In this document: piece after piece, positions 1-28,133 of the stretch
Layout of the letters: each line of letters starts with the position of its first letter
Position numbering within the stretch: the stretch's first letter is position 1
Origin: an uncultured Aquifex sp.
Lineage (GTDB): Bacteria > Aquificota > Aquificia > Aquificales > QOAS01
Assembly: GCA_964571355.1 (NCBI GenBank)
Contig: CAZNBH010000001.1
Coordinates: 1 to 28,133, forward strand
Direction: 5' to 3'
Length of the DNA stretch: 28,133 nucleotides
Notes under the pieces: model-generated
The model's database searches: none
What the model was told of the DNA's origin: nothing
The model's input: only the letters and a program-made list of their open reading frames with translations
Program-made: the position numbers and the translations under genes

Positions 1-2
1 AA

Positions 3-1274
3 AAGGAAAACTTCCTCCAATGGGTCGATTACATAGTCGACAAGGTGTTGAAGTCCCCCCTACCGGAAACCACCCTTTCGAATTTAATAAAGTTCCTCCA
101 AAACCCCACGGGGAGGAAGCTCTTTTTCCTCCAACCGTCGCAAAAACTTTACGAAACCCTCTTTAAGATTTTTTCCGTATCGAGTTACCTCACCAATAAG
201 ATTTATTTCAATCCCGACCTCGTGGAGGATATACTCACCCTTTACAAGGAATACCCCACAAAGGAAGAAATAGAAAAGGACCTCCAAGAGTTCAGAAAAA
301 CGAAAAATATTCCCTACATAGACCTCATAAGGCGTTTCGAACGGAGCTGGACTATAAGGATAGCCCTCATATTCATATCCGACCCCGACAAACGGGAGGG
401 GGTGCTAAAAGTTCAAAAAGCCCTAAGCGACCTAACCGACGTGGTAATAAACGATATATGGAGGGAGCTAAAGCTCGACGAAATCCCCTTAGCCCTCTTT
501 GCCCTCGGAAAATTCGGGGGTAAGGAGCTCACCTTCGCCTCCGACCTCGATTTGGTGTTCGCCTTTAAGGATTTCGAAAGTAAAAGCCGCTTCGCGGAAA
601 AGCCCAAGGATTTCGTCACCTTTTTAACCGCCCACACCTCGGAGGGTTATCTATACAAGGTCGATTTTAGACTCCGCCCTATGGGAAGTAAGGGAGAACT
701 GGCTCCAACCCTCGACTATTACGCCGAATATTTCAAAAAGAACGCCCGAACTTGGGAAAAGCTGGCGTGGATACGCTCCCGTTTCGTCGTCGGCGACAAG
801 GAGGTGGGGGAAAAGCTCAACAAACTCGTGGAGGAATTTCTCTTTTCCAAACCCCTAACCGTGGAGGAGGAAAAGGACATTTACCAAATGAGGTTAAAAC
901 TCCAACAACATTCAAAGGACAAAAAGGACACCTACGACCTAAAGATGGGGTTTGGGGGTCTTATGGATATAGAGTTCCTCGTGCAGTATTTGTTGTTAAA
1001 GCACCGCAAAAAGGTGGAAAATACCTATAAAGCCCTAACGGAGTTAGAAAAAAGCTATCCCCAACTAGGTGAATTAAAGGAAGCCTATAAATTTTTCCGC
1101 TTATTGGAAACCTCGATAAGGCTTATAAAACCCTCCGGGGGTAGCGTTATTGGCAAAAATGACCTAAAAAGGGTCTCCGCCTTTCTAAATATCCCCCCTG
1201 AAGAGCTCGAGGAGGAAATAGTAAAAACCCGACAAACGGTAAGGGAAACGTTTTTGGACTTTTTAGGAAATTAG
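3..1274 (+). CDS. glnE: Glutamine synthetase adenylyltransferase-like nucleotidyltransferase, C-terminal part (5'-truncated by window edge)
   Basis: Frame is open from base 3 (KENFLQWVDYIVDK precedes the track ORF). It carries the GlnE-type motifs LGKFGGKELTFASDLDLVF, VDFRLRPMGSKG, WEKLAWIRSR and DLKMGFGGLMDIEFLVQYL. Confidence 0.8.
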   Translation, partial: KENFLQWVDYIVDKVLKSPLPETTLSNLIKFLQNPTGRKLFFLQPSQKLYETLFKIFSVSSYLTNKIYFNPDLVEDILTLYKEYPTKEEIEKDLQEFRKTKNIPYIDLIRRFERSWTIRIALIFISDPDKREGVLKVQKALSDLTDVVINDIWRELKLDEIPLALFALGKFGGKELTFASDLDLVFAFKDFESKSRFAEKPKDFVTFLTAHTSEGYLYKVDFRLRPMGSKGELAPTLDYYAEYFKKNARTWEKLAWIRSRFVVGDKEVGEKLNKLVEEFLFSKPLTVEEEKDIYQMRLKLQQHSKDKKDTYDLKMGFGGLMDIEFLVQYLLLKHRKKVENTYKALTELEKSYPQLGELKEAYKFFRLLETSIRLIKPSGGSVIGKNDLKRVSAFLNIPPEELEEEIVKTRQTVRETFLDFLGN

Positions 1275-1342
1275 TTTTCACTAAATTAAGCATTTTCTAA
1301 TCTTTTCGAGCTTGCTTTTTGGGATACTTATAACAATTTCTT

Positions 1343-2008
1343 ATGTTTACGATGCTGAAAATTCTTAAAGAAATCGCCTTTTTTAAAGACCTTCCGGAGG
1401 AAATAGTTGAAAAAATAGCCGAAATTTCGGTTCCTATTAGTGTTAAAAAGGGGCAAACCATCTTTACAAAGAACTCCCGTGCAACGGGTTTTTACATTTT
1501 AAAAAAGGGGAGTGTAAAGCTCTATACGATAGAACCCCTTTCGGGGAAAGAGCAAATTGTTAGGATTGTTAAACCGGTTACCCTATTCGGAGAAGCGGCT
1601 TCCCTAAGCGGGGGATACTTTCCGGTGAACGTTGAGGCTTTGGAGGACAGCGAAATTATTTACATAGACCGCGAAAAGCTGTTAAAGCTTATGAAGGAAC
1701 ACCCCGAAATCTGCTTAAACATAAGCAAGGTCCTTTCGGAGAGATTGTACCACCTGGTGAACCTCGTCGAGACCTTGATAATTAACAGCGCCGTTCCGAG
1801 GTTGGCAAAGTATCTCTTGCAACACCAAGAGGGGGGAGTTGTTGACGATTTTAAAACCACCTTGGTGGCAAATATTTTGGGTTTAACCCCCGAGGCGGTT
1901 TCGAGGGCGCTATCCACCCTAAGGGATAGGGGTATCTTAAAAAAAGACCGTAAAAAGGTCGAAATTTTGGATTTGGAACGCCTAAAGGAGGAAGCTGGAG
2001 AGGTTTAA
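1343..2008 (+). CDS. Crp/Fnr-family transcriptional regulator (no FNR Fe-S cysteines)
   Basis: cNMP-binding beta-roll (LKKGSVKLY...FGEAAS) and a C-terminal HTH with TPEAVSRAL (ExxSR). Only one Cys. Alternative ATG at 1352. Confidence 0.9.
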   Translation: MFTMLKILKEIAFFKDLPEEIVEKIAEISVPISVKKGQTIFTKNSRATGFYILKKGSVKLYTIEPLSGKEQIVRIVKPVTLFGEAASLSGGYFPVNVEALEDSEIIYIDREKLLKLMKEHPEICLNISKVLSERLYHLVNLVETLIINSAVPRLAKYLLQHQEGGVVDDFKTTLVANILGLTPEAVSRALSTLRDRGILKKDRKKVEILDLERLKEEAGEV

Positions 2009-2994
2009 CCCTTTACGGTTTCTTTTTCGCTTTCCCCTTGCGGGTATTGAACAACCCTTTCAACCCTATAGGGGACGTCAGCCTTGGACTCGTAATAGGT
2101 TCGGATTATCACCTCCGCAATAATCCCGGTGGAAATCAGTTGCAACCCGCTCAAAAATAGGAGCACCCCGAGGATTAAAAGGGGTCTTCCTCCTATAGAG
2201 GCACCGAAAAATATCTTTTCCACCGCGAGGTACAGGAGTATCAGAAAACCTATAACCGCAAGGGTGAACCCCATACCCCCGAACACGTAAAGGGGTTTAT
2301 TCAAATAGTCGTTTAAGAACTTTACGAGGAAAATATCGAGGATAACCCTTATAGTCCTTCCTATTCCGTATTTGCTCTTCCCGTAAAGGCGGGGACGGTG
2401 ATTTACCACCACCTCGGTAACCTTTGCCCCAAAACCCTTTGCCACCGCGGGTAAAAAGCGGTGCATATCCCCGTAAAGGCGATAGCTCTTGGCAACCTCC
2501 TTCCTGTAAGCCTTCAAGGTGCAACCGTAGTCGTGCAGATGAACCCCCGTAACCTTGGAAATAATCCAGTTGGCTATTTTGGAGGGTAAAATCCTCGTCA
2601 AAAATGGGTCTTTTCTGTTTTTTCTCCAACCGCTCACTATGTCGTAGCCTTCGTTAATCTTTTCGAGGAGTTTCGGAATGTCGTGGGGGTCGTTTTGGAG
2701 GTCCCCGTCCATAGTGATAATAACGTCACCTTCCGCGTGCTGAAAGCCGGCGTACATAGCCGCCGTTTGCCCGTAGTTCCTGCGGAACTTAACAACCTTA
2801 ACTTTGGGGTCTTTTTTTGCTATCTCCTCGAGCAGTTCGAAGCTCCTATCGGTCGAGCCGTCGTCCACGAAAATAATTTCGTAATCGTAGGGTAACTTTT
2901 CCAAAACCCCCTTTAGTTCCTCGTAGAGTTTGGGGATATTCTCCTCCTCGTTGTAGATGGGGATAACTATCGAGAGTTTCCTTATTTCGCCCAT
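2005..2994 (-). CDS. GT2 polyprenyl-phosphate glycosyltransferase (GtrB/ArnC-like)
   Basis: IPIYNEEENI, DDGSTD, DGDLQNDP, RLYGKSKY and two C-terminal TM helices. Confidence 0.9.
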   Translation of the reverse strand: MGEIRKLSIVIPIYNEEENIPKLYEELKGVLEKLPYDYEIIFVDDGSTDRSFELLEEIAKKDPKVKVVKFRRNYGQTAAMYAGFQHAEGDVIITMDGDLQNDPHDIPKLLEKINEGYDIVSGWRKNRKDPFLTRILPSKIANWIISKVTGVHLHDYGCTLKAYRKEVAKSYRLYGDMHRFLPAVAKGFGAKVTEVVVNHRPRLYGKSKYGIGRTIRVILDIFLVKFLNDYLNKPLYVFGGMGFTLAVIGFLILLYLAVEKIFFGASIGGRPLLILGVLLFLSGLQLISTGIIAEVIIRTYYESKADVPYRVERVVQYPQGESEKETVKG

Positions 2995-3062
2995 ACCTCA
3001 AAGGGGAACATTTTAAGCCCGCCCAAAAGGGGGATAAAAAAATGCAAAGACCCTTAAGGGGA

Positions 3063-3986
3063 CTACTTTAACTTTATCTCCCCGACGTAAACGTATCCGG
3101 AGGCGGTTCCCAATTGGGTGTTTACCTTCTTAACCCACACCGTGGTGGGAACGACAAAAATTTTTGCCACGTTCAAGGTTTGGCTTATCTGCTTTAGGGC
3201 GTAGCCTATTTCGTTGTAATCGTCCTTCGGTATTTTGGGCAGAAAGGCGTAGGCGTCCCGCTTTAAATTCCCTATAAAATCGTCGAAGCCCTTGGCGGAG
3301 CTGTAGTATTTGTTCAAAACCGACGCCAAGCCTTCGGCTTGGGCTTTGTAGAGTATATAAATCAACATATAAAGGTTGTCTATCGGATAGTAGACGTTGT
3401 GGTAGGGGATAAGCTTTAGGGTGATTTTTTCCCTTTGGGCGGTTTCTAAGATATCCTTCCACCTATCGAAGCAAATCTTACAATAGGGGTTCCAAACGAG
3501 GTAAACGGTTTTCTTTCCCACCGTAAGGGTGGTCGGAAGATTAGCACCGTAAACGATTCTTTCTATGTCGAGAATCCACCCCACGTTTTCCAAGGGGTAT
3601 TCCTTACCCTTGGGGGGAATTATGGGGGAGACGGTTTTATTCCCAACGAGGTAACCGTAGGTAAATAAAACCTTTCCGTCGTCGGTAAACCATATAAAGC
3701 GGTTGTAAATTACGTGGTCGTATTCCGAATAAACCCTTATGAGGTATTTCCTTAAATACTTTTCCTCCGAGGGTTCCACCCTATAGATGCCCAGCACCTT
3801 CCAGGTTTTCGGGAATACCGCTTCCACTATCGAGGTGATTTTTTCCTTTTCCTTCCCTTTAAGGGGTTGGAGTTTTAGGTGGAGTTCCTCCGATAGTTGC
3901 TTTAGTTCGTATTTTTCCCCTTCACCGCAGGAGAATAGTCCCAACCCCAAGAGGGAAACGGCTAAGAGGAGACCTCTTTTGGACAT
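3063..3986 (-). CDS. Lipoprotein with thioredoxin-fold CxxC (DsbC/DsbG-like)
   Basis: Likely start is MSKRGLLL (ATG 3986, 5 nt after the cysM stop). Lipobox LFSC, VWNPYCKIC (cf. DPxCPYC) and a C-terminal VVPTTV cis-Pro-like loop. Confidence 0.6.
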   Translation of the reverse strand: MSKRGLLLAVSLLGLGLFSCGEGEKYELKQLSEELHLKLQPLKGKEKEKITSIVEAVFPKTWKVLGIYRVEPSEEKYLRKYLIRVYSEYDHVIYNRFIWFTDDGKVLFTYGYLVGNKTVSPIIPPKGKEYPLENVGWILDIERIVYGANLPTTLTVGKKTVYLVWNPYCKICFDRWKDILETAQREKITLKLIPYHNVYYPIDNLYMLIYILYKAQAEGLASVLNKYYSSAKGFDDFIGNLKRDAYAFLPKIPKDDYNEIGYALKQISQTLNVAKIFVVPTTVWVKKVNTQLGTASGYVYVGEIKLK

Positions 3987-3991
3987 AGGCT

Positions 3992-4927
3992 TTAAGTATC
4001 CCACAAAGGGGACGATAGGTATTTTTCCCCACCGTCGGGGGCTATTGCAACTATAACCCCCTTTGTGAGTTGTTTTGCCAACTCCACCGCGGCGTGAACC
4101 GCCGCCCCGCTCGAAATCCCCAAAAATAAACCCTCCTCCTTTGCCAACCTCTTGGTCATCGCGTAGGCTTCCTCGGTTTTTACGTAAACCATTCGGTCTA
4201 TAATCGTCTCGTCAAAAATCCCCGGCTTTATAGAGCTCTCCATATGTTTTAGACCCTCTATGCCGTGCTTTGGCTCGGCGGGTTGAACGCCGACTATTTC
4301 TATATCGGGGTTGTATATTTTGAGCCTCCTACCGGTGCCCACGATTGTTCCACCCGTTCCCGCACCGGCCACAAAGTGGGTAATCCTCCCCTTGGTCTGT
4401 TCCCAAATTTCAACACCGGTGGAGTAAAAATGCGCCTTCCAATTCGAATGGTTGTTGTACTGGTCCACGTAATAGTACTTATCGGGGTATTTTCTCACCA
4501 ATTCCCTCACAAAGCGGATAGCCCCGTCGGTTCCCTCCCCCGCGGGGGTTAGGTGGAGCTTAGCCCCAAAAATTTTTAAAATCCTCTTCCGTTCCTCCGA
4601 AACCCCCTCCGACATTGCCAGCTCTACCTTAAACCCCAAAGCCCTCCCTATCATTGCAAGGGCTATACCGGTATTCCCACTCGTGGCGTCTATTATCACT
4701 TTGTCCTTTGTAAGTTCCCCCCTTTTAATTGCGTCGACTATCATCCTCAAGGCGGGTCTATCCTTCACGCTCCCCCCGGGGTTGAACTTTTCGAGCTTTA
4801 CCCAAATCTCCACGTCGGGGTTGGGATTTAAACGGGAGAGTTTTACCAGGGGGGTATTTCCTATTAGCTTTATCAATTCCTCCCGCGGTTTTCTAAAGGG
4901 TTCATCGAACTCCCCGTAAACGAACAT
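3992..4927 (-). CDS. cysM: Cysteine synthase (PLP-dependent, CysM-like)
   Basis: IGNTPLV, KLEKFNPGGSVKDR (PLP lysine), ATSGNTG, GAGTGGT, GIEGLK and GISSGAA. Confidence 0.88.
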   Translation of the reverse strand: MFVYGEFDEPFRKPREELIKLIGNTPLVKLSRLNPNPDVEIWVKLEKFNPGGSVKDRPALRMIVDAIKRGELTKDKVIIDATSGNTGIALAMIGRALGFKVELAMSEGVSEERKRILKIFGAKLHLTPAGEGTDGAIRFVRELVRKYPDKYYYVDQYNNHSNWKAHFYSTGVEIWEQTKGRITHFVAGAGTGGTIVGTGRRLKIYNPDIEIVGVQPAEPKHGIEGLKHMESSIKPGIFDETIIDRMVYVKTEEAYAMTKRLAKEEGLFLGISSGAAVHAAVELAKQLTKGVIVAIAPDGGEKYLSSPLWDT

Positions 4928-4929
4928 GT

Positions 4930-5256
4930 CTATTTATATTCCACTACAACAACGCCACCCCACGCACCGACCCTTACAAGTTTTCCATCGTTTGTTTTAA
5001 AGGTGACCACCCCCGTGTGGAATTTGGTATCCCCTTCGCTCTCCTCAAACCAAACGTAACCCTTGCCGTGATAGACCTTTACCGGTTTTTCGCTCCCCGC
5101 GGGGTACACGTAAACGGTGTATTCACCTCCGCTCAACTTCAAAAGGTGTTTTTCAAATTTCGTTCCCAACTTCGATTGAACGAATAGATAAGCTCCCCCT
5201 ATGAGGAGTAAAACCAAAACTCCCACTACGAGGAATACGACCGATTTCTTTCCCAT
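4930..5256 (-). CDS. Hypothetical protein with N-terminal membrane anchor and beta-rich domain
   Basis: Hydrophobic VVFLVVGVLVLLLIGGAYLFV follows MGKK. Its stop is 2 nt from the cysM start. The ATG at 5256 is favoured by the adjacent promoter; the track start is 5280. Confidence 0.75.
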   Translation of the reverse strand: MGKKSVVFLVVGVLVLLLIGGAYLFVQSKLGTKFEKHLLKLSGGEYTVYVYPAGSEKPVKVYHGKGYVWFEESEGDTKFHTGVVTFKTNDGKLVRVGAWGGVVVVEYK

Positions 5257-5264
5257 AAGGGGAA

Positions 5265-5293
5265 AATCTAAATTTCCCATAAGTGGGTTTCAA
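5265..5293 (-). promoter_or_regulatory. Sigma70-type promoter TTGAAA-17-TAGATT, 8 nt upstream of ATG 5256
   Basis: The minus strand reads ttgaaa cccacttatgggaaatt tagatt ttcccctt ATG. Confidence 0.55.
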
Positions 5294-5295
5294 AA

Positions 5296-5346
5296 TAGTC
5301 CTTTTGGGGATAGTCTAAACTTCTAGACTTTTTAAGGGTTAGACTA
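5296..5346. promoter_or_regulatory. Four-box inverted operator array upstream of the TA pair
   Basis: TAGTC 5296, TAGTCTA 5311, TAGACT 5324 and TAGACTA 5340 form two boxes facing two, roughly symmetric about 5321. Confidence 0.5.
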
Positions 5347-5353
5347 ATTTTCT

Positions 5354-5665
5354 ATGAAATCCGTTAAGTCCCCTAACACTTTTAAAACCTCCTATATCGC
5401 CGCCGTTAAAGAGGAATTGGGCTTGCTTAAAAGAAAGCAAACCTCCAAAAGGAAAATAAAAGCCCCTCCCCACCTAAAGTGGGCTATAGTTGAAGCTTTA
5501 AAGAGAAAACCCAACGCGAGCTATAGGGAAATTCAAAGGTTGGCTTTTCAAATCTTTAAGGAAAGAAGCGAAAACCTTCCGTTTTTAGGTGCTTTGGGAA
5601 AAGTGGAACTTCACAAGTTAAAAGAAGTTTTGAATGATAAGGGGTTATCCTATTATGAGGATTAA
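5354..5665 (+). CDS. Putative antitoxin (VapB-position protein, family not recognised)
   Basis: 103 aa basic ORF directly upstream of and overlapping a PIN gene, with a helical HTH-like centre (AIVEALKRKPNASYREIQRLA). Confidence 0.65.
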   Translation: MKSVKSPNTFKTSYIAAVKEELGLLKRKQTSKRKIKAPPHLKWAIVEALKRKPNASYREIQRLAFQIFKERSENLPFLGALGKVELHKLKEVLNDKGLSYYED

Positions 5666-6143
5666 AGGAAAAACCATTTTTGTAGATACCTCCGCCTTTA
5701 TCCTATTTCTCCACAATAACTGCAACGAAATAACAAAGGAAATTTTTAAAAAAGCCTTAAATGGAAAATGTAAATTGGTAACCTCCTCCAGATGTTTGGA
5801 CGAGCTTATGTTCAAAGAAATGGTAATATTGGCAAAAACCAAATACAAAATGGGGAGTAAAACGGTAGAAAAATTGCGGAAAAATCCCGAATTGGTGAAG
5901 GAAATAGGAACCCTTTTGGAAAGGGTTATTCCACAATTCCTAAAAACGTACCGAATAGAGGTTTTGGATATTAAAAAGGAATGGGTTTTGGAGATACCAA
6001 AACTCATGAAGGAATACGGGCTTTTTGGAAACGATGCCCTAATCGTTAGGGCTATGATTTCAAAAAATTTGAAATATCTACTTTCGGCGGATAGCGATTT
6101 TGAAAAAATTCCTTTTATAGAGGTTATAAACCCCATCCCCTAA
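5655..6143 (+). CDS. vapC: PIN-domain toxin (VapC family)
   Basis: IFVDTSAFI, CLDEL, FGNDALI and LLSADSDF acidic PIN motifs. The likely start MRIKG at 5655 overlaps the partner stop; the track start is 5634. Confidence 0.85.
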   Translation: MRIKGKTIFVDTSAFILFLHNNCNEITKEIFKKALNGKCKLVTSSRCLDELMFKEMVILAKTKYKMGSKTVEKLRKNPELVKEIGTLLERVIPQFLKTYRIEVLDIKKEWVLEIPKLMKEYGLFGNDALIVRAMISKNLKYLLSADSDFEKIPFIEVINPIP

Positions 6144-6781
6144 GGGATTTTTCTCCATAAAATCCCCACGAAGGCACCTTCTCCGAAACCTTCCTTAAAG
6201 GGGTAGGTTTTATTTTCCGTTCCAAAAATGGTTTGACCTATTTCTACGACCTCAAGGGTGGTGTATTTTTCCGCCAAGTTGAGGATTTCTTCGGTGGAAA
6301 AGAACCTCGCGGGTTTGTAAAACCTGCTAAAAGGCTTTTTCCTCTCGTAGATTTTTCCCAAAAAACTTTCCCTATCGACGAACCCCATCAAAAAGAAACC
6401 GCCATCTATTAAAACCCTTTCGACCTCCTTAAGGCTTTGTATCGGGTCGTCTACGAAGCATATGGTTGTGACCATCAGGACAAAATCGAAACAATTACTT
6501 TTTAAGGGTAATGCCTCGGCTACGCCGAGGGTTACCTTTATCCCCCGCTTTCGGGCGATTTTTAACATCGATGGGGAGGGGTCCACGCCGAAGGGAACAT
6601 CGAGAGGAAGGGCAAAGCGACCGCTCCCCACCCCGACCTCCACCCCCTTGGAGGTATTTATCCCGTGTTTTTCCACCAAATGTTTTAGTAGGTTTATCTC
6701 CGACCTATAGAGGTATTTATTCCTTTCGAACCAATTTTCGTAGGCTTCGGTGTACAACTCAAAGGGTTCGATTTTTGGCAT
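6140..6781 (-). CDS. Class I SAM-dependent methyltransferase
   Basis: VEVGVGSGRF (motif I), GVDPSPSML, AEALPL, FDFVLM and ERVLIDGG. Confidence 0.9.
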   Translation of the reverse strand: MPKIEPFELYTEAYENWFERNKYLYRSEINLLKHLVEKHGINTSKGVEVGVGSGRFALPLDVPFGVDPSPSMLKIARKRGIKVTLGVAEALPLKSNCFDFVLMVTTICFVDDPIQSLKEVERVLIDGGFFLMGFVDRESFLGKIYERKKPFSRFYKPARFFSTEEILNLAEKYTTLEVVEIGQTIFGTENKTYPFKEGFGEGAFVGILWRKIP

Positions 6782-6798
6782 AGAACACCATTATGGGT

Positions 6799-7458
6799 TT
6801 AGGGTTTTGGCAAAACCATCCCAAAGCCGTCGATATTTTTCAATCCCAAACCGGTTTCGGAAATGAATTTCAACACCTCCCTCGGGGCGAAAACTTCAAA
6901 ATTCCCCGTAAGGGATTGTAGAGCCCTACCCTTAAAGTTTAGAGGTTTTACCCCGACCTCGAGAGGTTTTATTTCGAGCTTTTCCTCCAAGGGTTTCCCG
7001 TAATAGCTTTGGTACTTTTTGCGGATGTTTTCGACGAGAAACTCCGAAAGGTTCACACCTTCGGGAACCAATACGGGGGAAAGGGTTTTTAATTGAATAA
7101 CCTCGTCGGGAATTTTTACAAAAACCCTCTCCACCGAGAGGATATCGACATCGGTATCTCCCAACCGTAGGTTTTCCTCGAATATCAACCTATTCCTCAA
7201 AGGGGTAAGCTCGCAATCCCTTGGGGTGGCGAAGTAGACCCTAAAGTAGGGGTGGAAATAGAGAAAATTTCCCTCCCTTTTTAGGAACTTTCCAAAAATC
7301 CTCGAAAAGGTAAAGAAGTGGTAAACCTTCCCCTCCGAGGAGCGGGTGGCTATGCACTCCTCAAAAACCTCAAGGAGGAAATTCTTGAGGATACCGTTGT
7401 ACCTTCGGGGGATTTTTAGAGCTTCACCCCTTGCCCTAAAAAGGATTTTTAAAATCAA
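6799..7458 (-). CDS. cas6: Cas6-family RAMP protein, orphan
   Basis: C-terminal G-rich loop TGLGLKNIDGFGMV, FTFSR, KTLSPV and NIRKKY are typical of Cas6. TTG start with an AGGGGT SD-like site upstream. Confidence 0.8.
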   Translation of the reverse strand: MILKILFRARGEALKIPRRYNGILKNFLLEVFEECIATRSSEGKVYHFFTFSRIFGKFLKREGNFLYFHPYFRVYFATPRDCELTPLRNRLIFEENLRLGDTDVDILSVERVFVKIPDEVIQLKTLSPVLVPEGVNLSEFLVENIRKKYQSYYGKPLEEKLEIKPLEVGVKPLNFKGRALQSLTGNFEVFAPREVLKFISETGLGLKNIDGFGMVLPKP

Positions 7459-7469
7459 AGGAATAACCC

Positions 7470-7850
7470 CTAAAGGTTTAGTTTATCGGCGAATTCCTTG
7501 GCGGTATCTCCCCTTAAAACCTCCACCAAACCGGTAAGACCGTCCACCAAATATTTAGCGGGGATACCCTTGGACCTCAAAAAGGTCATCGCTATTATCG
7601 CCCTATCCTTGTGGGGGCAGGCGGTAACTATTAATTTGTCCTTCGGTAGGGTTTGATATTTTTGGGGTAACTCGTTGAGGGGTATATTAATCGAAGGTTG
7701 AACGTTCCAAGTTTTGTACTCCTCTTTAAACCTAATATCCACCAAAAGGGCTTTTCCCTCCTTTAGAGCCTCGACGAGTTGCTTCGCCGAGATTTTCATC
7801 TCCTTGCGGGTTTCGTAGTTGAAGTTTCTTAAAAAGGTTTCCAAATCCAT
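7470..7850 (-). CDS. Single-domain rhodanese/sulfurtransferase
   Basis: LLVDIRFKEEY, SINIPL and active-site loop CPHKDR. Confidence 0.85.
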   Translation of the reverse strand: MDLETFLRNFNYETRKEMKISAKQLVEALKEGKALLVDIRFKEEYKTWNVQPSINIPLNELPQKYQTLPKDKLIVTACPHKDRAIIAMTFLRSKGIPAKYLVDGLTGLVEVLRGDTAKEFADKLNL

Positions 7851-7853
7851 AGA

Positions 7854-7873
7854 GCCATCTATTGTAGGATGGC
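7854..7873. promoter_or_regulatory. Inverted repeat GCCATC-N8-GATGGC overlapping the rhodanese -10 box (candidate operator)
   Basis: The sequence gccatc tattgtag gatggc is read directly. Confidence 0.45.
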
Positions 7874-7888
7874 GAATTTGCCTATCAA
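7861..7888 (-). promoter_or_regulatory. Sigma70-type promoter TTGATA-16-TACAAT for the rhodanese-cas6-MTase genes
   Basis: The minus strand reads ttgata ggcaaattcgccatcc tacaat agatggctct ATG. Confidence 0.6.
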
Positions 7889-7906
7889 TCTCATTTAAAA
7901 TAAAAT
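7878..7906 (+). promoter_or_regulatory. Sigma70-type promoter TTGCCT-17-TAAAAT for flgG, 7 nt from the ATG
   Basis: The plus strand reads ttgcct atcaatctcatttaaaa taaaat ttttggc ATG. There is no SD. Confidence 0.55.
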
Positions 7907-7913
7907 TTTTGGC

Positions 7914-8699
7914 ATGTTAAGAGCTCTTTGGACCGCCGCCACCGGCATGACCGCCCAGCAGGAGAACATCGACGTTATCGCCAACAACATAGCCAACGTC
8001 AATACCACAGGCTATAAAAAAATGAGGGCTGCCTTTCAGGATTTGCTCTATCAAGAAGTGGAACAGCCGGGGGTTCCCACCTCCGACACCACCCAAAATC
8101 CGACCGGAACCCAAATAGGATTGGGAACCCGCATCGCGGGCACCTACGGGATTTTTACCCAAGGAAATCTGATAAAGACCGATAGACAGCTCGACGTTGC
8201 GATAGAGGGGGATGGTTTCTTTAAAGTGCTCCTTCCCGACGGAACCGAAGCCTATACGAGGGACGGAAACTTTAAACTCGATAGGGATGGGAGAATAGTC
8301 ACCTCCGACGGCTATCCCCTATCACCCCAGATAACCGTTCCGTCCAACGCCGTACAAATATCGATTTCCCCCGACGGGAAGGTAGTAGCCATCTTGGACG
8401 ACAACACCACCACCGAGTTGGGTAGGATAACTTTAACCAAGTTCATCAATCCCGCCGGTTTGAAGAGGATAGGGAATAACCTCTATTTAAAAACCGACGC
8501 CTCGGGAGACCCTATAGAGGCTAACCCCGGAACCCAGGGGCTTGGGGTTTTGAGGCAGGGCTTTTTGGAAGCCTCCAACGTCGATATAGTCGAGGAGATG
8601 ATAAACTTAATTACCGCCCAGAGGGCTTACGAGTTCAATGCAAAAGCTATCCGTGCCGGCGATGAAATGCTTAAAACCGTTGCCAACCTACGCCCTTAG
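7914..8699 (+). CDS. flgG: Flagellar distal rod protein FlgG
   Basis: [12 protein letters not shown]...[21 protein letters not shown] and [27 protein letters not shown]; 261 aa. Confidence 0.95.
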
Positions 8700-9165
8700 T
8701 TTTTTTCTTCTTTTAATACCCTTGTCGGTCTTTTCTTTTGAAATAACCAAAAAAGAGCTTGAAAAAATAGCCTGTTCCCAGTTGAGGAACCTATACTCGA
8801 ATGTAACCTGCAAGGGGATTATCTTTTACGGAAACCGTCTCAAGTTGGAGGGTGAAGGGTACCTCTTTATGGTAAAAAAATCGGGGAATTCCTTCCTCCT
8901 CGAGGTGGTAGACCCGAAAACTCTAAAACCGGTGAGGGTAATACCGATAAAAACCGATTCCACTACGGGGGAAAATCGAAAAAAAGGAATCCCTTACGGG
9001 AAAAAGGTAAAGGTTATTTTCATCAACGGGAACATAAGGATAGAAACGGACGGCGTAGTGGTGGGAAAAGGTTATAGCGATAACACCGTAAAGGTGAAGG
9101 TGGGTAAAAAATACTTTGTAGGAGTTTTACAAAATGAGGATACCGTTGTTGTTAGGCTTTATTAG
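8662..9165 (+). CDS. flgA: Short FlgA-like P-ring assembly chaperone
   Basis: Lies between flgG and flgH. Has a signal peptide ([18 protein letters not shown]) and a C-terminus [33 protein letters not shown] resembling the FlgA C-domain. Confidence 0.6.
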
Positions 9166-9832
9166 TTTGTCCTTTCTTTTTGGGTGCGCCCCACCGGAGC
9201 AAAACCTCCCTCCCCTCAACAAGGATAAAGCCTATACCGACTACGAGAAAACCGTAACAACCCCAAACCCTTATAGGGAACAACCCACCCAGGCGAGTTG
9301 GGGAAACTCCCTTTACAGCGACCGTTTCAACCTTTACAGCGACGTTAAGGCTTATAAGCGGGGAGATATTGTTTACATAATCGTTTACGAGAGTATAGAC
9401 GCCATTCAAAAATTGGCAACCCAAACCGGTCAACAACATCAGGTAAACAATGCTGTAAGTTCCTTTTTCGGGGTTCACCCCGCTACTTTGAGGAATTTGG
9501 GGGTAAACTGGCAATACCAATCGGGGTCCAAATACAGCGGAACCACCCAACAGAGCGGAATCTTGACAACCCGCCTTGCGGCTTATGTTAAAAAGGTTTA
9601 TCCCAACGGGAACCTATTAATAGAGGCGGTTAGATATATAAGGATTAACGAGGCAGGTCACAAGATAATCCTACGGGGAATAGTTAGGCCCGAGGATATA
9701 GGTCCCGATAACTCGGTTCCCTCCTCGAGGATAGCCAACCTCGAAATCATTTATAACGGCAAGGGATATATGGTAGACGCCTCCTCACCCGGTTGGTTTA
9801 CCCGCTTCTTATCCAAAATTTGGCCTTTTTAA
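9134..9832 (+). CDS. flgH: Flagellar L-ring lipoprotein FlgH
   Basis: Lipobox LFGC, LYSDVKAYKRGDIVYI, VYPNGNLLIEA, LRGIVRPEDI and GWFTRFLSKIWPF. Confidence 0.93.
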   Translation: MRIPLLLGFISLSFLFGCAPPEQNLPPLNKDKAYTDYEKTVTTPNPYREQPTQASWGNSLYSDRFNLYSDVKAYKRGDIVYIIVYESIDAIQKLATQTGQQHQVNNAVSSFFGVHPATLRNLGVNWQYQSGSKYSGTTQQSGILTTRLAAYVKKVYPNGNLLIEAVRYIRINEAGHKIILRGIVRPEDIGPDNSVPSSRIANLEIIYNGKGYMVDASSPGWFTRFLSKIWPF

Positions 9833-9939
9833 TTTTAGCAAACTTTTTCTGCGATTTTCCTTATCCTTTTATTTGAAATCCATTTCCACGATATAGCAAT
9901 ATAGGCTTTTAAAGAAAACTTAACAAAAGGGGGATTAAA

Positions 9940-10281
9940 ATGTTGGTAGCCTTTATAGTATTTGTAGTAGCCCTTATAGCTACCGTTGTCCTCTTTTGGC
10001 TTATTGCCCTCCTATACGCCCCTAAGGGTGATTCTGTCGCAAAACACGTTCCCTACGAATGTGCGGTTCCTCCCGAAGGTCCTATGCCTAAAAAATCCAA
10101 CTTTAGGTATTACTTCTTTGGAATTTTGTTCCTCGCAATGGATATGGTCGGAATGTTTATAGCTTTGGAAGTAATAACTAATGGAAAAAACCTATGGATT
10201 TATTTACTCTTTGTAATACCCCTACTCATCGCCATCTGGCACATCATAGGAGGTAAAAGGTATGTTGACCAAGTTTCTTGA
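9940..10281 (+). CDS. nuoA: Complex I-like subunit A (NuoA/FpoA)
   Basis: Three TM helices, loop PYECAVPP and FRYYFFGILFLAMD. Confidence 0.85.
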   Translation: MLVAFIVFVVALIATVVLFWLIALLYAPKGDSVAKHVPYECAVPPEGPMPKKSNFRYYFFGILFLAMDMVGMFIALEVITNGKNLWIYLLFVIPLLIAIWHIIGGKRYVDQVS

Positions 10282-10792
10282 TTTCTTCGGATGGGCAAGG
10301 GCAAACAGCCCGTGGATGGTTCACTACTGCTCGGGCTGTTGCTCTTTGGAAATATTGGCATTGATGGGACCCCGTTTTGACTGGGAGCGTTACGGTTTTC
10401 TCCCCGTTCCCTCGCCGAGGCAAGCCGACTTTATAGTTATAACCGGTTTGATATCCCGTAAAGTTTTGCCCGTTCTATTGATGACCTACGACCAAATGCC
10501 AAAACCCCGTTATGTTTTTGCCATAGGGGCGTGCGCCTTTGACGGAGGTCCTTACTATGACTCCACTTCGGTGGTTACCAACGTTCCCGAAATATTGCCC
10601 CCCGATGTATTTGTAGCCGGATGCCCTCCCACCCCCGAAGCTATTTTGGAAGGTCTATTGGAAATGAAAAAGATAATCCGCGAAAAGAGGGAGGCGAGGG
10701 CCGAAAAGGAAGGCACTTGGAGGGAAATCTTAAAGCAGGAACTCGAAAAGAATCCCTTACTATCGCAACAACCTTTCTTCGTAGGCGGTTAA
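10262..10792 (+). CDS. nuoB: Complex I-like Fe-S subunit B (NuoB / hydrogenase small-subunit family)
   Basis: CSGCCSLE, SPRQADFIVITG, QMPKPRYVFAIGACA and DVFVAGCPPTPEA. Confidence 0.92.
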   Translation: MLTKFLDFFGWARANSPWMVHYCSGCCSLEILALMGPRFDWERYGFLPVPSPRQADFIVITGLISRKVLPVLLMTYDQMPKPRYVFAIGACAFDGGPYYDSTSVVTNVPEILPPDVFVAGCPPTPEAILEGLLEMKKIIREKREARAEKEGTWREILKQELEKNPLLSQQPFFVGG

Positions 10793-10855
10793 ATCTTGAC
10801 AACCTCGGCGGGTTCTTTTTTATCTTATTTTCAATTTTTCCCACGGAGGAGTTAA

Positions 10856-11320
10856 ATGGGCTTCGAAGGTTTTGCCAAGCTTATGAAAACCTATTTTGGG
10901 ATAGAGGGTAAAGAATACCCCCAAAATAGGGTTGCAAAAACCTATCTATTCGAAATACAACCGCAGCATATCAGAGAAGTTGCAAAACTTTTAAAGGAAC
11001 AGGGATTTGTTTTTTTCCATACCTTGGCACCGGTGGATTATTCCCCCAAGGGGAGGGGTTTGGAGCTCAATTACTTCTTTGAAAACCCCGAAGAGGAAAT
11101 TTGGGTTTTAATAAGGACCGAAATCCCTTTGGAGAATCCCGAAATAGACTCCATTCACGACATCTTTCCCGCCCTCGAGGCCTGCGAAAGGGAGGAGTGG
11201 GAAAAGTTTGGAATTCAGTTTAAAGGTCATCCGAGACTTAAACCGATGCTCTTGGACGACACCCTCCAAGGGAAGTGGGTTCAGAGAAAGGCTTACATTC
11301 CCGAACCCCATAGAAAGTAA
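10856..11320 (+). CDS. nuoC: Complex I-like subunit C (NuoC)
   Basis: ELNYFF, IDSIHDIFP and CEREEWEKFGIQFKGHPRL; GGAGGA SD. Confidence 0.88.
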   Translation: MGFEGFAKLMKTYFGIEGKEYPQNRVAKTYLFEIQPQHIREVAKLLKEQGFVFFHTLAPVDYSPKGRGLELNYFFENPEEEIWVLIRTEIPLENPEIDSIHDIFPALEACEREEWEKFGIQFKGHPRLKPMLLDDTLQGKWVQRKAYIPEPHRK

Positions 11321-11331
11321 GGAGGTCGGTT

Positions 11332-12459
11332 ATGTACAAAGGTGCACAGATAATAACGCAAGAAATAGGTCGCGAAGGGGACTTAATGGTCCTCAACTGG
11401 GGTGTTCAGCACCCCGCCTCGGGACCTATGAGGATTAAAGTATGGCTCGACGGGGAGACCATAGTTAAAGTTGAAAACGACCCCGGCTACGTTACCCGCA
11501 ATCTCGAAAAGTTACTCGAATACCGAACCTGGGAAAATGCGGTGGTAAACGTCGAAAGGATTTGCTTTATAGATGACCTCGGAACGATTTTAAACTGGGC
11601 TCTGGCGGTGGAAAAGTTGGCGGAGGTAGAAGTTCCCAAAAATGTTCAATACTTCAGGGTAATCCTTGCAGAGGTGGGGAGGATAGTTTCCCACCTTATA
11701 GGAATAGGTGGTATGTTCGGAGCCCTGGGGGTTGCAACCCCCATGATGTGGGTATTGGCTTTAAGGGAATATTTCCTCGATTTCCTCGAACACTACTCCG
11801 GTTATAGGATTTCCACCGCCGCCATAGTGCCCGGTGGTGTGAGGTTTGAACCCACCAAGGAGGATTTTGAACTCCTCAAAAAGGCTATAGAGGAAACCGA
11901 AAGGCGCTGGCCCGAATACAAAGAGGTGTTTAAAGATAACCCCACCCTTGTGGAGAGGTACAAAGGTGTTGGAGTAATCCCTAAGGAGTTGGTTTATGAA
12001 CTAGGGCTTAGGGGACCCGTTGCAAGGGCTTCCGGTGTCGATTACGACCTTAGGAAAAAGTACCCCTATAGCTCCTACGAGGATTTCGAGTTTAACGTAA
12101 TCGTAAAAGAGGAGGGGGACGCCTACGCGAGATTTCTCGTAGTTCTCGAGGAAATAGAGGAATCACTAAAAATCATTAAGCAGGCTTTGGAAGGTATGCC
12201 CGAAGGGGATAAATGGAAGGTGAGGATGCCCAAGAAGGTAAAAGCCGGAGAAGCCTATTCCGCTGTCGAATGGGCGAGGGGAGGAATGGAGTACTTCGTT
12301 GTAAGCGACGGCGGAACGGGTCCTTATAGGGTAAAAATTTCTGCACCGTCCTTTATGAATATTTGGGCATTGGAAAAAATAGCACCGGGACATAAATTGG
12401 CCGACCTCGCCGCTATATTCGCAAGCCTTTACATTTGCCACGGAGACCTCGATAGATAA
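11332..12459 (+). CDS. nuoD: Complex I-like subunit D (NuoD/FpoD/MbsL family; not a four-Cys NiFe subunit)
   Basis: NWGVQHP, ERICFIDD, VPGGVR, GPVARASGVDYDLRK, EGDAYAR, SDGGTGPYRVKI and C-terminal ICHGDLDR. Confidence 0.92.
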   Translation: MYKGAQIITQEIGREGDLMVLNWGVQHPASGPMRIKVWLDGETIVKVENDPGYVTRNLEKLLEYRTWENAVVNVERICFIDDLGTILNWALAVEKLAEVEVPKNVQYFRVILAEVGRIVSHLIGIGGMFGALGVATPMMWVLALREYFLDFLEHYSGYRISTAAIVPGGVRFEPTKEDFELLKKAIEETERRWPEYKEVFKDNPTLVERYKGVGVIPKELVYELGLRGPVARASGVDYDLRKKYPYSSYEDFEFNVIVKEEGDAYARFLVVLEEIEESLKIIKQALEGMPEGDKWKVRMPKKVKAGEAYSAVEWARGGMEYFVVSDGGTGPYRVKISAPSFMNIWALEKIAPGHKLADLAAIFASLYICHGDLDR

Positions 12460-12472
12460 AGGAGGGGCAGTT

Positions 12473-13429
12473 ATGGAACAAATCAACTGGGGTTGGATTT
12501 TGTTTAAAACCCTTGTGTTTCCCGGGGTAACTTTCCTCCTACTGGTAATCTTTGCAACTTTTTACCTCGAGAGGAAGCTCGTCGCCGACATGCACGGTAG
12601 AACGGGACCTTACTACGTAGGCCCTTACGGAATACTCCAAACGGTTGCCGATATCTTCAAAATCCTCCAAAAGGAAGTAATAATTCACAGGGATGCCGAT
12701 AAGTTTCTATTCCTAATAGTTCCCGCCGTTGCGTTCCTTATGGTTGCCCTTGTAGCCGCCTTTATTCCCTACGACGAAAACCTCTGGATAGTATCGACAC
12801 CGTATGACCTCGTCATCTCGTTGGCACTCCTTACATCGCTACCTGCAATTTTCCTATTTGCGGGATGGGTTTCTAGGAGTAAATACCCCTTCATAGGTGG
12901 GATTAGGGTTATAAACCAGCTAATTTCCGGGGAAATTCCTTTATGGCTGGCGGGATTGTCGGTAGCGTTGTGGTATGGAACCTTTAACTATTTGGAAATC
13001 GTTCATAAATTCGACCTAATAGGCTTTCTGGTAAATCTTGTAGGCTTCGCAATCTTTTTAGTGGCTATTCTTATAGTTGCCGATAGACCTCCCTTCGATA
13101 TTCCCGAAGCGGAACAGGAAATTGTTTACGGGTTCCTAACCGAGTATACAGGGGTTGGTTATCTCCTATTGGCGGGTGCTAAATTCCTCGAAGTTTTCGT
13201 ATTGGCGGCTATGACCGTTACCCTCTTCTTGGGTGGATTTAAAGGTCCTTTTCTTCCCGGATGGGTATGGTTTTTGATAAAGGTATTTGCGGTTTACTAC
13301 CTGGCATTCGCCATTAGGGCTTCTACCCCACGGATTAGGCTCGACCAACTGATAAGGTTTACCTGGATTGTATTGGTTCCTTTAGCGTTGTTAAACATCG
13401 TTTTGATACTCTTAATCAAAGCACTTTAA
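12473..13429 (+). CDS. nuoH: Complex I-like subunit H (NuoH)
   Basis: YLERK...GRTGP, DIFKILQKE and RPPFDIPEAEQE...TEYTG; about 8 TM. Confidence 0.93.
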   Translation: MEQINWGWILFKTLVFPGVTFLLLVIFATFYLERKLVADMHGRTGPYYVGPYGILQTVADIFKILQKEVIIHRDADKFLFLIVPAVAFLMVALVAAFIPYDENLWIVSTPYDLVISLALLTSLPAIFLFAGWVSRSKYPFIGGIRVINQLISGEIPLWLAGLSVALWYGTFNYLEIVHKFDLIGFLVNLVGFAIFLVAILIVADRPPFDIPEAEQEIVYGFLTEYTGVGYLLLAGAKFLEVFVLAAMTVTLFLGGFKGPFLPGWVWFLIKVFAVYYLAFAIRASTPRIRLDQLIRFTWIVLVPLALLNIVLILLIKAL

Positions 13430-13441
13430 AGGAGGTTTAAT

Positions 13442-13900
13442 ATGCTTGGAAGGGTTCTGGAAAAAATAGTTTTAGTAGCAACTAGGGCTGCAAAGCCCAA
13501 AGATACCACTTACATACACGATAAGGATAAAAGACCGGAAAAACCCCAACGTTTTAGGGGAAGGCACGTTATAAACGCAGAAACCTGTATAGGTTGTTAC
13601 GCCTGCGAGAGGGCCTGCCCTATAGGGGCGATTATTATGGTTCCCACCGGATTGAAAAGACCCCGCGCTATGCCGGTTGTTAATTTGGGAAGGTGTTGTT
13701 TTTGCGGACTTTGCGAGGACGCTTGTCCGACCAAGGAGAAATCGATATACCTAACGGAGGATTACGAAATTATGGTTGAAGAAATAGAGCTTACACCTTT
13801 GTTGGACGAGTTATGGGCAAAACCTATAGGGGATATAACCAAAAATCCCCTTGTTATAAAGGATTTACAAAAGGCTAAGGAAAAGAAGGAGGGTAAATAA
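13442..13900 (+). CDS. nuoI: Complex I-like 2x[4Fe-4S] subunit I (NuoI)
   Basis: FRGRH, CIGCYACERACP and CCFCGLCEDACP. Confidence 0.92.
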   Translation: MLGRVLEKIVLVATRAAKPKDTTYIHDKDKRPEKPQRFRGRHVINAETCIGCYACERACPIGAIIMVPTGLKRPRAMPVVNLGRCCFCGLCEDACPTKEKSIYLTEDYEIMVEEIELTPLLDELWAKPIGDITKNPLVIKDLQKAKEKKEGK

Positions 13901-14382
13901 TGCTCCTTTATTTCCTTATATTGTTTACTGTAGTAATAGCCACCGCCGTAGCGGCAATAGAGTTGAACAACCTCATTTGGGTATTGGTGGCATTTGCAAC
14001 CCTTTTAACCGAAATAGCCCTTTTCTATTTCTCCCTCGGTTTTCCCCTGTTGGGGGCTTTTCAATTGGCGGTTTACGCCGGTGGTGTTGCCATACTGGTG
14101 TTATTCGCAATTCTAACCATCGGAGAAAGGGAAGAGGAAAAGAGGGAAAGCAAACTTGCGGCGGGTGTTGCCATAGCCACCTTTATAACCGGACTGATAG
14201 CCTCCATTTGGGCGGGAATCCATACGAAGCCTTACCTCGATATTTCTCTAAAGGAATTGGGTGAGGTTTTTGTGGACAAATATGCCATTCTGGTAATTCC
14301 TTTGGGTTTTACGGCTGTAGGTATCATTTACGGGGCTTATTACTTGCTCGCCAAGAAATTGCAAAAGGAGGAGAGGGAATGA
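13900..14382 (+). CDS. nuoJ: Complex I-like subunit J (NuoJ)
   Basis: Five TM helices, QLAVYAGGVAIL; coupled to nuoI by a TAATG overlap. Confidence 0.85.
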   Translation: MLLYFLILFTVVIATAVAAIELNNLIWVLVAFATLLTEIALFYFSLGFPLLGAFQLAVYAGGVAILVLFAILTIGEREEEKRESKLAAGVAIATFITGLIASIWAGIHTKPYLDISLKELGEVFVDKYAILVIPLGFTAVGIIYGAYYLLAKKLQKEERE

Positions 14383-14690
14383 AGTTCACCCACGAACCGA
14401 TGCTTTGGTTTTTGTTGGTTGCAATTTCCTTAATGGCAATAGGTATCTACGGACTCCTATCGAGGAAATCTATCTTAAAAATGATTATTTCGATAGAGAT
14501 AATCGTAAACGGGGCAAATGTAGGTCTTGCCGCCTTTGCAACCCAACACGGAGCCGACGGGGTTATACTCGCATTTTTTGCAATAGCGCTTGCGGCCTTA
14601 GAGGTAGCGGTAGGTTTGACATTGCTAATTATCCTTGCCCGTAAATATGGTATTACCTTCCCCGAAAAATTAAACAACTTGAGGTGGTAG
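14379..14690 (+). CDS. nuoK: Complex I-like subunit K (NuoK)
   Basis: IGIYGLL, SIEIIVNG and ALEVAVGL (both conserved Glu). Confidence 0.9.
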   Translation: MKFTHEPMLWFLLVAISLMAIGIYGLLSRKSILKMIISIEIIVNGANVGLAAFATQHGADGVILAFFAIALAALEVAVGLTLLIILARKYGITFPEKLNNLRW

Positions 14691-14692
14691 GG

Positions 14693-16525
14693 ATGGAGAG
14701 CCTAATCTACCTATCGGTATTACTACCGATTTTTGGCGCGCCGTTGGTTTGGGCGATAAGCCATTACACCAACAAGTGGTATTCGTGGTACTTATCCCTT
14801 GCCATTACCGGTTTATCTGCCCTTATCGCCTTGGCAACCGTAATCGGTGTAGCCTCCGGTCATATCTATCAGCACTCCTTTACGTGGTTTGAATTCGGAA
14901 ACGTAAAAGTCCCCTTCGGGATTTATGTGGACGGTGTTAGCGCCGTTGTCTATTCCATGGCCGCCCTACTCGGGTTCCTCATAGTTATGTACTCCCGCGG
15001 TTATATGGAGCACGACGAAAGTCCCCATAGGTTCTTTATGAAGGTAACCTTTTTTATCGGCTCTATGCTCGGTCTGACCGTATCGGATAACCTCCTCGGG
15101 ATGTTTATCTTCTGGGAATTCATGGGATTGGCATCTTATCTCCTAATCTCCTACTGGTATTACAGGGAAGCTCCGGCGGCCGCGGGATTGAAAGCCTTTT
15201 TAATGACTAAATTCGCCGATGGCTTCTTCCTTGCGGGGATAATCCTCCTGTGGTGGTATGCCGGAACGCTAAACGTTCCCGAAATAAACCATTTGGCGGA
15301 AACCGCCGCTATACCCGTGATTATTGCCGCAATATCCGCGTTGCTAATGTTCGGCGGAGCTATCGGTAAATCGGCTCAGTTCCCCCTATTCCCATGGCTA
15401 CTGGACGCTATGGAAGGTCCCACTCCGGTGTCGGCATTAATCCACGCCGCAACTATGGTTAACGCCGGGGTGTTTTTGGTGGGCAGGCTCTTCGATTTCT
15501 ACGCCTACTCCAAAGTTCTTTACGTTATCCTCGCGATAGGTGCTCTTTCCGCTTTTATAGCAGTTCTCGGCGCAATGGTTCATAGAGAAATCAAGAAGAT
15601 TATCGCCTTCTCCACCATGGAAAACCTCGGTCTGATGTTTGTTGGTTTGGGAGCCGGTTCACTTGCGGCTGGTCTCTTCCACCTGGTATCCCACGCCACC
15701 TTTAAGGCTTTAATGTTCCTATCGGCGGGTAACGTTATCCACTTCACCCACGAAAAGGATGCGTTCAAACTCCGCGGTCTTATGAAGGTAATGCCCTATA
15801 CCGCAATCCTATTCCTAATAGCCGTGCTATCCCTATCGGGTATTCCCCCTCTAAGTGGATTCTTCTCCAAAGAGTGGATAGTTCACGAGGCAAAAGAGGC
15901 GGGAGACCCTATAGCCTTTGCGTTTGTTCTAACCGCAGCGGTTCTAACTATCTACTACGGCTTTAGGTTGTGGTTCCAAATTTTTACCGGTGAACCCAAT
16001 GAAAAAGCCAAACACGCAAGGGAAGCCTACCCCATAATGTTGATTCCTCTATTTGTATTGGCAACTTTAACCTTCCTTGTGGGTATATTCCATCAACCTA
16101 TAATCCATCTAATAGAGGAACACGCCCACATACCCCACGATTGGGCTTTCACCGCATTGATATTCTCGCTTATGGCTATCGCGTTTGGATTGGCATGGTT
16201 GATTTACTACAAGAGGGCAATCAATACCGAAGAGCTCTTAAAGGACCCTATAATGGCGGTATTGAACAAAACCTTCTATAACGCCTTTTTCGTAGACCAC
16301 ATCCTAAGGTGGCTTTCGAAGAATTTCGTTGTGGAATTCCTCGCATGGTTGGCCCACTGGATAGACCGTAACGTTTACGATTACATCGTCAACGGGGTTG
16401 CCAAAACCGCACTTTGGACTTGGGAAAAGGTTCGTGTTATCCAAACCGGTAACTTAATCCATTACCTAACCATATTCGTTAGTGGTGCGGTAATTCTTTA
16501 CTACCTCTACCTCGTAATACTTTAA
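14693..16525 (+). CDS. nuoL: Complex I-like antiporter subunit L (NuoL)
   Basis: WEFMGLASYLL and GKSAQFPLFPWLLDAMEGPTPVSALIHAATMV, with a long C-terminal helix and final TM. ATG 14693 is preferred over GTG 14684. Confidence 0.93.
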   Translation: MESLIYLSVLLPIFGAPLVWAISHYTNKWYSWYLSLAITGLSALIALATVIGVASGHIYQHSFTWFEFGNVKVPFGIYVDGVSAVVYSMAALLGFLIVMYSRGYMEHDESPHRFFMKVTFFIGSMLGLTVSDNLLGMFIFWEFMGLASYLLISYWYYREAPAAAGLKAFLMTKFADGFFLAGIILLWWYAGTLNVPEINHLAETAAIPVIIAAISALLMFGGAIGKSAQFPLFPWLLDAMEGPTPVSALIHAATMVNAGVFLVGRLFDFYAYSKVLYVILAIGALSAFIAVLGAMVHREIKKIIAFSTMENLGLMFVGLGAGSLAAGLFHLVSHATFKALMFLSAGNVIHFTHEKDAFKLRGLMKVMPYTAILFLIAVLSLSGIPPLSGFFSKEWIVHEAKEAGDPIAFAFVLTAAVLTIYYGFRLWFQIFTGEPNEKAKHAREAYPIMLIPLFVLATLTFLVGIFHQPIIHLIEEHAHIPHDWAFTALIFSLMAIAFGLAWLIYYKRAINTEELLKDPIMAVLNKTFYNAFFVDHILRWLSKNFVVEFLAWLAHWIDRNVYDYIVNGVAKTALWTWEKVRVIQTGNLIHYLTIFVSGAVILYYLYLVIL

Positions 16526-16538
16526 AGGGGGAAGGAAA

Positions 16539-17972
16539 ATGTTGCTAAGTGCGATTTTAATTCCCGTTTTGCTCGCCCCTTTTGCCTATTTCTTCGATAG
16601 GTGGGCAAGATATATATCCCTTGCGGCGGCAATATTCGTAACCTTTGTAGGGGCTTATTTATGGTTTAACTATCCCGGTCAGGGTTTCGCATTTCAGGAG
16701 TTTTATCCGATACTCCCTCAGTGGGATTTTAACCTTCACCTCGGTGTAGATGCCCTTTCGATAGCCCTTATAACCTTGACCGGAATAATCGCAATACTCG
16801 TAACCCTCTCCTCTTGGAATGTGGAACGGGCAGGGGCTTACTTCTTCCTAATCCTCGTATTCCTCGGTGCTATGGTCGGTGTTTTCGCATCGCTAAACTA
16901 CCTGTGGTTTTTCATCTTTTGGGAATTTACCCTCGTTCCCATGTTTTTCCACATAGGGATTTGGGGTGCGGAAAACAGGATTTACGCGGCTGTTAAGTTT
17001 TTCCTATACACCCACCTTGCATCCATATTTATCTTTTTGGCCATTCTCATTATCTTCGTAAACACCGGTCATTTCGATTTCCTCGCCATTAAGCAGGCCA
17101 ACCTACCTATAGATTTGCAAAAAATTATTTGGGCTTTGGCCTTTGTCGGATATATCGTAAAAATGCCCGTTGTTCCCTTCCACACCTGGCTACCCGATGC
17201 CCACGTTCAGGCACCCTCCCCGATTTCGGTAATCCTGGCCGGTTTGCTCCTAAAAATGGGAGCTTACGGTTTGCTCCGTTGGAATATAGAACTCTTTCCC
17301 GAAGCTTCCAAGCATTTCATCTACTTAATGCTTGCCATAGGTTTGCTCACGGTATTCCACGCCGCCTTTAAAGCTCTATACGAGGACCACGTTAAAAGAA
17401 TGGTTGCTTACTCTTCCATCAACCATATGGGTTTAGTCTTGGTGGCATTGGCAACCCTTTCGGCGGTTGGAATAAGTGCAGCCATTTACGAGATGGTAGC
17501 CCACGCCCTAATCATTTCCCTAATGTTTATGATTGCGGGATATATCCACCATATAACCGGAACCTGGTACATCTCCCAAATAGGGGGAGGTTTGTTAAGG
17601 AAGTTTCCCTTTATAGGTACCCTCTATATGCTCGGAGCATTGGGTGCTTTAGGATTTCCCGGAACCGCCGGTTTTATTGGTGAGGTAACCGCTATTTATG
17701 CGGCCTTTGACAAATTCGGTTGGATAGCCTTAGCACTACCTTTCTCCGCGGTATTAACCGCTGGATTCTTCTTCTGGGCTATCAGAAGGATGCTGCACGG
17801 GGAACCCTCCGAATTGGTTAAAAACTTGCATTCCCATCCCCTCCCGGTGGTCGAAAGAATTCCCCTAATGGCTTATGTTGTGCTATTTGTATTGCTCGGC
17901 ATAGTTCCCTCTATACTTTTCGGCTTCATCAATAGCTACGCCAACACCTTAGGAAAAGTATTGGGAGGTTAA
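16539..17972 (+). CDS. nuoM: Complex I-like antiporter subunit M (NuoM)
   Basis: FWEFTLVP, VKMPVVPFHTWLPDAHVQAP, LLKMGAYG and GFIGEV. Confidence 0.93.
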   Translation: MLLSAILIPVLLAPFAYFFDRWARYISLAAAIFVTFVGAYLWFNYPGQGFAFQEFYPILPQWDFNLHLGVDALSIALITLTGIIAILVTLSSWNVERAGAYFFLILVFLGAMVGVFASLNYLWFFIFWEFTLVPMFFHIGIWGAENRIYAAVKFFLYTHLASIFIFLAILIIFVNTGHFDFLAIKQANLPIDLQKIIWALAFVGYIVKMPVVPFHTWLPDAHVQAPSPISVILAGLLLKMGAYGLLRWNIELFPEASKHFIYLMLAIGLLTVFHAAFKALYEDHVKRMVAYSSINHMGLVLVALATLSAVGISAAIYEMVAHALIISLMFMIAGYIHHITGTWYISQIGGGLLRKFPFIGTLYMLGALGALGFPGTAGFIGEVTAIYAAFDKFGWIALALPFSAVLTAGFFFWAIRRMLHGEPSELVKNLHSHPLPVVERIPLMAYVVLFVLLGIVPSILFGFINSYANTLGKVLGG

Positions 17973-17974
17973 CG

Positions 17975-19405
17975 ATGAACTGCGTAATATTCGGCGGAAT
18001 ACTAACCTTGGCCTTTGGAGGATTGTTGGTTCCCGTTATAGGGAACCTTTTTAAACTTTCCCGTTCTTGGCTTCTAAATCTCTATATGGTGGTATTCCTC
18101 ATAGCGGGTCTTTTGTTCCTATACGGTTTTAACCACGGGTCGTTACTGTATCCCAACCTCTTTACAACCGATACGGTTGCCTATCTACTAACCTTATTCG
18201 TTTGGTTTACCGGTGCGGTGGTTCTAATAACGATATTCAACACTTTGAAGGAAATCGAAAATCTTGCGGAAATACTCGGGGTTTATACCATATCCCTTGC
18301 GGGAGCTATTTTGACCCTTTACGCTTCCAATTTCGTTTCGTTCCTCGTCGCTATGGAACTTATGACCATTCCCTCCTACTACCTAATAATGGCAAGGCTT
18401 AACGCGATAACCGCGGAGGCGGCCACTAAATATTTCTTCAACGGAGCACTCTCCACCGGCTTTTTCCTATTCGGTATGTTGGTCATATACGCCCTAACGG
18501 GGTCTTTGGAATTCTCCAAGATTAACGAATTCTTTACCCAAGCCGATACGTTGAGCCTCCTATTTTTCGCCTTTGGATTCATAGGAATACTTTCCGCTAT
18601 AGGTTTTAAAATGTCCTTTGCGCCATACCACTTTTACGCACCCGACGTTTACACCGGTGCGCCCGCCTCCGTTGCGGCTTATCTTGCGGGAATTACCAAA
18701 AGTGCCGTAGCCGTACCGGTAATAAGGATATTCTTCGAAGCTCTGCAGTTTCAAAAGGCCGATTGGGCTATCCTACTCGCCATACTGGCGGTTATCACGA
18801 TGACCGTTGGAAACCTGTTGGCACTGGCCCAACAAAATGTTGCCCGTATACTCGCCTATTCGTCGATAGCCCACGCCGGTTATATCCTTGTGGGTTTTGC
18901 GGCTGCAGCCTCGAGCTTGGCCATTACCGGAATCGTTTACCAAGCCGTCGCCTACATATTGATGAAGGCGGGAGCCTTTCTCATAGTGACCCTACTGATT
19001 TACTACTACGGGATAAAAACCCGCCAAGAGTTAAGGGGTTTTGGAAAGGTTAACCCCTTTATGGCTCTGGTGTTCACCATATTGCTCCTCTCGCTTGCCG
19101 GTGTTCCTCCAACCGCCGGTTTTATAGCCAAGGTTTACCTCTTCCAAGCGGCCGTAGACGCCGGAATGGCTTGGTTGGCGTTTGTAGGGTTGCTAAACTC
19201 CGCCTTTGCGGTCGCCTACTACCTATGGATTATTAAAGAAATGTATCTCGAAGAGCCCCAAACCGTAAAAAAACCCTCCGATACGAGCTTTATAACCCCG
19301 ACTTTGGCAATAGGCTTGCTCGCCGTCCTATCGGTGATATTCGGAATTTGGGTAACCCCCGTGGTAAACGCATCTATAGCCTTTACCAACCTCTTTCCCT
19401 TTTAA
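17975..19405 (+). CDS. nuoN: Complex I-like antiporter subunit N (NuoN)
   Basis: MELMTIPSY, EAATKYF, GFKMSFAPYHFYAPDVYTGAP, LAYSSIAHAGY and SLAGVPPTAGFIAK. Confidence 0.93.
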   Translation: MNCVIFGGILTLAFGGLLVPVIGNLFKLSRSWLLNLYMVVFLIAGLLFLYGFNHGSLLYPNLFTTDTVAYLLTLFVWFTGAVVLITIFNTLKEIENLAEILGVYTISLAGAILTLYASNFVSFLVAMELMTIPSYYLIMARLNAITAEAATKYFFNGALSTGFFLFGMLVIYALTGSLEFSKINEFFTQADTLSLLFFAFGFIGILSAIGFKMSFAPYHFYAPDVYTGAPASVAAYLAGITKSAVAVPVIRIFFEALQFQKADWAILLAILAVITMTVGNLLALAQQNVARILAYSSIAHAGYILVGFAAAASSLAITGIVYQAVAYILMKAGAFLIVTLLIYYYGIKTRQELRGFGKVNPFMALVFTILLLSLAGVPPTAGFIAKVYLFQAAVDAGMAWLAFVGLLNSAFAVAYYLWIIKEMYLEEPQTVKKPSDTSFITPTLAIGLLAVLSVIFGIWVTPVVNASIAFTNLFPF

Positions 19406-20084
19406 GGTTCTTTCCCTTTAAACACCTTTCCCTCAAAGGACAAATATCGCACTTAGGTTCCCTTTTGAGGCAAAAGTTTTTCCCGAGTTCGTCCAACAGC
19501 GCGTGGAACTCCTTATAGACCGGAACATTTTTGGGTAAAAATTCCTCAAACAACCCCTTTGCGGTATCGTAATTAAAACCCCTACCGGTATACCTCTCCA
19601 ACCACCTCAAGGTGTACTTATCTATCACAAAACTCGGAACGTTATAGGCGTATAGGAGTATAACATCGGCGGTTTCCTTTCCAATCCCTTTGACCCTTAA
19701 AAGGTCTCCCCTTTTGGGAATAGCCCCCTTTAGGGAACGGATAAACTTTGCGACCTCCTTTAGGTAAATAGACTTTTGCCTATAGAACCCCGTCGGTTGG
19801 ACGAAAAAATGGAGTTCCTCGAGGGGGATTTTCTCCACAAACCTCAACGATAGTTCGCCGTATTCTTTGAACCTTTCGAGGGAACGCTCGACGTTTTTCC
19901 ACGACGTGTTTTGGGTTAAAACCGCCCCTATAACAATTTCGTCAAAGGGGTTTGTTTTCCTCCGAAGGTGGTAATTCCAATCGATGGGCCACCAGTTTTG
20001 CTTCCCGAAAAAGGATAAAAGGGTTAAATAGACCTCAAAAAGGTCGGCGTTTATCTTTTCCCCCATGGGTCGGAATTCTTCCAA
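19383..20084 (-). CDS. HhH-GPD endonuclease III-related DNA glycosylase with Fe-S cluster loop
   Basis: GAVLTQNTSWKNV, LLRVKGIGKETAD, FVIDKYT and C-terminal CLKREPKCDICPLRERC. Alternative start 20066. Confidence 0.88.
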   Translation of the reverse strand: MEEFRPMGEKINADLFEVYLTLLSFFGKQNWWPIDWNYHLRRKTNPFDEIVIGAVLTQNTSWKNVERSLERFKEYGELSLRFVEKIPLEELHFFVQPTGFYRQKSIYLKEVAKFIRSLKGAIPKRGDLLRVKGIGKETADVILLYAYNVPSFVIDKYTLRWLERYTGRGFNYDTAKGLFEEFLPKNVPVYKEFHALLDELGKNFCLKREPKCDICPLRERCLKGKNLKRERGW

Positions 20085-20126
20085 ACCTTTAAGGGGATAA
20101 GGATAAGGGAAAACCTTTAAAGGGGA

Positions 20127-20624
20127 CTACTCCCCGTAATATTCCGCCTTAGAAGTTGCGGTTTCCCATACCGCCACCTTTACCACCGAAACGTCCTTTA
20201 CACCCGCCTCTTTAAATTTTTGTTCTAAGTATTTATAGATAAACTCCGCCAACCGCTCCGCGGTTGGGACAAAGTCGACGACAAAGAGCTTTAAACCGAA
20301 CTGCTCCGCCATTTCCTTCAACTTGGGAAATAGGGGGTCGTTCTTATCGACTATAAAGGAGTGGTCGAGGCGGTAGTCTATTAGCTCCCTAATGGCACTC
20401 TTTAGGTGGTAAAAATCCATAACCATATCGGCGTCCAACGTATCGGAACCGATGGTAATCTCCACCACGTAGCTATGACCGTGTAAATGGCGGCACTTGT
20501 TCTCGGGGGGGCAAGCGTTCCCACTGAGGGATGAACCCCTACCTTGGGCTAAATTTTGATTCCAAACCCTATGTCCCGCCTCGAAGCGGTAAACCTTCGT
20601 AATTTCGTACCTAAAGCGTTTCAT
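20127..20624 (-). CDS. queD: 6-carboxytetrahydropterin synthase QueD (PTPS family)
   Basis: FEAGH, CRHLHGHSY, MVMDFYHLK, LDH, PTAERLA and VWET. Confidence 0.88.
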   Translation of the reverse strand: MKRFRYEITKVYRFEAGHRVWNQNLAQGRGSSLSGNACPPENKCRHLHGHSYVVEITIGSDTLDADMVMDFYHLKSAIRELIDYRLDHSFIVDKNDPLFPKLKEMAEQFGLKLFVVDFVPTAERLAEFIYKYLEQKFKEAGVKDVSVVKVAVWETATSKAEYYGE

Positions 20625-20655
20625 TCCCTCTTATTTTCCAATAAAGGGAAAGGAG

Positions 20656-20675
20656 GAAAAATAACCCCGACGGGG
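20656..20675 (-). terminator. Weak terminator-like hairpin after the RND gene
   Basis: The minus strand reads cccc-gtc-gggg followed by ttatttttc. Confidence 0.35.
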
Positions 20676-20679
20676 AAAC

Positions 20680-23600
20680 TTAGGAGGAAAGTTTAGACCT
20701 CAAGCGGTAAAGGATGAAGTAGAAAATGGGAACGTAAACCAAGGTTAGGAACGTTCCCACCAAAAGACCGCCGATGGCAACCCAGGATAGGGGGGCTAGC
20801 CTTTCCAATCCAACCGCCTTTTGGAGGGCTATGGGGATAAGACCAGCTATGGTAGCAAAGGCGGTCATCAAAACCGGTCGGGTTCTCACCCTTACCGCCT
20901 CCACCAAAGCCTTCCCAATATCGCCGAACCTCCTTAGGTAATCCTCCGCAAAGTCGATGAGGAGTATAGCGTTCCTAATGATGATACCCGAAACGAGTAT
21001 AAGTCCCATCATCGCGGGGGCGCAGCGGTGCTGATTGGCAAAGAGCAAAAACCACATACTACCCATAGCGGCGAGGGGAATTGCCAATATTATTGCGAGC
21101 GGAGCGCTAAAAGATTCAAATGCAACCACGAGAACAAAGTAGGCGAAAACAGCACCTACCAAGAATGCTATAGCCATCTTTGTCAGGGCTTCCTTCATGG
21201 TTCCGAATTCACCCATATCCTTAATCTCAAACCCCGGGGGAAGCTGTTTTTCAAACTTTTTGTTAATCATGTGAGCCTGCTTTATCACGAAGGAAGAGGG
21301 AGCGGTATCCTTCCAAACCAATACGTCTATCGAGTATTTAAGCGCTTCCCTTGTAATTAATGGAATGTTGGGCTTTATCACCAGTTCCCCCAATTGGGTA
21401 ATGGGAACCATGCCCCTGCGGGTTTTTATCAAAACACTCCTTAGGTCGTCTATGTTTTTCCTATTGTTGGAGCTGAATTGAACAGTTACCCCCAATGGGG
21501 TTTCGTTTGGAACTATAAAGGTGGAGGCTACCTTTCCGTGTATTGCGCTTGCCAGTTGCTGGGCTACCTCGAAGAGGCTAACCCCGTAATAGTTCATTTC
21601 GGCAAAATTGGGAATAAACCTTATTTCGAGGTTGTCTATCTGCCACGATAGTTTTACCGAGGAAGCCCCCTTAATGTTGAAATAGAGGTTATAGAGCTTA
21701 TCCCCGTAGGGGAATAGTTCCTTATAGTCATTTGACATAATTACGGTGTCGACCGTTCCTTTAATCGAAGATAGGGGGGTAGCCCCTTGGGCGATGAGGT
21801 TAACCATTTTCACGCCGGGAATTTGAGAAATCTCTTTCATTAAACGGTGCTCTATCTGCCAAATGGTCTCCTTACGGTGGAATCTATCCACGTAGGTAAT
21901 CACCATTTGGGCGTTTTGAACGTTTCCCCCACCACCTACGGTGATTACACCCGGTTCGGTTCCGAAATAAATCGCATACCTTTTCAGTCCCCTACTCCTT
22001 TCCCTTTCCAATATTCGGGTTATTTCCTTTGCTATCTTTTCCACTTGGTGGTAGGAAAGATTTGCATCCAATTGGAGGGAACCGCTCAACACCCCGGTAT
22101 CCATCGGGGGCATCGTATCCTTCCCCAAAATGGGGACTACCAAACGGGCGGATAACACAAAAAGGGACATTATTGCGACCATGTAAAGGGGTATCACCTT
22201 CGGACGTTCCACGACGTTCTTAACCAAAACCACGTAGAGGTTTCTAAACGGGTTAACGATTATCGGAATTATGTATTTCTCCACAAAGCGGTCCAAGAAA
22301 TTCCTCTTAACCTCCCCTTTGCGGTACATAAACGCCGCGAACAGCGGTAGGAAGGTCACCGAAACGAACCAGGACACCCAAATGGCGATAATCAAGGTGG
22401 TGACCAAAAAGTGGAAAACCTTTGCCGCATAACCTCCCACAAAGAGAAGGGGTAGGAGAACCGCCGTAATCGCCAAGGACCCGGCGGCTACGGCGAACAT
22501 AACCTCTTTGGTTCCGTTGATAACCGCCGTTTTAACGTCCTCCTTTAGCTCCGATATATGCCTCTCTATGTTTTCCAAAACAACAACGGCGTCGTCGGCG
22601 AGCATACCGAGGGCGAGGATAAGACCCGTTTCGGAAACTATGTTGAACTCAATCCCCAAAAGGCGCATTATCCCTATAGAACCGACGAAAACAAAGGGAA
22701 TAGAGAAAATAACCCCGAGGGTGAGGTTGGTATTCGCCAAAAAGAGGAACATCACTATCAGGGTGAAAACAACGGCGTCCCTCAATACCTCGAGCATGTT
22801 GTAAAAGGAGGTAAGGGTTATATCCTTCATAGTGTCGGCTACGACGATGTTGAGCTCGGGATATTCCCTTTTAAGTTTCGGAATGAGGCTTTCCACCTCG
22901 TTAATCGTCTTTATATAGTCCCCACCCTCGAGCCTTTGAACCGCCAAAGCCACCGCCTCGTGTCCGTTGGCGAAGAAGAAACTCCTCGGGTCGGCGTGCC
23001 CAACCCTAACGGTGGCCACATCGGAGAGCTTAACCGTAGGGGTGATAAATAGGTTTTTTAGCTCCTCCACGTGGGTAGATTGACCGATAAGTTTTAACGT
23101 TATTTGGTTTTTGGGACCAATCAAAACCCCTATGGGGATATTTTGATTATTCGCCGCTACGATTTTGTAAACATCCTCCGCCGTAAGGTTGTACTCCTTC
23201 AACCTTTGGGGGTTTAGTTCAATTCTTACCTCCTTTTGGTATCCCCCAAAAACGTCGACATTCCTAACGTGGGGTAAAAGTTGGAGTTGGTCCTTTATCT
23301 GGTTCTCCGCAATCTCTCTCACATCGGCGAGCGATAAATGGCTTCCCTTTTTGGGATAAACCGCCAAAACGATAACCGGCGGGGTGGAACTGGTTTTTTT
23401 AAACACCATAGGGGGTAAAACCCCTTTTGGGAGGTTAACCTTTTTGAGTTCGTTTATAACGTCCACCACCGCCGTATCGGGATTTTTCCCGTAGTTGAAC
23501 TCCACGTCTATCGAAGAAACCCCGTCGAGGGAGGTTGAGGTAATCCTCCTCACGAGGGAAATGGTTTGAACCCTCCTTTCAATGGGGATGGTTACGTATG

Positions 23601-23784
23601 TAGCGACGTTTTCCGCATCGGCACCGGGGTATCTCGTAACGATTACCACGTGGGGTCTCTCTATATCGGGAAACAACTTTTTGGGAAGGGTGAAATAACC
23701 GATTACCCCCAAAACGGTAAGGATTCCGAAAATTGCAAAGATGAAATACTTCCGACGAAACACGAAATCGACGAAATTAAACAT
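20680..23784 (-). CDS. RND efflux inner-membrane pump (AcrB/AcrD/AcrF superfamily)
   Basis: 1034 aa with 12-TM topology; GMLADDAVVVLENIERH, GIIIRNAILLID and RTRPVLMT. Confidence 0.92.
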   Translation of the reverse strand: MFNFVDFVFRRKYFIFAIFGILTVLGVIGYFTLPKKLFPDIERPHVVIVTRYPGADAENVATYVTIPIERRVQTISLVRRITSTSLDGVSSIDVEFNYGKNPDTAVVDVINELKKVNLPKGVLPPMVFKKTSSTPPVIVLAVYPKKGSHLSLADVREIAENQIKDQLQLLPHVRNVDVFGGYQKEVRIELNPQRLKEYNLTAEDVYKIVAANNQNIPIGVLIGPKNQITLKLIGQSTHVEELKNLFITPTVKLSDVATVRVGHADPRSFFFANGHEAVALAVQRLEGGDYIKTINEVESLIPKLKREYPELNIVVADTMKDITLTSFYNMLEVLRDAVVFTLIVMFLFLANTNLTLGVIFSIPFVFVGSIGIMRLLGIEFNIVSETGLILALGMLADDAVVVLENIERHISELKEDVKTAVINGTKEVMFAVAAGSLAITAVLLPLLFVGGYAAKVFHFLVTTLIIAIWVSWFVSVTFLPLFAAFMYRKGEVKRNFLDRFVEKYIIPIIVNPFRNLYVVLVKNVVERPKVIPLYMVAIMSLFVLSARLVVPILGKDTMPPMDTGVLSGSLQLDANLSYHQVEKIAKEITRILERERSRGLKRYAIYFGTEPGVITVGGGGNVQNAQMVITYVDRFHRKETIWQIEHRLMKEISQIPGVKMVNLIAQGATPLSSIKGTVDTVIMSNDYKELFPYGDKLYNLYFNIKGASSVKLSWQIDNLEIRFIPNFAEMNYYGVSLFEVAQQLASAIHGKVASTFIVPNETPLGVTVQFSSNNRKNIDDLRSVLIKTRRGMVPITQLGELVIKPNIPLITREALKYSIDVLVWKDTAPSSFVIKQAHMINKKFEKQLPPGFEIKDMGEFGTMKEALTKMAIAFLVGAVFAYFVLVVAFESFSAPLAIILAIPLAAMGSMWFLLFANQHRCAPAMMGLILVSGIIIRNAILLIDFAEDYLRRFGDIGKALVEAVRVRTRPVLMTAFATIAGLIPIALQKAVGLERLAPLSWVAIGGLLVGTFLTLVYVPIFYFILYRLRSKLSS

Positions 23785-23799
23785 AAAAAGGTTATTCTC

Positions 23800-25062
23800 C
23801 TATACAAAGACCCCCTCCAGGGGTGCGGGTTCCAGTTTATCCCCTAAATAGGGATGTAGTTCGAGCAAATAATCCTTTCCGAGGTTATAACTTTGAGCCC
23901 CGAGAACCGCAAGGGTAATCCTTCCGCTTTTGATTTCCCCGAGGTGTTCTTTAATAAATTCCTCCACCTCTTGGGGGTTTACCCCTTCCCCACCAAAGGT
24001 GGTATCGGCGGGTATGAAATAGACCTTTTCGGGGTTTTCCAAATTACCGATTAACAGATTGCGGGACTTTACAAACTGCACCCTCACCTCGAGGGTGGCG
24101 GAAATCCGGTTTTCCCTTAGAAGGTTCTCGTATTTTTTCTCCACCAAAAAGGTCGGATTTGATAGACCTACCCCCTTTAGGGGATAGCCCTTTAGTTCCT
24201 CCACCAGTTCTATAACTACGTTTTGCCTGTTTAGGTAGAGCCTATTTTCCACCTTCCTTACAACGTCCCCCTTTGCGACCCCCCTAATCGGTGCAGAAAA
24301 GGGTTTTATCAACGAGGGGATAACCTTTTTAAGTTTCGGTATCTCTATCTTTCCCCTCAAAGGGAACCACCCCAAGAATTGGAATTCCTCCTCCTTGGTG
24401 GGTAGTTCCAAAAGTTCGGCAAACACCTTGAGGGTTCTAATAAAAATGTGTTCCTCCTTGGTTCCCGGTATTCTCCCGTAAAACCCCACGAGGTCCAAAA
24501 AGGAGTTTTCCCCCTTTTGTTGGAGTAGGGCAAACATACACCCGCAGTAGTCCTGCCTCCAAATTTCGAGCTCCTTTACGAGTTTGTTCATTTCCTGAAC
24601 GCCGCCCTTTTTGCGGTAATCCTTGAAGATGAATTCGACCCCGTAGAGGTTCTCCAGTTTCTTTCCCACCTTTTGGAGTTGCTCCTGACTCTTTTTCGGG
24701 GACATAAGGAGGGTTGTTGTAAAGGCGTCGCACCCGAGCTCCTTGGCGAGTTTTACCGAGCTCTCGAGGCGGTCGTCGAAGCACAAAACGCACCTAGCCC
24801 CCTTTTCCGGCTCGTTTTCGTAGCCCTTTACCCTTTTTAGCCACCCCTCAAGGTTATAATCCCCCTCTATAAATTCAATTCCCAGAAGGTGGCAAGCCCT
24901 CTCGCTCTCCTTCAAACGGAGTAAATATTCCTCATAGGGGTGTATATTGGGGTCGTAAAAGTAACCGATAATTTCGGCGTCTGGGTAATCTTCCCTAAGC
25001 CTTTTTAAAAAATAAATCGCGTCGACCGCGCAACAAATGTGGGCTAAAATCTTTTTGGGCAT
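23800..25062 (-). CDS. queH: Epoxyqueuosine reductase QueH with long C-terminal extension
   Basis: HICCAVD, YDPNIHPYEEY, RCVLCF, TTLLMSPKK and RQDYCGC within the first 180 aa, then about 240 extra aa. Confidence 0.85.
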   Translation of the reverse strand: MPKKILAHICCAVDAIYFLKRLREDYPDAEIIGYFYDPNIHPYEEYLLRLKESERACHLLGIEFIEGDYNLEGWLKRVKGYENEPEKGARCVLCFDDRLESSVKLAKELGCDAFTTTLLMSPKKSQEQLQKVGKKLENLYGVEFIFKDYRKKGGVQEMNKLVKELEIWRQDYCGCMFALLQQKGENSFLDLVGFYGRIPGTKEEHIFIRTLKVFAELLELPTKEEEFQFLGWFPLRGKIEIPKLKKVIPSLIKPFSAPIRGVAKGDVVRKVENRLYLNRQNVVIELVEELKGYPLKGVGLSNPTFLVEKKYENLLRENRISATLEVRVQFVKSRNLLIGNLENPEKVYFIPADTTFGGEGVNPQEVEEFIKEHLGEIKSGRITLAVLGAQSYNLGKDYLLELHPYLGDKLEPAPLEGVFV

Positions 25063-25069
25063 CTAACTT

Positions 25070-25097
25070 AAAAAGAAAACCCAACCCCCTTCGGGGG
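25070..25097 (-). terminator. Terminator-like hairpin between DUF507 and queH
   Basis: The minus strand reads ccccc-gaa-ggggg then ttgggttttcttttt. Confidence 0.45.
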
Positions 25098-25110
25098 ACA
25101 ATGTTAAAGA

Positions 25111-25662
25111 TTACTCGTAACCTTTTTCCTTCATAACCTCGGTTAGGTATTTCCTATAGATAAAGTTCCAGTCGTCGCTTCCGATGAGGATATCCCTCTT
25201 TTGAGCCTCCTCCTCCGCCCTGCGGGTTGCCTCCCTCTCTATAGCCTTCTGCTCCCCGACGGCATCTTTTAGGATTTGGGCAATTTTCTTTCTAATGTTG
25301 TAGGGCTCGTCGTAAATCTCTATCTCGTCGTCCTCCATAATCCAGTCCATAATACGTTTCGCTATTTGGTTCATCCTCTCGAAGGGGTTCAGGTTTATAT
25401 TCCTCTCCTCGGCGAGTTTTCTCTTTATAACCGCAACCGCCTTGGCGCTGTCGAGACCCGTTTCGTCCAATATGTGGATGTTTTCCTTTAAAACCCTTTT
25501 GGCGTCCTCTATAAGTTGGAGTTCCTCCTTTTGTGCCTCCTCAAAAATAGCCTTTACCTTTAGAAGGAACTTGTCCTTATCTACCTCCACTATGTTCGTC
25601 TCAACCAGCTCCGCCACAAGGCGGTTTATAGCCTTTTCCAAAATCTTCGGGTGGATTTTCAT
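25111..25662 (-). CDS. DUF507-family protein (two repeated helical domains)
   Basis: Duplicated pattern RLVAEL..IVEV..K / RIMDWI..EIEIYDEP..IRKKI; ends KYLTEVMKEKGY. ATG 25662 has a GGAG SD; the track start is 25698. Confidence 0.7.
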   Translation of the reverse strand: MKIHPKILEKAINRLVAELVETNIVEVDKDKFLLKVKAIFEEAQKEELQLIEDAKRVLKENIHILDETGLDSAKAVAVIKRKLAEERNINLNPFERMNQIAKRIMDWIMEDDEIEIYDEPYNIRKKIAQILKDAVGEQKAIEREATRRAEEEAQKRDILIGSDDWNFIYRKYLTEVMKEKGYE

Positions 25663-25701
25663 CTTCCAAACTCCAAAGGGGATTATTATAGGTTTCAACA
25701 G

Positions 25702-25773
25702 AGGTTATTAGGATTTGCTAATCCCGCCGTAAGGGAGTAATAACCTGCCGATACCCTTTAAAGGGTCTTTTTT
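25702..25773. ncRNA. Candidate structured RNA element (no known family recognised)
   Basis: 9-bp stem AGGTTATTA/TAATAACCT encloses GGATT-tgct-AATCC and CC-GTAA-GG, followed by the palindrome ACCCTTTAAAGGGT plus CTTTTTT. Confidence 0.3.
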
Positions 25774-25823
25774 AAAAGGAAACCTTTAAGGGAAAAAACG
25801 ATTTTGAACCCTTTAAAGGTCTT

Positions 25824-26216
25824 TTATTTTTTCACGACCAACGCCAAGAGGGTTTCGTAAATTTCCCTCTCCTTTTCAATGGCCTCCATCTCCTCGCGGG
25901 TTTTTGCGGCGGCGAGTTTTTTAACTATTTCCTCGTATTTCTTTTTAACCTCTCCGGGGTCGATGTCCCCTATGGGGGTAGCCTCCTCCGCCAACACGTT
26001 CACCTTTTTTCCGGTAACTTCGACAAAACCGTCGGTTACGAAAAAGCCCTCCTCTTTATTTCCGTTGAAGTAAATCAAACCGGGCTTTAGGGAGGACATT
26101 AAAGGCATGTGGTTTTCCAAAACACCGATTTCCCCCTCTTCGGTGGGAATGTTTACCAGTTCAACCTCACCGGTATATGCGTAACCCTTGGGGGTAACTA
26201 TCTCGACCTTAATCAT
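25824..26216 (-). CDS. atpC: F1Fo ATP synthase epsilon subunit
   Basis: VEIVTP, PTEEGEIGVLENHMP, LKPG, GFVEV and VLAEEA, with a C-terminal helical hairpin. Confidence 0.92.
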   Translation of the reverse strand: MIKVEIVTPKGYAYTGEVELVNIPTEEGEIGVLENHMPLMSSLKPGLIYFNGNKEEGFFVTDGFVEVTGKKVNVLAEEATPIGDIDPGEVKKKYEEIVKKLAAAKTREEMEAIEKEREIYETLLALVVKK

Positions 26217-26255
26217 AAGGAAAGAAATTATAGGGGAACAAAAGGGGGGATAAAT

Positions 26256-26684
26256 TTAAAATTGCTCCAACCTCGAAAAGATATAGCAGATTTCGTATTG
26301 GGCGCTTTCGGGGCTATCGGAGGCGTGAACGGCGTTTTTACCCTTATCGGTTCCGAATTGAGCCCTTATCGAGTTGGGGGCTACCTTCCTCGCCTCTTCG
26401 CTATCGGTGGGACCTATAATTTCCCTAACCCTTTTGATGGCGTTTTCCCCTTCCAAAACCATAGCCACCACGGGTCCGCTGGTCATAAATTCGACCAACT
26501 CTTGGAAGAAAGGTCTTTCCCTGTGAACGTAGTAGAAACCTTCGGCTTGCTCCTTGGTGAATTTAAACATCTTTAGGGCTTTTAGCTCCAAACCCTCTTG
26601 GATAAAACGGTCGATTATTTTCCCGGTTGCACCCTTCGCAAAGGCATCGGGTTTAATAATTACCAAAGTCCTTTCTACCGCCAT
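26256..26684 (-). CDS. ndk: Nucleoside diphosphate kinase
   Basis: ERTLVIIKPDA, FMTSGPVVAM, IRAQFG and KNAVHASDS. Confidence 0.96.
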   Translation of the reverse strand: MAVERTLVIIKPDAFAKGATGKIIDRFIQEGLELKALKMFKFTKEQAEGFYYVHRERPFFQELVEFMTSGPVVAMVLEGENAIKRVREIIGPTDSEEARKVAPNSIRAQFGTDKGKNAVHASDSPESAQYEICYIFSRLEQF

Positions 26685-26703
26685 GGGTCTTTAATTGTAT
26701 TTG

Positions 26704-27045
26704 ATGCTCCCCAATTGGCTCCGATTGCTTATTTTTTTCCTCCTAACCCTTTTGGTGACGAACCTATTTTTGAACCTTCCCAAAAAGGGGATTTTTGAAA
26801 ACGCAAACACCCCCGTGGCGGTGTTAGAGCAAAATAAAACATACACCTGTATAGCCGATAAAATCGAAGGTTGCACCCTTTGGTGTTACGAAATAAACAC
26901 CGCCACCCCCTTGAAGTTGAGACCGGAAAATTGCGAAACCCTAAAGGGGATAAAAAAGGGGGAACAAATCACCTTTAAGGTGGAAAACCTACCCTATCAC
27001 AACGACGGTTCTATTCCCGTTGTCCTTTTAGGTGGGAGAGAATAA
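26704..27045 (+). CDS. Small membrane-anchored hypothetical protein with four Cys
   Basis: TM segment LRLLIFFLLTLLVTNLFLNL followed by a beta-rich domain. It fills the gap between ndk and engB. Alternative start TTG 26695. Confidence 0.6.
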   Translation: MLPNWLRLLIFFLLTLLVTNLFLNLPKKGIFENANTPVAVLEQNKTYTCIADKIEGCTLWCYEINTATPLKLRPENCETLKGIKKGEQITFKVENLPYHNDGSIPVVLLGGRE

Positions 27046-27601
27046 CCTTTAGGAGTTTGTCCTTTCCTCTTTTTTCCTTCGAAGAGGTTTGAACAACTTC
27101 CTCCACGCCGAGCTCCTTAAGCTTTTTCAGAGTTTTGGCTATTTCGCTTTGGGTTGCCTTATCGGTTTTGGTAAGGACCACAACGTAGGGAATACCGAGG
27201 TAGTCGAGCCATTCGAGCATTGCCACGTCGTCACGGGTAGGTCCAACCTTCGCGTCCACGAGAACCAAAACGAGGGCTATATCCCTCCCCTTTTTGTGGA
27301 AATACCCCTCTATTAACCTCTTCCAGTTTTCTACTTCCTTTTTGTCCCCCCTTGCGAACCCATAACCGGGTAGGTCTACTAAATAAGCCTTTACCCCTTC
27401 AAAGTTCCACTTGAAGTAGTTTATAGACCTCGTCCTACCGGGGGTTTTCCCCACCTTTGCTATATTTCTCCCCGTGAGGTAGTTCAAAAGGCTCGATTTT
27501 CCCACATTGGAGCGACCCACGAAAACAATATCCCTTCGGTTTTCAACAACGGGGGGTAAATCCTCCAGTTTGAAAACGCTCTTTACAAATTCCACTCCCA
27601 T
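27011..27601 (-). CDS. engB: Ribosome biogenesis GTPase EngB/YihA/YsxC
   Basis: G1 GRSNVGKSS, GKTPGRTRSIN, G3 DLPGYG and G4 TKTDK. Confidence 0.95.
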   Translation of the reverse strand: MGVEFVKSVFKLEDLPPVVENRRDIVFVGRSNVGKSSLLNYLTGRNIAKVGKTPGRTRSINYFKWNFEGVKAYLVDLPGYGFARGDKKEVENWKRLIEGYFHKKGRDIALVLVLVDAKVGPTRDDVAMLEWLDYLGIPYVVVLTKTDKATQSEIAKTLKKLKELGVEEVVQTSSKEKRGKDKLLKVILSHLKGQRE

Positions 27602-27658
27602 AATGGGATTAAAAATTTTTGTAGCCTTTCCTTATTAGTGAATACTAATTTTAAACCT

Positions 27659-28133
27659 ATGCTGGAACGGCTCCTTTTGAAAAAAACCGTTGAGGGGATA
27701 AACAACTTCTTTAAAAAACCCGTTATAGGGGTAAAGCTCGAAAATTGGGTTTACCCCGAAGGGGCGGAGAATTACGTCGTTATTAAAAACCCCTCGGTGG
27801 TCAAAAGGTTTTTAAAAAACCCCGAAATGGGTTTCGGGGAAGGATACACCGAGGGGGATATAGAAATAGAGGGGGACCTCGAAAAGGTTCTCGAATATGG
27901 TCTCACCTATTACAGGAGGTTTGAAAGAAGTAGTTCCCCTATATGGAAATTCGTTAAGCTTCTTACTCACTTTTCGAAGGAAGAGGATAGAAAGAACATA
28001 GAGCACCACTACGATATTGGTAACGACTTTTACAGGCTCTGGCTCGATGAAAGTTTAACCTACTCCTGTGCCTTTTTCCCTTCCAAGGACTGCTCCCTCG
28101 AAGAGGCTCAAAAGAAAAAAAGGGAAATATCGC
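27659..28133 (+). CDS. cfa: Cyclopropane-fatty-acyl-phospholipid synthase family methyltransferase (3'-truncated; absent from the ORF track)
   Basis: Hand translation from ATG 27659: MLERLLLKK...MGFGEGYTEGDIEIEGDL...NIEHHYDIGNDFYRLWLDESLTYSCAFF...LEEAQKKK, open to the window end. Confidence 0.88.
   Translation, partial: MLERLLLKKTVEGINNFFKKPVIGVKLENWVYPEGAENYVVIKNPSVVKRFLKNPEMGFGEGYTEGDIEIEGDLEKVLEYGLTYYRRFERSSSPIWKFVKLLTHFSKEEDRKNIEHHYDIGNDFYRLWLDESLTYSCAFFPSKDCSLEEAQKKKREIS

Follow-up and report, generated by a model that had tools for sequence, protein, structure and literature searches.

A stand-alone Cas6-family protein lacking the canonical catalytic residues, encoded within an apparent rhodanese-methyltransferase operon of an uncultured Aquifex sp.

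The stretch of DNA analysed in the present work (hereafter, the window; 28,133 nucleotides) corresponds to the entire longest contig of the source MAG (G000), which comprises 1.04 Mb in 221 contigs, is 85% complete and belongs to a bacterium of hot environments. A stand-alone gene of the cas6 family occupies positions 6799..7458 of the minus strand; it codes for 219 residues, starts with TTG and has a GGGG Shine-Dalgarno-like run 8 nt upstream. The N-terminus of this ORF (MILKILF) agrees with the MILKF start of its relatives in the family alignment. The gene is the middle one of a set of three, all located on the minus strand and next to flgG: a gene for a rhodanese-domain protein (7470..7850, minus strand; 126 residues) lies 11 nt upstream of cas6 and is the first of the apparent operon, and a gene for a SAM-dependent methyltransferase (Methyltransf_11; 6140..6781, minus strand; 213 residues) lies 17 nt downstream. 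Just upstream of the rhodanese start there is a promoter-like site, TTGATA-16-TACAAT (7861..7888, minus strand), recognised by its match to the consensus at 10 out of 12 positions. The three genes are probably co-transcribed. As for the methyltransferase, the closest models are those of small-molecule methylases, with scores far under their cut-offs.

The trio is flanked on one side by flgG, a flgA-like gene, flgH and the nuo operon, and on the other by a PIN toxin pair and a cysteine synthase gene; the remaining genes of the 28-kb contig are housekeeping genes. The array scan did not retrieve any CRISPR-like repeat array from the 28-kb window, nor did any other cas gene appear among its ORFs, as an earlier reading of this DNA (hereafter, the sequence-only reading) had reported.

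The same reading had assigned the 219-residue protein to the Cas6 family, and the assignment was confirmed by profile searches and by structure prediction. The protein passes the cut-offs of both TIGR01877 (cas_cas6, NCBIfam; 77.7 bits vs. 58.65) and PF01881 (Cas_Cas6_C, Pfam; 61.9 bits vs. 23), and the PADLOC Cas6b model matches it over its full length (2e-30). The AlphaFold2 model, obtained with 86 aligned relatives as input, has a mean pLDDT of 94.8 and a pTM of 0.90 and contains two tandem ferredoxin/RRM domains. The structural comparison that had been proposed placed it close to active Cas6 enzymes, that is, Pyrococcus furiosus Cas6 (PfuCas6, 3i4h; Z 21.7, rmsd 3.1, 210 residues) and Methanocaldococcus jannaschii Cas6-1 (MjCas6-1, 5yi6; Z 20.9), and likewise to the non-catalytic PfuCas6nc (3ufc; Z 20.2) and PhCas6nc (3qjj; Z 20.0); the remaining Cas6 types, at a Z of about 12 or below, fall under this tier (Z 20-21.7). 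According to the profile matches, the model and the superpositions, therefore, the gene product is a genuine Cas6-fold protein of the Pfu/Mj type. Its pI (9.3) and net charge (+7) are close to the family medians (9.33 and +8). The protein is indeed short, as the sequence-only reading had remarked (the family median is 245 residues), because of a 6-residue deletion and a further 18-residue deletion.

For the analysis of the active site, 150 representatives were gathered from 1.8 billion proteins and 86 sequences were aligned; column counts set the four-member clade to which the query belongs (hereafter, the orphan clade) against the other 82 rows. The Tyr column, which holds Y in 74 of these 82 rows, is occupied in the query by Leu29 (codon ctt; 7372..7374, minus strand), at the position of PfuCas6 Tyr31. 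The His column belongs to the FLHDxGF loop and holds H in 79 out of 82 rows; there the query carries the 6-residue deletion, whose junction lies between Arg36 and Ser37 (7348..7353, minus strand) and by which the conserved LH(D)xG(F/Y) loop, together with the catalytic His, is gone. The Lys column is K/R in all the other rows (82/82) and corresponds to PfuCas6 Lys52; the query has His47 (codon cac; 7318..7320, minus strand) and the orthologue sharing 58% identity with it has Asn. Moreover, a helix 1 Gln conserved in the family is replaced by Lys25. The phmmer alignment to PfuCas6 (3pkm) gave a consistent picture, with Leu, Ser and His of the query, within the segments FLLEV, RSSEG and YHFFTFS, opposite Tyr31, His46 and Lys52, respectively. 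The PfuCas6-type catalytic Tyr/His/Lys set is thus absent from the query (Leu29, deleted, His47), so that the suspected loss of Tyr and His holds and the Lys has to be added to it. In PfuCas6, the Y31A and H46A mutants are inactive and the activity of K52A is 40-fold down (PMC3652601). Cas6 active sites are plastic, however (PMC3652601), and Lys25, Lys44 and His47 of the query are located near the active site, so that some residual activity may persist.

The 18-residue deletion is in frame and lies in the second RRM, after TLSPV (TLSPVLV), with its junction between Val131 and Pro132 (7063..7068, minus strand). It takes out the beta-hairpin between the first strand and the first helix of this domain, an element that is kept in the 58% orthologue. 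In other Cas6 enzymes the hairpin inserts into the RNA major groove, and it is variable between Cas6 families (PMC3902920). The G-rich loop, GLGLKNIDGFGMV (6814..6852, minus strand; residues 203-215), is kept; as had been recognised from the start, it is a clear one, since GLGLKNIDGFG (residues 203-213) fits GhGxxxxxGhG, with G203, G205 and G213 in invariant columns. Its inner residues are KNID instead of the KNSQ of the family, which means that one acidic residue has been gained. Along with the glycines of this loop, the query retains the hydrophobic core, the FTFS strand, SP128, N144, K148 and K176.

Exact-sequence look-ups revealed three metagenome contigs (L014, L015 and L016) on which the genes for the rhodanese, Cas6 and the methyltransferase follow one another beside flgG as in the MAG, so that four contigs in all show this order. 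The identity of their Cas6 to the query is 97, 89 and 58%, the last value being that of L015. The orphan Cas6 orthologues known are these four only; the search of the species-representative genomes with the query locus did not retrieve any relative. The 58% orthologue (L015, 9895-10597) carries a frameshift near residues 37-40, about 37 N-terminal residues being read in a different frame from the remainder, and the database gene call (198 residues) begins past it. Either this copy is a pseudogene or the assembly is wrong at this point; the frameshift suggests that at least one lineage can do without the gene.

Elsewhere in the genus the partners of the trio occur apart. In two genomes the methyltransferase gene directly abuts flgG, both the rhodanese gene and cas6 being absent; in two others, including G003, a rhodanese orthologue lies near glyA without cas6. 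Since both arrangements occur without cas6, the trio is a recent juxtaposition within one subclade. A linkage of rhodanese and cas6 beyond this subclade was sought and not found, the orthologue of G003 lying by glyA. In G005 (contig C3; L044) the rhodanese orthologue is in pieces, broken by stop codons (one TAG and one TAA).

In the maximum likelihood tree the four orphan sequences form one clade (support 100/100), which is sister to the type I-B Cas6 of the genus (support 96/89). Measured from their common node, the path to the query amounts to 1.20 substitutions per site and that to P0004, an array-linked Cas6 of the genus, to 0.26, corresponding to an approximately 4.6-fold faster evolution; the stem of the orphan clade is 0.77 vs. 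0.19. The loss of the Tyr and of the His loop is common to the query and to the 58% orthologue and therefore predates their split; the deletion of the hairpin is confined to the branch of the MAG.

The selection acting on the gene was estimated with the Nei-Gojobori method among three close sequences (those of the MAG, L014 and L016; dS 0.06-0.18), in all of which the frame is open. The dN/dS ratio is 0.27-0.29 (about 0.28), with 25 changes at 510 non-synonymous sites and 24 at 147 synonymous sites (Fisher p = 2e-5 against equality). Ratios of 0.01-0.16 were obtained for the neighbouring genes (0.04-0.10 for the rhodanese gene) and of 0.10-0.12 for the array-linked Cas6 paralogues of G003 and G004, the orphan value being about 2.5 times higher than the latter. 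Saturation of dS (above 2) led us to leave the ratios obtained with the 58% orthologue out of the evidence. The cas6 gene is also the fastest-evolving of the locus, with 58% identity vs. 75-97% for its neighbours. Since its dN/dS exceeds that of the paralogues and is significantly below 1, the orphan gene is under a constraint that is relaxed with respect to active Cas6 and nevertheless real, which is not neutral drift.

We then consider the CRISPR-Cas content of the whole MAG. No array was detected by k-mer spacing in this 85%-complete assembly. Two repeat types exist in the genus, one of 29 nt (ending in ATTGAAAC) and one of 35 nt (beginning with GTCGCAATCCCGC), and neither has a copy in the MAG even when 6-8 mismatches are allowed. 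Probing for Cas1, Cas2, DevR-type Cas7 and the Cas10 palm did not retrieve any sequence from it, no RAMP scored above the cut-off, and the type I-B proteins of G003 and G004 gave no tblastn match. At the site where G003 and G004 harbor a stand-alone cas6 with an array, the two flanking genes of the MAG are 41 bp apart (contig C50) and nothing is inserted there. Of the seven other species of the genus, five possess Cas1 and type III RAMPs; the genus has two other genomes of small size, 93-95% complete, in which neither Cas1 nor RAMPs were found. Because the searches of the MAG were empty and these two genomes give the same result, the absence of CRISPR-Cas from this 85%-complete genome is plausible.

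The gene at 6799-7458 would not, however, be the only cas6 of the genome, because the MAG also carries a second, canonical-looking one, which is of the PF10040 type and similar to Thermus Cas6A/B. The two pieces of this gene lie at contig ends, C86:3803-4361 (plus strand) and C174:2160-2014 (minus strand), some 21 residues being missing between them, and the His motif PDGVHGIFF is conserved. In the genome-wide inventory of arrays and cas loci advised by the sequence-only reading, arrays and cas effectors were not found in the 85%-complete MAG; the term "orphan" needs qualifying in view of the second Cas6. Orthologues of the PF10040 type are found in six of the seven sister-species genomes, mostly amid housekeeping genes. 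In one of these, G007, the gene adjoins an array of 14 repeats, GTCGCAATCCCGCTTTAGCGGGCTTTAGTTTCGAG (L038, contig C69, 10162-11171); Cas1 and RAMP were not found in G007, which may thus hold an array and a Cas6 without effectors.

Some weaker candidates of the MAG were rejected. A weak RAMP match at the end of C174, considered as a type III subunit, proved to be the C-terminus of the second Cas6. The start of C37 is the equivalent of the start of the I-B array in G003 and G004, and its best match to the 29-nt repeat extends to 20 out of 29 bases; scores like this one recur across the whole MAG, and an array remnant at this place was discarded as chance or terminator-like similarity. The MAG is rich in short GC-stem hairpins with GAAG/TTCG loops (CCCC-GAAG-GGGG), a 12-mer of which, CCCCCGAAGGGG, is present in 81 copies; these hairpins, which are probably terminator-like, swell the background of weak CRISPR-repeat matches.

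The query can be compared with several known Cas6 proteins. With PfuCas6 (3i4h, 3pkm) and MjCas6-1 (5yi6) it shares the tandem-RRM fold over 206-210 residues, the C-terminal G-rich loop and the TIGR01877 sequence family; it differs from them in having Leu, a deletion and His at Tyr31, His46 and Lys52, in lacking the hairpin of the second RRM, in its length (219 residues against about 240-265) and in having neither an array nor cas genes nearby. PfuCas6nc and Pyrococcus horikoshii Cas6nc, which are classed as non-catalytic (PMC3652601, PMC3902920) and constitute a functional class rather than a curated family, resemble the query in combining a Cas6 fold with the lack of the catalytic His, and the structural similarity to them is as high as that to the active enzymes. 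Unlike them, the query has no hairpin, lies in a housekeeping operon and comes from a bin without detectable CRISPR-Cas, and its identity to them is only about 19-20%. Since the sister group of the orphan clade keeps the His and the identity to 3ufc and 3qjj is this low, we infer, from a tree built without Cas6nc sequences, an independent origin, the query having arisen separately out of the Aquificota I-B Cas6 clade.

The array-linked Cas6 proteins of the genus (P0004-P0006; L017-L020 in G003 and G004) make up the sister clade and share 42-46% identity with the query, as well as its N- and C-terminal motifs. They are found beside arrays with the repeat GTTGTTATGTCCCTAGAAGGGATTGAAAC or within a I-B cas operon and, in contrast to the query, have kept the Tyr, the His, the Lys and the hairpin. 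Lastly, the Cas6 of Sulfolobus solfataricus (Sso1437) also lacks the canonical His and Tyr and cleaves without them, via lysines of helix 1 (PMC3652601). This dimeric enzyme, of proven nuclease activity, differs from the query in that it retains the equivalent of Lys51 and makes use of Lys25 and Lys28 of helix 1; its structural match to the query is weaker (3zfv, Z 11.3).

On the whole, we infer that the 219-residue Cas6 has lost catalysis and retained RNA binding. The reading that we favour, and to which we would give an even chance of being right, likens the protein to the Cas6nc of Pyrococcus: a derivative of Cas6 that cleaves very slowly or not at all and has been maintained for binding RNA. 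The two-tandem-RRM protein would derive from the Cas6 that accompanies type I-B systems in this Aquificota genus; in the common ancestor of the small subclade, cas6 and the rhodanese gene would have come between the SAM methyltransferase gene and flgG. The canonical site would have been lost next (Tyr to Leu29, the His loop deleted, Lys to His47 or, in the 58% orthologue, Asn), and the branch of the MAG would additionally have lost the hairpin reading the RNA major groove. The fold, the basic charge and the G-rich RNA-binding loop have been kept, under a purifying selection that persists and with a probable co-transcription with the neighbours. A regulatory role by competition has been shown for Thermus Cas6 (PMC12102369); if arrays exist, a role of this type would be a version of the non-cleaving reading.

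Of the three options left by the sequence-only reading (a trans-acting crRNA processor, a non-catalytic RNA binder, or a protein repurposed outside CRISPR), the loss of the triad and of the hairpin and the 4.6-fold rate favour the non-catalytic end, and the 85% completeness of the MAG together with the plasticity of Cas6 sites keeps the trans-acting processor among the candidates. The latter would be an active crRNA endonuclease with a remodelled site (e.g., Lys25, Lys44 and His47), working on unassembled or unbinned arrays, and we consider it rather unlikely. Arrays and cas loci are often missing from bins, and the present one is scattered over 221 contigs; the five sister species with Cas1 and type III RAMPs, the second Cas6, which hints that crRNA biology may persist, the purifying selection on the gene and the ability of His-less Cas6 enzymes to cut (PMC3652601) all speak in its favour. 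Such an enzyme would nevertheless have to cope with three triad positions altered at once, with the RNA-groove hairpin deleted and with an acidic residue gained in the G-loop, while evolving 4.6-fold faster than its sister clade, and it would do so in a MAG where neither an array, nor either repeat type of the genus (with 6-8 mismatches allowed), nor Cas1, Cas2, Cas7, Cas10 or RAMP, nor matches (tblastn) to the sister-species I-B proteins were found, the two small genomes of 93-95% completeness being equally devoid of Cas1 and RAMPs.

The opposite view, outside the three options just mentioned, is that cas6 may be decaying slowly, because the 58% orthologue is frameshifted. In its strict form, in which the gene has no function left after the loss of a CRISPR-Cas system, is read through only as an operon member and is turning into a pseudogene, we deem it unlikely: the missing catalytic residues, the two internal deletions, the frameshift on L015, the highest rate of the locus (58% vs. 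75-97% identity), a constraint weaker than that of the active paralogues and a MAG in which CRISPR-Cas was not found speak for it, yet it accounts poorly for a dN/dS of 0.28 significantly below 1 (p = 2e-5), for a frame open in three lineages about 0.18 apart in dS, for the fact that both deletions are in frame, for the high-confidence fold model and for the maintenance of the structural core, the G-loop, N144, K148 and K176. The retained selection, the tight operon-like spacing and the gene order common to four contigs could also be read as a takeover outside CRISPR, with Cas6 binding RNA as a partner of the two flanking gene products, the rhodanese (sulfur transfer) and the SAM methyltransferase. 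This is improbable in our opinion, given that the methyltransferase gene stands by flgG without cas6 or rhodanese in two genomes of the genus and the rhodanese orthologue by glyA without cas6 in two others, that the closest models to the methyltransferase are small-molecule methylases, matched far below their cut-offs, and that a candidate target RNA was not found. It is equally a long shot that a Cas6-derived RNA binder was domesticated in CRISPR-poor Aquificota as a fixed subunit of the rhodanese-Cas6-methyltransferase operon, guiding or chaperoning RNA outside immunity; if true, the gene would count among repeated exaptations of orphan Cas6 proteins into housekeeping operons.

Non-cutting relatives of Cas6 are already known, and the present gene is only moderately unusual in this respect. 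To our knowledge, the role of the Pyrococcus Cas6 proteins that bind and do not cut has never been settled. The non-cleaving derivative favoured here would add a second example, of independent derivation and with a history that can be dated: its catalytic sister clade is found in the same genus, the loss is stepwise (the active site, then the groove hairpin), the residual selection is measurable, and the lineage is one in which effector genes and arrays were not found. If its ligand is a defined RNA, the protein would reveal for what purpose the Cas6 scaffold is retained after immunity ends; if it is merely decaying, it would provide a clean case of the erosion of a cas gene after the loss of the system. 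Either way, caution is advisable with the annotation "endoribonuclease Cas6" for such genes.

Lastly, other features of the window deserve mention. A protein of 420 residues (23800-25062, minus strand) has a QueH (epoxyqueuosine reductase) domain that covers residues 5-179 only, and its C-terminal 240 residues have no Pfam match. At 5354-6143 (plus strand), a 103-residue gene overlaps the PIN-domain gene (169 residues) in a toxin-antitoxin-like pair. The pair is found in the MAG and on L014; its absence from the corresponding position of L015, a more distant contig, makes a recent insertion probable.

Follow-up and report, generated by a model that had tools for sequence, protein, structure and literature searches.

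A headless eleven-gene complex I-like operon of the ancestral NUO11/NUO10 lineage in an uncultured Aquifex sp., a candidate ferredoxin:quinone proton pump

Described relatives of the operon

A clade of complex I-like enzymes termed "ancestral NUO11/NUO10", including a NuoD with two cysteines and an odd cluster motif in NuoB, was described in silico by Degli Esposti (2015; PMC4758237), and the headless operon has been noted in Nautilia (PMC2628731) and Thermovibrio (PMC5441870). Ancestral NUO11 occurs in Desulfurobacteriales (Desulfurobacterium and a second cluster of Thermovibrio), and NUO10 occurs in Nautiliales and some Sulfurovum/Sulfurimonas. Here, a window of 28,133 nucleotides (the whole stretch of DNA that was analyzed) from an uncultured Aquifex sp. 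was found to carry an operon with the same A-B-C-D-H-I-J-K-L-M-N order as ancestral NUO11, likewise without E, F, and G. Its sequences place the operon in the ancestral NUO11/NUO10 lineage, together with Desulfurobacteriaceae and Nautiliales-type Campylobacterota. An earlier note on this DNA had proposed an undescribed respiratory system with unusual B and D motifs; the odd CxxCC of NuoB and the two-cysteine NuoD are indeed present, but both were part of the 2015 description, and the operon is a further member of a lineage that is already known.

All 11 subunits were nearest to those of Desulfurobacterium, followed by Nautiliales. The nearest relatives were Desulfurobacteriaceae (55–61% identity) and Campylobacterota (42–47%), and the D. 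thermolithotrophum operon showed 36–68% identity over all subunits (36% for NuoA); NuoB and NuoH were 68 and 61% identical to their Desulfurobacterium counterparts, respectively. The NuoD tree placed the window sequence in one clade with the ancestral NUO11/NUO10 sequences (support, 100/99) that falls outside the His/Tyr quinone clade (97/87). The earlier note had reasoned that nesting inside ordinary Aquificae Nuo would speak against its proposal; grouping with ordinary Aquificales NuoCD was rejected (AU p = 9.4e-5), and the operon is far from ordinary Aquificae Nuo and so is not nested within it. Union with MBS-like sequences (AU p = 0.27) and sisterhood with Fpo (AU p = 0.11) were not rejected, and in a quick tree Fpo joined the quinone-type clade, apart from the window clade (SH-aLRT 94).

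The window proteins share with ancestral NUO11/NUO10 the NuoD signature (PAS-GP loop, ERICF-xD, and C[HQ]GDxDR) and the NuoB signature H[YF]CSGCCSLE. They differ in a 20-aa C-terminal extension on NuoB and in the separate C and D, which are fused in Nautiliales. The host belongs to an Aquificales family separate from Desulfurobacterium and Thermovibrio, with genomes of 1.0–1.4 Mb, and, unlike the hosts of the ancestral clade, it respires nitrate and O2 via quinol enzymes rather than being an obligate sulfur reducer. In D. thermolithotrophum and T. ammonificans, nuoEFG is present at another place in the genome, whereas no NuoF homologue was found in the eight genomes of the window genus.

The MBS/MBX complexes of Thermococcales (PDB 6U8Y; PMC7684303) are headless like the window complex, and MBS is fed by ferredoxin. 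The D homologue of MBS is also without His38/Tyr87, has the same two cysteines (RIC..., C..D.DR), and aligns end to end without the NuoD insertion, and the loop of the B homologue is equally short, with a cysteine at the MbsJ C25 position. However, MBS contains an Mrp-type Na+/H+ module and two antiporter-like subunits but no NuoA/J/L/M/N set, unlike the window operon, whose NuoB adds the complex I tandem cysteines. Similarity to MBS was lower than that to Nqo4 (217 vs 256 bits), and MBS membership was rejected because the operon contains no Mrp module.

The F420H2:methanophenazine oxidoreductase of Methanosarcinales (Fpo) has 11 homologous core subunits in a similar order. Two vestigial cysteines are retained in FpoD as well (P0144 DRICY / CTSEADR), whereas position 87 is Tyr in FpoD and Phe in the window NuoD. 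Fpo membership was rejected since no FpoF was found in the five genus genomes searched and every Fpo NCBIfam model scored far below its cut-off (FpoD, 284 vs 600). The archaeal-style, Fpo-like architecture suggested in the earlier note was therefore not upheld: the nearest relatives are bacterial, and the A-B-C-D-H-N order is the usual one of bacterial NUO11.

The quinone-type 11-subunit enzymes (cyanobacterial and plastid NDH-1 and NUO11 of Chlorobi and Firmicutes) have the same eleven core subunits without the N-module, and ferredoxin is the donor where studied; NDH-1 has extra ferredoxin-docking subunits. Unlike the window complex, these enzymes have the His38/Tyr87 pocket and are placed in the quinone clade. 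The canonical complex I of Aquificales, with a fused NuoCD and with NuoEFG (e.g., Aquifex PDB 7Q5Y), comes from the same bacterial order as the host and has homologous subunits, but its fused CD shows only 31–39% identity to the window NuoD and it has the His/Tyr pocket and NuoF, and a common clade was rejected by the AU test.

Organization and subunits of the operon

Eleven contiguous ORFs on the + strand, nuoA-B-C-D-H-I-J-K-L-M-N, fill positions 9940–19405, with nuoC and nuoD unfused and no gene between nuoD and nuoH. Each of the 11 matched its expected Pfam/NCBIfam family in profile searches:

nuoA, 9940..10281, + strand: 113 aa, membrane subunit with the TM1-2 loop; Oxidored_q4 (PF00507), E 2e-10
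nuoB, 10262..10792, + strand: 176 aa, carries the proximal [4Fe-4S] cluster; Oxidored_q6 (PF01058), NF005012 178 bits
nuoC, 10856..11320, + strand: 154 aa, separate from D; PF00329 (Complex1_30kDa), E 8e-24
nuoD, 11332..12459, + strand: 375 aa; PF00346 (Complex1_49kDa)
nuoH, 12473..13429, + strand: 318 aa, membrane anchor of the peripheral arm; PF00146 (NADHdh), E 2e-86
nuoI, 13442..13900, + strand: 152 aa, 2x[4Fe-4S]; Fer4 families, TIGR01971
nuoJ, 13900..14382, + strand: 160 aa; PF00499 (Oxidored_q3)
nuoK, 14379..14690, + strand: 103 aa; PF00420 (Oxidored_q2), NF004320 76.9 bits (cut-off 57)
nuoL, 14684..16525, + strand: 613 aa, antiporter-like, Proton_antipo_M; PF00662 and PF00361, TIGR01974 479 bits
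nuoM, 16539..17972, + strand: 477 aa, antiporter-like, Proton_antipo_M; TIGR01972 402 bits
nuoN, 17975..19405, + strand: 476 aa, antiporter-like, Proton_antipo_M; PF00361, E 1e-59
HhH-GPD glycosylase gene, 19383–20084, − strand: convergent, downstream of nuoN

The upstream flank consists of flgG, one unassigned ORF, and flgH (9134–9832). These ORFs and family matches bear out the gene order, the separate C and D, the missing E/F/G, and the flgH and glycosylase flanks given in the earlier note. A rhodanese gene is located 2 kb upstream of the operon.

The 11-gene headless complex I-like operon is real and expressed. Its intergenic distances range from −20 to +63 nt, and GGAGG-type ribosome sites precede most of the genes. 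All 11 genes are intact, and dN/dS values of 0.02–0.07 against a congener indicate strong purifying selection. Contigs from two vent metatranscriptome runs cover the operon, and the adjacent 0.8 kb (19.9–20.7 kb) had no contigs in those runs.

The peripheral arm would be composed of B, C, D, and I, seated on the anchor subunits H and A. NuoB contains the motifs HYCSGCCSLE, GAC, and GCPP. The CC pair of its CxxCC aligns gap-free with that of NdhK/PSST, as do all four N2 cysteines, and the cluster can have four Cys ligands since the complex I tandem CC is retained. The loop is of the short MBS length, and the additional Cys in it matches the first one of the MbsJ-type CxxC (MbsJ C25) in the alignment. 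NuoD scored 370 bits on NF004739 (cut-off 360) and lacks the canonical NuoD insertion. Alignment to Nqo4 demonstrated that its quinone ligands are gone: His38 is deleted, Tyr87 is replaced by Phe79, and Asp139 is replaced by Ala131. Cys78 and Cys369, the vestigial NiFe ligands 1 and 3, are retained as in MbsL and FpoD, and Asp81 and Asp372 occupy NiFe ligand positions 2 and 4. The TM5-6 loop of NuoH has the sequence PFDIPEAEQEIVYGFLTEYTG. NuoI, presumed to be the site of ferredoxin docking and entry, has two CxxCxxCxxxCP motifs and a basic N-terminus; its C-terminal tail is rich in Lys and Glu, and the tail also occurs in Desulfurobacterium and Nautilia.

The membrane arm would be formed by J, K, L, M, and N, with three antiporter-like pumps. 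NuoK keeps both membrane glutamates (SIEII and ALEVA), and NuoM has identical residues at E. coli NuoM E144, K234, K265, and E407 in the alignment. Glu/Lys motifs are visible in NuoL, which has a long C-terminal region, and in NuoN.

Search for a donor module

The host genome is a MAG of 85% completeness in 221 contigs, and it was compared with seven congeners (88–95% complete). It contains a single Complex1_49kDa locus, and thus the window nuoD is its only nuoD. Complex1_51K/NuoF was found in neither the MAG nor the seven congeners (0/8 genus genomes), whereas it was found in 33/33 genomes of sister families. FrhB/FpoF and genuine NuoE or NuoG were not found in the five genus genomes searched (the MAG and four congeners). 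The sole 2Fe-2S_thioredx match, rejected as NuoE, was a thioredoxin-like ferredoxin of ~105 aa, and a NuoG-motif match was rejected as a spurious small ORF. Rnf was not found in the MAG or the seven congeners, and neither FlpD/MvhD nor Ech was found in the MAG. Because the MAG is 85% complete, the absence of Ech and Rnf falls short of proof, but that of Rnf is backed by the congeners and that of Ech by the intact flgH-nuoA junction. No conserved flanking partner gene was identified across the operons of clade relatives. The complex is truly headless, as a donor module was found in neither the operon, the conserved flanks of relatives, nor the genus genomes. The earlier note had seen none at either end of the operon.

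Candidate function in the host

The only hydrogenase found in the genome is a quinone-linked group-1 NiFe hydrogenase with cytochrome b. The genome also encodes NarGHI, cytochrome bd, a NasA-like reductase, ferredoxin-nitrite reductase, ATP-citrate lyase, and POR/OGOR; a Psr-type enzyme was not found in it. A ferredoxin gene was not found in this assembly but was seen in congeners. The cluster for an Ech-type ferredoxin hydrogenase immediately precedes nuoA in congeners G001 and G003, an arrangement counted as a ferredoxin link for the operon; Ech is absent from this site in the window genome and congener G004.

With about even confidence, we suggest that the operon encodes a complete, self-contained, proton-translocating complex I-type machine without an NADH module, a headless pump of the ancestral lineage that would connect ferredoxin and quinone and most likely run backwards to reduce ferredoxin. 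In this hydrogen-oxidizing, CO2-fixing vent bacterium, it probably forms a link between ferredoxin and the quinone pool. Given the quinone-linked hydrogenase, NarGHI, cytochrome bd, ATP-citrate lyase, POR/OGOR, and ferredoxin-nitrite reductase, with no Ech or Rnf found, a reversible ferredoxin:quinone proton pump working backwards would be its likeliest role. This gene content is consistent with the ferredoxin-linked pump, possibly reversed for an rTCA autotroph, envisaged in the earlier note.

A small acidic [4Fe-4S] ferredoxin would dock straight onto NuoI, and electrons would cross both NuoI clusters and reach that of NuoB, for all of which the ligand cysteines are present in the sequence. 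At the B/D/H pocket, electrons would be exchanged with a hydrophobic carrier, most likely the naphthoquinone pool; its binding would not involve the classical His/Tyr/Asp triad but perhaps the clade-invariant Asp81. Electron transfer would be coupled to proton movement via L, M, and N and the H/J/K channel, whose pump residues are conserved. Hydrogen would enter the quinone pool via the cytochrome-b-linked hydrogenase, NarGHI and cytochrome bd would oxidize quinol, and the rTCA cycle and nitrite assimilation would need reduced ferredoxin. With an H2-fed quinone pool and this demand, the enzyme most likely works backwards, the proton-motive force driving quinol electrons up to ferredoxin, and it would reverse whenever ferredoxin is over-reduced. 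The span from ferredoxin (~ −450 mV) to menaquinone (~ −75 mV) would be sufficient for ~4 H+ per 2 e−, which fits a three-antiporter arm, whereas that from ferredoxin to polysulfide (~ −260 mV) would not. Precedents are the headless NDH-1 fed by ferredoxin and the reverse role proposed for the Nautilia operon (PMC2628731, PMC11238625). Arguing against quinone, NuoD lacks all three classical head-group residues (His38, Tyr87, and Asp139), a loss that Degli Esposti read as no quinone reactivity (PMC4758237), and its two-Cys signature and the short proximal-cluster loop of NuoB are shared with the MBS sulfane reductase.

The same enzyme and substrates could serve forward energy conservation, with reduced ferredoxin from Ech, POR/OGOR turnover, or another route reducing quinone in a reaction coupled to proton export; cyanobacterial NDH-1 and the 11-subunit enzyme of Desulfitobacterium work in this way. 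Other 11-subunit enzymes are documented in this role (PMC11238625), the window complex has intact pump residues, and the Ech cluster adjoining nuoA in G001 and G003 would give a chain from H2 via ferredoxin to quinone. It is nevertheless rather unlikely here: the window genome and G004 have no Ech at that site, none was found in the assembly, the only hydrogenase found reduces quinone directly, and an obligate rTCA autotroph would be a net consumer, not a producer, of reduced ferredoxin.

A non-quinone acceptor, with ferredoxin driving the reduction of polysulfide or organic sulfane sulfur by MBS-type chemistry on a complex I-type membrane arm, is quite unlikely. The loss of His38, Tyr87, and Asp139 and the retention of exactly the two cysteines of MbsL (PMC7684303), the NuoB loop of MBS length with its MbsJ-type first Cys, and the tree test that did not reject union with MBS-like sequences (AU p = 0.27) are consistent with it. 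Sulfur reduction is found among carriers of the clade, e.g., Desulfurobacterium and Nautilia (PMC4758237), DsrE follows nuoN in D. thermolithotrophum, and the rhodanese gene is near the window operon. However, the tandem CC of NuoB would allow full four-Cys ligation, unlike the catalytic three-Cys cluster of MBS, the sodium module is missing, and the span to polysulfide would be too small for a three-antiporter arm. Moreover, DsrE is not conserved beside the operon, and the genome points to nitrate and oxygen respiration, with no Psr-type enzyme or independent source of reduced ferredoxin.

It is very unlikely that the 11 subunits serve as a platform on which a detachable partner from another locus (hydrogenase, formate dehydrogenase, or flavoprotein) docks, with electrons passing from quinol to NAD(P)H or from the partner to quinone without a link to ferredoxin. 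In favor of this reading, the Nautilia operon has been proposed to work in reverse and form NAD(P)H (PMC2628731), the idea of several partners for 11-subunit enzymes is quoted in PMC11238625, and nuoGFE forms an operon of its own in D. thermolithotrophum (PMC12724263). In the window genus, however, a NuoF-family protein was found in 0/8 genomes and FpoF in 0/5 searched, no gene is conserved beside the operon across the clade, and the NuoI homologues of MBH, MBS, and NDH-1 all accept ferredoxin directly (PMC7684303). An ordinary NADH:quinone complex I with nuoEFG hidden in the unassembled 15% of the MAG is scarcely credible, even for an 85%-complete genome in 221 contigs, as the seven congeners also have no NuoF against 33/33 sister-family genomes with it, and NuoD, which has no quinone triad, branches outside the canonical clade.

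Besides the proposed ferredoxin:quinone pump, CCG-domain (Hdr-like) proteins are present in the genome and could be part of another ferredoxin-reducing route.

Operon architecture and the missing donor module

ORF analysis demonstrated that 11 contiguous genes on the forward strand occupy positions 9940-19405, and their products match, in gene order, the Pfam and NCBIfam models of NuoA, B, C, D, H, I, J, K, L, M, and N. The intergenic distances range from -20 to +63 nt, and GGAGG-like sites lie ahead of most of the genes. The nuoC and nuoD genes are unfused, the junction between nuoD and nuoH holds no intervening gene, nuoEFG are not found inside the operon, and an ORF scan detected no additional small genes within it. 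The operon is flanked as follows.

9134-9832: flgH, upstream of nuoA, among flagellar genes
9940-19405 (+): the 11 nuo genes, A to N
Downstream of nuoN, convergent: HhH-GPD glycosylase, with PTPS, AcrB, and QueH genes beyond it

The ORF layout, the family matches, and the flanks indicate that the operon is real, with the gene order, the separate C and D, and the lack of E, F, and G that the earlier note had described. The same layout without nuoEFG inside, with C and D either separate or fused, was observed in Desulfurobacterium thermolithotrophum, D. pacificum, and Nautilia. Scans of 9000-20200 for promoter and terminator consensus sites gave hits no more often than in shuffled sequences, an Rfam search of the window gave no match, and base composition gave no indication of recent transfer.

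The absence of a donor module was examined in the window's metagenome-assembled genome (1.04 Mb, 221 contigs, 85% complete; the window is contig 1) and in seven congeners that are 88-95% complete. NuoF-family proteins were found in none of these eight genus genomes, whereas every one of the 33 genomes taken from the order's two sister families has them, and FpoF (FrhB family, PF04432) was absent from the five genus genomes searched. The only NuoE-profile match was a thioredoxin-like [2Fe-2S] ferredoxin of about 105 aa (G000:C88:1181-1513, -) and not an N-module subunit, and a NuoG-motif match was rejected as a spurious small ORF. Across D. thermolithotrophum, D. pacificum, a metagenomic relative, and Nautilia, no gene is conserved beside the operon; DsrE, which lies next to the operon of D. 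thermolithotrophum, was not found there in the three further relatives. The window's own genome contains a single Complex1_49kDa locus. These results agree with the earlier view that the operon lacks a donor module, and they make the genus the cleanest natural case so far, with the headless operon as its sole complex-I-like enzyme.

Subunit motifs and affiliation

Alignment of the window NuoD to Thermus Nqo4 and Pyrococcus MbsL revealed that the quinone-site His38 is deleted (QHPAS-GPMR), Tyr87 is replaced by Phe79 (ERICFID), and Asp139 by Ala131. The protein has only two cysteines, Cys78 and Cys369, which align to positions 86 and 403 in Thermus numbering and correspond to NiFe-ligand positions 1 and 3; positions 2 and 4 are Asp. 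All 15 clade sequences examined show this signature without variation. MbsL likewise retains NiFe-ligand cysteines 1 and 3, as C85 and C385 (PMC7684303), and the D subunit, with two cysteines and no quinone triad, therefore looks MBS/Fpo-like. A group 4 [NiFe] hydrogenase of the Ech/Mbh type was ruled out by the presence of two of the four NiFe-ligand cysteines and Asp at the other two positions; the genuine Ech large subunit of congener G001 carries all four. A canonical NADH:quinone complex I was also rejected, as NuoE/F/G were not found and NuoD has no His38/Tyr87 pocket.

The NuoB motif HYCSGCCSLE is shared by the window, Desulfurobacterium, and Nautilia. Its CC pair aligns without gaps to the N2 ligands of NdhK/PSST, its loop is short as in the MBS-type MbsJ homologue (FYCTGCGAVE) and not of Ech length (TGSCNGCDIE), and its additional first Cys corresponds to that of the MbsJ CxxC. 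The B subunit thus looks like that of complex I with an MBS relic, in which the shortened CxxC loop is followed directly by an added Cys (CxxCC). Judged from the motif, this added Cys could provide a fourth ligand, unlike the site-differentiated three-Cys cluster of MBS. Further canonical traits of complex I were found in the membrane arm: residues E144, K234, K265, and E407 of Escherichia coli NuoM are all conserved in the window NuoM, equivalent Glu/Lys motifs can be read in NuoK, L, and N, and the NuoH TM5-6 loop is canonical.

Comparison with the two archaeal systems did not sustain the earlier archaeal, Fpo-like framing. Fpo has the input subunit FpoF, which the genus genomes searched do not encode, and all NCBIfam Fpo models scored below their cut-offs (score/cut-off: FpoC 64/220, FpoD 284/600, FpoH 176/475, FpoI 55/180, FpoK 75/145, FpoL 365/1050). 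MBS and MBX operons carry an Mrp-type module (MnhE/F/G and MbhD/E homologues), whereas the window operon has only NuoA/J/K/L/M/N, which excludes it from MBS/MBX as well.

The window NuoD is 90-95% identical to its counterparts within the genus, 55-61% to those of Desulfurobacteriaceae, and 42-47% to the fused NuoCD of Nautilia, Caminibacter, Sulfurovum, and Sulfurimonas, but merely 31-39% to the fused NuoCD of other Aquificales. For all subunits, the operon of D. thermolithotrophum was nearest (36-68%), followed by that of Nautilia (32-63%). Among 1.8 billion representatives searched, the nearest cluster outside the clade was just 40% identical. A survey of 178 Aquificota genomes by NuoD identity confined the type to the window's family (8/8) and Desulfurobacteriaceae (23/28, at ≥55%), and in the other two large Aquificota families no genome (0/90 and 0/50) exceeded 39%.

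Phylogenetic analysis was performed on NuoD alone, and the remaining subunits were compared by identity. Sequences were classed by motif, cluster name, and operon context, and four-Cys group-4 hydrogenases served as the root; P0144 represents Methanosarcina FpoD (by cluster name) and P0155 an MBS/MBX-type operon with an Mrp module (by context). The window clade, including Desulfurobacterium and Nautilia sequences, was monophyletic (support 100/99); within it, the Aquificota sequences formed a sub-clade (98/92) with the Campylobacterota members as its sister. A separate clade (97/87) held all His38/Tyr87 sequences, one ordinary Aquificales NuoCD among them. An AU test rejected the union of the window clade with ordinary Aquificales NuoCD (p = 9.4e-5), so that NuoD does not show the nesting within ordinary Aquificae Nuo that the earlier note had named as speaking against its own reading. 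The tree supports no branching order of the window clade relative to Fpo, MBS-like, and further headless types with two Cys; forced union with Fpo (p = 0.108), which the free tree does not group with the clade, and union with MBS-like sequences (p = 0.27) were not rejected.

Further two-Cys NuoD proteins were also located in headless Nuo-type operons. On the metagenomic contig L041 (5514-16824), a headless nuo set runs A (-), J, K, B, C, D, H, and I and continues with four antiporter-like genes; its NuoD (P0122) has the two-Cys and Phe signature and 40% identity to the window NuoD. A separate, well-supported group is formed by the NuoD-like proteins P0123, P0124, P0148, P0149, P0197, and P0238, in which the NiFe cysteines and the His/Tyr pocket are both absent; the loop reads GSGHMR, ERPxx replaces the Tyr/Cys motif, and the C-terminal motif is YFPPEADR.

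Exactly this group has been described as holding the most ancestral nuo operons, termed NUO11 in Desulfurobacterium and Thermovibrio and NUO10 in Nautiliales, with the first and third NiFe cysteines kept, quinone residues missing, and a NuoB cluster motif resembling that of hydrogenases, and an mbx-like ferredoxin function was proposed for it (Degli Esposti, 2015; PMC4758237). The partial NUO of Nautilia had been proposed to serve reverse electron transport (Campbell et al.; PMC2628731), an EFG-less second cluster of Thermovibrio is conserved in Desulfurobacterium and Caminibacter (Giovannelli et al.; PMC5441870), and a preprint calls the type the ancestral campylobacterial form (10.1101/717884). 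The lineage was therefore already recognized from sequence and is not the undescribed system for which it had been put forward as a candidate; in the literature searched, no biochemical characterization of the clade was found. The window operon adds a member, from a new Aquificales family, to this lineage, which falls somewhere between true complex I, Fpo, and the hydrogenase-derived MBS. The substrate of the enzyme and the direction in which it runs consequently bear on the origin of quinone reactivity.

Respiratory context and probable function

The respiratory inventory of the window's genome comprises the following enzymes.

G000:C9 44-6590; C89; C81; C75: respiratory NarGHI; a NasA-like reductase adjoining ferredoxin-nitrite reductase; a group-1 NiFe hydrogenase with a cytochrome b subunit; cytochrome bd

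A haem-copper oxidase was not found in five genus genomes. The hydrogenase, NarGHI, and cytochrome bd are all quinone-linked, Rnf was not found in the genus, and MvhD/FlpD and Ech were not found in this 85% complete genome, which indicates that hydrogen enters at the quinone level. ATP-citrate lyase and two POR/OGOR-type enzymes are encoded as well. The same assembly was searched for small ferredoxin ORFs and gave none, and motifs of a PorD-type subunit are also missing; four congeners encode a 72-aa Fer4_13 ferredoxin with a single [4Fe-4S] cluster (L040 1477-1695, -), and the absence is thus probably an assembly gap.

In two congeners, G001 and G003, a block of about 6.8 kb lies between flgH and nuoA (L019, on G001:C58, 3207-9726). 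It contains a six-gene [NiFe] hydrogenase of the Ech type (A-F homologues) with all four NiFe cysteines, together with a gene resembling that of inositol-3-phosphate synthase. In the window (9832-9940) and in G004, flgH runs directly to nuoA; G005 has a related cluster on another contig, and the INO1-like gene of the window's assembly is on contig C128. The position of Ech in the two congeners is a neighborhood hint at ferredoxin as a shared substrate. A fold test of the window NuoI with the 72-aa [4Fe-4S] ferredoxin of G001 (score 0.02) spoke neither for nor against binding.

The ferredoxin-linked pump, forward or reverse, that the earlier note had suggested is a reasonable reading, and the genome content fits the reverse role. 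Overall, the complex is probably a reversible ferredoxin:quinone pump, and the chances are about even that its main role is the reverse one. Quinol is oxidized by nitrate reductase or cytochrome bd, while CO2 fixation and nitrite assimilation need reduced ferredoxin; the headless complex would couple the proton-motive force to the uphill transfer of electrons from quinol to ferredoxin by means of the two NuoI clusters, the four-Cys-capable NuoB cluster, and the full three-antiporter arm. It could fill this role as the only candidate found. That it is the sole complex-I-like enzyme, that NuoF, Rnf, and, in this genome, Ech were not found, and that respiration is quinone-linked sharpen the reverse-electron-flow hypothesis. 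The host is uncultured, however, and the idea itself is not new. The substrate and direction of the complex also bear on where rTCA autotrophs get reduced ferredoxin when their hydrogen enters at the quinone pool, a question of long standing in Aquificota and Campylobacterota.

By standard potentials, the span from ferredoxin to menaquinone, about 370 mV, is sufficient for about four protons per electron pair. The forward direction, from ferredoxin to quinone, is less likely than the reverse to be the main role. The chief objection to any quinone pump is the missing His/Tyr/Asp triad of NuoD. A quinone partner would have to be bound and protonated otherwise, and the clade-invariant Asp81 of NuoD is, speculatively, a candidate residue for this. 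The same objection speaks for an acceptor other than quinone. Under this unlikely alternative, the clade would be an extant intermediate form linking MBS with complex I, as the Cys-Asp-Cys-Asp quartet at the former NiFe site, the Phe in place of the quinone Tyr, and the CxxCC cluster might suggest. Its pocket would convert sulfane sulfur or another substrate that is not a quinone, or bind a metal, while driving the full three-antiporter arm. Such a reaction type would not yet be known for any enzyme of complex-I architecture. The ferredoxin-to-polysulfide span of only about 190 mV, however, matches the two pumps of MBS; it does not match a three-antiporter arm. A detachable partner encoded elsewhere is less probable still; no flanking gene is conserved. 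That nuoEFG exist and were merely lost from the assembly is highly improbable given the eight genus genomes without NuoF.

Conservation, transcription, and neighboring genes

The dN/dS values between the window and congener G001 were 0.02-0.07 for all eleven genes, ratios that are rough as dS is close to saturation. Contigs from two hydrothermal-vent metatranscriptome libraries mapped to the operon at ≥95% identity, chiefly over nuoL-N. These are contig-level evidence of transcription in situ, without strand or expression level. No metatranscriptome contig fell on 19.9-20.7 kb, a region that the matching DNA libraries cover evenly.

Three other ORFs of the window were also noted.

23800-25062 (-): 420-aa ORF with a QueH match confined to residues 5-179
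6799-7458 (-): Cas6-family ORF (Cas_Cas6_C, E value 1e-16)
7470-7850 (-): rhodanese ORF

The C-terminal region of about 240 aa in the QueH ORF has no Pfam match, and the ORF may thus be a fusion or have a mis-called start. The nearby ORFs scanned included no further cas gene, and the Cas6-family ORF adjoins that of the rhodanese.

Follow-up and report, generated by a model that had tools for sequence, protein, structure and literature searches.

A NuoB subunit of the NUO11/NUO10 type with a hybrid five-cysteine motif in an uncultured Aquifex sp.

The proximal-cluster subunit of complex I, NuoB, binds to NuoD, and its cluster N2 is ligated by two adjacent cysteines in a strained arrangement. 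The canonical versions of this subunit (NuoB, PSST and Nqo6, as well as the cyanobacterial NdhK) have a tandem CC and two distal cysteines, a Gly or Ala three positions ahead of the pair, and a partner D subunit without relic cysteines of the NiFe site and with the residues H38, Y87, D139 and H169. A related arrangement was described for MBS: in its structure only C28, C93 and C123 of MbsJ ligate the proximal cluster, C25 is too distant, and the short loop (“three residues shorter”) leaves open the fourth iron, the one to which catalysis was assigned; mutants MbsJ C25A and MbsL C85A/C385A stay active, and C25A keeps polysulfide reductase activity (PMC7684303). The same findings on the proximal cluster are covered in a review (PMC8165549). 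The closest match to the operon discussed here comes from Desulfurobacteriales and Nautiliales, whose complexes of this kind were named “ancestral NUO11/NUO10” (Degli Esposti 2015; PMC4758237). The passages of that paper on these operons define them by NiFe cysteines 1 and 3 in subunit D (Thermus positions 86 and 403) and by the lack of H38, Y87 and D139, and place them on a branch near the mbx-like complexes; the same passages have Fpo as the place where the CC doublet “appears abruptly”, and draw the ancestral Nuo with a hydrogenase-type cluster. The Nautilia genome paper proposed reverse electron transport through the complex as a source of NAD(P)H (PMC2628731). A 2025 proteomics study of Desulfurobacterium took the operon as an ordinary NADH dehydrogenase, and reported that mbs is absent and the route of sulfur reduction unknown (PMC12724263).

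The stretch of DNA analysed here (the window) comprises 28,133 nt of an uncultured Aquifex sp. (assembly GCA_964571355.1, contig CAZNBH010000001.1, forward strand). Its features relevant to this discussion are the following:

9940..19405, + strand: operon nuoA-B-C-D-H-I-J-K-L-M-N, 11 genes, without nuoE, nuoF and nuoG (ORFs, Pfam).
10262..10792, + strand: nuoB (P0001), second gene of the operon, encoding the proximal [4Fe-4S] subunit of 176 aa (translation, Pfam, HMMER).
10322..10351, + strand: motif H21-Y-C23-S-G-C26-C27-S-L-E30, or HYCSGCCSLE (clade conservation; AlphaFold loop).
10328..10330, + strand: C23, the supernumerary cysteine, corresponding to MbsJ C25 and to the Gly of the canonical GLACC (gapless alignments).
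10337..10342, + strand: tandem pair C26-C27, corresponding to C45/C46 of Nqo6; MbsJ has C28-G29 (alignments).
10532..10534, + strand: C91, predicted third cluster ligand, in IGACAF (invariant column).
10622..10624, + strand: C121, predicted fourth cluster ligand, in AGCPP (invariant column).
11332..12459, + strand: nuoD, 375 aa (HMMER alignments to Thermus Nqo4, 2fug_4, and to MbsL, 6u8y_L).
11563-11565, + strand: codon of NuoD C78, corresponding to MbsL C85, at Thermus D86.
12436-12438, + strand: codon of NuoD C369, corresponding to MbsL C385, at Thermus V403.
13442..13900, + strand: nuoI, a ferredoxin-like subunit with 2x[4Fe-4S] (Pfam Fer4 families), which is the likely electron entry point since NuoEFG are absent.

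Pfam matches were obtained for 10 of the 11 subunits, nuoC and nuoD are separate genes, and the order nuoA to nuoN is repeated in about 150 related loci. The start of nuoB and the end of nuoA share 20 nt, and a GGAGG stands 8 nt 5' of the nuoB ATG; a promoter and terminator scan of positions 9700-11000 gave nothing above shuffled expectation. With the published NUO11/NUO10 operons, as the cited passages describe them, the operon shares the gene order, the lack of nuoEFG, the NuoD residues (cysteines at Thermus 86 and 403; no H38, Y87 or D139) and the host groups, and by these characters it is assigned to the NUO11/NUO10 clade, which is found in Aquificota and in vent Campylobacterota. It differs from the published cases in its lineage, an uncultured Aquificales genus instead of Desulfurobacteriales or Nautiliales, in which C and D are encoded separately. 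The membrane arm sets the operon apart from MBS: the arm of MBS is of the Mrp type (MbsA-H') with MrpEFG-like genes, whereas the window's operon holds NuoA, J, K, L, M and N only, and no MrpEFG. An mbx-like operon taken for comparison (L190) has MNHE, MrpF and PhaG. Elsewhere in the window, positions 6799-7458 on the minus strand hold an ORF of 219 aa with a Gly-rich GFGMVLP end that looks like a lone Cas6-type protein.

NuoB belongs to Pfam family PF01058 (NuoB / PSST / Oxidored_q6; 87.7 bits against a cut-off of 27), and its matches in PDB are NdhK, PSST and Nqo6 at E-values of 1e-41 to 1e-32, with the best at 1e-41 to 1e-40. Translation bears out what the earlier note read from the DNA: HYCSGCCSLE with Cys codons at 10328, 10337 and 10340 plus one Cys each in GAC and GCPP, that is, a total of five cysteines in the protein (23, 26, 27, 91 and 121). 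The last 20 or so residues (157-176; positions 10730-10792) form a C-terminal tail that is shared by the close Aquificales relatives alone (P0002-P0004) and is modelled with low confidence; other NuoB proteins of the clade stop near residue 157.

By HMMER against solved structures C26 and C27 align with the adjacent cysteines of G[LT]ACC in mitochondrial PSST and in cyanobacterial NdhK, and together with C91 and C121 they fall without gaps on the four N2 ligands of both proteins. The alignment has no gap between about residues 3 and 135, and sets C23 opposite the Gly of G-L/T-A-C-C. NuoB has the tandem pair and the two distal cysteines of an N2 site at the canonical spacing, but three positions before the pair it has a Cys instead of the small residue (G or A) of canonical subunits; about 140 of 146 representative homologues carry G, A or E there. 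MbsJ (6u8y_J), read through a close MbsJ relative (P0160), has the sequence AFCTGCGGIE, and in the joint alignment, again gapless, its C25, C28 and G29 match C23, C26 and C27. Both proteins have the same loop length and the same C-x-G-C spacing; they differ at the C27 position, where MbsJ has a Gly and, as a result, a three-Cys cluster with an open catalytic iron. NuoB can be read as the layout of MbsJ plus C27, the residue that would complete the four-Cys set of the complex I type, and the alignment gives solid grounds for treating C23 as the homologue of MbsJ C25. The earlier note had given CTGCG for MbsJ and a tandem CC for complex I, both correctly (6u8y_J; PSST and NdhK), and its proposal that one protein carries both motifs, the C-x-G-C of MbsJ and the CC of complex I, agrees with the alignment.

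The comparison with hydrogenases is less straightforward. Small subunits of the hydrogenase type (P0188 and the Ech-like proteins in genomes of the same genus) read W-x-x-H-[FY]-N-[ST]-G-S-C-N-G-C-D-I-E, and their loop between the H-Y and E anchors is 3 residues longer than that of NuoB, in line with the remark on loop length in the MBS paper (PMC7684303). NuoB shares with Group 4 (Ech/Mbh-type) [NiFe]-hydrogenases the W-x-x-H-Y anchor ahead of the loop, the I/L-E-I anchor behind it and two distal cysteines, and differs from them in that they have the longer loop (HYNTGSCNGCDIE), a CxxC without tandem pair, and four NiFe cysteines in the large subunit, of which NuoD has only two. With the Glu as anchor of the alignment, it is C27 and not C26 that faces the second Cys of the hydrogenases; since the hydrogenase loops are three residues longer, the homology of C23 with the first hydrogenase Cys is ambiguous. 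The O2-tolerant hydrogenases have a six-Cys [4Fe-3S] proximal cluster, with C-x-C-C and an extra Cys five residues after the third ligand. NuoB departs from the pattern so defined, with C-S-G-C-C, a Gly at residue 96 and five cysteines in total.

Conservation of the motif was followed in several collections. A word-indexed search ranked 13 clusters as closest (58-97% identity); each of them has C[ST]GCCSLE, nearly all have five cysteines and one has six, and the later matches (at most 49% identity) read G/A-x-x-CC. An exhaustive HMMER search of 50%-identity representatives collapses the clade to one representative (P0011). Among database proteins P0122 (533 aa), with repeated NdhK-like segments and no CC, is probably an assembly or gene-call artefact. 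A scan of genome contigs yielded 107 related loci, in uncultured Aquificales (95-98% identity), Desulfurobacteriaceae, Nautiliaceae, Sulfurovum, Sulfurimonas, Nitratifractor, Thiovulum and a few Thiotrichales MAGs. The motif tally from genome loci (80/80) is partly circular, the motif itself being the retrieval pattern, and we therefore place weight on the HMMER-ranked lists and on an independent retrieval by patterns in the D subunit only, in which the loci that include the N-terminus of B were counted: C[ST]GCC is present in all 70 of these metagenome loci. The 117 unique B sequences of the clade diverge to about 56% identity, and in all of them the stretch from H21 to E30 is invariant except for positions 22 and 24. 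Invariant positions number 55 out of 145, and include H21, C23, G25, C26, C27, S28, L29, E30, C91 and C121. The codon of C23 is TGT in 141 cases and TGC in 10, and the adjoining codons vary synonymously. C23 is under purifying selection together with C78 and C369 of NuoD; its invariance implies some function, and the term relic alone does not explain it. The worry raised in the earlier note, that the first Cys might not be conserved in close homologues, does not apply to either the 117 sequences or the 70 loci.

The partner subunit departs from complex I in a consistent way. Relative to Thermus, NuoD has lost H38 by deletion (HPAS-GP), has F79 for Y87 and A131 for D139, and has S161/T162 for H169/H170 (positions 11812-11817; T162 is invariant in the clade). 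The two histidines of Thermus are the redox-Bohr residues adjoining cluster N2, so the electrostatic surroundings of the cluster differ from those in complex I too. MBS has the same two relic cysteines in its L subunit (C85/C385, equivalent to C78/C369) and no quinone His or Tyr. The two NiFe cysteines and the missing quinone residues in NuoD were found in 69 loci retrieved through B and in 77 retrieved through D, so that the expected co-occurrence of the B motif with two-Cys D subunits is seen in both directions. A comparison across lineages gave the following:

Clade of the window: B motif C[ST]GCC; two relic cysteines in D.
P0272/P0129 (B-C fusion, adjoining PaREP1/HEPN genes): B motif HYCIACC; two in D (DRFCFMD ... 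DYCPGDSDR).
Bacterial mbx-like operon (Mrp genes, rubrerythrin): B motif CTGCG; two in D.
P0125 lineage: B motif VTGCC; none in D.
Canonical Thermus: B motif GLACC; none in D.

In every lineage checked, B has the upstream Cys when D has its two relic cysteines, and lacks it when D lacks them. The comparison covers lineages whose contigs reach D, which those of P0123 (CTGCC) are too short to do, and the operon at L189 is fragmented. P0272 and P0129 (loci L170 and L167) represent a second, distant CxxCC lineage with NuoB fused to NuoC, whose PaREP1 and HEPN neighbours hint at an archaeal (Thermoproteota-like) host.

The B tree (62 sequences) separates two groups with moderate support (90/80): the window's clade falls in one of them, together with the hydrogenase-type sequence, P0129/P0272 and the MbsJ-like sequences, and all canonical sequences fall in the other, along with P0123 (CTGCC) and P0125 (VTGCC). 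As CxxCC occurs on both sides of the central branch, the tree would allow CxxCC as the ancestral state of the complex I lineage. The D tree (19 sequences, Ech-rooted) does not settle how the hybrid, mbx-like, CIACC and canonical groups branch at depth, and comes with a long-branch warning. Within the clade the Aquificales group with Desulfurobacteriaceae. The operon is also carried by MAGs that bear the labels Thiotrichales, Piscirickettsiaceae or Francisella (L072, L073, L076 and L051); in the D tree their copy nests inside Campylobacterota, which points to horizontal transfer or mis-binning. The description of this NuoB as intermediate between MBS and complex I can be kept for its mosaic of character states (an MBS-like pocket, a four-Cys set of the complex I type and a three-antiporter arm). 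It cannot be kept as a branching order, for in the B tree the clade sits with the hydrogenases and MBS, and the D tree leaves the deep order unsettled.

An AlphaFold model of NuoB (mean pLDDT 78, and about 53-61 over residues 21-40) presents the motif as a loop between a strand (18-22) and a helix (28-34). Foldseek against PDB returned the same fold at TM 0.64-0.67 for PSST, NdhK, MbsJ and MbhJ alike, so the fold comparison does not discriminate between these families. From the alignments we consider it probable that the proximal cluster is an N2-like [4Fe-4S] cluster with four cysteine ligands, C26, C27, C91 and C121, and that C23 is a selected non-ligand like C25 of MbsJ. C27 would supply the fourth ligand that is missing in MBS, in a loop of equal length, and C23 would stand at the end of strand 1, three residues ahead of the pair, as a fifth, non-ligating Cys; its presumed distance from the cluster rests on the homology with MbsJ. 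Electrons probably enter from ferredoxin via NuoI, given the lack of NuoEFG, and would then pass through the proximal cluster to a pocket between B, D and H without the canonical quinone ligands, the reaction being coupled to the proton gradient by the three-antiporter arm. In an H2-oxidising host with the reverse TCA cycle the enzyme could run either way between ferredoxin and menaquinone. Menaquinone is no more than a plausible acceptor here, as the D pocket is devoid of H38, Y87, D139 and H169.

The genomic surroundings are of interest with respect to these functions. The MAG of the window (1.04 Mb, 85% complete) has one NuoD, one group 1 (uptake) NiFe hydrogenase, MqnA and MqnD for menaquinone synthesis, ATP-citrate lyase and two molybdopterin enzymes; neither NuoF (PF01512) nor Ech was found in this 85%-complete genome. 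In genomes of the same genus with a 98%-identical nuoB (L174 (G089:C58) and L001) an Ech-type group 4 NiFe hydrogenase lies directly upstream of nuoA (small subunit HYNTGSCNGCDIE; large subunit RVCGLC...DPCLSC), and the window holds flgG, flgA and flgH instead (7914-9832). One MAG each of Sulfurimonas, Sulfurovum and Thiotrichales carries the hybrid operon together with canonical NuoB genes (GLACC or GTACC), a Nautiliaceae MAG has it together with Ech- and Hyc-type hydrogenases, and a Desulfurobacteriaceae MAG has the hybrid operon only. The retention of the hybrid paralogue beside a canonical complex I is a sign of functional distinctness and counts in favour of our preferred reading.

Other roles for C23 have to be weighed against this one. 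The extra Cys might be a working ligand that swaps with C26 or C27 on reduction, or that carries a persulfide, as the earlier note had suggested. Such redox-dependent exchange would fit the strict invariance of C23, H21 and G25 in the face of synonymous codon turnover, and the position of C23 only three residues from the pair, in a loop that the model suggests is flexible; tandem ligation being strained, a nearby third Cys could matter during turnover, which is a point against our preferred reading. Dissociation of the tandem cysteines of complex I on reduction has also been considered (published discussion quoted in PMC7684303). We nevertheless regard ligand exchange as unlikely: MbsJ C25, at the same position, is too far away to ligate and its C25A mutant kept activity (PMC7684303), the loop has the length found in MbsJ and complex I and not that of the longer hydrogenase loop in which both cysteines of CxxC reach the cluster, and the presence of C27 should cap the iron that is open in MBS. 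That C23 is a neutral, lineage-specific substitution is extremely improbable. With 55 of 145 clade positions invariant, one invariant column is not extraordinary in itself, but this one is common to the copies from Aquificota, Campylobacterota and Thiotrichales, where both codons for Cys are used, and the Cys recurs in the second, distant lineage and in MbsJ-type proteins.

A different function is suggested by the pairing of the subunits: C23 of B with C78 and C369 of D, perhaps with H21 of B, could form a thiol/persulfide relay or a metal site separate from the cluster, in an enzyme that uses ferredoxin to reduce an acceptor other than quinone, such as sulfur or polysulfide. From lineage to lineage the three cysteines come and go as a set, the D pocket is devoid of H38, Y87 and D139 as it is in MBS, the hosts are H2 and sulfur organisms of vents, and the operon persists beside canonical complex I; furthermore, the route of sulfur reduction in Desulfurobacterium, where mbs is absent, is described as unknown (PMC12724263). 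On the other hand, the C25A and C85A/C385A mutants of MBS are active and catalysis there was assigned to the open iron, here presumably capped by C27. Many of the hosts (Sulfurimonas, Sulfurovum) are mainly sulfur oxidisers, and the genome of the window makes menaquinone and has molybdopterin enzymes that could be sulfur reductases. Taken together, a separate relay or metal site of this kind seems improbable to us. The fuller version, in which a three-thiol or metal site including H21 lies by a complex I-type cluster and the enzyme is a ferredoxin-linked, proton-pumping sulfur, polysulfide or other non-quinone reductase and a bacterial counterpart of MBS, we hold to be quite doubtful. If true, this widespread vent enzyme would be an MBS counterpart with a full three-antiporter arm, and might be the membrane sulfur reductase that is still missing for Desulfurobacteriaceae and Nautiliaceae.

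The enzyme clade has been known since 2015, yet nobody seems to have remarked on the hybrid motif with five cysteines, or on how strictly it is linked to the cysteines of D, as far as the cited passages of the 2015 paper and our searches go: a literature search on CxxCC returned only tetracysteine-tag papers and none on the motif in the context of complex I, and a preprint of 2025 on the mining of complex I says nothing about cysteines. Compared with NUO11/NUO10 as described in those passages, every member of the clade has the CC and in addition the extra upstream Cys, and the CC of the clade contradicts the statement made there on the first appearance of the doublet in Fpo (PMC4758237). The operon is routinely annotated as an ordinary NADH dehydrogenase in vent autotrophs. 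How the strained tandem-Cys ligation of N2 arose from the CxxC site of a hydrogenase is an open point in the evolution of complex I, and the clade represents a living state in which the tandem pair, the upstream Cys of the MBS type and two NiFe-relic cysteines in D are combined with a complete complex I membrane arm. Since cultured hosts exist (Desulfurobacterium, Thermovibrio, Nautilia), it offers a natural system for probing the roles of the doublet and of the relic cysteines.

Follow-up and report, generated by a model that had tools for sequence, protein, structure and literature searches.

A nuoD-type gene with relic NiFe cysteines and a predicted non-standard quinone pocket in an uncultured genus of Aquificales

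With what does a complex I homologue exchange electrons when its D subunit lacks the residues that bind and protonate quinone and keeps two cysteines of the NiFe hydrogenase motifs? The question is raised by a nuoD-type gene in the window studied here, the whole stretch of 28,133 nucleotides that we analysed from an uncultured Aquificales genus. We found that its product, P0001, is almost certainly the NuoD-type (D, 49-kDa) subunit in a complex I homologue with 11 subunits, NuoABCDHIJKLMN, which belongs to the “ancestral NUO11/NUO10” clade found in Aquificota and Campylobacterota. This identity follows from profile matches, from motif agreement with 120 homologues, from the position in the tree and from the published description of the clade (PMC4758237). 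The gene and the sites discussed below are:

11332..12459, + strand: nuoD-type gene encoding P0001, 375 aa (PF00346, E=1.3e-76)
11401..11433, + strand: beta1-beta2 loop GVQHPASGPMR, residues 24-34, without His38 and one residue short of the complex I loop (Nqo4 and MbsL alignments)
11485..11502, + strand: GYVTRN where GY[LV]HRG is expected (homologue comparison)
11563..11574, + strand: C78-F79-I80-D81, relic of NiFe motif L1, with Cys as ligand 1, Phe for Tyr87 and Asp as ligand 2 (Nqo4, MbsL and EchE alignments)
11722..11724, + strand: A131, aligned with Asp139 of complex I (Nqo4 alignment)
12436..12447, + strand: C369-H370-G371-D372, relic of NiFe motif L2, with Cys as ligand 3 and Asp as ligand 4 (Nqo4, MbsL and EchE alignments)

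The D subunit and its clade

Profile searches place P0001 in the complex I 49-kDa/NuoD superfamily, with 257.7 bits for PF00346 against a cut-off of 24 and 370 bits for NF004739 against 360. The canonical NuoD equivalog TIGR01962 stays below its cut-off (330.7 versus 459 bits), membership in FpoD fails (NF040602, 283.6 versus 600 bits), and nickel-hydrogenase models reach at most 23 bits against a cut-off of 600. Top matches among solved structures were Nqo4 (256 bits) and MbsL (217 bits). The start at 11332 is supported by 12 homologues of 81-95% identity with full-length coverage. An AlphaFold2 model from an 8-sequence alignment has a mean pLDDT of 71, with values under 50 for two functional loops (25-31 and 53-77); with this model Foldseek returned generic complex I D subunits alone (TM 0.76-0.79) and did not discriminate between MbsL and Nqo4. 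No second D-type gene was found in the source genome, whose assembly is 85% complete.

Alignment to Nqo4 of Thermus thermophilus gives HPAS-GP with a one-residue gap exactly at His38, which bears out the remark of a first-pass annotation that the loop is one residue short and lacks its second His. The remaining correspondences are C78 to Asp86, F79 to Tyr87, A131 to Asp139, C369 to Val403 and D372 to Asp406. The changes of RLDY to RICF (Tyr87 being F79) and of GYxHRG to GYVTRN, also pointed out earlier, are real, and the His of GY[LV]HRG is present in 138 of 148 diverse family representatives. With the quinone head-group triad His38/Tyr87/Asp139 missing entirely, P0001 does not classify as a canonical quinone-reducing NuoD, and the loss of all three residues supports the prediction that its pocket is not a standard quinone site.

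The pocket agrees with that of Pyrococcus furiosus MbsL (6u8y_L), to which the beta1-beta2 loop aligns without a gap and where C78 matches C85, D81 matches E88, C369 matches C385 and D372 matches D388; like an MBS L subunit, P0001 keeps two of four Cys and has neither His38 nor Tyr87. Against the large subunit EchE of a sister-genome Ech (P0123; RVCGLC and DPCLSC), C78 takes the place of the first Cys in L1 and C369 of that in L2, with D81 and D372 at the respective second Cys. The only two Cys of P0001, at codons 11563 and 12436, thus lie where the first-pass annotation had put them, each with Asp at the second Cys position of its motif. The group 4 [NiFe] ligand set RxCGxC plus DPCxxC is therefore incomplete. 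Because two of the four Ni/Fe cysteines are left and the nickel-hydrogenase models score so low, the sequence supports the earlier view that P0001 is not a hydrogenase. Canonical complex I has Asp at the D372 position too (GD/E-x-DR), which leaves D81 as the only unusual one of the two Asp.

Next we consider how widely this pattern is shared. C78, F79, D81, C369 and D372 are invariant, down to 42% identity, in those of the best 120 homologues that cover the positions. Nearly all of the 120 carry the HPASGP motif, and the Asp139 position is occupied by A, V, T or N. These homologues come from Desulfurobacteriaceae, Nautiliaceae, Sulfurovum, Sulfurimonas and the present genus, with identities of 58-61% to the NuoD of Desulfurobacterium and Thermovibrio and of 42-49% to the NuoCD fusions of Campylobacterota. 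Across the 148 representatives, the first and third NiFe Cys are both kept in 15 and one alone in 4; this joint retention and the invariance within the clade indicate that the two-Cys pattern is beyond chance. Canonical NuoD has neither Cys, in-phylum controls included, as the first-pass annotation had stated; its statement that FpoD retains them also holds, and FpoD keeps Tyr87 together with them. In a single FastTree phylogeny, the query groups with Desulfurobacterium and Nautilia NuoD as a monophyletic clade (support 0.998), outside the common ancestor of 78 canonical NuoD sequences.

Any claim to novelty or rarity did not survive, since the same motif set defines the whole clade represented by the best 120 homologues and was published in 2015 for Desulfurobacteriales and Nautiliales as the “ancestral NUO11/NUO10” type (Degli Esposti, Genome Biol Evol, PMC4758237). 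The window shows its residue signature (Cys at Thermus positions 86 and 403, no His38, Tyr87 and Asp139 replaced) and its operon, nuoABCDHIJKLMN without nuoEFG, in a gene order shared with Desulfurobacterium, Nautilia and Sulfurovum. What the window adds is a lineage and a set of constraints, namely a genus without NuoF, menaquinone synthesis and a conserved doublet Cys, and not a new kind of enzyme. Our literature search on the biochemistry or structure of the clade found genomic and proteomic papers alone.

The proximal cluster and the membrane arm

The other subunits are encoded around nuoD as follows:

9940..10281, + strand: nuoA (PF00507)
10262..10792, + strand: nuoB, encoding P0122, 176 aa, which carries the proximal [4Fe-4S] cluster (PF01058)
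10328..10342, + strand: C23-S-G-C26-C27 in NuoB, the MbsJ/hydrogenase-type CxxC combined with the complex I tandem CC (gapless alignment)
10856..11320, + strand: nuoC, separate from D and fused with it in Campylobacterota members (PF00329)
12473..13429, + strand: nuoH, with the acidic motif of the TM5-6 loop kept (PF00146; Paracoccus NuoH alignment)
13442..13900, + strand: nuoI, 2x[4Fe-4S], probable site of electron exchange with ferredoxin (Fer4 families, TIGR01971)
13900..14690, + strand: nuoJ and nuoK (PF00499, PF00420)
14684..19405, + strand: nuoL, nuoM and nuoN, three antiporter-like subunits (PF00361, PF00662)

NuoB has Cys at positions 23, 26, 27, 91 and 121, and its motif aligns without a gap to FCTGCG of MbsJ and YGTACC of NdhK. 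C[ST]GCC is found in the NuoB of all 68 clade loci, as compared with GLACC in six canonical controls; this universal C-x-G-C-C is an addition of the present analysis over PMC4758237, according to which the NuoB Cys doublet first appears in Fpo. C27, the doublet Cys of complex I, occupies the position of MbsJ Gly29 in a loop of identical length. A three-Cys proximal cluster as in MBS is thus not predicted from NuoB, and since C27 fills the Gly29 position, an open-iron cluster, the MBS hallmark, is not expected from this alignment.

These observations bear on whether the complex could be a ferredoxin:sulfane-sulfur (polysulfide) reductase, a bacterial counterpart of archaeal MBS built on the complex I architecture and using the former NiFe cavity as its site. 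In its favour, the D subunit and MbsL have loops of equal length and share the two Cys and the two acidic positions, NuoB is, in its N-terminal region, closer to MbsJ than to any other solved chain, sulfur respiration is common among carriers, and Desulfurobacterium and Thermovibrio have no known respiratory S0/thiosulfate reductase. However, the open-iron cluster on which MBS catalysis is based is not expected here, and the MbsL Cys pair is dispensable. In the MBS report (PMC7684303), MbsL keeps C85 and C385 and the C85A/C385A mutant retains activity with dimethyltrisulfide, in line with the first-pass annotation.

The membrane arm points the same way. NuoL, NuoM and NuoN each retain the four conserved charged residues (Glu/Lys) seen in solved structures, and the arm is of the full four-site complex I type with its pump residues intact. 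No Mrp-specific gene lies between flgH and the convergent glycosylase gene, so the arm is not Mrp-like as in MBS. Four pump sites would be a misfit, with excess pumping, for the transfer from ferredoxin to polysulfide, about 41 kJ per 2e-, which MBS serves with two pumps (PMC8165549); they would fit a transfer from ferredoxin to menaquinone, roughly 70-80 kJ per 2e-. Members of the clade are also present in sulfur oxidisers (Sulfurimonas, Sulfurovum, Sulfuricurvum, Thiovulum), the present genus has cytochrome bd and a NarG-like enzyme, and the complex is scarce in thiosulfate-grown D. thermolithotrophum.

The neighbourhoods give no further lead. We considered the DsrE gene that follows nuoN in D. 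thermolithotrophum as a conserved sulfur-transfer neighbour and rejected it, as it occurs in 1 of 12 Desulfurobacteriaceae and is absent from the other 11 and from the source genome. No conserved partner gene adjoins the operon in Desulfurobacterium, Nautilia, Sulfurovum or other Desulfurobacteriaceae, and the downstream genes differ in Nautilia and Sulfurovum as well. As to expression, contigs of hydrothermal-vent metatranscriptomes match the operon from nuoA to nuoN at 90-100% identity, with no match on the far flanks.

On this evidence we consider a sulfane reductase rather unlikely. Of the acceptor suggested by the first-pass annotation, polysulfide or an atypical quinone, the atypical quinone site is the likelier half, and NuoB C27 speaks against the polysulfide half. 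Unlikely, too, is the broader proposal that the clade is the respiratory enzyme for sulfur reduction that is missing in Desulfurobacteriaceae, Nautiliaceae and their relatives, a proton pump of complex I architecture that would reduce polysulfide or a persulfide carrier and not quinone in a pocket made of the two relic NiFe Cys, the two acidic residues and the extra B-subunit Cys beside the N2-like cluster; if true, the clade would represent a surviving stage between MBS and complex I.

Electron donor and acceptor in the genus

A conventional NAD(P)H-linked complex I, with NuoEFG encoded elsewhere, would carry electrons in reverse from menaquinol to NAD(P)+, a model already put forward for both Nautilia (PMC2628731) and D. 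thermolithotrophum (PMC12724263). A separate nuoGFE operon in D. thermolithotrophum and the published reverse-flow model for Nautilia favour this possibility. However, the NuoF-family domain (PF01512) is absent from all eight genus genomes, six of them at least 93% complete, which also excludes RnfC, and we rejected the location of NuoEFG elsewhere on this ground; Nautilia likewise has no nuoEFG, and the D pocket is non-canonical. We regard NAD(P)H linkage as highly improbable, and for this genus it is close to refuted.

Members of the genus produce menaquinone and use the rTCA cycle. A demand for ferredoxin is indicated in the source genome by ATP-citrate lyase and two loci for 2-oxoacid:ferredoxin oxidoreductase, and the complex is encoded in all eight genus genomes, Ech in three. 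MqnA/MqnD occur in 8/8 genus genomes, and all 18 high-quality Desulfurobacteriaceae have the Mqn family, so that among these genomes no clade carrier without quinone biosynthesis was found; this universal presence weakly supports a quinone partner. Quinone-linked partners in the genus include a group 1 NiFe hydrogenase, cytochrome bd and a NarG-sized molybdoenzyme.

Our favoured reading, to which we assign about an even chance, is that of a proton pump which works reversibly between ferredoxin and menaquinone and has a non-canonical pocket. Ferredoxin would deliver or take up electrons at NuoI, and these would travel over three [4Fe-4S] clusters, reach an N2-like proximal cluster with Cys as every ligand, and be exchanged with menaquinone/menaquinol in the non-canonical pocket, where the Cys pair, D81 and D372 could stand in for the His/Tyr/Asp proton relay. 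Coupling would be about 4 protons per 2e- and reversible. In this H2-oxidising rTCA autotroph the complex may run in reverse, using menaquinol and the proton-motive force to produce reduced ferredoxin.

Several observations count against this menaquinone reading. The missing triad binds and protonates the quinone head group in all complex I enzymes characterised so far, the coupling loop is short by one residue, and Degli Esposti holds that these complexes predate effective quinone reactivity (PMC4758237). Proteomes of D. thermolithotrophum detected NuoC and NuoI as the sole subunits. The complex is absent from Aquificaceae and Hydrogenothermaceae, though they use the rTCA cycle, and is therefore not a universal requirement of that cycle. 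Finally, a simple quinone site does not account for the strict retention of three “relic” Cys (C78 and C369 in D, C23 in B).

The Cys pair could itself be the active site, either a redox dithiol/disulfide or a 2Cys-2Asp mononuclear metal site, passing electrons to a thiol, persulfide or heterodisulfide-type acceptor, soluble or protein-bound, or it could serve residual proton reduction. C78 and C369 correspond to the two terminal Ni ligands, and family members keep or lose them jointly (15 versus 4); D81 and D372 do not vary in the clade, and a disulfide reductase has been suggested as the partner of an Fpo-like complex whose D subunit is similar (PMC4758237). In MBS the equivalent Cys are neighbours at a distance of some 12 A from the proximal cluster, and the part of the MBS report covered here mentions no metal at this site; the MBS double mutant is active, the operon has no conserved neighbouring partner gene, and D372 is a canonical complex I residue too. 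We consider a Cys-pair active site quite unlikely.

The clade and known systems

The clade sits between the energy-converting hydrogenases/MBS and true complex I, and unites an MBS-like catalytic pocket, a complex I-type N2 Cys doublet and a full four-site pump. Its substrate would date the rise of quinone reactivity, and would reveal either the ferredoxin source of rTCA vent autotrophs or the sulfur respiration of Desulfurobacteriaceae; the question can be addressed in relatives that are in culture (Desulfurobacterium, Thermovibrio, Nautilia, Caminibacter).

MBS of Pyrococcus furiosus (PDB 6U8Y; PMC7684303) resembles the present complex in D/L by loop length, two Cys, acidic residues at the other ligand positions and the loss of His38/Tyr87, and in B/J by the CxGC motif and loop length. 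It differs in having Gly in MbsJ where NuoB has the second doublet Cys, with an open-iron cluster in MBS and probably none here, and in its Mrp-type arm of MbsH/H' and a Na+ module, with two pumps, as opposed to NuoA/H/J/K/L/M/N. Nqo4/NuoD of Thermus thermophilus (PDB 4HEA) is the best match in sequence and similar in fold, and complex I shares the partner subunits, the pump residues and the B-subunit tandem Cys; the present D, however, has lost His38/Tyr87/Asp139, has Cys at 86 and 403 and is missing the insertion of about 35 residues at 301-338, and NuoEFG are missing here.

Fpo, the F420H2:methanophenazine oxidoreductase, shares the 11-subunit core, and FpoD has both relic Cys and no His38; true FpoD nevertheless keeps Tyr87 (C-Y at 86-87) and forms a separate branch of the tree. 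Cyanobacterial NDH-1 and a complex I-like enzyme of Desulfitobacterium (PMC11238625) also work without an NADH module, with ferredoxin as the proposed donor and quinone as the acceptor. Their pocket, however, is canonical. Tyr87 is kept in the D subunit of NDH-1. NDH-1 also retains His38 and Asp139 (Degli Esposti, PMC4758237), and its NdhK (6HUM) has a plain tandem Cys without the extra Cys of the present NuoB.

The closest system remains NUO11/NUO10 of Desulfurobacteriales and Nautiliales (PMC4758237), with the same 11-gene order without nuoEFG, NiFe Cys 1 and 3, and the same pocket losses; as in Desulfurobacterium, C and D are separate genes. The host differs in being an uncultured genus, other families of whose order have canonical NuoD, and whereas that paper puts the NuoB doublet first in Fpo, here the doublet coexists with the hydrogenase-type Cys.

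The nuo locus and its genomic setting

The D-subunit gene belongs to an operon of eleven contiguous genes, all with clear family matches, on contig C1 of a metagenome-assembled genome (1.04 Mb, 85% complete). Genes for NuoE, F and G are found neither between nuoD and nuoH nor at either end of the operon.

Genes of the locus and its flanks (window coordinates)
9134-9832: flgH, upstream neighbour of the operon, with nuoA (from 9940) directly next
9940-19405, forward strand: NuoA, B, C, D, H, I, J, K, L, M and N
10262-10792: NuoB, with five Cys
11332-12459, forward strand: D subunit (P0001), 375 aa
Downstream, convergent: HhH-GPD glycosylase gene

Vent metatranscriptome contigs (one study, three runs) map to nuoA-nuoN at 9656-19502 with 90-100% identity, one 224-nt piece matching nuoB exactly, and none fall on the far flanks at 7400-7843 or 19832-20700. 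Although contigs from RNA libraries are no proof, this is consistent with transcription of nuoA-nuoN. Upstream of the flagellar genes, the reverse strand carries a single-domain rhodanese (7470-7850) and an isolated Cas6-family gene (6799-7458), with no further cas genes among the window ORFs examined. A 420-aa ORF (23800-25062, reverse strand) has a QueH (epoxyqueuosine reductase) domain at residues 5-179 only; for the C-terminal 240 residues Pfam gives no match.

In none of the eight genomes of the genus (six are at least 93% complete) was a NuoF-family domain found, which excludes RnfC as well and nearly excludes an NAD(P)H-linked complex I in this genus. MqnA and MqnD occur in all eight, cytochrome bd in seven including the host, and an NrfD-type subunit in six, with none found in the host (85% complete); no haem-copper oxidase was found in the genus. 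The host and most siblings have the large subunit of a group 1 [NiFe] hydrogenase at full length. Furthermore, the host encodes a NarG-sized molybdoenzyme (1266 aa), ATP-citrate lyase and two 2-oxoacid:ferredoxin oxidoreductase loci. Because of these enzyme genes we regard it as an H2-oxidising autotroph that uses the rTCA cycle, has a menaquinone pool and constantly requires reduced ferredoxin. It has no Ech, Rnf or any NuoF-type bifurcating enzyme.

Whereas the nuo operon is constant in the genus (8/8), Ech is variable (3/8). Genuine echABCDEF operons lie between flgH and nuoA in two sister genomes, a third has ech on a separate short contig, and the window has none; the NiFe motifs of the sister operons are intact. 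In genome G089 (contig C58, L036:4602-9726) the complete echABCDEF, inserted between flgH and nuoA, follows a myo-inositol-1-phosphate synthase gene. In G105 (C107:~63000-65996) the distance from echE to the downstream nuoD is about 2 kb, and G095 carries ech on contig C2.

A two-cysteine pocket shared by a clade

The translation of P0001 contains two cysteines only, C78 and C369, which are the first Cys of the NiFe motifs L1 and L2 when set against P0123, a true Ech large subunit from a sister genome (RVCGLC and DPCLSC). HMMER alignment with Thermus thermophilus Nqo4 pairs C78 with Asp86, F79 with Tyr87, A131 with Asp139, C369 with Val403 and D372 with Asp406, and the HPAS-GP loop, one residue shorter, has its gap exactly at the missing His38. 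[quoted passage not shown]

The sequence statements of the first-pass annotation were all correct, among them the replacement of the GY-x-HRG histidine (GYVTRN) and the Asp at the second Cys position of each motif; the fourth-position Asp is, however, a canonical complex I residue too. Of 148 diverse representatives of the family, among them hydrogenases, 138 keep the histidine, which is lost throughout the clade of ancestral-type relatives of P0001. Its replacement, T55, is encoded at 11494-11496; clade members have T, L, F or W. With two of the four NiFe cysteines left and the canonical triad lost, the earlier views that this is not a hydrogenase and has no standard quinone site are both supported.

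The best 120 homologues form three groups: near relatives (81-95% identity), Desulfurobacterium/Thermovibrio (~60%) and Campylobacterota NuoC-D fusions (42-47%). ER-x-CF-x-D and the near-C-terminal x-C-x-GD occur in every one covering those positions, and HPASGP in nearly all. As judged from these sequences, the two-Cys pocket is a character of the clade and no peculiarity of P0001. By genome name, carriers include "Aquificales/Aquificota bacterium" MAGs, Thermovibrio, Desulfurobacterium, Nautiliaceae, Sulfurovum, Sulfurimonas, Sulfuricurvum, Nitratifractor, Ca. Thiovulum and a few MAGs labelled Thiotrichales. Five MAG contigs (L081, L082, L083, L090, L093) labelled Thiomicrospira, Francisella, Thiotrichales or Piscirickettsiaceae hold a Nautiliaceae-type member, with NuoD at 44-45% identity to P0001 and NuoB VHFCSGCCSLEM; this could reflect horizontal transfer to Gammaproteobacteria, or contigs that were wrongly binned and labelled.

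Within 1.84 billion representatives at 50% identity the clade comprises two, after which the score falls from 317 to 269 bits. In-phylum controls, taken from other families, show canonical features throughout (P-x-THG, RMDY or RLDY, LDLG, no Cys). Of the 148 representatives, 85 have the canonical state (no Cys, Tyr/Trp87). The remainder are 29 four-Cys hydrogenases, 15 sequences with exactly the first and third Cys, four with one, and 15 lacking both Cys and Tyr87; the two-Cys group includes true FpoD (C-Y, above the NF040602 cut-off) and Mbx/Mbs-like sequences. In a FastTree phylogeny rooted on the Ech subunit the clade is monophyletic (support 0.998) and falls within the non-hydrogenase group, separate from the clade of all 78 canonical sequences. 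Two large families of the host's order have canonical NuoCD paralogues only (37-39% identity), and the genus's nearest NuoD relatives (~60%) belong to a family related at class level only, suggesting differential loss or lateral transfer of the entire operon.

Across the family, the first Cys and the third are kept or lost together, and the three relic Cys stay unchanged over deep divergence; no current model accounts for this. Both observations favour a direct role for the two Cys, as a dithiol or in a metal site, which we nevertheless hold to be unlikely. MbsL retains C85 and C385, in line with the first-pass annotation, and the C85A/C385A enzyme is still active with dimethyltrisulfide (PMC7684303).

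The novelty of the D-subunit pattern had been overstated, as it belongs to a kind already published. NuoD of Desulfurobacteriales/Nautiliales keeps the first and third NiFe Cys (Thermus positions 86 and 403), lacks His38 and has Tyr87 and Asp139 replaced, and these operons were described as the most ancestral NUO11/NUO10 (Degli Esposti 2015, PMC4758237); MbsL also lacks the His38 and Tyr87 equivalents (PMC7684303). The window's enzyme is thus a further example of this known kind, for which literature searches found no biochemical or structural work on the clade.

NuoB, the membrane arm and the electron acceptor

NuoB has Cys at positions 23, 26, 27, 91 and 121. For its N-terminal 53 residues the best match among all solved chains is MbsJ, the B counterpart in MBS, and the N-terminus aligns gapless to both MbsJ (F-C25-T-G-C28-G29) and cyanobacterial NdhK (Y-G-T-A-C-C), NuoB reading Y-C23-S-G-C26-C27. 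The hybrid C-S-G-C-C, encoded at 10328-10342 (residues 23-27), joins an MbsJ-type CxxC to the complex I CC doublet. C-[ST]-G-C-C occurs in all 68 clade loci with the region covered, and six canonical NuoB controls have G-L-A-C-C. In the scheme of Degli Esposti 2015 the doublet first appears in Fpo (PMC4758237); given the doublet here, the clade's place in that scheme may need re-reading.

In the membrane arm, the counterparts of E. coli E144, K234, K265 and E407 are conserved in NuoM, NuoN and NuoL keep the TM5 Glu, TM7 Lys, TM8 Lys and TM12 Lys, the NuoL alignment runs through the C-terminal extension, and NuoH keeps PFD-x-x-EAE-x-E and GW-x-S-x-SKYP. These conserved residues therefore indicate a four-site complex I-type arm.

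Collectively, the predicted enzyme has complex I architecture without NuoEFG; its pump is intact, its B subunit has five Cys and its pocket lacks the canonical quinone triad. As the most likely mechanism, we hypothesize that ferredoxin would dock at NuoI and that electrons would pass through three [4Fe-4S] clusters to an N2-like cluster and on to menaquinone/menaquinol, bound non-canonically. The reaction may be reversible, and its reverse run in the host would yield ferredoxin for the rTCA cycle. Several indirect arguments point to menaquinone: its synthesis co-occurs universally with the complex, the other components of the chain are linked to quinone, NuoB carries the complex I doublet Cys, and sulfur oxidisers as well as sulfur reducers carry the clade. 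Furthermore, four pump sites would fit the ferredoxin-to-menaquinone span better than the ~41 kJ per 2e- that drives the two pumps of MBS (PMC8165549).

In one Desulfurobacterium thermolithotrophum locus (L003:18174-18524) a DsrE-family gene, adjoined by an IS605 OrfB/Cas12f-like pair, directly follows nuoN; it is confined to this species, one of 12 Desulfurobacteriaceae checked.

The earlier proposal of polysulfide or an atypical quinone as acceptor holds for the non-standard site, polysulfide being the less likely acceptor. A sulfane reductase would agree with the likeness of D and B to MbsL and MbsJ, and would fill the vacant place of a respiratory sulfur reductase in Desulfurobacterium and Thermovibrio; we nonetheless consider it unlikely, as the B subunit, the type of membrane arm and the clade distribution argue against it and sulfur neighbour genes are not conserved.

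Catalysis in MBS has been attributed to a proximal cluster that has three Cys ligands only, the absent fourth ligand leaving a catalytic open iron (PMC7684303). NuoB has both Cys of MbsJ but differs where MbsJ has Gly, carrying there, as complex I does, the second Cys of the doublet. By sequence it would offer a fourth ligand at the complex I position, and because this ligand is available the feature that defines MBS appears to be lacking. Likewise, MBS and MBH have an Mrp-like arm, in contrast to the four-site complex I arm of the present enzyme.
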